A stretch of 64,000 nt of DNA from NCBI GenBank assembly GCA_964252035.1, contig OZ176206.1, one strand, 5' to 3'. The DNA comes from Podarcis erhardii. Taxonomy: Eukaryota. Positions within the stretch are counted from its first letter, which is position 1. Each line of letters opens with the position of its first letter. A model generated the notes under the pieces. The model searched no databases. It was not told the DNA's origin and saw only the letters and a program-made list of their open reading frames with translations. Positions 1 to 64,000 of this stretch are shown here, one piece after another. The position numbers were made by a program, and so were the translations under genes.

Positions 1-621
1 ATACTCCAAAATGAATTGAAAACTAAGCTGAAAGGACCAAATTCTGAAGGACTGAGCATTCATAGATCATCTGATGAAACACATGTAAATATGGCATCCG
101 GCCTCCTCGGTTTGTTTGCTGGCAGCTCCAGCCTGAGGGGACCCACAACCGTCCCAGACCACAGAGAAAGGCAATGGCAGGACAGCAGCAGAGAGCACAT
201 GCTGTTTGCACAGCCAGGACTCCAGCTCTCAGTGCTTCTAATTTTGTACTGATGTGCAAAACCAGCAGTGCGCGAAACGGCACCCTCAGAGGCACAGGCA
301 GTCTGAAGCACAAGAATGCTTCAGAGCCCTCCCCAGCCAGAACTGGGGAGAGCTAAGCAAAAAGCTCCTTTCCCCCTACAGCCAGTCTCCTTGAGTTGCT
401 CTTTCCATGAATGATTGGCCCAGATTGAAGGAGGTGGGTTGAGGCATACCCTGCCTTGGCAGCTCAGACAGGGCTCCCGGGGGACTAATACTGGCATGTA
501 AATATTAGATCCTCATGTCTCCTCAGAGACCAATTACATAAATCATGGCAGCTCCCACAGGACTGCCAGCTTCCACTTACTGTATCATCGTTAACAGCTT
601 ATTAAGGAGCAGCTGCTCAAG

Positions 622-643
622 GAGAGAGAGAGAGAGAGAGAGA
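622..643. repeat. (GA)n microsatellite
   Basis: Direct reading. Confidence 0.9.
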
Positions 644-855
644 TGAAGAGAGAGGGGGGGGATCCATCTCCTCCTTGGAGCACCCCACCTCCCAATCCTG
701 ACAGTGCCACACCCAAATACATTTCATGCAATTAATCCCAGCCAAAGTGACAGAAGTATTTTTGAGTACTAATGAAGAATGGGCCATAGAGGCACTGTTA
801 CATGCTAAGGTAGGTCTTGGGCAAGAACCATGGCATTAAAAAGACATGGTATGCC

Positions 856-1650
856 AAAATCATATTGCTGAGGTAGAAAAGGTGCAGAAAGGGGCAACAC
901 CAATATTCAAGGAACTACAGCAACACACCTAGAGCAACATGTGACGCTTTTTAGTCTAGGCAAAAGGTGAGAAAAGGAGGATGTGATAGAGGCAGAGAAG
1001 ATCATGCATGGTGTGGAGAGAGTGGAGAGAGAAAAGTTTATCACATTACTAGAACCTAAAGGGCTCATCCAATGAAGCTGAATATTGGAAGATTTGAGAC
1101 AGACAAAAGGAATCATTCTTCACACAATGCTTAATTAAACTTTGGAATTTGTTCCCACATGGGGCAGTGATGGCCACCAACTTGGATAAGCTTTGAAAGA
1201 GGATTAGACAAAATCATGGATGATAGCGCCATCAACTGCTACTAGTCTGATAGTTAGTTCCACCTCCACAGTCAGTGGTAGCATAGTTCTGAATGCCACT
1301 TCTTGGAAATCGCAAATGGGGAGAGTGCAGTTGCACTTAGGTCCTGCTTGTGGGATTCCCAGAAAAAATCTGGTTGGCCACTGCTTATCCACACTTCTGC
1401 TTCCCCACAGCTTTCCCCCAAGAAAACCCACAGTTGAGTGCTGAACTGAAACAAACAGCAATCAAGTTTTCCATGGATTGTCGTTTGTTTTGATTTGGCA
1501 CTAAAGAGTGGGTTTTCCAGGGGAATATGGTACGGTTAAGGCAAAACCACCCGTGCTTTCTAGGCACAGGACAAGCAGAAGTGTGGATGAGCCCCAGAAT
1601 GCTGAACAAGGTGATGGGTCATGAGCCTGATGTAGCCAGGCTCTTCTTAT
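856..1650 (+). mobile_element. CR1 LINE 3' fragment (end of ORF2 and 3' UTR), interrupted by a MITE
   Basis: Degenerate EVEKVQK.ATK..G, HPMKLNIGRF.TDKR and LD...KRGLDKIMDD motifs; terminal gcctgat..agccaggctcttcttatgt. Confidence 0.88.
1383..1594. mobile_element. PIF/Harbinger-type MITE (GGGCT(C/T)(A/G)TCCACACTT family)
   Basis: TIRs gcttatccacacttctgctt / aagcagaagtgtggatgagc; related copies at 31420, 56037 and 58940. Confidence 0.75.
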
Positions 1651-2601
1651 GTTTAAAAATATTATTTTGAAGGGGACGGGGCAGACAGACCAGGCATGCC
1701 CTTATGATTTTAACAATGGTTTGATGGGCAAAAACCAGCTGAAGCAACCCTTTCACAACATAGAGATAAGCATTACTACTTGCTAATTTCTGCACATCAA
1801 GCGGATGTTGAAAGGTGCTACAAATTTAATCCCAGCTGATTGCCTACCCAAGCCTTTCTCTACCCTCTCTGTCTCCCCCACCCCCAACAAAACAAAAAAG
1901 CTTTTTATTTCCTGTGTTGCTTTCTTTGGAGGAAAGGGGATGGCGGAGACAGTTCTTAAAAGTTATAGCCTCTTCTTCTTTACCCTCCCCACTAGGGATA
2001 CATAATAAGAGCTGTCTGCCCATCTTTCTCCCAGGTACAATTGAGCCTGCATTCTGCCAGAGAACCCTCCAAATCGGATTACTCTGGCATTAAAAGGTGA
2101 ATCTAATTTGGAGCTGCCACCCTTTGGCAGGAGACCCATTAGCTCTCCTTGTGCGGCTCCATCTAGGCTCTCCCAGCAGGGAAGCAGAGTTGTACAGAAG
2201 AGAGGGGGGAGGGGGGAGGGGGGAGGGGAGCCCAGCAGGGAGATTTGCTGCCTTCCATGAGCTGCTTTCAGATCCTGTCTCTTGCAGGCAGCTGGAAACG
2301 GATGAAGAAATGCTCAGGGCAATTAGGCAGTGGGGCAATATACATCACGGCCGAAACATCTGCTAATAATGTCTCTGGTGAGCCATAAAAGCCCAAGGTT
2401 TTGGCCCAGGAACATATAAGGAAAGAGGAAAGGTGGGAGGGAGCACAGTAGAGGGAAGTGAAGCTTGCCCCTTGTAAGAGATTGAAATAGAGCTGTCTGC
2501 ATGCAGTTTCTCCCTGGCATTCCTCCACTCTGATGGAAGGCTACTTTTCCATCCAAATGTGTGCATGTGTGAAGAGGGATCTTAGTGATAGGAACAAAAC
2601 A

Positions 2602-2612
2602 TATTATTATTA

Positions 2613-2661
<49 letters not shown>
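2602..2661. repeat. (TTA)n microsatellite
   Basis: Direct reading; source of the poly-N and poly-I ORFs. Confidence 0.95.
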
Positions 2662-3199
2662 GAGCTGGGGAAAGGAAGTGGAGGAGTAAACAGTGTTGCA
2701 GGAGGACAATCTGCAAACTTGGTGTGAAGAACTGGATGCCACAGTAGAATTCCGGTGCCCTCTAGTGTTAGGCTCTGACTACTACAGCAGCATGTAAGTG
2801 TTTTTAATGGTTTGCCATACAAGTTCCAAGTTAAAGACTAACAGACTGATTGAGACAGAGGCTTTCGTGCAGCAGATGCATGAAAAGAGAGAAATGAAAT
2901 AAAAGCAGTTAACAGTGGGGAAATGTAGAGAGAAATGTATTAGCTGTGGGGCTAAATACTAACCATGAACTTGGAAGGGGCACAGCTGGCGACATTTCTA
3001 TGCAAAGCCCAAATGTATACAAGATTAGCACCCTGACCTCTCACAGCAACATTCCAGAGGGATAGACGTGTTTGTCTGCTATGCTTTTAATCAGCTGAAG
3101 CCAAGGTTTTCTCTACCACATAAGGAGAGTACTTGCTTTTATTTATTTATTTTACTTATTTCATAAAAATTACACACCACTTGATTATATCTTCAAAGC

Positions 3200-3338
3200 T
3201 TTGCACACAGAAGGTCTCAGGTACAATCCTTGGAGTCTCCAGTTAGAAGGAACAGGAGTTGCAAAAAGCACCCTGGAAAGCCACTGCCGGTCAGAGCTAA
3301 CAATACTGACCCGGTATAAGGCAGCTTCCCATGTTCCT
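3200..3338 (+). mobile_element. Squam3-like tRNA-derived SINE, partial
   Basis: gaaggtctcaggtacaatcc...cctggaaagccactgccggtcag...ataaggcagcttcccatgttcct. Confidence 0.75.
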
Positions 3339-3534
3339 AAAGGGGCAAAATGTTTTCTAAGCAGTGACTCCCACAGTGAATGGTGCCTGTGCTTATCTGA
3401 TTTGCACTTGAGGCTAGCACAGAAGAATTACAGACAGCCTCTTCTACTTTCCATGGACTTTTGGCCGTACTGCTTCTGATTTATTTTCCTATAAACACAC
3501 ATACACTTGTCAGCTTAGCATAGACAGTTCTTCT

Positions 3535-3640
3535 AATGAAATCAGCTCCAATCCACAAAAGCTTTGGCCCCAGTAAATCTGTTTTGCCTTTTAGGTGCCA
3601 CAACACTAGTAGCAGTCTAATACGGCTAACTCCATGGAGA
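3535..3640 (+). mobile_element. Penelope-like element terminal remnant
   Basis: aaagctt..gcc.cagtaaatctgtt...ttttaggtgccacaa...cagtctaatacggcta resembles reptile PLE ends; degraded. Confidence 0.45.
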
Positions 3641-3727
3641 TTTCAGCTTGTTTTACTTGCGCTACAACTCACATAAGCCCCAAGCAGTGTGATCAGTGGG
3701 TACGGAAACAATCATCATAGTAAGCAA

Positions 3728-3917
3728 AGGAACATAGGCATTATAAGAAGTCAGACCATTGGTCCACCTAGCTTAGCGTTGTCTTCACTGCCTGGTACCA
3801 TCTCCCTGGAGTTTCAGGCAGCATTCTCTCCCAGCCCTACCTGGAGATTCCAGGGACTGAACCTGAGACCTTGTGCATGCAAAGCAGGTGCTCTAGCACT
3901 GAGCTACAGCCCTTCCC
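3728..3917 (-). mobile_element. Squam3-like SINE, near full length
   Basis: Reverse complement has the tRNA-like head gctgtagctcagtgctagagcacctgctttgcatgcac and the tail cctatgttcct. Confidence 0.85.
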
Positions 3918-4212
3918 TGAAGTTTGCGATTCAGCTGTGACAGTTTGACCTCTTCCTGTGCAGTTTAGGCTTTATTCTGCCAGAGGGCCAACCAAATCAG
4001 ATTAGCATTAAAAGGTTAATCAAATTTAAGATTCCACAATTCTGCAAGCTTTCAAAGTCCCAGCAGGAAAACTTTACATGAAGATTGCTACGCATAGAAA
4101 GCAGGACTTGCATGAAACTGCCATCCACAGAAAGTAAGACTTAGAACCCCAAGACTTAGAACTCCAGAAGCAAATCTGTGTCTCTGTCCCCCTCTCTCTC
4201 TGATAACACTAG

Positions 4213-4705
4213 AGTTCAGTGTTGGAAGATTCAGGGCAGACAAAAGAAAAATACTTTGTCACACAGCCTATGGTTAAACTATGGAATTTGCACCTGCTAG
4301 AACAGGCTTCCTCAAACTTGGCCCTCCAGATGTTTTGAGACTACAATTCCCATCATTCCTGACCACTGGTCCTGTTAGCTAGGGATCATGGGAGTTGTAG
4401 GCCAAAAACATCTCTGGAGGGACGAGTTTGAGGAAGCCTGTGCTAGAAGTAAGGATGGTCATCAACTTGGATGGCTTTAAAAGAAGGGTAAACAAATTCA
4501 TAGGAATAAGGCTGCCAATGGCTACTAGCCATGATGCATATGTTCCACCTCCACTGTTGCTTTGAATTACAAGTGGAGAGAGAGCTGTTGTGCTTAGGTC
4601 TTGCTTTGGGGATCCCATAGCCCTCTGGTTGGCTATTCTGAAACAGGATGCTGGACTAGATGGGCCCTTAGCCTGACCCAGCAGGCTCTTCTTACATTCA
4701 TATGC
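4213..4705 (+). mobile_element. CR1 LINE 3' fragment, interrupted by a hAT MITE
   Basis: gttggaagattcagggcagacaaaagaaaatac...ttggatggctttaaaaga...ggactagatgggcc...gcaggctcttctta. Confidence 0.88.
4303..4440. mobile_element. hAT MITE, 138 bp
   Basis: TIR caggcttcctcaaact / agtttgaggaagcctg; perfect 8-bp TSD TGCTAGAA (4295-4302, 4441-4448). Confidence 0.93.
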
Positions 4706-5139
4706 TCTTTCTGTCCCAACCCAGTTAGAACCCTGCACACACATATACCACACTTGCCATAGGTTACATAACGTTTGTCTTTCAAAACACCCACTCACAC
4801 CAATAGGCCAACACTTGGCAGATGGCATTTGTAAGAGAAACACAAAGCACCGTTTCTCAGTCCATATGCACAGCAAGAGGCATAATAACAAGAAAGGGAA
4901 AGAAACACTGAAATAACACACAACCATAATGAACTTTTGGTTCTCAACTGAAAGTCAGCATGCGCTCTCTGTCTCTCTCTCTCTCTCTCCCTTCACAAAT
5001 TCCATAGAATGCAGCATAGAGCTCCCAAGATACTGGTCAATGCTCTAGCATGGTCTTTTTGCTTACATTAGCACCATAAACTCACAGGTCCTGAGCCTCT
5101 TCCCTCTCTTTTATATATTTAATAAAGTCAACCCAGACA

Positions 5140-5353
5140 AAAATTACATTTATATCCCACCTTTCCTCCAAGGAGTTCAAGGCGGTGCCATGGTTTCCCC
5201 CCTCCCTATTTTATCCTCACAACCCTGTGAGGGAAGTTAGAGTGAGAGATAATGACTGGTCCAAGTTCACCTGATGAACTTTACAGCTGAGTGCAAGTTT
5301 GAATCCTGGTCTCTCGAACCTAGTCTGACACTCTAACCACTGCACCACACTGG
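5140..5353 (-). mobile_element. MIR/CORE-like tRNA-derived SINE
   Basis: Reverse complement head ccagtgtggtgcagtggttagagtgtcagactagg...ggattcaaac, core ctcacagggttgtgagga, tail gtgggatataaatgt. Confidence 0.75.
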
Positions 5354-6524
5354 ATAAAAAGTGTCTTTTCTTAATATCCCTCTGTGTAAATGGAACTTTT
5401 TGTGTTAGCTGTTCTGACATTTGTAAATCAAATGGGGAGGGAATTTAAAAACCTCTTAAAATGGTCTGACAAGTACCTGTGAGATCACAGGTGACTCTTC
5501 CTCTTTCCTGCTCGCCAGGCAAGCCCTCTCTCTGCCCACTACTATATACTGTAGCTATAAATGCATTTATTCTGGTCTGGAAGCCCTCTGAGGTTATATC
5601 ATATAGCCAAGGAAGGTCAGGAGCACTCGTTTGAGAGTCTGGGAATACAACACAATACTTTCTTACATGTCCCACTTGCATAAGAACAATAAAAATGACA
5701 GTATAATATGTTGGTAGCAATATACCGGTACTCAGCAAAGATGGGGCATAGCCCTCTCCACTCCAAAGCCATTATAAGGAGAGGGGCGGAACCTTGTGAT
5801 TAAATGTCTCAGAGCATGGACACAATTTCCTATCCTGGTGCTAAAATCTCATCTCACAGGCCTAACTCTCACAAACAGAGAATGGAGTGCTACACCTGTT
5901 CTCGGATGGTACCACTTCAGACTACCAGTGGGGCCTTCCATAGTTGAATGCTCCTCCCTAAAATAAACAAAAAATACCCCCCAACACACACATACACATA
6001 TATAAAGAAAGCTAGCATGTCAAAAAGAAGAGTTCTTCCTGACATTCTAGTTTGCTTGGTGCATGATGTTTGTTTCAGTTTGCATGAAGGAAAATCTTGT
6101 CAACAGCTCTGTCACAAATTGACCCTCATTCTTTGTGAGAACGAGGTCACCAAAGAAATCAGGAACCAGGAGCAGAGAAGAAGCAAAAACCGTGACACTA
6201 AGGCTGGGGGATGAGGGGCACACAGTTTTAGGCAAATGCTCTTGTTTCTACTCCTTGACAGACTACATGCTGGAGGTGACCATAAAAGACAGGCAAACAA
6301 AACATACTTGCATAATCATTAACACAATGGCCTTTGCCTCTGTTCTCCCAGCTCTGACTTTCTCTATCTAGGCAACTATAAGCAGCCCCATGAGTATTGA
6401 TGGGGGAAGAACCACTGACTGAGATGGGGCTCTCTCTCTAACAACATCATCTCTTAGCGCCACCTCTGCAGACACACAAACATTTTTTTCCAAGCTGCCT
6501 TTGAACAGTGTTGAGGAGGACCAC

Positions 6525-6610
6525 TCCAGGGAAGCCTTCCCCAACTGAGTGCCCTTCAGATGGTTTGGACTACAACTTCCATCAGTCCCTGGAAGAGATA
6601 GGTGGCTCCA
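6525..6610. mobile_element. hAT MITE remnant (GGACTACAACTCCCATC family)
   Basis: cagatggtttggactacaacttccatcag, shared with copies at 4303, 11674, 27790, 36140, 54100 and 60517. Confidence 0.6.
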
Positions 6611-7329
6611 TCCATGCTATGGGAGGGAGTTGCATACACAGGGAGCAGAAATTACATATATGGGATCAAGAAACCTTCAGTTGGCTGAGGGTAGCAGAGT
6701 TGGAGGAGCAGAGATTATCACAGGGATTGAATGATTTAGATTATTTATATCCCACCCTTCAGACAGGCCACAGAGCAGTTTACAACCAAAACAAGAAAAG
6801 AATACCTAAAATCCATATAAAAAACAATCTTTTACAAACACAAACTAACAAAAAAATTAAATGGCAGTTACTAGTAGCAGCAATCAGGTTTCTCCTCTGC
6901 TAAATGCTACAGAGTGAGTTGCACATGCAAGGAGCCATCCCTGAAAAGGCCCTTCCCTGGCCCCTCATACCATGGACTTAATCCTGTATAGGGGAGACCA
7001 GCAAGAGAGCCTGATCTGCTGATCTTAAAGAATGGGATGTTTGATATGGGAGAAACTATACAGAGAGAAACTGGAGATATGTACCTAAGGAGAGACTGCT
7101 GGAGCAGGCTCCCCCACCCCCACCCTCTCTCTCATAAAATGTATATGGAAAGTACCATCTTAAAAGGGTGAATTCCACATTCTCTCACACAGATAGAAGG
7201 GATGCCTCTTCTGAGATGCTGCCGTTTGTAGCACATGCCTACATGTGCTTATGTAGCCCTCCCCCACCCCCAAATAGAACTGTGTACTTTTTTCACATGC
7301 CAATTTAAGCTGCACTCCTAGGTATACTA

Positions 7330-7685
7330 GGGACATGGGTGGCACTGTGGTCTAAACCACTGAGCCTTGGGCTTGCCAATCAGAAGGTTGGAGGTTCGAA
7401 TCCCTGCAACAGAGTGAGCACCCATTGCTTGGTCCCAGCTCCTGCCAACCTAGCAGTTTGAAAGCACGTCAAAGTGCAAGTAGATAAATAGGTACCGCTC
7501 CAGCGGGAAGGTAAACAGCATTTCTGTGCGCTGCTCTGGTTCACCAGAAGTGGCTCAGTCATTCTGGCCACATGACCTGTATGCCGTATGCTGGCTCCCT
7601 CAGCCAATAAAGCGAGATGAGCGCCACAACCCCAGAGTCATCCATGACTGGACTTAACAGTCAGGGGTCCCTTTACCTTTTACCT
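7330..7685 (+). mobile_element. Sauria SINE (Squam1), full length
   Basis: Head gggacatgggtggcactgtggtctaaacc; body aaagtgcaagtagataaataggtacc; tail ggtccctttaccttttacc; TSD cctaggta(t/c)act. Confidence 0.95.
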
Positions 7686-8184
7686 AGGTACACTTACTAA
7701 GGAGCAAGCCCACTGAGCTCAAGGACCAGGATGTAAACATGCTTAGGGTTCACACTGAAAACCAATTCATTAACTGAGTAATCGACTAAAACTCATATAA
7801 TTAATCAGCTGAGGAAGTTCATTTGCCAGGCAAAACAGCGCTAATTATAATGTAGTAAAACACACACACACACACAAGCTGCTGGTCTATGAAATGTATA
7901 TGAGCACTTGGGCACAGTAATGAATTTCTGGAAGGAGAAGATGTGGCCCAGGGCTGCCTTTAAATTGCAACTTCCAATCTAGAAGCTTCTGTTCCAAGGT
8001 TTGTGGGGCCCAGCAATCACAGTCACAAAGTAAGCTGCCTTAAAACACACCAGCCTGGCTCCACACCTCTCCAGGTTCTAAGGCAGAGAAGTTATTTCCC
8101 CTTCACCAGTTACCTGATCCATCCATTAGGACCCTCTCTTACTAATGAGGAGTAGATACACAGTGCATGCTCAAAAAGATACTG

Positions 8185-8346
8185 GAGCTGTATGCACAAT
8201 GCATGCATTTAAAGAACCCACCCACCGAGTCCAGGAAACTGTAGTCTGCTATCACACAGCAACAATTCACAATACCCTTAACAAACTATAGTTCCCAGGA
8301 CTCTTTGGAGGGGTACTTTAAATGTACGTATGGTGTGTGCACAGCC
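8185..8346. mobile_element. Palindromic MITE (GGCTG..TACAC..CATACATTTAAAGCAC family, probably Harbinger)
   Basis: Ends gctgtatgcac...catttaaag / tttaaatgt...gtgtgcacagc; same family at 10250 and 16470. Confidence 0.65.
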
Positions 8347-8392
8347 CCAGTGTCTTTTTGAGTATGCACTTATGTATCTAATTATATTAAAC

Positions 8393-8700
8393 CGATCAGA
8401 AGGTCGGCGGTTTGAATCCCCGCGACGGGGTGAGCGCCTGTTGCTCTGTCCCAGCTCCTGCCAACCTAGCAGTTCAAAAGCACATCAAAGTGCAAGTAGA
8501 TAAATAGGTACCACTCTGGCGGGAAGGTAAACAGCATTTCCGTGTGCTGCTCTGGTTCGCCAGAAGCGGCTTAGTCATGCTGGCCACATGACCCAGAAAC
8601 TGTATTCCAGCTCCCTCGGCCAATAAAGAGAGATGAGCGCCGCAACCCTAGAGTCGTCTGCAACTGGACCTAATAGTCAGGGGTCCCTTTACCTTTACTT
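8393..8700 (+). mobile_element. Sauria SINE, 5'-truncated
   Basis: ccgatcagaaggtcggcggtttgaatccccgcgacggggtgag...ggtccctttacctttac; CpGs retained, so relatively young. Confidence 0.93.
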
Positions 8701-9448
8701 TTAAGCCACATATAAGTTTACATTTACATATCTTCCCCTCACTAGGGGCCTGGGAACTGTAGTATGCCCCTCATACAGCTACTAGCTACACTTCCCAGCA
8801 TATGTAACAAACTAGTTTCCCATATTCTTGGATGAGGGGGAGTGTGCTTTGAATGTGTACTCAGACTAAATTTTATCCCATTTTAGTCCTACTCAGGGTA
8901 GACCCATTAAAGTGAATGAAGAAGACTATTGTAGATTCATTCATTTCAATGGATCTACTCTGCATAAATGTCAGTTGAAGCACTTTCTTCTTCATAATGG
9001 CTTCACACATTCCAAGGCAGATTCCTGGCATCGATCAAAGCTTCTGGGGCCAAGCCCCTACTTCCCCTCCATGAAGCTGTAGAATTTAATCATCCAGCTG
9101 TTTTTAGAAGCAGATGTATAGACATCTGGCAGAGAGACTGGATCTAAGAGGAATGCTAGTTCAGTGTGTCCTGTGAGGCGGAGGTAGCAGGACTAGATTA
9201 CTTTGAAGGTCCCCTTCCAATTTGAGAATGCTCTGGATTCTCTCAAGAGCCACAATATTATGGATACAAGGGTGGTTTTGTTTTTAAAAAGTAACTGCTT
9301 TTGTTTGTTGCTTTGAAAACTTTTTTAAAAACCTGATAGCTGCCTTGAACTCTGTGAGTACAATGGGCTACAGGAGGCAGTGGTTTTTTTTAAAAGAGAG
9401 AGAGAGAGAGAGAGGGAGGGAGAGAGAGAAGGTAAACTCTCTATAAGG

Positions 9449-9986
9449 CAGAGGTAGCCAACATGGTGCCCTCAGATGTTGTTGAACTCCAGCTCCCATC
9501 CGCCCCAGCTAGGATGACCAATGCTCAGGGATGATGTGGGCTGTAGTCCAACAACTGGAGGGTACTCCATTGGCCAGGGGTCGCCAACGTGCAGCCTATG
9601 GGTCGGATGCGGCCCACGAAGGCTGTTTTACTGGCCCACGAGCCGCCCCCCCCAACCAAGCTGCCCACTCAGCGAGTCCCCAGCGTGCTGCACTAAACCG
9701 GTGTGGCACAGTGCGGGGACTCACCGAGTGGCGCTGGAAATTGCTTCTGTGCATGCACAGATACCAAACATTGCGTCTGCGCATGTCCAGACGCCAAAAA
9801 TTGCTTCTGCACAGGCATGATTTTTGGTGTCTGGGCATGCACAAAAACAATTTCTGGCGCCGTGGACATGAGCAGATGCGATTTCCAGTGTCACACTGCG
9901 CCAGTCCGGCCCACAGATGATCTCTGTGGGAGTGATCCAGCCCATGGCCGGCAAACCTTGCCGACCCCTGCCATTGGTTATCCTTG
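9449..9986. mobile_element. hAT MITE with a second hAT element nested near its right end
   Basis: Outer ends cagaggtagccaac / ttggttatccttg; body gatgttgttgaactcc...ctgtagtccaacaactggaggg. Confidence 0.7.
9575..9970. mobile_element. Nested hAT non-autonomous element, 396 bp, with internal ~40-bp degenerate tandem repeats
   Basis: TIR caggggtcgccaa / ttgccgacccctg; 8-bp TSD CCATTGGC / CCATTGGT; CpG-rich. Confidence 0.9.
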
Positions 9987-10249
9987 CTGTAAACTGTTCA
10001 GGCCATCCCATAGGGGTTGTCCAGAAGATGCTGCAAATGAGTGTTCCCTCTCTTACAGGAGACAAAGTGCCTTGAAATCAAGAGTGACAATCAGCAAGGC
10101 GACCCTAGAGGCTGGTAATGACTTACTGCTCAATAAAAGCACCACCCCCACTCCTTGCTGTGAGTGGGAGGGGCCAAGAGGAAGCCGGCCCCATCTTCCT
10201 CCTCCTCCTCCTTTTATGCCGTGCATCACAGGAACTGCTAGTCAAGTCA

Positions 10250-10416
10250 GGCTACAGAGACACCATACATTTAAAGCACATTTTCCAGTCCCAAAGAATT
10301 CTGAGAACTGTAGTTTATTAAGGGGCGCTGGGCATCATAGCTCTGTGTGGGTACACTACAGTTCCCAGGATTCTTTAGGGCTGTTGTGTGCTTTAAATGG
10401 ATATTGTGTATGCAGC
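10250..10416. mobile_element. Palindromic MITE (same family as 8185)
   Basis: ggctacagagacaccatacatttaaagcaca...tgtgctttaaatggatattgtgtatgcagcc. Confidence 0.75.
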
Positions 10417-11673
10417 CTCCACATGGTTCAAAATGAAAGAGGAGACACACAGACACTCCTCTTGGGTACCAGCCTGTATTGCACATACACACAAACAGGC
10501 CAGTCCTCCATGGGATCTGTTGCTGAGGATAAGCAGGCAGTGGCTGCTCTAGTCCAGGTACAGACCTGCTTAATAATGTCACTGCCAAAAAGAGAAAGGC
10601 AAAAAAAAGAGTGAGAAAGGCAAGGTCAAAACAAACACTCAGACAAATGTGGGTCATGCCAGGCCTGACCAGCTCAAAAATAGTCAGTGGTTGGAATGGG
10701 ACTCGGGAGAGAAAGGGCAAAGCTATGCCCCAAGGAGCAAACAGTACAACGATCACAGGGCAAATAAAGGCAGAATTAGGGCTCTGTGCATGCTGCAATT
10801 AAAAACAACAATGAAAGTCTGCAACAACATAACCTAATTCTGTGACCTGCATAAGGTCCCCTATCTCCCATTTCTAGTCTTGTCATCATGCATGTGGGCA
10901 TTGTTTTAAGGAACCTGTTAAGTTCTAGAAAACTCAAAGTGTATATATTTACAGTTGAGGGAGGAGGGAATATCAGAGCCAAAACTGGCATCCACACAGA
11001 ATATAAAGACCTCCCTTTATTTAATTTTTTTAAAAAAGGAAAAGAAACAAGAAAACATTCCCCTTTTAAGATGGGAAGTAAGGTGGTTGTGGGAGCCATC
11101 TTTTGCTATTTCTCCTTGACCTGCGACTCCAGAAATCTTTAAGATAAATCACCTTAGCAACTTTAAACCATTACACTGGACAAGCTGGGCAGAGGGGCTC
11201 TGAGCATGATGGAGGGTGTAGGGAGAAGAGGAGAATGGAATTCTGTTGAAATCGGAGCCAGCTGCTCTCTGGCTCTTGCTGACAGGGAGCAGTCAACTCC
11301 TGGGAGAAAGATTGCTCACATTCCTGCGCTTCCCAAGGCTCTTGGCTACGCTCAGCCACAACAAAGGGCAGGCGGAGCGCCCAGGATGAAGAAAGGAAAG
11401 GAAAACATGCTAAGATATTCCATCTTTCTCCTTGCTCCCCCACCCACCCACAACTCACACTGATGTTGTTGTTTTCTCCCACTTTCAGGAGACAACAAAT
11501 TTTGGGAGGTTATGGAGAACATGGCTGACATGCATATAATTCTAATGTCTATCTTTTCTCCTTCCTGCATGGAAAAAAGGGCCTCTCAAAGCTCACCTTT
11601 GCTCATATTCATTATGTTTTCCTAACAATCAATCCAGATGAACTGCCCAAGTAGAAAATTGAGCTGGCCAAGA

Positions 11674-11812
11674 CAGCCTTCTTCCTGCTCCACATCCTCT
11701 AGGTGTTGATTGACTCCCACTCCCATCAACCCCAATTGATGCGGGCAGTGGACAAGGATTATGGGAGTTGGAGTCCTGCAACATTTGGAGGGTACCAGGT
11801 TGTGGAAGCCTG
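11674..11812. mobile_element. hAT MITE (family of 4303), degraded
   Basis: ctcccatc...tgggagttggagtcc..caacatttggagggtaccaggttgtggaagcctg. Confidence 0.65.
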
Positions 11813-11929
11813 TTCAGGATCAAAGCAAAAAGTACAGCCTAGTCTCTCCTCCACTCAGTCAGATTTGTTGTTTACCTATATGATCGTCAAGAAACCCGAA
11901 TGGCAAGGTAATACTAGAATCCCAAGGGA

Positions 11930-12580
11930 TATTCCATAAAGGTGAAAGTTGGAAGATTCAAGGAAGGCAGGCAGAGAGACTTCTTCACACAGCACATGGT
12001 TAAATGATGGAATTCACTAAGGGAAGATGGATTAATGGCCACCAACTTAGATGGCTTTAAAATGAGTTTAGTCAACATCACAAAGGCCAGGGGTAGGCAA
12101 CCTAAGGCCCGTGGGCCAGATACGGCCCAATTGCCTTCTCAATCCAGCCCGTGGATGGTCCGGGAATCAGCGTGTTTTTACATGAGTAGAATGTGTGCTT
12201 TTATTTAAAATGCATCTCTGGGATATTTGTGGGGCATAGGAATTCATTCATTCCCCCCCCCCAAAAAAAATATAGTCCAGCCCACCACATAGTCTGAGGG
12301 ACGGTGAACTGACCCATGGCTGAAAAAGGTTGCTGACCCCTGACAAAGGCAAAGCTATCAACCAATGGTCACTAACCCCAAGGGCTATGTTCTCCCTCCA
12401 GTGTCAGAGGTAGTATGCCTCCGAATGACAGTTGATGGGAATCACAAGTTGGGAGTGTTACTGTTGCACTCAGGTCCTGCTTATGAGCTTCCTAGTGCAG
12501 AAACGGATGGGCCACTCTGAGAATAGGATGCTACACTAGATGGGACTCTGGTCTGATCCATCAGGGCTCTTCCAGTCTTC
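11930..12580 (+). mobile_element. CR1 LINE 3' fragment, interrupted by a hAT MITE
   Basis: gttggaagattcaagg...cttcttcacacagcacatggttaaatgatggaattcact...ggccaccaacttagatggctttaaaa...tgctacactagatggg..ctggtctgatcc. Confidence 0.85.
12088..12342. mobile_element. hAT MITE, 255 bp
   Basis: TIR caggggtaggcaacct / aggttgctgacccctg; perfect 8-bp TSD ACAAAGGC (12080-12087, 12343-12350). Confidence 0.93.
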
Positions 12581-12714
12581 TTAACCTCAAGCAAACTACT
12601 CTTGCTCAGCCTCCACAGATGACTTGGTGCCTATAATCTCAAGTCTTTTCTCAAGTGACAGGCACAAAGCTAGGCCCTGGCAACCCTTGCAATAATACTT
12701 TCCAGATCAGCCTC

Positions 12715-12734
12715 TATTTATTATTATTATTATT

Positions 12735-12772
<38 letters not shown>
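12715..12772. repeat. (TTA)n followed directly by (TAA)n: self-complementary microsatellite
   Basis: Direct reading. Confidence 0.9.
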
Positions 12773-12773
<1 letters not shown>

Positions 12774-12775
12774 TT

Positions 12776-12826
12776 AGAGCTAGTTTGTGGTTAGAGAGTT
12801 GAGCTAGGACCAGGGAGAACCAGGTG

Positions 12827-12876
<50 letters not shown>

Positions 12877-12940
12877 TACTATCCCTTAACAGCTTGGGGC
12901 CAGTTTACCTGCGAGATTGCCTTACCCCATATATGCCCAC
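12776..12940 (+). mobile_element. MIR-like SINE remnant with a (GT)n expansion (12830-12871)
   Basis: Head gtggttagagagttgagctaggaccagggagaaccagg. Confidence 0.55.
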
Positions 12941-13098
12941 ATGATTGCACCGTTACAGGTACAACATCATACACATTCTGCATTTGTAAGAAATACATCC
13001 TTTAGTGTGGCAGCATCCACACTTTGGATCTCCCTGCTTTTTAGCAAGTGCCTTCACAGTACTCTCTTCTTGGCACCTGCTAGAAACATTTTTCTTTA

Positions 13099-13298
13099 NN
13101 NNNNNNNNNNNNNNNNNNNNNNNNNNNNNNNNNNNNNNNNNNNNNNNNNNNNNNNNNNNNNNNNNNNNNNNNNNNNNNNNNNNNNNNNNNNNNNNNNNNN
13201 NNNNNNNNNNNNNNNNNNNNNNNNNNNNNNNNNNNNNNNNNNNNNNNNNNNNNNNNNNNNNNNNNNNNNNNNNNNNNNNNNNNNNNNNNNNNNNNNNN
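13099..13298. other. Assembly gap (200 N)
   Basis: 200 consecutive Ns; the round number implies a scaffolding join of unknown true size. Confidence 0.99.
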
Positions 13299-15474
13299 CG
13301 GCTGGGTAGGAGAACCCTTCAAGCCAATCGCCAAGAGGTGCCTGATAAAACAGGGTGGGGAAAGGACAGAGGGGGTTGGGCAGCTAGGGTGGGGCACATG
13401 GGGCAAATCCTGGGAACTGTAATAACAAGAAATTAAGAAAACAGCAATGACAATGCCTCTGCAAACCTGCTTTCACCATCAAAACTCCCTCCTGGAAAAT
13501 GTAAATACATCATATAGAAGCGTGCTTCTAAGCATGTGCAGAGTGTTTTTCCTTCACCAATAAACAGTCCATTCAGATTTGGGAGGAACTTCACGGCAGA
13601 AGTGGTACAATGTCCAAGTAGATTCCCCCCCCCTTTTTTTATTATTCAATTTAGCACCTGCTCTCAGGTTGCCCCCCCAACCCAAAATGATAGTAATAAT
13701 CCCAGAAAGCTGGGTTTTGATTTGCAGGTCTGCCACAGGCACTCAGCTGTATGACCCCAGGCAAGGAAAACAGGAAGCTGCGTTATGTTAATGTCTTATA
13801 CCTTTGGTCAATCCAGCTCAATATTGCCTACATTTACTGGCAGCAGCATCTCCAGGACTGCAGGCTGGAGTCTCTCCCAGGTCTCACAGAGTTATAGCCC
13901 TCCCCCCCTTAAAGTCTGCATTGCCCCAGAAAAATAAATGCAAGTTTAGGGAGCTATTTGAAGGCAAGGCCGCCTCCCAGCCCTTGGGCTGACTTAAGTT
14001 CTTCAGAAAGCTAGGCAACGGAGAGGCTGGAGCCAAGCACAAGGAAAACAGACAGCATCTTGGAATCTCACAACTCACAACAAGGCAGTCTCTTGGATGA
14101 GAAGTCAGGGCTTTCATTCTGCCATCCCTGTCATCAGTTTTAGTTCCCCAGTTTTAGTTCCCCAGGCACCAGAGCTCAAGCCTGCCCTTGATACTAAATC
14201 CTCTGACTCAAATATCATACTCCATAACCCCAGACAAAGTCAGCCTGAGGTTCTTTTCTGGGTCTGTACCCAATACCTAAAAGAAAAGGCATTTCTGCCC
14301 CAAAATAAGAAACCACAATTCTGTGCCAAGAAAAGTGGGATTCTACAGAAACAGAGAATAAACATTCTAGGGGGAGAAGTTGACAGGCACTCTGCACATG
14401 CTTACAGGAACAAGCTTCTTTAATAAGCACCGAGCCTGAGTGCTGTGTCCCAGCAGACAATTCAGCAATAGCCCTTAAATGTCAAGCCTTCCCTCTGCAG
14501 CTGAGTCCCAGCCTAAGATAGGATTTGGGCTGTGGTCCTAACACCCCAGGATGCTGCTCAACCCAAACTTGCTTTATTGGCCCGTAAAGGCTCCCCAGGA
14601 AGGGGAATGTCTGCTGTTATCACCGCATATTTTCCCAGCAGTTTCACCTCAGCGAGGAGCCCCCCCAACCACCGCCCGCCCCCATTGCGGCGCCTGCAAC
14701 TCCCTTTGTTTTAAATATTATAAAGCAAGCCAGATGCTGGCTCTAATCCTCCCAGCTGGCGAGGATTTGCAAACACGTTAGAAAAAGGCAGCGCTGTTCC
14801 AAGTCAGCCCCTCAGCCGCTACTGCAGCTCGCCAGCGCAGCCTTCCCCATCTGCTGCCTATGAAAGGGTATCCCAGCCCGTAATTGGCTTCTTATGTCCA
14901 GATTAGGAGCAGACAAGGTGTCTCTCGTTGCACATGTGTACACCTCCGTCCCCCGAGCCATCTGTGGCCTGAGTCAGTGCTGGCAATAAGTCAGGGGTCC
15001 AATGAAGAATGTGGACCCTGTGGAAGTGAAAGTGCAGAAAGAGAGAAGAAAAATGGGAGACCAGTTGGCCTGACACTTAGTTCCAAAGCCTACTTCATCT
15101 GAGAACGATCTGGCTGGAGAAAACGAAGCCAGCCAACTCCCTGATCTCAAGCCCCTTCCAGACCTGATCCATCAGTCAAGCCAGGGGGCAACTGAAGGAA
15201 AAACAGAATCTCCAGTAAAAGTGGTAGGCAAAAACAGATGGGGCTGGGCTGGGCAACGATCTGAGAGATATAAGCTGTTCAGGAAAACCACAGAACCTTC
15301 AGAGGCATAACAAACTAGAAGGCACATAATGGACCAGCATAATCCAGAAAGGAGAAGGGGCTTGGCTTGGAAAACCTGGGATGTAATCCCACCTCTGCCA
15401 TAGATTTGAAACTTCCTAAATCAACATCCTGAAACTCTCAACGGACAAGCACAAATTATTAGTCCTTATGGGTT

Positions 15475-15645
15475 TATTTATTACATTTATACCCCACTAT
15501 TCCTATGAGGAGTTCTGGGCAGCACAGATGGTTCCTCTCTCTCTATTTTATTCTCACAACAACCCTGTGAGGTAGGTCAGGGTAAGAAAACAATGGCTGG
15601 CCCAAGCCTCCTAGTTTGACAGTCCAACCACTGCAACCACCCTGG
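15475..15645 (-). mobile_element. MIR/CORE-like SINE, internally deleted
   Basis: attctcacaacaaccctgtgaggtagg...aaccactgcaaccaccctgg. Confidence 0.65.
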
Positions 15646-16469
15646 TCCTCAGAGAGAACATTGCAATTATGCAGTGCCTGGTGAAATGTCTCCATATCAG
15701 AGCCTGGGGAAAAGCTTCCACTCCCTGGAACATGAGGATAAGCAATGGGCAACAGTCAAAGCTTTATCTTTCTCTCATGACTATTATTCCCTATGGCTCT
15801 GGGACTACTAACATCCACCTGTGCCTGGTCTACAGAATATCTCCTCTTTCTATCCACCAAGTCTCTGCCAAAAATTCCCACGGTATTTGCAAATTAGGCC
15901 AGCAAACAAATATAGGCATATGTTCCTAATTGACCTTACTGAACCTGACTGCACAACCTGGGTTACCTCTATACAGATTTTGAATGTGCACACATGTCTG
16001 CATACACCTGTGTATGCCCAGGCAGGCATCCATATAGACCCAGCTTTACTTAGCTCATCCCCACTGAAGAGGAGAGCTAAGGAAAAGAGCCCTGGACATG
16101 TTTGCAGCGTGGCACTGGTTTTTAGATGGCACACACTTTCCTAAGAAGAATATCCAACCTTCATAATGTCAGCAAAAGGAAAGAAAAGTACTCCTGTAAT
16201 ACTCTGCTTTCCTACTAATGTAAAAGAGCATTTTTAGGAGACAGTCAACACACCCCTTGTATTTGGTCCCCATGTAGCATTCATTAACAAAAATATCACT
16301 AGCTCTTATCACTGCAGAGAAATGCTTGTGAAGATGCAAGTAGTTCCTGTTGAAATATGAAAGACAGGGTTGCAGGAGAGTGGGATGGGAGGGTCCAGGG
16401 TCTGAGGACAGGCAGAGAAAACAAACAAAGCTTCAGAGTCATACATTTGTCCAATACCTGCCACCAGAT

Positions 16470-16612
16470 CACAGCCACACCGTATATTAAAAACACATTT
16501 AAACCGTATATTAAAAGCACATGGCTTCCTCCAAAGAACCCTGGGAAATGTAGTTCACAGAGTTACAATTCCCAGCACCCTTAATAAACTATAGCTCCCA
16601 AGAGGCTGCAGC
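16470..16612. mobile_element. Palindromic MITE (family of 8185/10250)
   Basis: cagccacaccgtatattaaaa.cacat...ccaaagaaccctgggaaatgtagtt...aactatagctcccaag. Confidence 0.6.
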
Positions 16613-16910
16613 CAATCCAGGGTGCCTGCCATGTGAAGCTGCCTGAAACATACGTTTGCAAGCACCTTTTTTTGTAAATAAGCACTGACAGACATTTGCT
16701 TTGTTAAAAATCATCTCCTTAACACCTGGGGCAGCTTTGACCTTCTCCATCTAACCATGAAGTCTTATATCCCTCTGCATACCCACCCTGGTTATGCTCA
16801 GCTCAGTTCATCTAGTCTACAACAGCATAAGCAATGGCATTCACATCTGGACAAGTTGACTAGGAACCCAAATGTTGCAGGGTGGGATGGAGGGGGTGTT
16901 TCACTGTACC

Positions 16911-17184
16911 CAGTAGCGGCCAGTGTGGTAGGTGGGGCACTGCTGCTCTCCTGGCATCCAAAACAGTGTGTCACTGGTGCTTACTGGAGGGACAGGGCTA
17001 AGTGCAGGGAGCTTGACACTGTGTAGGCACATAAAGCAAGAGCAAAGGTTGGTTCCACTGCAACTCACCACACCAAATGCACCACACATCGTCCCTCTCC
17101 CTCCAGTAAGCACAAGAAAAACTCTGTGTTTGGAAACTGGGTTAAAGGGGTGCCCCACCTACACCACCACACCAGCCATTACTG
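16911..17184. mobile_element. hAT MITE, 274 bp
   Basis: ~33-bp imperfect TIR cagtagcggccagtgtggtaggtggggcac / gtgccccacctacaccaccacaccagccattactg; 8-bp TSD ACTGTACC / ATTGTACC. Confidence 0.85.
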
Positions 17185-17544
17185 ATTGTACCATGTGGTA
17201 GAGGGCACTGAAGTTGTTCCTGCTTATTTTACCAGCTATCTTGGGATGGCAACTCATGAACTCCCTTCGGTATTGCCTTTGTTTGCTCAAGATGCCAGAA
17301 TCATGAGGTTCCTGGGCCTAAATCTGGCCCAATGAGAGATGTCACTTCTCTACCCTCCAGACAGAGGCAAGGAAGGCAGGAGGAAATAGCATCTGTTGCA
17401 AGTAGGCCTTTCCAAGAGACACCACTGTGGGTTGATTCTGTGCATCAGCATAAGTCATCCCCAAAGTCCAACTGCAGCTCCTTTGAAGAGCCAGTAACTT
17501 GAACTTGTATCACCAGGCACCAAAGATAAGAAGCAGAAGGTACA

Positions 17545-18070
17545 GCAGCTGGTATTCAGTGGTACACTGCCTCTGAACCTAGAGGTTTAATACAGTAAAC
17601 ATGACCCGTAGCCATTGACAGACTTCTCCTTATCCTGCATGAATTTCACCAATCTACTTTTAAAAGCATCAAAATTAAGTTTTGCCAAACCTACCAGAAA
17701 AATAAGAAATCAAGATAACAAACTTTTTATAAAAGAATTGAAATGGTTTATTGAATATTTACAGATAAATTGTAAACAGAAAAGAACATTGGCAGGATTA
17801 TTATAATAACCTGCAGTTTCATAAGAGTATTTATTTAAAGTAAATGAATAAATGAACAAATTAAGTTAATTTGGATACGCAGAAGATATTAAAAATAAAT
17901 TTAAGGAACTGCAGAAAGAGGGGGAAGGAAGTCAAGTTTTGAAATGTTAAAATGACTGTAAAATGATTGAAATGTATAAACCTGAAAATCATAAATAAAA
18001 TTTAAAAAATAAAAAATAAAAGCATCAAAACTAGAGGCCAACGTTACAGCATTACCAATTCAATGGGGAG
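17545..18070 (-). mobile_element. CR1 3' fragment split by an L1 insertion
   Basis: gtagccattgacagac...atgaattt.accaatct.cttttaaaagcatc...aaactagaggcca is the reverse complement of the CR1 ORF2 end. Confidence 0.7.
17675..18016 (+). mobile_element. 5'-truncated L1 LINE (ORF2 C-terminus, 3' UTR, A-rich tail), 342 bp
   Basis: KLFIKELKWFIEYLQINCKQKRTLAGLL* then an AT-rich UTR and A tail; perfect 14-bp TSD TAAAAGCATCAAAA (17661-17674, 18017-18030) at a TT|AAAA endonuclease site. Confidence 0.85.
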
Positions 18071-18947
18071 TAAACGTCAGATAGGGTGGAGATATGGTGT
18101 AGGAAATCCTCTATACAGAACCTGTCCCCTCCCCACGCCCCAATTCTGAGGTTGGGAGTGAAAGGTCAGAATTGAGAGTTTCTGGGGGCAATTCTAAGAG
18201 TGCTAGACAACTAAACCTGCCTCAAGAATTGAAACTTGAGACCATCTGTGTTGTCCCAAATATGCAAGAGAACACACACAAAGTGCAGGGGCAGACACAC
18301 ATGTTTAAAGGGAACTCATCCTAGGTGTTGGTTCCCATCAGGGATAGCAAATGCACAGCCAGCTGCAAGGGAGGCACCTGAACCAATGACACTGCCCGCC
18401 CCCCTTCAAAGCCTGCCTGACAGGGTGCTTTTCTTTGGCTGTCCTACTTTCATCTATAGAAGAGTGCCTCTATAGCAGAAGGAAGGTGGTCACCTCAGCA
18501 ACAGCTCCAATTTGTGACTGAAGATGCAGTGAACAATATCAGAAATGCCCTGACACACTTTACCTCTACCCCACTAAACAGCAGCACAGAATAAGTTGCG
18601 GAAGAAGAAAGAGATCAGAGTAAGGCAGTCTCTTCATCTTATCCCAGAGAAATGTCAATGTGCGAGGGATGGGGGTTTTTCCCTGACAACTCTACAGTTA
18701 TGTCACTCCAGACCTCTGTCTTTCATCTGCAAAATAGCATAGGCCTAGCCTCAGAAGGCAAATAAATCTCTGGATGACAGCAGCTACCGTGGTAGAGGAA
18801 AACTGGCGACAAGGGAGCGGGCAAGCGTAGCCCAAAAAGGAGAAAGAAGTGGACTAACTTTTTTCTAGAAAGGCAATTGCTGGAAGAAAGCAAGAAGAGT
18901 TTCAAATATATATATTAAAGACCAGGAAATGGGGAAATGGGGGGGGG

Positions 18948-18949
<2 letters not shown>

Positions 18950-18982
<33 letters not shown>
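18950..18982. repeat. (GA)n microsatellite
   Basis: Direct reading. Confidence 0.9.
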
Positions 18983-18987
<5 letters not shown>

Positions 18988-20214
18988 CCAGTTCAGCAGG
19001 GGAGGGGAAAAGGTGGTTTGTTGATGACCCAAGTCATTGAACATTTTTTGGCACGCCTGTCCCAGGAACACTGGCCGCTGGCCCAGCACAGAGCTGAACT
19101 TAAACAAACTCCTGTTGCAGCCATCTGCTTGATTTTAAAATAAGTCAAACAATCTGTTGAGCCGTGGGTGATCAAATTTCCATCTGTGCGGACGCCTGCT
19201 CGCCTGCCTGGAGCCTCCGCTTGCCTCTACCAGCCAAACGCTCCCAGCAGCATGTGGCTGCCCTAATTCCTCCAGGAAAAGAAGAAACCGGACCTCCCCA
19301 CCACCACCACCGCCATCCCCACCCAGACTTCTAACTCAAACCAATTGCTATTTTTACAGCCACCCACCAAAAGCAGTGTTTGGATGGGAGTAGCAGGGAA
19401 TACGGGATTGCCCAAAGGTGTCTCCCGGCCACATGGCCTTGCTGCATGGGAGGGAGGGTCCATTCCATTCTGCTTTAAGCAGCAAGACAGGTGTGAGCCC
19501 TTAAGCAGTCGACAGAGAGGTTTGTAAACAGGGACACAGAGAGCAGCTAATCTACCAAGTATGAGCAGAAGCTAGTTAGGAAACTATGAAGAGATCTCTG
19601 GGTAATTTGCAGTGGATTGACAAAGGTTCTCAACTAATAGTGGTTTTAACAGGAGCAAGTCCTCCCTAACCACACCCTGGGGCCCTCCATACATTCTTTT
19701 TATTGTACATTCCTGATGATTTCTGTTCACATTGGCATTGGCATGGTTATACATATTAACACTTTTAATACTGTTCGCGCCTGCAAAAGTGTTGGGTCAG
19801 ATATAGTGCTTCATTTCCAATCAGTGCACATCCTGTAACTTCCTGCTGGATTTCTGTAACCTTTCATAAGACAAACATTCCTGGGGGGTGTCCCCATAGT
19901 GCAAAAGTGCCCCTCCTGATGGAAATAACGCAGTAACACTGAGGAAGCATTGCAGAACAACTTTTAAAGCAGAATGATGGGCAAACCGTCCAGTATTAAT
20001 TTACCACTATTATTGCATCAATGCCAAGTTGCAGAATATATCTGCAAAAAGTGCCAGTCCTTCTCCTCAGGCCACACCCCTCAATGGGTGTTTTTGCCTG
20101 GTTGGAATGTGTCCTTAATCTCTGATCATGCCTCCTGCTTGATAGAGAGGAAGGTGCAAGCATCTGTATTAACTTGCTAACTGCACAAAAATAACATTTA
20201 TAGTCACTGTTGTG

Positions 20215-20305
20215 CCCATTTTTGCTTCTGGCACCACACATATCTTGCATGTGGCCCTCAGAAGGTTGTCCAGAAGAGAATGTGGTCCTTGGGCTGAAAA
20301 AGGCT
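20215..20305. mobile_element. hAT element terminal remnant; related ends at ~21110-21185 and ~54780-54855
   Basis: Shared gcatgtggcc.tcagaaggttg.ccag....aatgtgg.ccttgggctgaaaaagg.tcccca motif in three places. Confidence 0.6.
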
Positions 20306-22279
20306 CCCCAACCCAATGCAAAGAAATGACAAGAACCAGCAGAAGAACAACTGAGAATTTGTATAAAGTTCATTGGAAAAACTCTTGCCCCCAGATGCAT
20401 ACAAACCTGCCACCAAGTTCTGCCCACACCAATAAACAATTAAAAAAGAAAACAGCAGGCAGCAGCACTTGCAGACTGCTGAGTGCACAGTGGCTGACCC
20501 AACGCTTTAGAGACTGCACAAGACAAAGCTAGCCAAAATAGCATCCGGGATTCCCATGCGGTAAAAACTGACCCAAGAATATGCCGCCTCTGTATTTTGC
20601 AGCCAGATGTAAGAGGAAAGCATGGAAGAGAGACAAAGAGCTTTGGGTGCGGGTGCGGGGTGAGGAAGGGGGGGGGGAAGGTTGCATGCACTTTCCTAGC
20701 AGTTGACTCCAGAGAAATCCTTACTGAGTCAAATGCCCAGGGACTAAACAAGTGTCAATCCAGGAAGAGAAAAGAGGAGAGGGAAGAGGTTACTGGAGGC
20801 CATGGAAAGAGAAAAAGCCCACTGGGACTGCAAGCTTTCATTAGTCATACACTCAACCTCAATGTGTCTCTCTAAGTCTTTCTCTCTGACCCTCAAGATT
20901 CTCCCCAGGTCACACCTACTCACCCCCATTCCATGCCAGATGCTCACTCCCTAGGCTTTACTAGCCCTGCACACACACACCAAACATATTGAACTGTGGT
21001 GCCTCTAGCCTCCTGTCCTGCATACAACTCTGATTTTGGTCTGGCTGGAATGCTGTACAAATGCAAACGTTAATTCCATTGTTCTGCCTGTTTTTTCCTC
21101 TGGCCCCACCCACTGGCATGCAGTCTTCAGAAGGTCACCCATGAGACAATGCATTCCTTGGGCTGAAAAGGGTTCCCCATTCCTGCTTTTACTGTTGCAG
21201 CTGGTCCTAGCATTACTCACTCTAGTGCCCCAGACCCTGAACTTGCCCTTGTGCTTCTGGCTCGCCCTGCCAGCAGACCTGAACTCGTATGAAGACCTTG
21301 AGCACCAGCCACCTTCTGAGTGAAGCTCTCTAGTCAGCTTCAAGTTTTGTCTACTGCACATTTATGAATAAACAGGAGCACAGGAGTGGGCAACGTCCTG
21401 CTGGAAAGTGGTGTTCGGCCCCGTAGACCAGATTTTTATTCAAATAAAAGTGGCCAGTTGTTAACACATTCTTTTTGTTAAAAGAAGAAGAGTGCATTAA
21501 TGTGCAGCTTGGCCTTGTGAGTGACACAGCCCCCAATAAAGCACCTGTTCCAAGGCTAGACTGAAGGACATAAGGGAGCTTATGCAGCGGCAGGTGTGGT
21601 TCCAGCTGCCTGCCAAGCATAGAAGTCCCATCATGGGCAGCAACAATGAGCCAGAGCCGAGAGGCAGGACCAGACAAAGATTTGCCTGAGCATCACTCTG
21701 ATTATCAGCATGGCAGAAGCAATGAGGATGAGATGGGGGAAGGGAGATTCTACAAGCAACTGGCCACACTAGGCAGTGGTCCCTGAGCTCACCACCTGGA
21801 AGAGTATAAAAGCTTCTCAATTTTGGGAAGGTTGCCAGCTCTAGTTGAAAGAAAGCAGGGGGGAATAACTCTACTCACACTTTTAAAAATCAGCCTTTCC
21901 CCAGCCTGGTAGTCTCCAGATATTTTTGATTACAAGTCCCACTGGGCTGAAGACAGTTGTGGTTCAAAACATCTGGAGGGCACCCAGTTAAGGAAGGCAC
22001 TATCCTGGGACCTCTCACCATTTCAAATTACTCCAATGGGGATTTACCCAAGACAGGGTCTTTGAATGGTAGCACCAGAACATGGGGTGTTTCTGCTAGA
22101 GAAAGTTCATTCTATCCTTTTCCTGCTGGCATTCTGATACCAAACAAGGGCTGCATTTTTCTAGATAGCTTTTTGAGCTCTCTAAGTTTCAGAGGAAACT
22201 TTGTTTTGCTGCTGTGTGGAGTTTTCTTGCCAGTTTCTTGGCTTTACTCACTGGCTGGTGAACTTAGTTGGCTCATGTA

Positions 22280-22513
22280 CAGTGGTACCTCGGGTTACAT
22301 ACGCTTCAGGTTACATACGCTTCAGGTTACAGACTCCGTTAACCCAGAAATAGTACCTCGGGTTAAGAACTTTGCTTCAGGATGAGAACAGAAATCGTGC
22401 AGCGGCGGCGGCGGGAAGCCCCATTAGCTAAAGTGGTGCTTCAGGTTAAGAACAGTTTCAGGTTAAGTACGGACCTCCAGAACGAATTAAGTACTTAACA
22501 CGAGGTACCACTG
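22280..22513. mobile_element. Tc1/mariner (Tigger-type) MITE, 234 bp
   Basis: TIR cagtggtacctcg / cgaggtaccactg; TA TSD on both sides. Confidence 0.95.
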
Positions 22514-22929
22514 TATAATGACTAAGGCTATCACCTGAACAGAAAAATATTGTCCATTAAGCATATGAGTTGGTTAGTAAAATAATCAATGAATTCAATT
22601 TGCTTAAATGTGCAAAAACGATACTTAAAAGCAAGAAGAATGCACAGTGTGCAACAGGCATAGTATTAAAAGAGAGATTCCTCCCTAAGTGAGAGAAAAG
22701 GAGAAATGCATCTTTTAAAAGTTTGCCATCTGTAGTTTTATAAGTGTGTGTGTGTCCTGATGCCGGATTACTTAAACTTGTTACACTGTTTTGTCCTATT
22801 TTATACAATTTGTTTCAGTTTCTGAGGCTTGAAAATGTAGTAGACAAAGTGCCTGCAGCATGTATGTCCTACTATTTGTCCTCTTGACCCTTGACCATCA
22901 AATTAGCCATATGGGGTTGACCAGGCAGA

Positions 22930-23130
22930 TCCAGGAAGTAAGAAACACTTTGCTGCCTGATGGGGTGGTGTCCATTGCTTTGCAAGAAATGGTGGTGCAA
23001 CTGTTCCTGAAAAAACCCTCCCTGCATCTGGAAGTTTATTCCCGTTGCAAACACCCCTTCTAGGGGCAAGGTGCTTGAGAGAGTGCTGGAAGTTCTGGAG
23101 AAAACTAACAATGGTTCCAGACAGTAGCAT
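22930..23130 (+). mobile_element. Old L2 LINE reverse-transcriptase fragment
   Basis: LPDGVVSIALQEMVVQLFLKKPSL...HPF*GKVLERVL resembles L2 EGVFP..LKEAVVRPLLKKPSLDP...LPFLGKVLERVV. Confidence 0.7.
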
Positions 23131-23509
23131 AAAGTGTCTGTGCCTCATCCCCCTGACAAATGAACTATGAGGTGCTGCTCAGAGCGGTTATTTCAAGATT
23201 TGGAGCAAAATGCCACCTATGTGTGGGAGATAGGGTATGAGTGAGTAGGCCAGCAGAGTGAGTGGGGAGGCAAGTGGCCAAGGCAGACCTCCTCATGCCC
23301 ACCCCCACCCCGATTTCCAGTTCACATACCAGCGCTGTCCCCAACAGAATTTAACAATGTGTGCTTCCTTCTGCTGACAACAATGGCACAGGGGAAGGGG
23401 AAGGAGACAAATACTTTTTGCTGTTCATTTGATTCCCCATTGCTAATGGCAACAGCAGCAGGGGGATATCGGATTGGGGTGAGCTGCAAAAGAAGTGGGG
23501 AGTTACACT

Positions 23510-23720
23510 AAAGGAGAACTGTGAGGGGCTGCCAACTGGAAATGGGGTGAGGTGGCTGACAGAGAGGCTGGGGGAATTGAAGGGGCTACGAAGGGGGATG
23601 TGAAGGGAGCTGTGAGGGGATCACAACTAAATAGAGCTGTGCGGAGTGGGGGGGACTGAAGAGGCTGTGAGGTGATGAAGGAGCTGTGAGGGGTAGCGGG
23701 TTGGCAAGCAATGTGAGCAG
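23510..23720 (+). repeat. Degenerate G-rich minisatellite (unit ~GAGCTGTGAGGGG)
   Basis: About five imperfect units seen. Confidence 0.6.
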
Positions 23721-24639
23721 GGATGTCAGCCCCTAGTAAATCAATAACATCTCAGGAAGAAGGAATGGAGAAGAGCCCATGACAGTGGACAGAGTCCTGG
23801 GGATCATGTGCTTTTATTTTTTAAAACAACAACAACAACACAATCAATGTGCAGGCACAGACTCCATACCACAACAGAATGGAATGCAAAAAAGGAAAGA
23901 TGATGAAAGATGTGCCTTTGGCAGGAGTGAGCGTTCTTGGAAGGAAAAGGGGGGGGAGGGAGGGAGAGAGACTGTGGGGGAGGGAAGGGGCCTCTGGACA
24001 AGGAAACCTCCTCTCTGGCTTTTCACTTTAATTTCCCTGGAGCAGACAAAAGGCCTGGGTCCTGCCGCCAGCCAGTCCCAGGCACCAAAAAGCCTTGGCT
24101 CCATGCAGCTAAGAGCCTAGCCCAGAAGCAGCACTAGAGAATAAACATCTCACAGTGCGGCTGCAGAGATGGGGCAGGAGCCAGGAGCCACCCGGCTCCT
24201 GTAAACAGCCTCTCCTTGGCCAGTCATTGGGCAGACTGGGAATTAGCACTTTACCAGTAATAAATGCAAGGGGGGCTTAGTGAGGCAGTTGGATGGGGGG
24301 AGGTTAGGAAGGGAGAGCTGTGCCAGGAGCTGAAGGAGTTGTGCAAAAGTTATCAATGGAGAAGCCAGATGTGTTATGAATGGCAGGCACCAGCCAGAGG
24401 CCTGGAGCGCCTCTGCACGTGAGCCTAGTGTGAAGCCACAAGCCAGGCTGGTGCTGAATGCAACTGAAGAGAGAGGAAATAGGGCAGGGTTTAACCCTTC
24501 ACATCCCACACTGCTCTTTATCTCTGGGCAATTACAGAAACCCATTTCCAGGAGCTGCAGATGAAACCAGGGCACCCAATGCACTTGGCAACGTCAACTA
24601 TTAAAAACTTGTTTGTGCAGCCCCTTATATTAACAGTAT

Positions 24640-25150
24640 CAGGACCTCCATCATCTCAAATATAAACAATCAAGGTTGAAATTCAAGACTGAAGTGAGTC
24701 AAGATATGGAGCAATTCTCCCTCAGTCAGTCTGCCCATGACCTAAGATTGGCTGGGCAGACCCTTCACCATGTTCCACCACCAGCCACTGTACATTATGC
24801 AGAGATATGGGGAAAGGGTCTTGTCTGCAGAGGCACCCTGTCTATGGAATGCCCTCCACCCTGGAAATACATATGGCACTGACACCTTTTACATGTTATC
24901 ACCAAGTAAATACCCATTTGTTTGCCTGAGTTGCAGAATAATATGTGGAAATAAAGTTATTCTTTATTTCCTCTGAGGATTTATGATCTTTATGGATATT
25001 GCGGTTTTAGGTTTGTAATGGTGTTTTGTTTTTTTTATCTGCTCGTTTTGGTCTGATTTGGGGGAATTGTTTCATGTATTCTGGGAATGGTAGTTTGTAC
25101 TATATCCCGCTCTGGGATTTTAGGATGAAGGGTGGGAATTTAAAATATCT
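24640..25150 (+). mobile_element. L2 LINE 3' fragment, degraded
   Basis: ggcaccctgtctatggaatgccctcc...; AT-rich tail ending in tcccgctctggga...gggtggga.tt.aaaat. Confidence 0.6.
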
Positions 25151-26761
25151 GTTCATTTATTTAGTAAGAAGTGCAGCAAAGGGATCCTGAATAATCATGG
25201 GATTCTGCATGGTTATAGTTCATATTCGTAAACAGAGGCACCATTGTGGTGCTTGTTTTCCAAAAAGAAGAGGCGCTGGGGCTGAAGCCTGCTGGAAATC
25301 ACAAATGATACAAACCAGGAAAAAAGCCCAGTATAATTAATGAATCCCTTGCCCTCCAAAGCCAAAGAATAAATGCTAAAACAATAGCAGCTCTTGAGTT
25401 CTGAAATGTGAACTTCAAAAATTAGGCCAAGCCCAGTATAACATAACTAACCAAGCAGTGGAGAGTGAGTGTGTTTGTGTAAGCATATGTGTGTGTTTCT
25501 GTGTGTGTATGCACACACATACCATCCCCATCTTGCACACCCAAAAGGAAACACCACTCCAGCACCACGCTTGCGGCTTGAGGGAGAGGCTGACAAGCAG
25601 ATGAAAAAGATGGAGAAAAGCCAGAGCCTCCTTGTTACTTTGCAGATGTTCTGGAACTGAAAAAACAGAAGTGCAGAGAGCATTTCCCCTCTACCCCCCT
25701 CCCCACTGCACCACAACCTCCCTCAGCTGACACCGCAGCCAGGATGTCTGGAGTACATCTCCCAGTTGAATCAGAATGTCCTTCCTCCAAACACTTCTTC
25801 CCTCCCAAGGCAGGCAATAAAAAGGAATACCGGCACACTTGTGATTTCCCTCCAACTTGGAATGATAAAACTTACAGTGTCACAAAGTCGAAAGGGGACA
25901 AAAAGGCCAAGGAGCACATGACATGCCCTGCATGTCTTGCAGATTAACACACACAATACAGGGCAGCAGGGCATGCCACAAAGGGAGAGCAGGTGCAACT
26001 CCAGAGTGTGCAGCTTGTGGCGCAAAGGGCTGCCAATGACTCAAGCGAGCAAGCCAAACTTGCCAGCTAAAGAGAAAGGCAAAGGTCCTTCTCAACTGCT
26101 CAGTGGATGAAATAAAAAAGCAAAGCATATGCCCTCCTGCCTCCTCACCACTTTGAAAGGTCAGCAAGGGTCCCTTGGGTTCTTGGGAGAAACATTGTTT
26201 GGTGGAGGGGTGAAGAGCTGAGTCTGTTCTGTGAATCGAGAGATAATTTCAGCCCCGAGAAAGAGAGAGAGACTGCAGCCAGCTGCTGAGACTGAGAGTT
26301 AGTTGTATTTACATAATGCCAGCCAGCAAGAACAGCATTTTAAACCACTGGCCCAGAGAGACACGTCAATAGTTTATTGGCATGATCAGCCAAGAAACAC
26401 AATCAGTCTTATCACTGCAGCACCCCACCAACACACACAATGCTGTCCAGGTAATCTGTACAAAAGTGGGAAAGGAATATTGTCACTGTTTCCTCCTAAG
26501 CAAGCTGCTTACAGTCCAAGGAGGCAGCAAAAGTCTATTGATCCAGTAACTTCATTTCACATGCAGCATTTCAGTTTTGAGGGGTCAAAGGGAGTCCCAA
26601 AGCCTTGTAAGTGATGCATTGGCCTAGACTGGCAGGTCAAAAATGGAAACAAGCGCAGCCCTGATATGATAGATCAGTACAAGCATCTGTGAGTCTGCAG
26701 CCATGCACACATTTACCTGGCTGTAAGCCTATCTAAGCTCAGACTTATCAGCAAGCAAATA

Positions 26762-27138
26762 CCGTATTTTTCCTTCTATAACACGCAGATTTTTTCTCCT
26801 AAAAAGGAAGGGGAAATGTCTGTGCGTGTTATTGAGCGAATGTGTGGTCCCTGGAGCCAAATGGCGCGAGGGGAGGCAAAAAAAATCAGGCAAAAATCAA
26901 ATCGCGCGTCTCGGAGAAGGGAAACCTGAAAAGAGGAAGTGGCTGCTTTCCTGCATTCTGCCTCAGGGTCTTACTGCCCACCCACCTCTGTTCCCTTGCT
27001 GTGTTTGCTCAAACGGAACAAAGAGCAGGGAAAGCCCCTCCCCTCCAGGCAAGCAGAGGGGAAAGCAGAGTGTCGTCTCTGTGCTCCGTGCTGCTGAAAA
27101 ATGCAGAAGGGAGAGGGAGAGGGAGGGAGGGAGGGAGG

Positions 27139-27169
<31 letters not shown>

Positions 27170-27694
27170 CGCTGGCTGGCTTGGGTGGGTAGGTGAGGGA
27201 AAACTTTTGCCTTCCTTTCCTCCCTCCCGTTATACCCCTCTCCTGCATTCTTAGCCAGCTGCTTCTCTGCACACCCCTCTCGTGCTCCTTGTCCGTTCTG
27301 TGTTTTTCCTTCCCTCCCCACTTAAAATGTGGTTAAAAAGCATGGATCCACATGGATCCTCAGGATCTTTGCATTGGGTCAGCCCAAATTCATCATCAGA
27401 TCACATAGCATGTCCATGGCTACAGCCTGCCCCCCCAAAATCACGCACCCACTGTTGCCTGGGGCTGCAATGGTGCAAAAATGTGGTTAAAAAGCATGGA
27501 TCCACATGGATCCTCAGGATCTTTGCATTGGGTCAGCCCAAATTCACCATCAGATCACATGTCTGTGGCCACAGCATGAAGCACAAAAATGATACATCCA
27601 CTGTTTCATTCAGAATGTTTTTTCCCTTGTTTTCCTCCTCTAAAAACGATGTGCGTGTTATGGTCAGGTGCGTGTTATAGAGCGAAAAATACGG
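26762..27694. mobile_element. Tc2/pogo-type non-autonomous DNA element, 933 bp
   Basis: TIR ccgtatttttccttctataacacgca / tgcgtgttatagagcgaaaaatacgg; TA TSD (26760-61, 27695-96); internal (GA)n and an ~85-bp direct repeat (27324, 27478). Confidence 0.92.
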
Positions 27695-27854
27695 TACATA
27701 TAGAGGATTGGACGGAACAACTTGCATCTAATGCCAAGCACTAGATAAGACATTGATACCTTCCCATTATTAATATTAAAAAAGCCTTCACATGCTGGCT
27801 GGAGCTGATGGGAGTTGTAGTCCAAAACATCCAGAGGGCACCAGGTTGTTGTTT

Positions 27855-29035
27855 TTAATTCAATTTCTATACCACTCTTCATCTGAAGATCACAGGATGA
27901 TTTATAATATAAAAACACAACTTACCTACCACAACAAGCAAAAACAATACCCCCCACAGTTTAAAAGGCCATAGATTGTTTAATTAATCAAAGGCCTAGG
28001 AGAAGAAGAATGCTTTTGCCTGGCGCCTAAAGATATGTATCAAGGGCACTAGCCAAGGCTTCCTGAGGAAGGCATTCCACAAGTGGAGAATCACAGCAGA
28101 AAAGGTCCATTCTCGTGTTGCTGCCTCTGGACCTCTCACAGAGGCGGCACATGAAGAAGGGTCTCAGATGATGATTGCAGGGTCTCGGTAAGTTCATATG
28201 GAGAGTGGTGGTCCTTGAAGTATTGCAGTCCTGAGCCATTTAAGGCTTTATAGGTCAAGACCAGCACTCTGAATTGGGCGCAGAAACGAATTGGCTGCCA
28301 GTGCAATCAGACCAGGATTGGCATTATATGCTCAAACCATCTTGCCCCAATGAGCAACCTGGCTGTTGAATTTTCCAAATATAATGTGCTGCAGTGATCT
28401 AACCTAGAGATTACCAGAACATAGACAACAGAAGTTAGGCTATCCCTGTCCAGAAAGGGGTGCAACTATGTCACTAGCCTGAGCTGATGAAAGGCCCTGT
28501 GTGCTACTAGGGCCACCTGAGCCTCAAGTGACAGCAAAAGATCCAGCAGTATCCACAAGCTGCATACTCATTCCATCACAGGGAATGTAACCTCATCAAG
28601 AGCAGGCCACCTTCCATCCATCCGATCTAGGGAATTGCTTGCTAACAGTGCTTCAGTTTTTTTGCTCTCATCCGGTCCATTACTGAAGCAAGACAATGGT
28701 TCAGCACATCCACTGCCACACCTGCAGATGTAAAGGAGATACAGTAGAGCTGTGTGTCATCAGTATATTGCTGACAATGTACTCCAAAACTCCGGATGAC
28801 TCCACTCAGTGGTTTCATGTAGATGTTAAAAAACATAGGGGATAAAACTGAACCCTGAGGAGCCCCACATTGAAGGCTCCATGGAGCCAAAGAGCACACC
28901 CCCCAAGCATCACCCTCTGGAAATTACCATCCAAGCAGGACTGCAACCACTGTAAAGAAATGCCACCCACCCCTAATTTGGACCGCCACTCCAGAAGCAT
29001 ACCATGGTCAATGGTACTGAAAGTTGCTGAGATTG
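27855..29035 (-). mobile_element. L2 LINE 3' portion (RT domain to tail), disrupted
   Basis: CGAPQGSVLSPMFFNIYMKPLSGVIRSFGVHCQQYTDDTQLY (RT YADD-like motif) and tail ggtatagaaattgaattaaaaa on the minus strand. Confidence 0.92.
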
Positions 29036-29922
29036 GTGAAGGATGCTAAAAGTGAGCTCTTTCGGATGTGCAGTGTCATATTGTGGGTGGGTGGTTATGC
29101 ACTAAAATAAATTCCAGATTCTTCATCAAAAATTGGGGGTCTGTAGTCTGAATTATGTAAATCAATGAAATCTATATGGATTTGTTTATGTCACAAAACT
29201 TAATTTGCTTCTGTAGGGCTTTAGGGAAGAATCTAGCAGATGCATGGCGCACTGAAGCCCCTCATCCATAGAAGTTCTGCTCTGCCCTCCCTGCTTCTAA
29301 GATTTCACCAGATAATGCCACAGCTTCCGCAGTCTGAGAATCAAAGGTCTCATGTTATTTTGCTTACACTTACACACCATCTATAGATGTCATTAAAGAG
29401 AACAATGACTCAATCAATCCCAACATCATATTGCAGAAGGGACTGATACAAATTATACAATCCTTATTCAGATTTAATTCTAAATTGGTCTGCATTAAAA
29501 CAGCAAACAATAGCACCAAATGCAATAAAGATAATATGAACATAATGAAGTTCAGTACAGTCCAGGATTATAAATGCAGTCATTAACCAAAAGTTAAGAC
29601 TGCAAAGCATAGGCTTGAAAGGGTGTGGGTGATAGAAGGTAAAAGCAGGGGCTGGTAAATAAAAGGATTACAAACAAGCAAACGAAAAATCTGAAATGCT
29701 CTGTCCAGCTCCTTCTCCCTCGTGAAGATGAGCATAAGAATGCATGAACAAAATATAGAAATTGGGGTACTTGAGATTTCAGGAGGCGTTCCTCAAACAC
29801 TCACAAGCCTGAGGTCTAGAAACTTATAAGATTCACAGGAAGCTGAATTCTGCACCCACTGCTACATGATGTGTATAATCTGTCTGCCACCACCAGAACA
29901 CAGAAATAATACCCCAGAGATA

Positions 29923-29960
<38 letters not shown>
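29923..29960. repeat. (CA)n microsatellite
   Basis: Direct reading. Confidence 0.92.
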
Positions 29961-29963
<3 letters not shown>

Positions 29964-30721
29964 ACCAGCCTCTGCCAGGTCCCATCAACTGCAGACCTCA
30001 ACCCAATCCAAATCCTCTCAGCTGCCCCAGCAGCCTTTGGAACATCTCCCGTTTCCAGCTGTTGAAGAAGGAAACCCCAGCCCACTGAATTCATAACACT
30101 GTTTTTCTTGAGCCAAAAAGTGTCAGGCCAACAAAGAGGCCCTGTCCCACACTGTAGCGGCTGCCATGCGCGGCTCAACTTGACAATGACATCACTGGGG
30201 AAGGTCAATTTCTCCGTTCAGCTCCATATGAATGGGGAATCTGTCTCCTTGCTCCTGCATCAGCTGTTCATGTCCCAAGCTCTTAAGAGTCCACACAGGG
30301 GTAACCTCGTCCTGAGAGCTCAGAGTCCTGGGTTGGTGATAGATTCAGAGATGGTCTACATTGCTAAGATCCACAGGATGCTCCCGGGAAGGTGGGAGGG
30401 GGCAGCTATCCCAGGATAAGAATCCCCATTGGCACACAAAGATTCCAGTCGTGTGATTTGGCCACACACTCACAAATGGATATCTTAGAGCAGAAATGCA
30501 TGAATTCTATTTGTCCAAAACGTTGAGTCATATCCAATGCCAGTCCTACTCAGAGAAGATACACTGAACTTAATAAGCATGGCTAACTCAGGTTCATTAA
30601 TTTCAATGGGTCTACTATGGGTAAAATTTAGTTGGACACAACACTTTGCTACTGTTTGTATTTCTTTATTACTATGATACTAATAATACATCACCATCAG
30701 CATAACAAGAATAGCATAAGC

Positions 30722-31230
30722 CAGAAATTTTCAACCTTTTTGAGTCCACGGCTCGAATGACCAACTACATTCTTTCTGTGGCACCCCTGGGGGGCTCAGG
30801 AGCCCATTTATGTCACCCTTTGCCTGCAGAGCTGGCAGCCTCTCACTCTTTTCCAAACACCCTCTGTGGTGGAGTATTCCCTCAGCCTCCTCTCCTTTCC
30901 CCTCTCCTTGGGAGTCCTCTAGACAGCCACAGTTGCCGCCCCTGGTCTCTGAGCTGCCCCCCATCCCAAAGAGAGGTGCCTCCTCACGCTGCCCCACAGA
31001 GGCCTGGGAAGCACCCCCTGGCCAGCTCCAGAGGCAACATTCACCTGGGGAGCTTGGAGCCAGGGCTGCTGCAACAAACAGCTATGCAAGCCTTAGGGAG
31101 GCAGAGACGTGAGAGGGCACTCAAGGAGGGAGGGAAGAAAAGTGGGAGAGAGGCCAGTGTTGCCCACGGCACCCCTGACCATCATTCAAGCAACCTCAGG
31201 GTGCCATGGCACACTGGTTGAAAACCACTG
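30722..31230. mobile_element. hAT non-autonomous element, ~510 bp
   Basis: Ends cagaaattttcaacc / ggttgaaaaccactg; subterminal ggcaccc motifs; decayed 8-bp TSD GCATAAGC / ATGTAAGC. Confidence 0.7.
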
Positions 31231-31419
31231 ATGTAAGCAAAAGGTGGGTCCCTGCAACCTAATTTACACAGGCAGCAAAATGAGGTGCTCAAAGGAACTA
31301 CACCACTTCAGACTGCTGGTACATATGGAGTATACGTCACATTTTGACAGCTCACCTACATTTTTTTTTTAAGCCACCTCTCTGCAAGCTGAAAACTAGC
31401 ACAGGAGAAGGTAAACTAA

Positions 31420-31682
31420 GGGTTTCTCCACACTTGTGTTTACCCCACCACTTTCTCCCAAGAAAATAGACTGTTTAGGGCTGAATGGGAACAAACAGCA
31501 GTTGAAGTTTCTGCATATTGCCATTTGTTCTGATTTAGTGCTAAAGAGATGTTTTTCTGGGGGAAAGTGGCACAGCAAAGGCAAAACCACTCAAATCCAT
31601 GCCTAGAACACATGGGACAAGTGGAAAACTGCTCAGACCCATGCTCGCTAGGCACAGGGACAAACGGAAGTGTGGAGAGCCC
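31420..31682. mobile_element. PIF/Harbinger MITE, 263 bp
   Basis: TIR gggtttctccacactt / aagtgtggagagccc; TAA TSD on both sides. Confidence 0.9.
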
Positions 31683-33824
31683 TAAGGAAGAACCCACCTG
31701 TGCAGGGAGCTCTTTTTAGAAGGGGGGGGGCATTCAAAAGTGACATCTCTTACTTGCAATCTCTGGATTACATTTGCATATGTACAGACAAGGCTAGGGG
31801 TGGGGGAGTACAGAGGATGCAAGAGAAAATGGCAAGAGACAGGAGATGCAATCACTACTACTCATTAGCAGCAAGCAAACCGGGTCAAAAAGTCCTGATC
31901 TTGGCAAGCATTTTAATGCATTTAATTTCAGATTCATCCCCTAGTGCAGGATAGGAAAGGATTGTGATCATGTAAATAAGTGTGCCTCAATTTGTTTTGT
32001 TGCATGCTCTGCGTTCTTGCAGGGGCTGCTGGTTCTCAACATAACTTGAGCAAAGAGAATTCTGTTCAGTTAAGGGAAGGGTGGATAGGAGGTTTGAAAT
32101 CAGATATAGCCTGACTCTATGGGTTCTCTGAATTACCATCACAATCCCATCAAAATACCTAAGCTTCCAATGAAGTCAGTCCATCAGTCCATCTGTGTAC
32201 TGCATCCCTAAGAGGCAGGGTATTTTCCCAGCCCTGCCATTTCTTGTGCTCATTTGAGGACCTTGGACTTTTTGTACACAAAGCAGTTTGATCTTCCATT
32301 GAGCTGCAATACTCCTAATTTTGTATTTGCATACACACTATCCATTTAAAGCACATTTAGTTTAAGGTTGCATGGAACTGTAGTTCTGCAAGGGGTCAAT
32401 TACTGTTGCCAGGATTCTTCGGTGGCGCAGAGAACTGATGAAATTATTCTTGCTGTTATTATCATATTCCACACCCAAACCTTTATTATTTCAATATCAT
32501 TTTGTAGAGTACTAACTACTGTACAGTTCTAACCTTACAGCAACCCTGTTATGTAGCTAGGGGTGCTTCATGCATCCTGGAGATTTCGCCGAAGAGCTGG
32601 AGAAGCAGAACTCTTTTTCGTCATTGGAATCCACCACAGCGTGAGAGGGGAGGGGAGGGGGTTCTGCCTGGGATGCTCAGCTTCCCCAGATCAATCTGCA
32701 AGGCTGGGTGGCCTAATGTGCTTGATGGGGATGCGTGCAATGCCAGAGAACAGAGCAGATGGGCTTTACTGGGCTGTGAAATGCAGCAATTAGCTTGCCT
32801 GCCAACAAGCAGAGATCCAGCCACACAGACAGGCTTGGGTCTCCCCACACATACCTTTAGCTTTCCCTTGTATTCTCCCCTGCTTTAATTACTTTGGTTT
32901 CCCACAAAATATCTACAGAGAGGCAGGAGCTGCATCCCAAGCTTCAACCCCTCTTTTTTTAATGCACTACTTGCTGCAAGAGGAGGGCTGCTGCATCAAG
33001 GCATCAAGAGTGTCTGTGACACCGGAACTTCAGCTCTAGAAATCTTCTAGTTCCTATCCCCTTGACACCATTACGCTGACCATAAATCCTGGTGAGTCAT
33101 CACATGCATTCACTTGGATCTGAAATGGGCAACTTGAAGCTCTAGTGTCAAATGACACCTTTGACCCAACTTCATGTGGGTGGCGGCAGGGGGGATCAGG
33201 GAGGAAAGAGGTAACAAAAAGAGAGAAAAGTGGGGCTCACCCACCTTTGTTCTTGCCTCACCCACTTTTGACTTGGGCCCCACCTACTATGAGCTTGCAG
33301 CTCCCCCACAACAGATTACCCCAAATGGAATATGGCCCTTGACAGAAAAAGAGGATAGTCACCCCTAATTTGGATCATATTTTTCAATCTATGCTAAAAT
33401 CAAAGAACATTTGGATTCTACTAACTTCACACTTTATCACCTTCTTGTCAAACCTATCACTTTTCTTGACAGGAAGACAATCTCATCTATTTGATCTCAG
33501 CTTTGGGTCAGGTTGCTTTCGTGCTAGGGTCCTTTAGTGCTGCTGAGGTATTGCTTTTCTACAATCAGCTACAAGCAGAATTAAAATTATGGCGCCACAT
33601 GGCATTTAATATAGCTCTGTATTATCTGACATGGCCTGTCCCATGGACAAGGTCCTTCTACAATGTCTATTTAGACATTAAGTCCCATTCAGCAAAGATC
33701 CCCTGTAACTTTGATAGGTAGCTTCTCTCTTATGACTACTTCCTATTCATCAAGGTGTGGCTTTAATGACTGAATTGCTCCTTAATTAGCCAGTTGCTGT
33801 TCCCTACAGGGAGATGATGATGAC

Positions 33825-34000
33825 TTAATTTCTATACCACTTAATATATTAAAAGTATCTTTAAGCAGTGTACAGAAAACTGAAGCAACAAGAGACAAAA
33901 CAAACAAAATATTGCAAAAATTCACAGCTACATATAAAAACAATACATTAATACAAAGTTACTAACATATATCTATCAATATGAATTCATTGTCCTTCTG
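33825..34000 (-). mobile_element. L2-like 3' tail
   Basis: Minus strand ...ctgtacactgcttaaagatac..tt.atatattaagtggtatagaaattaa resembles squamate L2 tails seen at 27855 and 49670. Confidence 0.45.
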
Positions 34001-34413
34001 ACACACCCTACCTATCAGCCTTACTTACGAGTCGAAACTCTCAGGACACCCACAAAAGTCTGATAATGAGAAGAGTTCCTGGAAACAGCAGACATCACCC
34101 TAGTCTTTCTCTTTAGACTTGTTTTTTATGACAGGCTTAAGGTGGTACTTGCTCAAAGTACTTCCTCATGCTGCTCACAGCTGTGTTCCATTCAGCTGCA
34201 CTCTCCACACCCAGTTCCAGGTACAGCAGGTTTGTTTCCCAAGGGATCCAGAGGATGGGGAAAAGGCCACCCTCCACACACAGCTCTTTCTTCACTGTCC
34301 TTTCCTGCTCCTACAACTCTAGAGACAGACAAGATGGTCTCTGCTGCTGCCAATTCTGCCAATGATGGTTCATGGCAGCAGCAGCTGTGGAAGCTCTGGC
34401 TCAATAACTTGGG

Positions 34414-34661
34414 TCTTGGAAGAATATCAGGAATATAGAGAAAACTCCAGGTCCTAGGGTAAAAAACATCACCCTGTCTGCCTACTCTTGTAAAGGGTTG
34501 GCATGGAAGGCTCATCAAAATCATGTCAAAAAACAATTTGTTGAACTCCTTCAGTGATACTCCCTCAATTGCCTTAGTCCACAGTGGTGTGGTAGGGAAA
34601 CTGTGAATATAAACATCATTAGCCACGGTGTTCACATCAACAATGAGAGGTGTGCAGGTAA
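34414..34661 (-). pseudogene. TRDMT1: Processed pseudogene fragment of tRNA C38 methyltransferase TRDMT1/DNMT2 (approx. residues 25-108)
   Basis: Translation DVNTVANDVYIHSFPTTPLWTKAIEGVSLKEFNKLFFDMILMSLPCQPFTRVGRQGDVFYPRTWSFLYIPDILPR matches vertebrate TRDMT1 DVNTVANEVYKYNFPHTQLLAKTIEGITLEEFDRLSFDMILMSPPCQPFTRIGRQGDMTDSRTNSFLHILDILPR. No introns at the remembered junctions (after IE, within FTR). There is a frameshift upstream (LPAH then shift), and motif I and the C-terminus are absent. Confidence 0.92.
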
Positions 34662-35224
34662 GTATATACCTGCAAATTTCACAATTAAAAAATCAAAAGG
34701 AAATAACCTGTGAGGAAACAAGCAATTAGCACACACACAGGAAACAGGACCTCACTACTTTAGGGGCACTACATCACGAAAACCAGAATCCACAAGGATG
34801 AAACTTCTAACTATAGAAACAATAGTAATAAAAACCTCAGTGTTTCTTTGCCAGTCCGTACTGCCAGACTGACACTATAATTACATGTTAAGTGAAAAAC
34901 AATCACCTCAAATCAGTTCTGACAAAACAAGAGAGGACAACACAGAAACAACTAGAATGGCAAGAGGTTGGCAATGATGTTGCCCAGATTCTCCATAAAA
35001 ATTCAGGAAAGAAATGGAAGGAAGGCAAGTTCAGACTAAATGACTCTACCATTTATCAAAAAAGCAGTGAAGTGGTATATATGCTAATATGGTGAATGGA
35101 ATATTGCACCATTATTCTAAAGTGTTCATTCTAATTTATAAAACTTCTGCATGGGAAAGAAGCTAATAAGAAGCCATTTCAGAATCTTTGCTAACCTTGA
35201 AACACTGATTCAAACTGATACAAA

Positions 35225-35470
35225 ATTTTGAGATATTCATGGAGGTAAAGGATCTCAATGGCTACTAGACATGGTGGAAGCTATGTTCTGCCTCCACAGT
35301 TGGAAGCTGTAGTGCTTCTGAATATCAGCTGCTGGAAACCACAGGAGGGGAAGTGTTGCGGATCCTGGTTGCGGGTTTCCCATAGGGATCTGGTTGGCAC
35401 TGTGAGAACTAAATGCTAGACTAGATGGGCCATAGGCCTGATCCACCAGGGCTCTACTTATGTTCTTATG
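35225..35470 (+). mobile_element. CR1 LINE 3' end
   Basis: ttcatggaggtaaaggatctcaatggctactag...gactagatgggccataggcctgatccaccagggctctacttatgttcttatg. Confidence 0.88.
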
Positions 35471-35745
35471 GAACATGACTGGCAGAACACAAAACCACAA
35501 AAAAGAGCCAAAGTTCACCTGAGGTCAGCTACTTCCTAGGGCCATCCAAAAGATCAACCTATGCAACCCAGATCACAATATGGCACCAGCGGAAAATTAA
35601 GTGCACTGCAGAAAACTCTATTTGCAAAGAAACCAGCTCCCAATTAGAACAGGTGATAAGCAACATAATTTGTGTGGGCAAAGAAGCTCTCAAATCATCC
35701 ACAATAGCTAACTTAGTGCAGAATTACTTCTCAACCCCCAAGATA

Positions 35746-36039
35746 CAGTGGCGCCTCGCAAGACAAAATTAATCCGTTCCACGAGTCTCTTCGTCTTGCA
35801 GCTTTTTCGTCTTGCGAAGCACGGCTATTAGCGGCTTAGCAGATTAGCGCTATTAGCGGTTTAGCGGCTTAGAAAAAAGGGGGGAAAGGGAAAAAACTCG
35901 CAAGAACTCGCAAGACGTTTCATCTTGCGAAGCAAGCCCATAGGGAAATTCGTCTTGCGAAGCACCTCAAAAGACAGAAAACTCTTTCGTCTAGCGAGTT
36001 TTTCGTCTTGCGAGGCATTCGTCTTGCGGGGCACCACTG
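35746..36039. mobile_element. Tc1/mariner (Tigger-type) MITE, 294 bp, with repeated TCGTCTTGCG motifs
   Basis: TIR cagtggcgcctcgcaagac / gtcttgcggggcaccactg; TA TSD; CpG-rich. Confidence 0.93.
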
Positions 36040-39000
36040 TATTAATGAGCCAAGCACTGAGCATGAGCAAAATGTCAAGCTCATCCTCTAAACCAAACTT
36101 TGCCAACCTGGCTCCTAATAGATGGACAACACCCATGAGCTCTTGCTGGCATGTGCTGGGTGGGACTGATGGGAGTTGTAGTCCAAAACATTTGGAAGGA
36201 ACCAGGTTAGCCAAGGCTGCTGAAAACCAATTACACTGAATGCAATTCCATACAGAATGCTTTTTTGTGTACACCATCCAGGCAAGAACAAGCTTTTAAT
36301 GCTATCACATTGCCACTCAATTCTTATTACATGCTGCCCATACAAAGGTGTGCCGCACACAGGTGTCCACCAGTCCAGGATTCGTCTGTCTTTTAAAAGG
36401 CCACTAAACCCAGCCAAGCCTGACACCCACCCCTCCAGGCACCAGCTAAAGAACAGCAAAGCCCCGGCTGCTCTGCAGGAACATAAAGAACACCCAGCTG
36501 CAGCAAACCTGCCACTGTTATCCCCAGATGCTCTCCCCCCACCCCACCCCAATGGCTTCCTAGGCGCTTCATGACCTTCATGGCTGCCCTTCCCCAGCTG
36601 TTCCACATCAACATATTTGCTCCTGCAGCCGCTCAGGCCTGCAAGCTGCTATCAATCACATCCGAGAGCAGAGATGCCTTTAAATGCCACACCAGGTCTC
36701 TGCTGTGGAGGTTCACATGGACTGTCACTCACCTTGTCCCTCGGCATCAGGCCTGGAAAAGAACAGATGCACACATCTTCACTTTGCCTGCCTCTCCCCC
36801 AGGCACACCGTCAACTTTACAACTACCTGATCTTGTGAATTAACTGCAGCAAATGCAAAGGATGACGATGACGCATTCTAGGTTCCAAATACTGATGCCT
36901 CTGACCTTATCTATGGTTGATCACACTAGCAGCATCTTTGGAGGAGGGGGGAAAGAGAGAAAGAGAAAGAAGGAAGCTGCATAGAGAGAAGGGAAGGTAA
37001 ATAAAAACATAAAAGGAAAAAAAACCTTTTGAATGTAGTCTGCTGTTGTAGGTTGGGATTACAGATATTTTCTGGGTCTGGCAACTGGGCTTTATCTCAA
37101 GCAAGGTACTCTATAACTTAAACAGTCATATACTGTACTGCATTATGACCATTTGAAGGGGTGCTCTTGCACTAAAGTGCAACAAAAGCAGGACAACATA
37201 AACTGGAATGTTTGTTACAGGACTTCAGCAGGAAGCAAAGGGACATGCACTGATTGGAAATGAAGCTGTTATGTTGCAGGTGCTAACCATGTTGAAAGCA
37301 GGATTGCATATAACCACCCCAATACTATCATGAGTACAAATCGTCATGAATACCCAATAAAAAAGACATCTGGAGAGGTGCCCTAGGCCTAGGAATGATA
37401 ATGGAGATAGAATCTCCTTCCTTGCTAACTGTTCCCACCCCAAACAGGGGCTCCTGCCCCCCTAAAAATTTGATGGCACTGCCTGGGAATCTAAAATATG
37501 AATTCAGCCTTGCAAAAACATGATACTGGCATGGATTTGCTTGAAATATGTTTCCAGTACTGATGTGTTCTCTCTTTCACTTACCATTTCCCTTGACACA
37601 GAGGTTGCTGGGGAGCACCCTGTCTAAATGGGCAACCCCATTTCTTTGCTGGGAAAATTATGCAAAAGGAACTTTTGTGCTAAGGATGGCCCATTGTACT
37701 AGGAAAGGAGATTAATCTTTACAAAAAGCAGGCTTTGACTCAGGATTTGTTGAGGCGTACTGGCCTTTTAAAAGAAAAGAAAATTTCTATCAAGCAATTG
37801 CCCTACTTTTACTCCCAACCCGAACCCTTGAGGTGTGCTTGGAATTTTTAAGTGTTAACAAAGCACAGACAAAAAAAATTTAAAAAGGGGCAAACTTGCA
37901 AAAGAAGTGGGAGACTTATTGGTCTTCATGCATCAGTCAATACAGCATTATCCAGTCTTTTGCCCTCTTCCAGACAGAAAGAGGACTTGGGAGCAACCTT
38001 TTTAGAGGCACTGTCTGGTTTGTGTGGAACCAAAAGGCCTTTTTACATGATTACAAGAGACAAGAACCATCAAAAGAACATCAGCCAAAAGAGGAGAATA
38101 GACTTGCCCAATTAGCCGAAAATGTACTCCAAAAGAGCCCCGTCTGTCTCCTAAATAAAAACTAGCATCTCCAACAATCCAGCTAGTAAATACAAAGAAA
38201 AAATAGCTTTATATAGAAACTGTCCTGGGGTTTCTGGATATGAGTTGGGGGCTGGAAAAACTGGCAGGGGCTTCACTGGTTTCCCAACTCTATTGTTACA
38301 CAGCACCTTGCCTCTGCTTGGCCCTTCTATGATGTTTCCCACTATCCCCCATGCCCTTCATCTTTCACACACTTCCTTGCATGAAAGGTACTTGGGAGAG
38401 TTGCAAGTTCAGAACTGTGAGTCAGCCGACAGAGCCAAAGTGGAAGTTTTTCCATGTGCCTTTCTTGAAGCAGATGCTCTCCTCATTGCCAAAACAAGCA
38501 GGAACTGCTGTTCGGCAGCACTACAGCATGCCAAAGAGAAGAGGAGGGTGGAGAAATTACAGTGCTGTGACACATGACAACCCATTTCCCACCCACCCAC
38601 ATTTCACATACACACCCCAAGGGCCAAGAAATGATGCCTGCATTTGATAAGTGGAAAACGTTGGGGACAGAAGACCACCTGAAGTCCTGAACAAACACTC
38701 TGGTGGCAAAGTGCCACTGCTTTGCTTAAGTGACATGCTGAGCTCTTATTTCTCTCCCCACCCTCCCTTCCTCCCCACAATCCCTTCCTTCTTGATAACA
38801 AATGCTACAGGGAAACAGATGTGAGTGTCTCCTGCTGACATTCATGCGATGACAGATGTACTCTGCAATACTTCATGTGTGGGTAAAAGACTCCAGCAGC
38901 ACCTGTTCCCTTTCCTGGTAGAAATATGTATGTTCTGCAAATAAGCCCTCCATGAACTCGTGACATTAGCCAGAGCAAGAAAGGAAAGCCCAGTTTAAGA

Positions 39001-41407
39001 AAAACAGCAAGTGAAAAGGCAGCAGGAAAAGGAACCCAAACATCTTAACTGCTTCAGGGGCATCAGGAGATACAGAAAATTCCTGAATGAAGAGGACCAG
39101 GGAGTGACTTTCACCACTGGGTCAATTACAGAACACAAAAGCAGCTCACTCCATTCTACAACAGACTTGCAAGTAAACTCCCAGTCAAGAAACTCTTTTT
39201 TCATAGCCCAAATTAGCCCAAATTAAGCTTCTTGATTTCCTATGTTGATTAAAACTTGCTACAAGCCAGTAGAAAGATAGCTTTTTACATGCCTGTACCA
39301 TAGTACTGTTACAAGTTTGAGTGGAGCAAGGTTCCCCTAAAAGCTCTGAATTCAGTAAAGGAGTTAGAATTTAAGAAACCTCATAATTTCTAGCTTTAGT
39401 AAGTGTTGGAGTTCAATCAATCGGTTTAGCAGTACAAAAATACAGAATGGACTTGTTTTCCTGACTAAGGAATCGCCTGGGGATGGGCCATTATGAAACA
39501 AACGCTGAGCCATTAACCCATCAAGAAAGCCATCAGCAAGGCAGGACTCTCTGCCGGACACAGAGTTGGGAGACTCCACCTTGAGCTCTGGGTAATTAGC
39601 AAAAGACAATCCCAGAATTGGGAGGGGGAAGTTCCCAGAATTGCTGTGAGTAATGAGGTAAGCAAAAAGGAAAAAGTGTCTATTCTACAAGCTGGAGGTC
39701 AGACATGATGTATGGAGTCCCGTGGAATCTGAGGCTGCAGCAATAATGGGAACAGGACCCTCTTGGAATGCAGTCTCTCCATCTGGACACTGGTTGCAAA
39801 TATGTGAAAATAAACCATACAGCATAAAGACACCACAGATTCTGCTGTCTCATTGTCCCCAAAGGAAACACTCTGGTAAGTGCACCAGCAACCCCTGGAA
39901 TCTCACACCACTCATGGAGATTGGGGTGGGGTGTAACAGTCTTGAATTCAAGGGCATGATTTGAACATAACGCTAAGCTGAAGCCAAGAATAAACCATGA
40001 TTTAACCATGAGTTGCCCCACAGATGACCAAACAAATCATGACCTATGCCATAGGAATATACAAAGCAGCCTTACACAGAGTCAAAACATTCTAGCTCAG
40101 TATTGCCTACACTGCTTGGCAGCAACTGTCTGGAATTTTTCCCAATCCTACTTGAAGATGGCCAAGGGACTTTAGGAACTGATGTTTTCTATGGACTCCA
40201 ACAATGTATGGTGCTCCCCCTCAATACGATGAGGATTATTTAATATCTGTCTAATTAAATGTACAGCCCCAATTCTGGCATTTGAAGCCACCAGCATTTT
40301 AAACATTTATTCTCATCAAGCTATAAATTTTTAAAGGATCACAAAACTTCCAAAGGCAGCACTCTAAAGAAAGTACAACTTGAAGCAGAACCTCTTAAGG
40401 TGCATTAAATTATGATTTATTTAGCCCAACACTTACAAGCCCTGTTTCCCATGTGATAGAGGAATCACTTTGTAACAGAGCATATATAAAAACTTAAGTG
40501 TGATGTTTTGCTCTACACAGTCCTTGAGGACGACTGAAAAGTGACTGCAGGAAAAAATAGATGCACCTGGATGCGGGAGGATGGTTCTGTGTGCCCAACT
40601 ACAGGAGCCCCAAACGGAAGAGACAGCACTGTCATCAAACTGCAGCAGAACAGGGACGGAATAGAGAGCCGTCACCAGCTCTGCTGCAAAGCCAGGATCC
40701 TCCCTCCATCAACTGTAATATGGCAGCAGCCATTTCACCAGGCTATAACAGAGGAGAGAAGAAAAGGATTGAAACACCACTCCATCAACATGGCTGAGAG
40801 ATCAGTAGGTTTTGGCTCCTCCTTTTCTTGACCTTCTCCACCCCAGCTGGGTATTTTAAGAATTTGTAACAAAGAACTGGTACCTGAGTTGGTCTATTTT
40901 TCCTCCCTCCCAATTCATTTTCCTTCTGTGTTGTGTTCTTTTTATATTGTAAACTTCACATCTGGAACTGTTTTATTTTTAGTAATCTGCAAACTGCTCT
41001 GATAGGCTTTGGGGACTGAAGAGTGGGATAAAAATTCATTAATTAAATAAGAGGGAAACTGATAAAGCCCATAGAATGTTGCTTCCTTTTCTGATGTTTT
41101 TTTAACACAATTAAAGTAAGGATGGAAATTCAGCAGCACGTTTTCTTTCCCCAGCATGGAGATGAAATGATAAGTTTGCCTGCTGGATTCCTGACTGTCA
41201 GAGGAAATTTGACAAAAGGCTGGAAAAATGTTGGCAATGTTAAAGAAAGATTTTGAAAGCTTGGTTTGTTTTCCAGCTGATCTTGCAATTTGCTTTTGTG
41301 GCTTAATTAGCTTTCATTAAGGAATCATGCTGGATTCACACTTAATACGATATCAAAGTTAAAACAAACCAAGGTTCACAATCCAACAACAAACCATGGT
41401 TTCAGAA

Positions 41408-41625
41408 TAAAAATAAAAATAAATAAAAAATTGTTCAGTAGCACCTTAATATAGACCAACTAAGTTTGTTCTGGTAAAAGCTTTTGTGTGCATGCACACT
41501 TCTTCAGATACACGAAAGCTTATACCAGAACAAACTTGGTTGGTCTATAAGGTGCTACTGGACAATTTATTTATTTTTATTTTGACTGCATCAGACCAAC
41601 ACGGCTACCTACCTGAATCTAGAAT
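41408..41625. mobile_element. Penelope-like element remnant with inverted pseudo-LTR (fold-back)
   Basis: Arms aaattgttcagtagcacctta.atagaccaactaagtttgttctggta.aagctt / aagcttataccagaacaaacttggttggtctataaggtgctactggacaattt; end cagaccaacacggctacctacctg; 13-bp flanking duplication CATGGTTTCAGAA (41395-41407, 41626-41638). Confidence 0.75.
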
Positions 41626-41954
41626 CATGGTTTCAGAACACAGGTTGTTGGCAGTAAACAAACTATAGTTAAGCTGCTATACAGGATTCAGACCATCAAA
41701 CAAGCCATGGTTTTCCGGCGACAGAAAATTCATTCTGAATCAGAGTTCTAACATGGGTCAGAACTCAACATCGAACCTACCAAGTCGCGATAGCAACAGC
41801 GAAGAGGACCTTCTTTGCCACCTCTATTGCATCTGCAGAAAACAGTAGCAGCGGAATCTTTTAGGTAGTTCGTAATTTAACAGAGCCACCTTCACAATTG
41901 GGGCCTGGTGAGGACACCAAGATCTCCTGCAATAATTTTGCATTTTTTTTAAAT

Positions 41955-43700
41955 TTTTTATTTTTTGCAAATAAAGTTGTTCAGATTTAGAAAGAGGTAG
42001 ACTCCACCATAAGAGCAGGACTGGGGCAGGAGAGTGCTAGAGTCCTGTCTAGTCAAGTTGCATGGGATCAGTTCCAATCTGTTACCTCTGAGGATGTGTT
42101 CAAGCTGCTTGGACAAGTGAAACTGACCACCTGTCTCCTTGATCCTTGCCCATTCTGGCTCATAAAAGTGAGCCAGGCTGGGCTGGGTGATGAGCTCCAC
42201 AGGCTGATAAATGCTTCCCTCTGTGAGGGAGTCTTCCCAGACCCGCTTAAAGAAGCGGTTATTAAACCACTTTTTAAAAAAATCATCTTTGGACCTGGCC
42301 ACTATGGCCAACTATTGCCCAGTCAAATCTTCCATTCTTGGGCAAGGTGTTTGAGCATGTGGTCACTGAACAGCTCCAGGCATGCCTGGAGGATACGGAC
42401 CATTTGGATCCCTTCCAATTGGGATTCAGGCCTCATCATGAAACTGCCCTGGTCGTGCTGGTCAATGATCTCTGGCAGGCTAGGGACAGAGGTGAAAGCT
42501 GTTTCCTAGTTCTGCTGGATCTCTCAGCAGCTTTTGATACCACTGACTATGGTATCATTATGGACCGTCTAGGGGAGATGGGAGCTGGAGGCACTGTTAC
42601 TCAGTGGTTCTGCCCCTTCCTCCTAGGCCATGTCCAGAAAGTGGTGTTGGGGAATGAGTGTTCAGACCCCTGGGCTCTCACTTGTGGGGTGCCTCAAGGC
42701 TCTGTCCTCTCCCCCATGCTTTTCAACATCTGTATGAAGCTGCTGGGAGAGAGTATCTGAGGGTTTGAGCTGGGTGTTCACCAGTATGAAGATGATACCC
42801 AGTTCTACCTCTTGTTTAAATCAGAACTAGTGAAGGCAGTGAATGTCCTGTGTGAGTGTCTAGAGGCGGTTTGATGGCGCCTAATGGATTGAGGTTGAAT
42901 CCTGACAAGACAGAAGTACTGTTTTGGGGGGACAGGGGGTGGGTGGGGGGACTCCCTGGTCCTGAATGGGTTAAGTGTACCCCTGAAGGACCAGGTGTGC
43001 AGCCTGGGAGTTATTTTGAACTCACAGCTGTCCATGGAGGTGCATATCAATTCTGCGTCTAGGGCAGCTGTCTACCAGCTCCATCTGGTATGCCAGCTGA
43101 GACCCTACCTGCCTGCAGACTGTCTCACTGGGGTGGTACATGCTCTTGCTATCTCCCGCTTGGACTACAGCAATGTGCTCTACGTGGGGTTGGCTACCTT
43201 TGAAGGTGACTTGAAACTACAACTAATACAGAATAAGGCAACTGGGAGCAGCTGCCGGGACCATGTAACACCGGTCCTAAAGGATCTTCACTGGCTCCCA
43301 GTACATTTCTGAGCACAATTCAAAGTGTTGGTGCTGACTTTTAAAGCTCTAAACAGTCTTGGTCCAGTACATCTGGAGTGTCTCCATTGCTCAGCCCAGA
43401 CACTGAGGTTCTCCTGCAAGGGTCTTCTGGCAGTACCCTCACCATGAGAAGTGAAGTTACAGGGAACCAGACAGAGGGCCTTCTCAGCAGTGGCACCCTC
43501 CCTGTGCAATGCCCTCCCATCAGATGCCAAGGAGATGAAGAACTACACAACTTATAGAAGATATCTGAAAGCAGCCCGGTATCAGGAAGTTTGTAATGTT
43601 TGACGTTTTACTATGTTTTTATATGTGCTGTAAGCTACCCAGAGTGGCTGGGGAAACCCAGCCAGATGGGCGGGGTATGAGTAATAATATTAATAATAAT
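41955..43700 (+). mobile_element. 5'-truncated L2 LINE (~1.7 kb), frameshifted RT ORF2 and (TAA)n tail
   Basis: TTCLLDPCP.WLIK, EGVFPDPLKEAVIKPL, DPFQLGFRPHHETALV.LVNDL, LVLLDLSAAFDT.D, CGVPQGSVLSPMLFNI, YEDDTQ, LHWLP motifs across ORFs 42096-43312. Confidence 0.96.
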
Positions 43701-44320
43701 TAAAAAACAAACAAACCCCAAGCCAGTGTTTCTCAAACTAAGCAGGCCAATCCCATTTGCAGACTGAGGGTGAGAATCAGCTACTTGCCCAAAGCCAGGT
43801 GGCAAGCACATGTAACTCAAATTTAAGTTTATGAAGCAACACTGATTCAAATGTAAAAACAAAAAACATGTAAGGGTTGTATCCAATGTTAGTTTTACTC
43901 AGAGTAAACCCAGTCAAATGAATAGGAATGACTAACTTGGTTTATACATTTCAGTGATTCAACTCTAAGTAGAACTTAGCTGATACTACCCTTAGTTTTT
44001 GTCTTACCCAGGGTATGGATTAGGTGCCTATCCCATATAAAGGAGCTGCAAAACTCACTTAAGTAAAGTGCAGGACAATGTATTGGGCATATCTACATTG
44101 TTTTAATCAGTTTCTCATAGTTTCTCCCAAAGAATCTGAGATGAGAATTGTAATTAGGTGAAGACACTGAGAATTTGCCCCCTGCACAATAATAGAGTCC
44201 CTAAAATTCAGGAGTGGGGTTTCCAAAGTGGGGAATGCATTCAATCAGTTTAAGCCTGCAGCGCAGATTTGCCCAGGACTTTCTGTAGCTTCACTTTCAG
44301 TTTCTCTACACTAATGGTAA

Positions 44321-44508
44321 CACAGGAAGCTACCCTATACCAAATCAGGCCATTGGCCCATCTTGTTCAGTATTGCCTACACAGATTGGCAGCAGCTCTC
44401 CAGGATTTCAGATTGGTGACATTCCCAGCCCTACCTGGAGGTATCAAGAGATTTAACCTGGCACCATTTACATGCAAAACAGATGCTCTGCCACTGAGCT
44501 ATAGCCCC
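44321..44508 (-). mobile_element. Squam3-like SINE
   Basis: Reverse complement head ggggctatagctcagtggcagagcatctgttttgcatg; same body as 3728. Confidence 0.85.
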
Positions 44509-45149
44509 ATTGTGCATTTTGCTGCAGTTATAAGAGGGGCTGTTTCCAGAGGATTCCTATGCAGCACAAATCAATCACATTTGTTTCTCTGTCTCAGCCT
44601 CCTCAAGGCAGGCAGTGTGTGCTGATCCTGTGACTCCTTCAGCAGCTGCCCCAGCAAATTGAAAGAGAAATGCTAGAAGCTTGCCAAGCATAAAGGAACA
44701 GCAAAGTACATTCCTAGGCCACACCAGATAGAAGAGAACTCTTAGTATAAAGCACCTATTGCAAGCAAGACGACTACTGTGAGCAGAACATAGGAAGCTC
44801 CCTTTCCCCAGGTCAGATTTTCTGCCCAACTGACCCAGTGTTACCTGCTCTGACTGACAGTGACTCTCCAGGATCTCAGGCTGAGGAAAGTCACTCTACT
44901 CACCTGTTATTTGCCCTTTTTACTGGCAACTGACTCTAGTACCTTTGGCATGCAGCATATTGTGGTCCCTCCCCAAGAAGTCCTACCTCTAGGATGGAGA
45001 ACCAACAGGTGTTTGTTGACTCCACTCCCAGCAACACCAGCTGGCATGGCCATCGGTTGGGGATTACTAGAGTTGTAGTATGACAATGTCTGGTGACACA
45101 CGCATTCCCTATCTGGGCTGTATACAACATGGGACTCATGTATCTTCAA

Positions 45150-45650
45150 GCAGGCGTAAGAAAACGTTTTGGCCCAGTGGAGCAGAGCTTTATCTCCTCC
45201 AACCCCCACAGGCCAACTTTGACAAGTGGCCACCCCCCTGTTAGTCATCTGATGTCATGATAACTCTTTGCAGGGGTCATGATTACTCTCTACAGAGAAC
45301 AAACTGGAGAAACAGCACCAAGCAAGACTGAACTCTCCACTCATCAGCAAGGGAACTGACATTTGCAGCCAAACTGAGCAGGGTTTAACCCCCCCCCCAC
45401 GTTCATCAGCTGATAAGTAGGGGTTAAACCCTGCTGCTTTGGCTGTGCATGCCAGCTCCCTGTGGGAAACTGACAGGTGCAGCTAACAGAGAACTGAACC
45501 CCACCAACCCTAGCCCATCAGCTGACATCACTCACACATCAAAGTTGTGTCAGCTGATTGGCACATGGGCAGGGTTTCAGGGTAAATGAACTTAAGGGCC
45601 AAATTAGACCCCCTGGTGACTGTCTCACCTCATAGCAGTTCCCATGCTGG
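45150..45650. mobile_element. Degenerate hAT-like element with internal hairpin
   Basis: gcagccaaactgagcagggtttaaccc...ggggttaaaccctgctgctttggctg (~45365-45445); termini degenerate. Confidence 0.5.
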
Positions 45651-47079
45651 CTCTGCTTGTTTACCCAGTTATGTAAGGCTAACAAGCATTTTAATAGGTA
45701 ATTTTCATATATGTGCATGAGTGCACATGTGTGTGAGAGAGAGTGTATGTTGTATGTATATTTGGATTTTTTTAGGTCAACTTGTTTTAACTTCTGACTT
45801 TTATTGAACATTTGAATGCATACTTAAGATTCTGTGTAAATAGTTTTGGCAATTAAGTGACATACAAATTTTACAAATAAAATTATCTACCCCTGCTCCT
45901 CGTACTCTGAAAAGCGAGAACTGTCACAACCAGGATTAGAGTCTTCACATCCATTGCTTCAAGGCTTCTAAGCAAACTTCCCCACAAGATATATATGGAT
46001 TTCCTCACCCTGCCCAATGTAATCTCTTAAGCACTGAGGAGGGTGTTGCAAGGCACAGGTTCTCCATTTGGCTCTTTGTTTTGCTGGCTAGTTTGTCAGT
46101 TTCCCTGTTGGATAGCAGCTTTACTTTCATATTTTAATTGCACTGTATGAGGAAGTACTTTATGTCCTTTGGAGCAGAAATAGTAAGACACAGTAGTCTC
46201 TCCAAAACACCATCTCCTTTGGGGGAGCCTGACCCACAACCAACCCCAGCTGGTCAGTCTTTGAAATAAAATCCAGTAAGGTGCTCAGTCAAAGCAACCC
46301 TAGCAATGGCAAAACAAGAAACATATCAATAGTTTAGATAAAAAGCTCTTTTTGCCTGAACACCACTAAGCATTCGAACACTTACAAAACACACCAGCTA
46401 GATACAGAGTACAGATACATTCCCATTTCACAGATATCTGTACTGTATTGAGTTTGCAGCAATGATGCATCTGACAGCAACTGTTTGAGCCAGAGCCCTG
46501 GCATGGAACATTCCAATTACTTGGGGAACAAAGCAACAAAAGGTTCACAGTCCAACTTCTGGGATAGAAGAGATAGCTGTCTGTTTGACTGGGATTAAAG
46601 CCCCATGAAGTACTTAGGGAAGGAGGAGCTGCGTGGGGGCTGGGTCAGGCCTAGATGGCTGACCGGGAGGAGGTCCTAGAAGCAGAGATGACTGGTGATC
46701 ACAAGGACTGGTGAAGCAGAATGCAAGGGAGATCAGAAGTTAGCCAAACCAGAGCCCAGGACAGCCAAAGGCAACTAATTCCAGTTTTGTCCCCAACCTC
46801 CTCCCTGCTGACTTCTGCAAGGGCAGCATTGGGACTAAAGAAGAGTAAGCCAATGCCACCCCCTGGACTGGATGCAAGTAAGAGGCAGGCGGGTGGGGGC
46901 TGGCTGAGCACAGGCTGAGGTTGGTGGGCAGCAGCCTCTGCTGCCTAAGGGGCAGAGAAACTAAGAGACAGAGGGCTCACTTGGGAAGATAAAAGGGAAC
47001 AAGAAACACATTACGAACCACTGAGAGAAACAGAGGGATTTACACAGAAGTTTTAGGAACAATGGGATTAGGGAACCAA

Positions 47080-47485
47080 AGGTATGCATGGTGCGGAGAA
47101 AGTGGTTAGATGAAAGTTGTCTCCTTCCCTCATAACACTAGAACTCATGGACATCCAATGAAACTGAATGTTGGAAAATTTAGGACAGACAAAAGAAAGC
47201 ACTTCTTCACTCAGGGCATAGTTAAACTCTGGGATTTGATTTCCCCAAGGTGTAGTGTATGGCTTTAAAAGAGGATTGGACAAATATATGGAGCAGAAGG
47301 TTATCAGTGGCTACTAGTCTTAATGGTTATGTTCCTATCCCCACTATTGGAGGCAGTATGCCTCTGAATGGCATTTGCTGAGAATCACAAATGTGGAGAG
47401 GGCTGCAGCACACTCAGGGCCTGCTTTTGGGTTTCCCATGGGCATCTGGTTGGCCACTGTGAGAAGAAGATGCTGGACCCAAGGT
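47080..47485 (+). mobile_element. CR1 LINE 3' fragment
   Basis: MHGAEKV...HNTRTHGHPMKLNVGKFRTDKRKHFFTQGIVKLW and the CR1 3' UTR. Confidence 0.9.
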
Positions 47486-47716
47486 ACCACTGTACTGAAC
47501 TTCACATATACTGATTTGAAGCAACCACAGGCTTTGCTTAAGTCTGGAGCTGCAAAGTTCCCCAGAGCTGATTTGAACAACCATGCTAAAAACCAATGCT
47601 TGTTCAAAAGAGGACTGCTAGCCCCACCGGCTCAAGGCAAAATGATTTTCAGACAAACAAAAGAATCTGAATACAAATGTCTCAAAGCAGCCTATCTCCT
47701 CCCAGTACTGAATGTA

Positions 47717-47958
47717 CAGTGGTACCTCAGGTTAAGTACTTAATTTGTTCCGGAGGTCCGTACTTAACCTGAAACTGTTCTTAATCTGAAGCACCACTTT
47801 AGCTAATGAGGCCTCCTGCTGCCGCCGTGCCGCCAGAGCACGATTTCTGTTCTCATCCTGAAGCAAAGTTCTTAACCTGAAGCACTATTTCTGGGTTAGT
47901 GGAGTCTGTAACCTGAAGCGTATGTAACCTGAAGCATATGTAACCCAAGGTACCACTG
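47717..47958. mobile_element. Tigger-type MITE, 242 bp; opposite-orientation copy of 22280-22513
   Basis: TIR cagtggtacct / aggtaccactg; TA TSD. Confidence 0.95.
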
Positions 47959-49344
47959 TACTACAGCAGCCTCTGTACAGTGGAGCTGACTCAAATGGTG
48001 AGCCCAGGGTTAGGAAGGCAGCTCAAATATTAGATCACATTTTATTACAGTCCTGCAATGTCATTCGTTAAGGCCTGTCCTGAGTTTATTATCAGCAGCT
48101 GTCCTCTCTAGCCAAGGGGATGGAAGCTCAGATGAGAAGCAAACAGCCCTCTGGAAGGCTTCTTAAGTCATAGGAGCATGAAAATCTCTCCCCTCCACTT
48201 ACACAGCTGACTTTCAGATTAAAAAGACACATTCCCACAGGGAGGGAAAGAAGCCAGTCAGCTTGGAAACACCTCCTTCAAGGATCCTGGGGCTTCCGTT
48301 TTTTCCATTTGCTGGCAGAATGGGAGTTCCTATCTTAGGGAGCATGCTTATTTGGGCTCTTTCAAAAGCTTGGCTCTGAGGCCAAGAAATATGTCACCAT
48401 TGATAGTCCAATCCTTTAAGGTTCCACAAGCAAGCACTAAATAGCATTGAGGCCACTTCATCATCTGCCTGCATGACTTGGAAATCAACACTCTACAAGT
48501 GGTTTAAGCTGAACAACTGTGATTGTTGCTAAAGCAATGCTGATGCCATATTTCAGAAATCTGATTACAGAAACACTCTTGAAATCAGCTTCACCCATTA
48601 TCAAGTTTCCTCCCCCCCCCTCATAAATTCTGCTTTCACTTTCTTTAGTTTAGGATTAACATGTTAGTGCAAACTATCTCTCCCATACACAATGGGAGGT
48701 GTGATTTATCCATGTGTTCTCTTCCCTGTCCCCCTTGCAATGTGCAAAACCACAGAAATGACAGAGGCTATTCCTGCAGGAAGTCATTGCCACATGCTGG
48801 TCTACTTGTATGCAATGGGGAGAGGTTGCATCATAGAGATGACCACACACTCATGAGGATTTTGAATGCCAAGAGATAAGACTATGCATGAAGGGAATAC
48901 TGTACCTCCAATCAGAAAAGAAAATTTCTATGGTGTTTTTAAGACAAGGAAGGAAACTCGCTATTGCATAGAAATCACAGGTCTTTGCCACTCTGGAACA
49001 TACGGAGCAACTACTACCTAAGAGCGCATCAAAATTTCTTTTTCTCTCTCTCATATTCAATGAGAAGTGCATTTGCACATCAACCCTGGTCTTCTGCATA
49101 CTCCTGTATGAAGGCAAGTTTCTCTTTTTGGCTTTAAAAGGACTGCAAATTGCTCACCCCACAAACAAAACCCTACCGCATAATTTGCCACATTTTCAAC
49201 AATATGCAACTGATATGGCAGACATTTAGCAAGCGAAGCCTTTCCTGGCATGCAGACAAAACAGAAAAACTTCATTTGTTGGATCTGTGCATGTTAGGCT
49301 GGTGTTAAAGAGGCACAGGGGCAGGCCAATAAGAATAAGAATGG

Positions 49345-49670
49345 TCTCTTCCCACAGCCCCAGACCTGTGATTATCATCCGAGGTCCTTAGTGTGCCTCC
49401 TCCACAAGAGGTCAGGAGGGTGGCAACATGAGAATGGGCCTTTTCTGTGGTGGCTCCCTGCTTGTGGAATGCTCTCCCTTGGGAGGGTTGCCTGGAACCT
49501 TTGTTGCATATCTTTAGGCACCAGGCAAAAACATTCCTCTTTTCTCAGGCCTTTATCTAATTAAACAATCTATGATCTATTATTGTTTTTGTTACTATGT
49601 CATGCATTTTCTTGTTTTTATATGGTAAACCACCCTGTGATCCTTGGATTAAGGATGGTATAGAAATATA
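49345..49670 (+). mobile_element. L2 LINE 3' end
   Basis: gggccttttctgtggtggctccc..cttgtggaatgctctccc...tttaggcaccaggcaaaaac...ggatggtatagaaat. Confidence 0.82.
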
Positions 49671-50743
49671 TCTACTGGCATTCCTGGTTGCTCACAGGTT
49701 TATTTGGAAGCCTGACTCCCATTACTTTCCCACCTTCCACACTGAACTGACTGGCAGGGATTAGACCCCCCCCCTTACCCATAATGCTTTGGAATCTGCT
49801 GCTAGACGAGCATCGGGACATCTGCACACTGTGGAGCTGAACTGCACACCTGGAAGACTAAGCAACTAGAGAAATGTAAATAGCTAGTATATAAAATAAA
49901 AAGCACTAAAAGCACTATAATCAGCTTTCTAACAGCCACTCAGCCACCTGAGGACCTGCCTTCAGGCTATTAGGCAAGTATGATTTACAAATGTTTTCTT
50001 GTTAAGCCACAAATTCCTAGTGTTAGTGACAAACTGGACAAGAACATTTAAATGTTGAGCAAAACAGCCATGGAGGAGAGGGGACGGCTTTTAGCTCACA
50101 TTTGGTGGACTACTAACTTCTGTAGATTCACTCTTTTAAGGCACCTAAACCATAAGTGGGCATGGGAGTGCCCTCCAGAAAGTCCTGTGCACTACTAATT
50201 AGTTTACTGTGACATGGAACTCTGCATTGCGCTGCCACAGCCTACCATGGCTCTGCTTCTGGGATTCTTTCCAGCCGTTGTACCTGTATTCTGAAGATAC
50301 ATGAATTAGCGCGGGGGGGGGGGGAGACACACCTGATATGCCCATTAACAGAAAAACACCTCAGGAAAAAAGCACTTTGCATCATAGTTGGGAAACTGTG
50401 GAGTTCTCTTACGGCTCTAAAAAGCTAATCCCTAATAGGATTTTGTAGCAGGAGTAGAATGGCACCAGCATTAGAATTCTTGTTAGCTTCTGGTCTTGAG
50501 TGAGTCACCTAAGAGAAAGCCTTCCAGCAGCCAGTGCTTTAAAAAAGGAGAGACATGCTTACAGTTCTCCCATGCACCTTGACAGAGATCCATGGTAGGG
50601 TTTTTTAGAGTCATGAGGTCAATGACTCTGGAGCGGCTGGTTTGCTAGAAAGCAACAGTTTGGCACCTGTCTCCAGCCAAAGCTCGCAGAAGAGCAACAG
50701 CAGATAATTCCAGTTCCACTGGAAGGTCAACCAGGCAGCTTAC

Positions 50744-53083
50744 CTTTTGGAGAGAAGCTGGTGCCATTGCAGGTGCAGCAAAGAGATCTCTGGACACTGT
50801 GTTTTTGCCAGCCAGCACCAGTACGGAACACTCAGCGCATGCTCCGATGGTCAGCTGCTTACCGTCATCCACCAGCAAGCTGCTAGGCACCCGTAAAGAG
50901 CACAGGAACACTGGCAGCCTGGCAACTTGCACCGCTTTTAATCCAAGGCATCGTTTCTTCTCTTGCCTGCAGAAGAAGCAGACAAAAGTCTCCACTTTGT
51001 ACTGCCTGGACCAGGCACTGCTTGGATGGGGGGAATGGTTGCTTTCATGCTGCATCCACTGCCCCAAGAGATCATGGTAACAGAGCACACATGTGGCCAC
51101 TATTCCAGTTGAATCGACAGGCCTAGCCCGAGGAGCTGGTGGGTAAACTGTGAGGAATGGGAAGAATGGCTCCTTCTCACCAAAGCGGCCTGGAGGGTTA
51201 ACACTGATGTGAAACTCCTTCCCTGCTCCCAGTTCAGCTCCACAGATGTAGCAAATGGACACCAAGCCCACTTTGGCCAAACCAGGATGCCGGGCAATGC
51301 TGTTGGACTCCCCAGCTGAAAAGACCTGGTGATACCTGCCCAGGAAGCTCTGCACCGAAGTGATGAACTCCTCATTGTGGCAAGCCCGGTACATGGCCCA
51401 TAGGTCCTGCAGCACACCATAACATTTCCGACAGCTATGGACCTCCCAGTGCTTGTTGAGACCTTTGGCATTGGGAGGGCAAGGAAGGAGGCTGAGGAAG
51501 GGGAAGTGCATGGTTGTTTTGGCATTGCCGTTGGTGATCTTGGCAGAGACTGACCGGCCATCCTTGGTGCAATCCTCCCCACAGAGGTAACATGCTTCCT
51601 GGAGAAGCTGCAGGGGTCCAGGCAGTACCTCCTCTCTTGGAAGAGTCTCCCTCTTAGCCTTGGGGGCTACAGCGTTGAGAGGTACTACATAGAGCCGCTG
51701 CAGGACAGGCACGTTGGCCAACTCAAAGCTTTGCCACTGCTGCATGAGGGAAGCGAAGCAGCAAGAACACACTAAGGTGCTACCAGCGGTGCTGATGGGT
51801 AAAGCCCCCGGAGGAGGGCTGTGCAACCACAGGAAGGGGAAGAAAGGCGCCTTAGAGGCTTTCTCCTGCTTTTGCACGTGAATCCTGTGCTGGGAAGTAG
51901 ACGTCAAGAGGGAGCCGCAAACGTAGCAAACGACTTCTCCTACCGATGGCGGCTCTGCCCCCCAGAGAGGTCTGGGCGCTAGGAGGGCGCTGCCATTCTC
52001 TTTTTGCTCCTCGTCACTGGTGATATTGATCTCGCTCTCCTCGGAGGAGCAGTAACTGGAAAGCTCTCGGCCACTTTCCCCCGGGGGTCGCTTGCCCACC
52101 AACCCGTCGCCTCTTCCTGCTGTATTGAAGGCCCCCGGTGCGCTCCCGCCGCTGCCTCCTGGCGCGCCATGAGCAGCTCTCCAAATCGGCGCCTCGGCTC
52201 CCCAGAGTCTTGCCCGCCGCTGCCTCTTCCTCCGAGGCTTCTCTGCCGGTGGCAGCCCGTTCCCCGGGCGCAAGGGGGCCGCCGCCATCGCCGCCTCCTC
52301 TGGGGGTGGCGGCGGCGGCTGGTTCCACTCGCGGTAACTGGCGCGGCTCCCCATGTGCGCGCTTGGCACCGCGCGCTCTTTGACGCGCCAGTAACCCGGA
52401 CTGCCTTTGGCGCCGCTGTTCCGGCTGGGGGAACGCAGGTCAGGCTCCGAGAGGTTACCGGCGTCAGAGAGAGAGGAAAGCTCAGAGTCTTCGCCGCCGG
52501 CGCCGCAACCTTCTTCCTCGTCGTCGTCGGCCGGCTGGCTCCGGCCGCTGCTGCTACTAGGACGCCGCTCGTCGTCGGCGCCCAGCACGTAGGAGAGGTT
52601 CCACTCTTGGGGGGCCCTGCGCAGCCCGCCGGGCCCCCCCGCCGGCCCGTCGCACTGGTAGGGCCGCTTCAGCCAATACATGCGCTTTTCCACCGGCGTG
52701 CGCGTCCTCTCGAAGGAGTCCCACTGCTCCGCCAGAAAGCAGCGGCAGACGGCGCACACCACGGCGCAGCCCTCCGGAGTCACCTCCTGCGCTCCGGGCG
52801 CCGGCTCTTGGTGCTGCAGGAAAGGGAAAAAAGGCTGGTTGTCGCGGGGGTACTTCACTTGCAGCTTCAGCTCCTTGCCCCGGCTGATCCCGCCGCCGCA
52901 GATGAAGCAGCAGAACGCCGCGTCGGAGGAGGCGGAGGCAGCCGCCGCCAACGCCGCCGGGGACTCGGCACGACAGCAGCTGCCACTCGCCGCTGCTCCT
53001 GCACGCTCGTCCCCGGACGCGATCGCGGCCATCAAGCGCTGCTTGCGCGAGATCGGCGCCTCCTTCTCCGGATAATCGCTCAT
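50744..53083 (-). CDS. GSE1: Large first coding exon (780 codons) of a long GSE1 isoform; five Cys4 (CxxC...CxxC) Plexus-like modules plus a Ser/acidic/Pro/Gly-rich linker
   Basis: 812-codon ORF 50645..53083 starts in a CpG island with Kozak gcaaaATGa. A strong phase-0 donor CAA AAG|gtaagc follows codon 780 (53084-50744=2340 nt). Modules start at C59, C386, C498, C611 and C702. The coding call is very secure. The GSE1 name is from recall of a similar ~2.3-kb far-upstream GSE1 exon in human and of Plexus/GSE1 relatedness, and is not verified. Confidence 0.7.
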
Positions 53084-53750
53084 TTTGCCCTCGGGTAGTC
53101 CCCGCCCGGGCGGGAGCGGCGGCTGCGGGAGGCTCCCCAGGGCTGATCGCTCATCCTGCAGGCGCCGGGTGGCCGGACACGCTCTGGGAGGGAGACGGGC
53201 TGCCGGAGTTGGCTGCGATTAGTTGGTTCCCATCTGCAGACTTGCTGCTGCTGCTGCCGCCGCCGCCGCCGCCACTTTAGGAATGGGTGGGAAGGGACTG
53301 GGATCCGGGCTGCTGCTGGCGGAGGGGGGTTGTTTTTTGGCGTGGGGCGCTCCTGCGGGCAAAGGCTGGAGACGGTTGCCAGCCGCGTCCCGCTCCAGAG
53401 CTAACTTCGGCCGGGTGGAGGAGCAGCAGCCGCCTCTTGTGCAAAGTTTGGCTGCGAACTCGGCAGCGCCATCTCCCTCCCTCCCTGGAGGTGGGTCTCC
53501 TCCGCGCCACCAGCAGCGGCGGCTTCCACAATAAACCAGCCCCCTCGCCTGTCTCTCCCCCACCCCGCGCGCCAAAATCTGCATTGGGGGGAGGAGGGAG
53601 GGAGGGCTTCTTCTCCCTCCTTGCTCAGGCTCGCGGCCAACGATCACACAAGGAAAGCCCCGCTTCGGAGGAGCTTCGCGGCCGTCGCCTGCCCAGAGTC
53701 ACAAGACCTTTCTGAAGCCGAAAGAATATAAAGAGGTTCGTGCGGCTGTA
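51870..53750. promoter_or_regulatory. CpG island / promoter of the minus-strand gene
   Basis: Abrupt rise in GC and CpG relative to the CpG-depleted flanks; GC boxes (CCCGCCC at 53101); (GCT)4(GCC)6 at 53244-53273; covers the ATG and roughly the 5' half of the exon. Confidence 0.85.
53080..53154 (-). CDS. Candidate uORF MSDQPWGASRSRRSRPGGDYPRAK*, stop codon overlapping the main ATG
   Basis: Manual translation from ATG at 53154 (gcaggATGa) gives 24 codons then TGA at 53082-53080, sharing TG with the main ATG (53083-53081). It starts 71 nt upstream, so it is out of frame. Confidence 0.55.
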   Translation of the reverse strand: MSDQPWGASRSRRSRPGGDYPRAK

Positions 53751-53834
53751 GAAAGATTCTTGTTTGCATTTGGACCTGCAACATTCAAGTTCCAATTCTT
53801 ACTAAAGACTTGGAGTGGTTTGTTGGACTGTACA

Positions 53835-53895
53835 GCTGCTTCAGCCTCTGCTTTTCTCATCTGTCAAACGGGAGCAAACACTAGTTACCTATTAA
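53835..53895 (+). mobile_element. Ancient MIR CORE fragment at the edge of the CpG island
   Basis: gcctctgcttttctcatctgtcaaacgggagcaaacactagttacct vs MIR core gcctcagtttcctcatctgtaaaatggggataataatagtacct. Confidence 0.55.
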
Positions 53896-54099
53896 GTTCT
53901 TTCTATTACACATTAATAATATTTGTGCTCATAATGCTATCATCCCACTTTCAATACAATTTCAGCCTGCAGAATGTTTGGGGTGGTGGCACAGCTTCAT
54001 ATCCAATCAGTGCATCACTTCCTGCTGAATTCCCCAAACTTTTTATACCACAAATGTTCTGGTTTTATAGCCCTCCAATAATGCTGTAACATTGGGGAA

Positions 54100-54230
54100 A
54101 CATTGCTGAACAAACAAGGTGTCCTCCAGATGCGTTTGGACTACAACTCCTATCAGCTCCAGCTGGCATGGCCAGTGAGCAGGAATGATGGGAACTGTAG
54201 TCCCATCTGGGGAGCTCTGCCCAGCTGTTA
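54100..54230. mobile_element. hAT MITE (GGACTACAACTCC family)
   Basis: ctccagatgcgtttggactacaactcctatcag...gatgggaactgtagtcc.atctgg. Confidence 0.7.
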
Positions 54231-55454
54231 GAGCATTTGCAAATTAAGGGCTCGTTTTTATTTCTACATATTCATTATTCTGTTTTAAAATGAAAAGCAA
54301 TGGAGGAACATCCAGCCAACACAGACAAAAATCCTGCCACCACCCCCAATCAGATGTTTGGGAACCAAATTTAATTCCCTGCCTCCTCTCTCAGCTGATC
54401 CGCAAAACTCTGGCCTGTGGGAAAGGGCTTGATGGGCATCAACAAGAAATAGTGGTGGTGCAAAGGGAAACTGTACAGGCAAGATGCAGAACAGCCAGTC
54501 TCTCTAAATGGCTCTTGAGACTCTTGACAGGTCACAACCCCTCTCCCTAGGCCACACCCATCACCAGCCCTGCTCCAATGCCCTCATTTAGTGCTCTTGC
54601 ATAACTGAAATATGTCCTCAAACTGTGATCATGCCTCTTCCTTGCCTTCTTGGAGCACAGAGAGGGGTGTGTGACTGTAGAAACCTCTGACTTTGGCATG
54701 GCTGGAATGCAGTCTGCTATACAAAGTAAGAGTCATATGCATTGCTCTACTTGCTTTTGCCTCTGGCTGCACCCACCCCAGCATGTGGCCCCCAGAAGCT
54801 TGCCCAGGAGGCAATTCAGCCCTTGGGTTAAAAAAATAAGGCTTCCCATTCCAGTTGTAAAGCAAAGAAAGCAGAGATCCAGGTTTCAGCAATGCCATCA
54901 CAAACTGTGTCATGGTCATTGACCTCACTTCCACACTAGATGAGTCAACAGCACTTTGTCAAAGTCACTACGTCAAAGGGTGGCATGGCAATTGCACTTA
55001 AAGTCAGGGAAATTGCTGCAAACCATGTCATACAATAGGACAAGCAACCTATAGCTTATATCTGGAAACAATGCCATCTAGATTCTCTGTAAAAACTGAG
55101 TGAATGGCTGAGATCAGCACCAGAAAAAAAAAGACTGATGTGGAAGCACCCCAGCAGCATTTGTCTCTGGAGTAGTTCTTCCTGTGCCAAATAAAAGAAT
55201 GTAGAGGGTGTCATTTTTTAAAAAAGCCACTAAGCACAATTCTTTCCTGCTCAGAACAGGAGTAATTTCATTTCAGAGCCATCTGCACTATAACTTTCCA
55301 AGATGTCAAAAAGTTGCTAGTTTTTCCATCATTCTAGAGCTGTGTAGACTGAAAGGAAAAGGTTATAACAAAGTACGTATAGTGGGGCCATGGGCAATTG
55401 CTTTAGGGTTTTAAAAGAAATAGTTTCATGAAGGACATGGTTTATCAGTGGCTA

Positions 55455-55745
55455 CTGCCAACCTAGCAGCTCCTGCCAACCTAGCAGTTTGAAAGCATGC
55501 CAAAAAGTGCAAGTAGATAAATAGGTACCGCTCTGGCGGTAAGGTATACGGCGTTTCCGTGCACTGTTCTGGTTTTGGTGTTCCATTGCACCAGAAGCGG
55601 TTTAGTCATGCTGGCCACATGACCTGGAAAAACTGTCTGCGGACCAACGCCGGCTCCCTCGGCCTGTAAAGCGAGATGAGCACTGCAACCCCAGAGTGAG
55701 TCGTCTGCAACTGGACTTAACTGTCAGGGGTCCTTTACCTTTTTT
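55455..55745 (+). mobile_element. 5'-truncated Sauria SINE inserted in a CR1 3' remnant (~55405-55875)
   Basis: ctgccaacctagcagtttgaaagc...aagtgcaagtagataaataggtacc...ggtcctttacc; flanks cagtggctact and gaactagatgggccatggcctgacccagc are CR1. Confidence 0.9.
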
Positions 55746-56036
55746 ATATAACTATTACCAACTCTAGGGGCAGGTTCTTACCTTTACACCTTCCATGTGA
55801 GCTTTGAAGGGCAACTGGCTGGTCGCTATTAGACACAGAATGCAGAACTAGATGGGCCATGGCCTGACCCAGCAAAACAGTTATTACTCTCCTGTGTTTA
55901 CACTTTGGAAAACTTTAACCAACTTTTATTTTCACATCTTTTAAAACTGATCGCATTTCCTTCACAACTAGCTCTCTTCTGCCTTAGCAAAGCCTCATTT
56001 TGGCACCAGTAAGGTGGCCTCTTATGCATTGCCTTG

Positions 56037-56298
56037 GGGCTTGTCCACATTTCTGCTTGCCCCTTCACTTACTTCTCAGAAAACTCACTCTTTACCATTA
56101 AATTGGAGGAAATGTCAATTGAGTTTTCTGTGGATTGATGTCTGCTCTGATTCAGCGGTAGAGAAGGGGTTTTCCTAGGGAAAGCAGCAGGGCAAACAGA
56201 AAACTACTTGGACCCATGCCCTGAAAGCAAGGGGCAAGCAGAAAACCACTTGGACCCATGCTTTCTAGGCATGGGACAAGCGAAGTATGGACAAGCCC
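56037..56298. mobile_element. PIF/Harbinger MITE (family of 31420)
   Basis: TIR gggcttgtccacattt / aagtatggacaagccc. Confidence 0.8.
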
Positions 56299-57179
56299 TA
56301 AAAGGAGGAGTTGCATCATTAAAAAAAGAGATTTGCATAAAATTTGCATGTCCTAATTTATAAGTATAGCTGCAGATTTAGAAACAATGACTACCATTTA
56401 AATAGGAATACAATAAGTCTCATCATTGTAGGGAAGACTGGGGCCAGACGACCTGTGTGCCTTCTGTCCAGGGTTGATAGGCAAATTCAGGGCCCACCTG
56501 TTCTCCCTTCATAGGGTTCTTCATTTTTAAATCAGACTTGAACCTGGCAGTCTTTCAAATAGGGCTGTATTCTGACAACCCTTGAAATAGAGAACTATCC
56601 TCTGTAAAATACAAAACATGGTCACCCTACACACCAGAATTCTCTCTGCACTACTTGTAACAATGCTCAAGAAAGAGATGCAGGGTGATATAATGGATAA
56701 GAGTGTCAAAGCAAAATTCAAACGACTGCTTCATAGCTCATGGGGCAACCATATGTCAGTAACTCTTGGGCTGCATACTCATGACCTTTTATTCTAGAAT
56801 CAATGGCTCCTGAGCACCGTTTTTATGCAGTTCACACACAATATAGACCTGTTGCATAATCCCACCCTGAAAAGCACTTATTGAGAAGCTGATTTCAATC
56901 CAAAAATAAAAGCTCAAGGCAGATGGATTCTACAGTGTGTCCATTTGAAAACAAGTAGGTTGTCCCAGCAAAGGATGGGACCAATGATGTTGTGGGTGGA
57001 CATATACCAAGATCACAGTCACCATTTCCTTCTTCATTCACATGGAACATGCATAGGGCAGATAAGGCTTGGATAACCTAACCAAGGGGAGGGTTTTCAG
57101 ATACGCACAATTCAACCACACTCACTCTTGTGGATTGCAGGATCTAGAAACAATACACAGAAGATTGAAAAGCAGCATT

Positions 57180-57420
57180 TTGAACTTAAGAATAGCTCCA
57201 CTGGATCAGGTCAGTGGCCCATCTAGTCCAGTTTTCTCACAATGACTAACCAGATGCCCATGGGAAGTCTGCAAGCAGGAGATAAGCACAACAGCACTCT
57301 CCCCTCCTGTAGTTTCCTGCAATTGGTATTCTGACCATGAAGGTAGAACACAGCCATTGTGGTTGGTAGCCATGATAGCCTTGAGTAAAAGCATGAACAA
57401 TTCCATTTTGAGAAATTCTA
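57180..57420 (-). mobile_element. CR1 3' end
   Basis: gatcaggtcagtggcccatctagtccag...ttctcacaatgactaaccagatgcccatgggaag. Confidence 0.85.
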
Positions 57421-57829
57421 AAATTTTGTGTTACAAATGCATTAATGTGCATGTAGCCATAATCATCCTGAACAGGCACTTCTGAGGCTAAAATGTGGGA
57501 TGGGGGACCTTGTACACCTCCATGAAGTTTTTAGAGGAAGAACAGGATCAAAACAACCACGTAAAATGGGAGATGGTGAAAGAGAAGCTATGGCCTTCTG
57601 TGCCTACTGTGCCAGACCTTCACCAAAAGAAAACTAATCTGGCTGTTTGAGGACCAGGGGTCCAGCATATCCACTAGTCATCTGGGAGAAAATGGCAATT
57701 AGCCACAGGTGGTACAAAACTGTCCTGGATTGTTAAGTCTACAGCTAATTGTGAAATTTGAAAGGTTAGACTAAAATCACTTCAAAGAAAGCCTAGACCT
57801 GGAAGTCCGAAACTTTAAGAAAGGCTGTA

Positions 57830-58320
57830 CATCTGGTCCAGCACCCTGTTCTCACAATGACCAACCATACGCTTATGGGAAGCCTTCAGGTATGGAGACT
57901 GACCTTACAGACAAGCTACATATTCTTCTTAGAATATCATCAGTTCCAAATTTGAGCTAATTCAGAACATACTGGGTAGATACTATCTGGACCTGGTGAT
58001 TTGTTCATTTTTAATTTGTCAATAAGGCCTAAAAATTTGTCACTTGTTATTGCTGCTTGCTTCAGTTCCACGAACTCCCTTCCTGAGAAAATTAGTTCAG
58101 GTACAGGAATCTGCTCTGCAATTTGTAGTGAATACAACTGTACACTTACAGTACATATATGTTGAACTGGACAGCAACACATCACACACCAGGTCCTGGG
58201 CACCATTTAAGTCCAGGGTTGCCTCCCCTCTGGCCAGTTTAATGATCAACTGTTCTAGGAGATCGTCATTTAAACTACTGTATCTACATATTTTATCTCT
58301 CATGACTAGAACATGCATTT
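57830..58320 (-). mobile_element. Internally deleted CR1 ORF2 relic (endonuclease C-terminus joined to pre-RT linker, then 3' UTR)
   Basis: LNDDLLEQLIIKLARGEATLDL.GAQDLVCDV, then QIPVPELIFSGREF.EL.Q..ITSDKFLGLIDKLKMNKSPGPDSIYP. Confidence 0.85.
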
Positions 58321-58939
58321 ACCCAGTCCATGTGACAGTTGCTGATGTCACCTATTGCTACAGCATTTATTCATTTGGATGTCTTCCCATTACCATGGGA
58401 ATTTTGGTCATTGGGGGGAACAGTACACCACCAATTGTAAGTTAGACTTTGTGCCTAGTATTGCCACCCAGTCAGTGGAGGCTGGTCCTTTAGGGGAAAT
58501 GGAGCACTGCCCCCACTCATCTCAGCCTGCCCTCAAATAGCCCCCGCCTGCCCTGCCTGCCTTTTTACTTAAAACCAGTCCAGGGGGCACCAACAACTAG
58601 TGCCCACAGTGATTAAGTCTGCCTCTTTGGCAGATGGAGGTTTCAAACTAACTTTCCCCCAGTAAACTTCCCTTCGTAAAAACAAACAAACAAACAGAGC
58701 CTCAGAAAATAGAACAGGGATTTTTCCTTGTGGCATTCACTTTTGAGCTCAGTTTCAGCGAAATGAATCAAAAGAAAAATGAACAATGCTCCCATAGATT
58801 GCCATGGAACCCCATGAACTCCATTACTACCAAGACATACAATGTCATCTTATACTAAGGCAGATCACTGGTCAGCCGCACCAAACATTGTGCACTGTCA
58901 TTGAGTGACAGCTGTTCTCCAGGTCTCAGGTAAGTCTTT

Positions 58940-59844
58940 GGGTTCATCCAGGCTTCCTTTTGTGCCACGTTTCTAGACACAGGTCTGGGCTTTAAAGCTC
59001 CATGTCCAAGCACAGTTCATAGCTGTCAACTTACAGATTTGAAAATAAGGGACCAGCAGCCTTGAAAATAAGGGACCAGCAGCCAAAATAAGGGACCTGC
59101 AGCCTCACCTGTTCCAGGCACTCCAGTCTTCCTGTCCTCTTGCAGTCTGGTCAAACTCATGCTGGTAGCTTTGAGAACACTGTCCGACCAACTTTGTAAC
59201 CAGAGGTTCAACTGAATAGAATCTGAATCACATGCACCACAAGGCCTGTGCAGCCTCAACTTAAGATGGCTCCCCGGCCTGGCTTTGCACTGCAAAGTTT
59301 GCAGCAGCACATGCAACAAAATGGCGACCAGCATTCAAAAAACCCCTCAGCTTGCATTAACTAGCCACACACATGGCATGCAAGCTCCACCCCCCAGTCG
59401 TTCTTAGACTTCTTATTGGGTGAGCAACACAGCCAAGCAACACAGTTGGAGCCTCCCTCCTCCCTGGCTGGCAGGGAGGGAGGGAGAGGAGCTGCTTCCT
59501 TTGAAATTTAAGGGACATTTAAGGGACATCCATTTAAGGGACAGCAGCAGGACATGGCGCTGGAATAAGGGACTGTCCCTTCAAATAAGGGACACTTGAC
59601 AGCTATGGCACAGTTTTTGTTTTTCTTTGTTTTTTTGTCTTCAGGAAAACCTGTATTTTACCACTGAATTGGAGCAAACAGCAACCAGGTTTTCCATGGA
59701 TTGCCATTTGCTCCAAGTCGGTGGTAAAACATGGGTTTCCCCAGAGAAAGCACAGGGACAAATAAAAAGCAGCTTGGACAGAGAGCTTTAAAACATGAAC
59801 CTGTGCCTGGAAAGCTCAGTGCAAAACAAAGTCTGGATGAGCCC
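58940..59844. mobile_element. PIF/Harbinger MITE carrying a nested hAT element
   Basis: TIR gggttcatccaggctt / aagtctggatgagccc; 3-bp TSD TTT. Confidence 0.8.
59018..59607. mobile_element. hAT non-autonomous element, 590 bp, with TAAGGGAC subterminal repeats
   Basis: Perfect 12-bp TIR catagctgtcaa / ttgacagctatg; perfect 8-bp TSD GCACAGTT (59010-59017, 59608-59615). Confidence 0.95.
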
Positions 59845-60516
59845 TTTCCCACCCTTGCTACCTGTTTCCTTAAAAAAAAAACACTGAATAGTTAGGACTG
59901 AACTTTCAGAATGCAAATTGTGTGCCTGTGGCTCCTCACCAGTACTCCATGGAAGAGGTACATGGCCAAGGCAACTGAAGATGAGAAGCACAAGAGCAAA
60001 GCAAAAGATCCCCAGGAGACCCCTGGAATAGCCTGTCATTCATTAGTAGAGTGCAAGAACAACTGGGCCAGAGGAGTCCTCAGTTGCAGTAAACCCCAAA
60101 TGGGTGATTGACTGACTACTTTCCCACACAGACAGCATCCGCCCATGTCTTAACTAGTTGGCCTCCCTGATGCAGCCTTTGCTCCTCTAACAACAGCTGC
60201 ACTGCGTTTTGCACATGGGGAAAATGTCATCGCTCATGGTGCTGAAAGCGTGATGTTCCCCATAACAACTGGCTGCAAAATCAAACAGATTGTATGACAT
60301 CAGCTCAGAAAACACTCAGTAGAAGAGAGTCTACTGCTCCTCCTGGGATAAATTTCAGCTTTCTTCGCAGGTGGCCCTGGTATTCAAGGGTGGGTTGGGA
60401 ACAGAGAAGGGCACAGGAACAAATGTTTAGCTGAAAACAGAGATTGGCAAAGGGAAGGAAGAGGTCTTTAAAAAAACACTGTTACATTGGGGGGGGGTGT
60501 CAAATTTTAATTTACA

Positions 60517-60640
60517 GCAGGGATGGGAAACCCATGGCTCTCCAGATGTTGTTGGATCAGAAAGCATGGACAATGCTCAGGGAATATAGGAATTGTAGTC
60601 CAGCAACATGTGAATGGCTGCAGGTTCCCCACATCTGTTC
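60517..60640. mobile_element. hAT MITE remnant
   Basis: cagggatgggaaacccatggctctccagatgttg...ggaattgtagtccagcaacat...caggttcccca. Confidence 0.7.
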
Positions 60641-62972
60641 TGAAGGTATCCAAAGGTAACCAAAAGCAATGGAAGGTTTGCAATGTGATCTAAGGGCAGC
60701 TTATATAGTTTTTGTCCCTTTAAGTAAGGTCTAGTTGTTATAAGCCGATCATGGCAGGATTTAGGACGACCTCAATATTGTGTTCTCTGATCTGAATGCC
60801 CCAATGCCAGATATACAAGGGATGAGTGTAATTTCTTGTGAAAAATGAAAAGCATTCTGTATTCTCTCTGATGCCCTTTGTCTCTATTTTTATTAATACA
60901 CATGTCACATTACTTCACCTTGGAACTAAAAAAAAGGTTCTAGGACCAAATAAACTTTGTTGAACCCTGGCTCAAAATGCCCGTATTATAGAGATACTTG
61001 GAGTATAAGTATTTCTGAGCATGTATCTCTAGCCAAGGAACTACACTGATTCCTGGTATTTTCCAGTGGAGCTCTAAATGGTCTGGGGTCAGGGTAGCCT
61101 AAAGAATCACCTTCTTCTATACAAACATGGCTATTTGCAAATTAGACAAGTGGCAACTAGACACGGTCTTTTTATTATTATTTTGCAGTGCTGCATCTGC
61201 AAAACACCCTCCTTATAGAGATGCACCTGGCACCTCTGCTGTTCAACTTTAAAATCTGGTTACTTCCTTCTGCCTTCCCGTATTGAGATTTTCTAATTGG
61301 TTTTAATGCTTTTTATTGCTTTGGCCTCACTGTTGTTGATTTTATTGTTGTTCTGATGGTTTTTATGGATGCTACACTTTTGATGTAAGCCACCTAATAC
61401 AAGTAATTGGAAAGCTGGGATACAAATTCATTAATTCAATAAATGAAACAAACAAGCAAAAACCAGTCTCCAGCCCCATTATTTCAGTAGGGATCGGGAG
61501 CGAGTTTTTTGTTATTTAAAAAAAACCCACAGATACATACACAGTTTGGCTGGTTTTCAAATGCTGCAGCTTTGCTTGGAAAGATAAGGCTTTGGAAAGT
61601 GGGGTCAGGGGACGGAGCTGGTGATTAACTGCACAGTCTCTGAATGTCAGGTTTGTTTTCCCATGACTGTCCCAAGACTGGAAGTCAGTTGAATGTAGTT
61701 CCCGTTTCAGCCAAGTACTGCAGAGCACTCCTTTGCTCCGTTAATTCACTTGGGTGATTTCATTAGCTAAATGCCTTTCACTTCTGTCAAGTCCCAGGCA
61801 GGGCTCCACTGCTCTTCTGTTTCTGTCCTTGCCTTTAAGAATAAAAGCAACTAGAAATGGAGAGGCAATGCCACAGACTGACCACCAGGGTGCTCCAAGG
61901 CATCTTTAATTCAATTTGTCACTATTTTTTATTATTAAGGAGGCCATCTAACCTGGCTCAGAAACACAGTTGGAAGTCCAATATTTAAAGTTACTGTATA
62001 AGTAAAAAAAAAAAAACAACCATTACAGTCTATGGTTATAATATTACTTATATTTTAAACAAACCCTGAAGTGATATATCCTAAATACTGGCCAAAATTA
62101 GCTGTAACTTTTCAATTAATCAGCTAACTGGAAACTATGCATGGCATGCCAGAGAGCAACAGCAAAAGGGACCTGGGGATCTCCTCTACAGAGATATGGA
62201 ATACCTCTGCTTATTTAAGAAACAGTGTCTATATAAATTGAACCTTCATTGTTTTCTGCATAAGAGTTACCATTGGTCCTTATTCATGAGAATGCAACCC
62301 CAGCAAGAGAAAATCTGGGTTGTGCACAAACTGAACAAGGGAGAGAGTTGACGGGGTGGGGAGGGAGAGAGAGGGGGGGGGTTAACTCCCAGGAATCTAA
62401 TACACAAAGCCCACGTATCATGTTCACAGGGAGTTCAGCCAGAATGGCTGTGTCCAGAAGTAAGGATGAGAGGCACAGAAAGGACATCTTTCGTTAGTCC
62501 AAAAAGTCATGCCGAGGTTGCCCCTTAATATTTATAAGGGAAGAAAGCTGAGATCCGACGGAGGTGAAAAATAGCGGCAAACAGGTGCTGCCATTTGCTG
62601 GCCTGTCAGCTTGCCAGAGAAGGACACGCTGTTAATAAACAAAAACAAGCACAGGTGGTTTGGTTTGCAAATCAAAGGTGGTTGCTTTGCTCCTCCTTCA
62701 AATGGTTTCCTATTTTTTATGCCCACAGCAGCGAGAATACACATTCCCCTGGACACAGTCAGAGTCTAATTTTATCACAAGCAAAGCTGTAGGCAAGCTT
62801 GCTAGGTACATCTCCCAAAGAGCAGTCTGCTTCCAAGCTGACATATAGCCTCTTGGATTGCAGGGGTGGGAAACGTGTCTGCTTGAGATCATGGAGCACT
62901 GCAGCCAGGCAGGATAACAGTGACTCTGCTAGATGGACCATTAATCTCCTAATGGCAGAACCCCAAGTATTT

Positions 62973-63165
62973 GGGAGAGCTCAGTGCATAGCTCAGTGGT
63001 AGAGCACATGCTATGAATGAGGAAGGTCCAAGGCTGGGTCTCTGGTTAAAAGATCTTAGCAGGGCCAGGAAAGGCCTTTCTCTGGGACCTTGGAGAGTTG
63101 CTTACAAAGTAATCAGTACTCCACTAGATAGAACAATGGTCAGACTCTGCCCAAAGCAGCTCGTA
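62973..63165 (+). mobile_element. Squam3-like SINE, degraded
   Basis: Head atagctcagtggtagagcacatgct...ggaccttggagagttgct...acaatggtcagactc. Confidence 0.75.
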
Positions 63166-63577
63166 TCATTTTTGTGTTACACAAAAAAGAAAGGCTGCGG
63201 CTTGAAAGTGTTATTTTAGACTATGTCAAGAGCAGCATTCTTCTCCCCCTCCACACAAGCTAACCAGAAACACTCAGCAAAGATGGGTCAGGGTATGCAC
63301 AAAACCCACTGGATAAATTTATTCCATTGTTTTTGCTGAGCATGAGCAATTAAGTTTCACAGGGAACTCGGCTGTCAGTTCAAATTTCAGTACAGTAATT
63401 TCTAGTTGCAGATCAGTCAATTCAGTTATTTCTAATCTTTATGTCAAATTAAAGCTCTGCATGTGTTCACTCACAAATCTTTTCACTACATTATGAATTT
63501 TGCAGTTTTGATGAATTATGAGCAGTCATTCTTGTCCGTGTCTGTTTACATGATTTTGGCACTGAAAGGCTGATATA

Positions 63578-63925
63578 AAAACATAGGAAGTGCCCTGCTG
63601 GAGCAGGCCAAAGGCCCGTCTAGTTCAGGACAGTTTTCACAGTGGCCAAATAGATGCCCTGGGACATCTGCTAACAGAACCTGAGCACAACAGCACTCTC
63701 CACACTTGTGATTTCCAGTAACTGGCATTCAGGAATATACTGCAACTGTGGAGGTAGAACACAGCCATCTTGGCTAGTAGCCATTGCTAACTTAATCCCC
63801 AATTAATTTGTCTAATCCTCTTTTAAAGCCATCCAATTTGGCATCTCATTCACCTTGTGGGAATGAAGTCCATAGTTTATACACGGCATGAAGAAGTACT
63901 TTCTTTTGTCTGTCTTGATTCTCCC
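63578..63925 (-). mobile_element. CR1 LINE 3' fragment
   Basis: GRIKTDKRKYFF...ttggatggcttttaaaagaggattagacaaatt and 3' UTR ending cttcctatgt on the minus strand. Confidence 0.88.
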
Positions 63926-64000
63926 ACCCCCTTTTCTGAACCTTTTCAAGCTCTCTAACAGATTTGCATAATGGGTTAACATCTTCATCAAGCTGTCCAC

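What the first reader, a model, noticed from the sequence alone, without database searches (positions are those of the whole stretch)
50744..53083. One 2.34-kb exon encodes five copies of an unnamed Cys4 module, probably a Plexus-like N-terminus of a long GSE1 isoform
Seen in sequence: five CxxC-x(43-50)-CxxC units (C59/62-C110/113, C386/389-C439/442, C498/501-C551/554, C611/614-C665/668, C702/705-C749/752). The first four share C(F/Y)xCG...(P/H)(F)FPFL...P.P.A...CxxC...Lxx(Q/L)W, and units 1, 2 and 4 end in a (R)x(Y) tail; unit 5 is degenerate. Established: canonical GSE1 is a CoREST/LSD1/HDAC1-2 complex subunit with no such modules, and Drosophila Plexus is a nuclear-matrix protein with Cys-rich motifs. 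Inference: this is a far-upstream first exon giving GSE1 an array of probable treble-clef-like Zn modules that could target the co-repressor (compare the MYM fingers of ZMYM2/3 in the same complex). To my knowledge this isoform and domain are essentially uncharacterised.
Basis: partly seen in the sequence, partly recalled or inferred. Interest (0 to 1): 0.78.

Follow-up and report, generated by a model that had tools for sequence, protein, structure and literature searches.

The report
Zinc-module first exon of long GSE1
This lizard exon is real and spliced: it encodes the N-terminus of a long form of the co-repressor subunit GSE1, with five zinc-finger-like modules shared with fly Plexus, an isoform that databases predict in other vertebrates but that no paper I found discusses.

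Summary
It is a 780-codon coding exon (53083..50744, minus strand) with ten CxxC pairs at the stated residues, ending at an AAG|GTAAGC donor.

**Identity.** The window is a Podarcis lizard; the best hit is P. muralis at 99% identity.
- The exon has orthologues in all jawed-vertebrate classes.
- RefSeq-type models join it to canonical GSE1 with its PF12540 domain. These models are 1.5-2.1 kaa long and come from frogs, turtles, birds, marsupials, placentals, coelacanth, sharks and teleosts.
- The same architecture occurs in amphioxus, annelid, mollusc, priapulid and arthropod proteins. Those include insect px/Plexus, which the lizard exon hits directly.

**Splicing.** Transcript contigs from two studies end exactly at the donor and leave the intron uncovered. 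The next ten codons resemble the linker exon of bird and turtle long GSE1.

**Modules.**
- All 20 motif cysteines are invariant in 37 vertebrates.
- In 91 diverse module copies, four Cys and one Gln are invariant.
- AlphaFold2 gives a confident fold (pLDDT 88): a zinc knuckle plus a helix with N-terminal ligands, the treble-clef arrangement.
- No Pfam family and no solved structure matches significantly. ZAD domains are the nearest weak structural neighbours.

**Verdict.** The isoform is already predicted in databases for other vertebrates, and the fly motifs were noted in 1999, but the domain is unnamed and unstudied. Interest is moderate.

The parts
50744..53083 (-). Coding part of the first exon of the long GSE1 isoform (780 codons, M1 to K780).
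   Evidence: ORF. Orthologues across vertebrates. Covered by transcript contigs in runs X1 and X5. 13 synonymous against 6 non-synonymous differences, plus one in-frame 3-nt insertion, relative to those contigs.
53084..53771 (-). 5' untranslated part of the same exon; the transcription start is roughly 53.5-53.77 kb.
   Evidence: Contig pieces run on without a joint to 53370 (X5) and 53529 (X1). Separate low-depth pieces reach 53750-53771. An in-frame stop lies at 53219-53221.
52000..53500 (.). CpG island over the 5'UTR and the 5' third of the coding exon.
   Evidence: GC is 0.68-0.71 and CpG observed/expected is 0.85-0.99, against 0.03-0.28 in the flanks.
50736..50746 (-). Splice donor, AAG|GTAAGC (exon ends at 50744, GT at 50743-50742).
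   Evidence: Sequence. Contigs of X1 and X5 stop fitting at 50743 and carry the same loose end. Depth is zero from 49668 to 50587, and the depth in the 50588-50771 bin is what cover from 50743 upward alone would give.
52667..52930 (-). Cys4 module 1 (aa 52-139; C59, C62, C110, C113).
   Evidence: HMM envelope. AlphaFold2 pLDDT 88.7. Cys invariant.
51959..52651 (-). Low-complexity, poorly conserved linker (aa 145-375): acidic/Ser, Pro-rich and a basic KPRRKRQRRAR cluster.
   Evidence: Translation. Identity to 36 vertebrates is mostly 0.1-0.2 here, against 0.7-0.8 in the modules.
51677..51943 (-). Cys4 module 2 (aa 381-469; C386, C389, C439, C442).
51356..51607 (-). Cys4 module 3 (aa 493-576; C498, C501, C551, C554), the most divergent of the four canonical copies.
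50987..51262 (-). Cys4 module 4 (aa 608-699; C611, C614, C665, C668).
50774..50986 (-). Derived module 5 (aa 700-770; C702, C705, C749, C752), abutting module 4.
   Evidence: Aligns with the last module of invertebrate proteins. Same strand/knuckle/helix order in the AlphaFold2 model, pLDDT 87.6 and pTM 0.81 for modules 4-5 together. Cys invariant wherever the vertebrate models cover the region.
1..50743 (-). At least 50.7 kb of the first intron; no further GSE1 exon lies in the window.
   Evidence: tblastn with long frog, shark and turtle GSE1 proteins finds only the first exon. The loose-end sequence is absent from the window.

Best explanation
**What it is.** This is the first exon (5'UTR plus 780 codons) of the long isoform of GSE1 in a Podarcis lizard. 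It starts in a CpG island and is spliced from the donor at 50744 across an intron of more than 50 kb.

**What it encodes.** It encodes an N-terminal arm of five roughly 85-residue Cys4 modules: four canonical copies and one derived fifth copy fused to the fourth. A disordered linker separates module 1 from modules 2-5. The arm is homologous to the cysteine-rich motifs of Drosophila Plexus.

**Ancestral architecture.** The bilaterian form of the gene is a roughly 2000-residue protein with 5-7 such modules followed by the DUF3736 region.

**Shown here.** The exon, its conservation, its transcription, the use of its donor, and its homology to GSE1 long forms and to px.

**Inferred from confident models and invariant ligands.** Each module binds one zinc through its two CxxC pairs. 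The first pair lies in a beta-hairpin knuckle and the second at the start of a helix, which is a treble-clef arrangement.

**Inferred and untested.**
- The arm gives the LSD1/CoREST/HDAC co-repressor complex an extra interaction surface. I think protein-protein contacts or self-association are more likely than sequence-specific DNA binding.
- The short 'canonical' GSE1 form lacks this surface. This follows from the long models, where the canonical N-terminus (MSHEPKSPS...) lies internal, downstream of the arm.
- Fly px mutants make ectopic veins, as do lsd1 and CoRest mutant cells, because Px is the fly GSE1.
For: **Exon and donor.** ORF and donor.

**Orthologues.**
- P. muralis hit at 99% identity, and orthologues in every jawed-vertebrate class.
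- The exhaustive search found 352 relatives, including 1.7-2.3 kaa proteins with 5-7 matched stretches.
- Those are named GSE1 or GSE1-like in frog, shark, amphioxus and scorpion.
- All five tested carry PF12540.
- About 45 long vertebrate GSE1 models carry PF12540.

**Plexus link.** The beetle relative P0189 retrieves proteins named px/Plexus, and P0238 is shared with the lizard's own hit list.

**Module counts.** Four detectable modules in vertebrates and mostly six in invertebrates.

**Conservation.**
- Invariant C, C, C, C and Q in 91 diverse copies.
- All 20 motif Cys invariant in 37 vertebrates, while most other Cys vary.
- Module 5 is the counterpart of the last invertebrate module.
- 13 synonymous to 6 non-synonymous changes and an in-frame indel.

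**Structure.** AlphaFold2 pLDDT is 88.7 and 87.6, with a knuckle-plus-helix topology.

**Transcription.**
- Contigs of two studies cover the exon, break at the donor and leave the intron uncovered.
- The continuation K|ASAFPLEAPA resembles K|ASPASLETPA of emu. That linker leads to the canonical GSE1 N-terminus (SMSHE(P/S)KSPSLGML) in emu, turtles, wallaby and coelacanth, and to GMSHEPKSPSLGML in pika and whale.

**Fly phenotype.**
- lsd1 and CoRest mutant intervein cells adopt vein fate: PMC7601384.
- px loss gives excess veins, and the px1 allele removes the cysteine-rich motifs: PMC13322080.
Against: - The lizard's own DUF3736 exons are outside the window. Only 30 nt past the donor could be read, so the full-length join rests on other species plus a 10-codon resemblance.
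- Runs X1 and X5 are 'RNA?' by guess. I take them as RNA because their cover is exon-only, because the contigs leave the genome at a canonical GT, and because an 86-Mb run could not hold 77% of this exon as genomic DNA.
- Two bulk RNA-seq runs, X23 and X24 (about 12% of each read), show no depth on the exon, so expression is low or tissue-restricted.
- Many gene models treat the exon as a separate 'uncharacterized LOC' or as a short isoform of 750-1000 aa. Short products may therefore coexist.
- Zinc binding is not measured. I could not inspect model coordinates for Cys geometry.
- No significant match to any solved fold (best Z 3.7-4.3), so the fold class rests on topology.
- The modules are only mildly basic (mean net charge +1.7), which does not settle the binding partner.
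- No paper I could search places Px in a CoREST complex.
Confidence: 0.8

Rival explanations
1. The exon belongs to an independent gene, or makes only a short stand-alone protein of about 800-1000 aa made of Cys modules. In that case it is not an N-terminus of full-length GSE1 in this lizard.
For: - The P. muralis RefSeq model LOC114602158 (P0001, 813 aa) is the read-through ORF.
- Many species have 'uncharacterized LOC' models of 700-1000 aa.
- Short models named GSE1 exist, for example a 1003-aa mammalian X21 model and a 1024-aa catfish model.
Against: - There is no transcript cover in the intron that the read-through model needs, and the contigs splice at the donor.
- The contigs go on for 2.7-3.5 kb beyond the donor, and the first codons match the GSE1 linker exon.
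- Fused long forms are found from sharks to mammals and in invertebrates.
Confidence: 0.08
2. The modules are divergent homologues of the ZAD (zf-AD) domain and act as ZAD does, as zinc-stabilised homodimerisation units that multimerise GSE1/Plexus.
For: - They share the Cys4 pattern and spacing (CxxC, 43-50 residues, CxxC) and the order of elements: knuckle, small head, long C-terminal helix.
- Grauzone ZAD is the top Foldseek hit, and two more ZADs fall in the top 13 of 350,542 chains.
- Five ZAD entries appear among the top 16 of 48,161 chains for modules 4-5, with Z 3.1-3.9 over 55-66 aligned residues.
- Two of 91 module copies touch PF07776 weakly.
Against: - All scores are in the noise range: Foldseek E 0.5, TM 0.36-0.42, Z below 4.
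- The lizard protein has no PF07776 hit at E up to 1.
- Across 91 queries, two hits at E of about 0.005 are near chance.
- The conserved FPFL, QW and RxY motifs are not, to my knowledge, ZAD signatures.
- ZADs occur once, ahead of C2H2 arrays. They do not occur as 5-7 tandem copies.
Confidence: 0.2
3. The modules are nucleic-acid-binding zinc fingers that tether the co-repressor directly to DNA or RNA.
For: - Weak structural neighbours include GATA fingers, endonuclease VII/HNH and ribosomal zinc proteins, which bind nucleic acids.
- Module 5 is basic, with net charge +7 and pI 9.4.
- Px is reported to be a nuclear-matrix protein (title of Matakatsu 1999, cited in PMC13322080).
Against: - Modules 1-4 are near neutral (net 0 to +2), and the family mean is +1.7.
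- The only conserved basic position is R134.
- The conserved residues are mostly hydrophobic or aromatic.
- The structural matches are not significant.
Confidence: 0.2
4. The ORF is a chance open frame or a decayed pseudo-exon.
For: None beyond the absence of reads in two bulk RNA runs.
Against: - It is an 812-codon ORF where the next longest elsewhere in the window is 303.
- It is conserved from sharks to lizards, and the ligands are invariant.
- Substitutions are biased toward synonymous changes.
- Spliced transcripts exist.
Confidence: 0.01

Closest known systems
Long predicted isoforms of vertebrate GSE1 (for example Dendrobates X1, 1811 aa; Pelodiscus X3, 2052 aa; Mustelus X1, 1971 aa).
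   Same: The N-terminal exon is orthologous, at 52-80% identity over the modules. It has the same five Cys4 units and the same position ahead of the linker that leads to the canonical GSE1 N-terminus and PF12540.
   Different: For this lizard only the first exon lies in the window. The closest public model, from P. muralis, is a separate read-through 'uncharacterized protein' rather than GSE1.
Drosophila Plexus (px), a nuclear-matrix protein with cysteine-rich motifs that represses wing-vein formation.
   Same: The Cys4 modules are homologous. The lizard exon hits a Drosophila px orthologue directly at E 1.9e-28 over 6 stretches. The overall size is about 1900-2000 aa, with modules at the N-terminus.
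   Different: - Flies have six detectable modules with longer spacers, and vertebrates have four plus one derived.
- PF12540 is on record for the beetle, bee, wasp and ant relatives among others, but for none of the listed fly or mosquito proteins.
- No paper I could search links Px to CoREST or GSE1.
ZAD (zf-AD, PF07776) treble-clef dimerisation domain.
   Same: It has four Cys in two CxxC pairs about 45-50 residues apart, a knuckle followed by a helix that starts at the second pair, and a similar size. It is the nearest solved fold in both aligners.
   Different: There is no significant sequence or structure score, the conserved motifs differ, these modules are tandem arrays rather than a single N-terminal copy, and no C2H2 fingers follow.
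MYM/FCS-type fingers of ZMYM2/3
   Same: They are zinc modules in proteins of the same co-repressor complex (established knowledge, not tested here).
   Different: Only 3 of 91 module copies touch an FCS-type model (PF04570 zf-FLZ), with a best E of 0.009, which is near chance. The lizard protein has no such hit. The ligand spacing differs.

Membership tests
GSE1 / Plexus family (long form) | An N-terminal array of Cys4 modules homologous to those of other family members. | tested here: met
   There are 352 relatives. Named GSE1, GSE1-like and px proteins are matched in 4-7 stretches.
GSE1 / Plexus family (long form) | A C-terminal DUF3736 (PF12540) region in the same protein. | not testable with these tools
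   The region lies outside the 64-kb window. It is present in all five long relatives tested and in about 45 vertebrate long models.
GSE1 / Plexus family (long form) | The exon is spliced to downstream GSE1 exons. | tested here: inconclusive
   The donor is used in two studies, and 10 codons beyond it resemble the GSE1 linker exon. The rest of the contigs could not be read.
Treble-clef zinc fingers (fold group) | The first ligand pair lies in a beta-hairpin knuckle and the second pair at the N-terminus of a helix. | tested here: met
   - Module 1 model: strand 8-11, then C12/C15; strand 59-62, then C63/C66 at helix 64-79.
- The same order holds in modules 4 and 5.
- This is topology only. Cys-Cys distances were not measured.
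ZAD (PF07776) | A match to the Pfam model at or above its threshold. | tested here: not met
   The lizard protein has no hit at E up to 1. Two of 91 copies hit, with a best E of 0.0053.
ZAD (PF07776) | Significant structural superposition on solved ZADs. | tested here: inconclusive
   ZADs rank highest but with Foldseek E 0.5 and TM about 0.4, and Z 2.5-3.9 at rmsd 3.1-3.9 over 50-66 residues.
ZAD (PF07776) | A single N-terminal copy ahead of C2H2 fingers, forming a homodimer. | tested here: not met
   Here there are five tandem copies and no C2H2 hit. Dimerisation cannot be tested with these tools.
MYM / FCS zinc fingers | A match to FCS/MYM-type models. | tested here: not met
   The lizard protein has no hit. 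Three of 91 copies touch PF04570, with a best E of 0.009.

The most novel reading that the evidence does not exclude
The Plexus/GSE1 module is an unnamed, bilaterian-wide zinc domain family, ZAD-like in shape. It forms the ancestral targeting or self-association arm of a core subunit of the LSD1/CoREST/HDAC complex. The GSE1 papers I opened do not mention this arm. Fly plexus vein phenotypes would then be CoREST-complex phenotypes.
Probability: 0.35. Interest if true: 0.7.

Novelty: new member of a known kind. Interest (0 to 1): 0.5.

Why it matters
GSE1 is a recurrent partner of LSD1, CoREST and HDAC1/2 with no known domain function, and it has been implicated in leukaemia and the DNA-damage response.

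The ancestral gene carries a conserved 780-residue arm of zinc modules. That arm sits upstream of the canonical N-terminus, so the short form lacks it. This gives a concrete, testable idea of how the subunit could recruit or organise the complex.

It also ties a classical fly wing-vein gene, plexus, to that complex. The module is confidently foldable, has no Pfam entry and no solved relative, so it is a clean target for structure determination.

For genome annotation, it shows that the 'uncharacterized LOC' models upstream of GSE1 in lizards, snakes, birds and mammals are most likely the first exon of GSE1.

Tried and rejected
- **Pfam on the whole ORF.** Only a sub-threshold Rad50 zinc-hook hit.
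- **PDB sequence searches.** Nothing with the single protein or with the 91-copy profile.
- **Pfam on each of 91 module copies.** A scatter of 64 families, none consistent.
- **Structure searches.** Foldseek and VIA-align on both models gave no hit with E at or below 0.001 or Z at or above 5.
- **Further exons in the window.** tblastn with long GSE1 proteins found no further exon. The 30-nt loose end is absent from the window.
- **Literature.** Searches for GSE1 with Plexus, CG4444, or CoREST with plexus found no paper that links them. The first search was polluted by GEO accessions and 'choroid plexus'.
- **Earlier notes of this scan.** None mention GSE1 or its neighbours.
- **Raw bulk RNA-seq runs X23 and X24.** No reads on the exon.
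- **Not done.**
  - I did not make a profile-profile comparison with a ZAD alignment, because no tool gave me ZAD sequences.
  - I left the one human hit (P0014) out of every alignment and script, and I fetched no human contig.
  - I did not touch the assembly gap at 13099-13298.
Full report
**1. The observation**

The minus strand carries one 812-codon ORF, 50645..53083. The next longest ORF outside this exon's own span is 303 codons.

CxxC occurs at residues 59, 110, 386, 439, 498, 551, 611, 665, 702 and 749, exactly as reported, with 43-50 residues between the pairs of a unit.

The similarity between units is beyond chance:
- Units 1, 2 and 4 are 34-37% identical to one another (E 1e-16 to 1e-19).
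- Unit 3 is weaker (E about 1e-7 to 1e-8 against units 2 and 4).
- Unit 5 shares only the cysteine pairs.

An in-frame stop at 53219-53221 precedes the ATG at 53083. The 5' third of the exon and its upstream 400 nt form a CpG island, with GC about 0.7 and CpG observed/expected 0.85-0.99.

**2. Whose gene it is**

The best database hit is Podarcis muralis LOC114602158 (813 aa, 99% identity). That model is simply the ORF read on into the intron, so the window is from a Podarcis lizard.

The exon has orthologues in squamates, turtles, birds, mammals, amphibians, coelacanth, sturgeon, gar, teleosts and sharks. Many of these are named 'genetic suppressor element 1'.

An exhaustive search without a length filter gave 352 relatives. 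They include 1.7-2.3 kaa proteins matched in 5-7 separate stretches.

Look-ups name these long proteins:
- GSE1 isoforms of a frog and a shark.
- GSE1 of amphioxus.
- Uncharacterised or GSE1-like proteins of a spider, a scorpion, an annelid, a millipede and a beetle.

All five that I scanned carry PF12540 (DUF3736), the GSE1 signature, far downstream of the modules.

A search restricted to long candidates listed about 45 vertebrate GSE1 models of 1.4-2.1 kaa with PF12540. They cover frogs, caecilians, turtles, ratites and passerines, a wallaby, pika, whale, rodents, coelacanth, sharks, rays and cyprinids.

Further look-ups add sea urchin, centipede, mite and bivalve. I saw no non-bilaterian member, but I did not search for one specifically.

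**3. The Plexus link**

The N-terminus of the beetle relative P0189 was itself hit by the lizard exon at E 1.4e-47. It retrieves insect proteins named 'px', 'Plexus' or 'MAP7 domain-containing protein plexus', including Drosophila species.

One of them, D. ficusphila P0238 (1940 aa), is also in the lizard exon's own hit list at E 1.9e-28 over 6 stretches.

[quoted passage not shown] 1999)' (PMC13322080).

**4. Is the donor used?**

Runs X1 and X5 come from two different studies and are labelled 'RNA?' by guess.

What they show:
- Contigs cover the exon from 53370-53529 down to 50743.
- The contigs then continue with the same unrelated sequence. The X1 contig is 4143 nt long with 3457 nt beyond the donor. 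The X5 contig is 5318 nt long with 2693 nt beyond.
- Depth is zero from 49668 to 50587. The small value in the 50588-50771 bin is exactly what cover from 50743 upward would give.

I take these runs as RNA for two reasons. Cover is exon-only and the contigs break at a canonical GT. An 86-Mb run also could not hold 77% of this exon as genomic DNA.

The 30 readable letters beyond the donor continue the frame as K|ASAFPLEAPA.

In long GSE1 models the residue after the corresponding K begins a short linker exon:
- ASPASLETPA in emu.
- ALSSSLETPA in softshell turtle.
- ASSSSLEIAT in wallaby.
- APFLPSEASS in a rattlesnake model.

That linker leads to ...SMSHE(P/S)KSPSLGML in emu, turtles, wallaby and coelacanth and to ...GMSHEPKSPSLGML in pika and whale, which is the canonical GSE1 N-terminus.

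The loose end is not in the window, and no other GSE1 exon is either. The first intron is therefore longer than 50.7 kb.

Two raw bulk RNA-seq runs, with about 12% of each read, had no reads on the exon. Expression is therefore low or tissue-restricted.

The contigs differ from the window at 19 coding positions, 13 synonymous and 6 not, and by one in-frame GGC insertion. This is the pattern of purifying selection.

**5. The module**

A profile built from units 1-4 finds four copies in vertebrate proteins and mostly six (range 5-7) in long invertebrate ones.

Conservation in 91 copies chosen to be less than 55% identical to each other:
- The four cysteines and Q120 are invariant.
- F86, P87, L117, W121, R134 and Y136 are at least 90% conserved.

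Across 37 vertebrates all 20 motif cysteines are invariant wherever the model covers them. Most other cysteines vary. Identity is 0.7-0.8 in the modules and 0.1-0.2 in the linker at residues 145-375.

The vertebrate unit 5 aligns with the last module of invertebrate proteins. That module still has FPFL and the R-x-Y tail and directly abuts the previous module. Unit 5 is therefore a derived but strongly conserved copy, not decay.

**6. The fold**

AlphaFold2 on module 1 with the 91-copy alignment gives pLDDT 88.7 and pTM 0.77:
- Three short strands, with C59 and C62 in the turn after the first strand.
- A short helix over the FPFL segment.
- A strand, then C110 and C113 at the start of a 16-residue helix.

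Modules 4-5 together give pLDDT 87.6 and pTM 0.81, and the same order of elements appears twice. A knuckle pair plus a pair at a helix N-terminus is the treble-clef arrangement (established classification). I could not read coordinates to check the Cys geometry.

No solved structure matches significantly:
- Foldseek's best hit is the Grauzone ZAD, at E 0.5 and TM 0.36-0.42. Two more ZADs fall in the top 13.
- The exhaustive aligner gives a best Z of 3.7 for module 1. Its hits are eL24-type ribosomal proteins, FYVE, endonuclease VII, HNH, GATA and ZADs at Z 2.5-3.0.
- The best Z for modules 4-5 is 4.3. Five ZAD entries lie in the top 16, at Z 3.1-3.9 over 55-66 residues.

These Z values are below the tool's stated noise level. 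ZAD is therefore the nearest known shape, not a demonstrated relative.

Neither Pfam nor PDB sequence profiles match.

**7. How it probably works**

Shown: this is a conserved, transcribed and spliced first exon of long GSE1/Plexus.

Inferred with good support: it contains five structural zinc sites, one per module.

Inferred with weak support: the arm is an interaction platform for the co-repressor complex.
- The modules are near neutral (family mean net charge +1.7). Only module 5 is clearly basic.
- The conserved positions are mostly aromatic or hydrophobic.
- The nearest fold is a dimerisation domain.

For these reasons I favour protein-protein contacts or self-association (about 0.4-0.5) over direct nucleic-acid binding (about 0.2).

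A suggestive concordance exists. Intervein cells mutant for lsd1 or CoRest adopt vein fate (PMC7601384, citing Curtis et al. 2011 and 2013). Loss of px also gives excess veins (PMC13322080). No paper I could search makes this connection.

The main GSE1-CoREST paper mentions no long isoform, zinc module or fly orthologue (PMC10681733).

**8. Novelty and verdict**

The exon is the lizard member of a predicted but unstudied isoform. The motifs were seen in fly Px in 1999, and databases already group px with GSE1 by name.

What is not in Pfam, the PDB or the literature I searched is the domain itself, its fold, and the implication for the CoREST complex. I rate it a new member of a known kind, with moderate interest (0.5).

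**Limits**
- The join to the DUF3736 exons in this lizard was not read.
- I left the single human hit out of all analyses and fetched no human contig.

Noticed in passing
window 53080-53154 (-): A 24-codon upstream ORF starts MSDQP, much like the main MSDYP start. Its TGA stop overlaps the main ATG, giving the overlap ATGA at 53083-53080. A second tiny uORF, ATGGGAACCAACTAA, lies further upstream. These may affect translation of the long isoform.
   Followed up: no
window 34192-34635 (-): This ORF has a weak C-5 cytosine DNA-methylase hit (PF00145, E 0.0034, below threshold).
   Followed up: partly
window 3842-3913 (-) and 44436-44508 (-): Two tRNA-like matches sit just above the Rfam gathering score (32 bits against 29). 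They lie inside the GSE1 first intron and are probably tRNA-derived SINE heads rather than genes.
   Followed up: no
window 49415-49667: Short repeat-like segments attract many RNA reads and contig ends, with loose ends on both sides. For example, only the 40 nt at 49627-49667 fit. This is probably a dispersed repeat that is transcribed elsewhere.
   Followed up: no
window 52307: The transcript contigs of organism A carry an in-frame GGC insertion here, in the Gly/Ala-rich linker, relative to the window. It is a length polymorphism or a species difference in the disordered region.
   Followed up: no
P0001 (P. muralis LOC114602158) against window 50645-50743: The public lizard model ends in 32 intron-encoded residues (read-through of the donor). 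The transcript contigs laid here do not support that tail.
   Followed up: yes
one search hit list (insect px orthologues): PF12540 is on record for the beetle, bee, wasp and ant px orthologues among others, but for none of the listed fly or mosquito ones. The C-terminal GSE1 domain may have diverged beyond recognition in Diptera.
   Followed up: no
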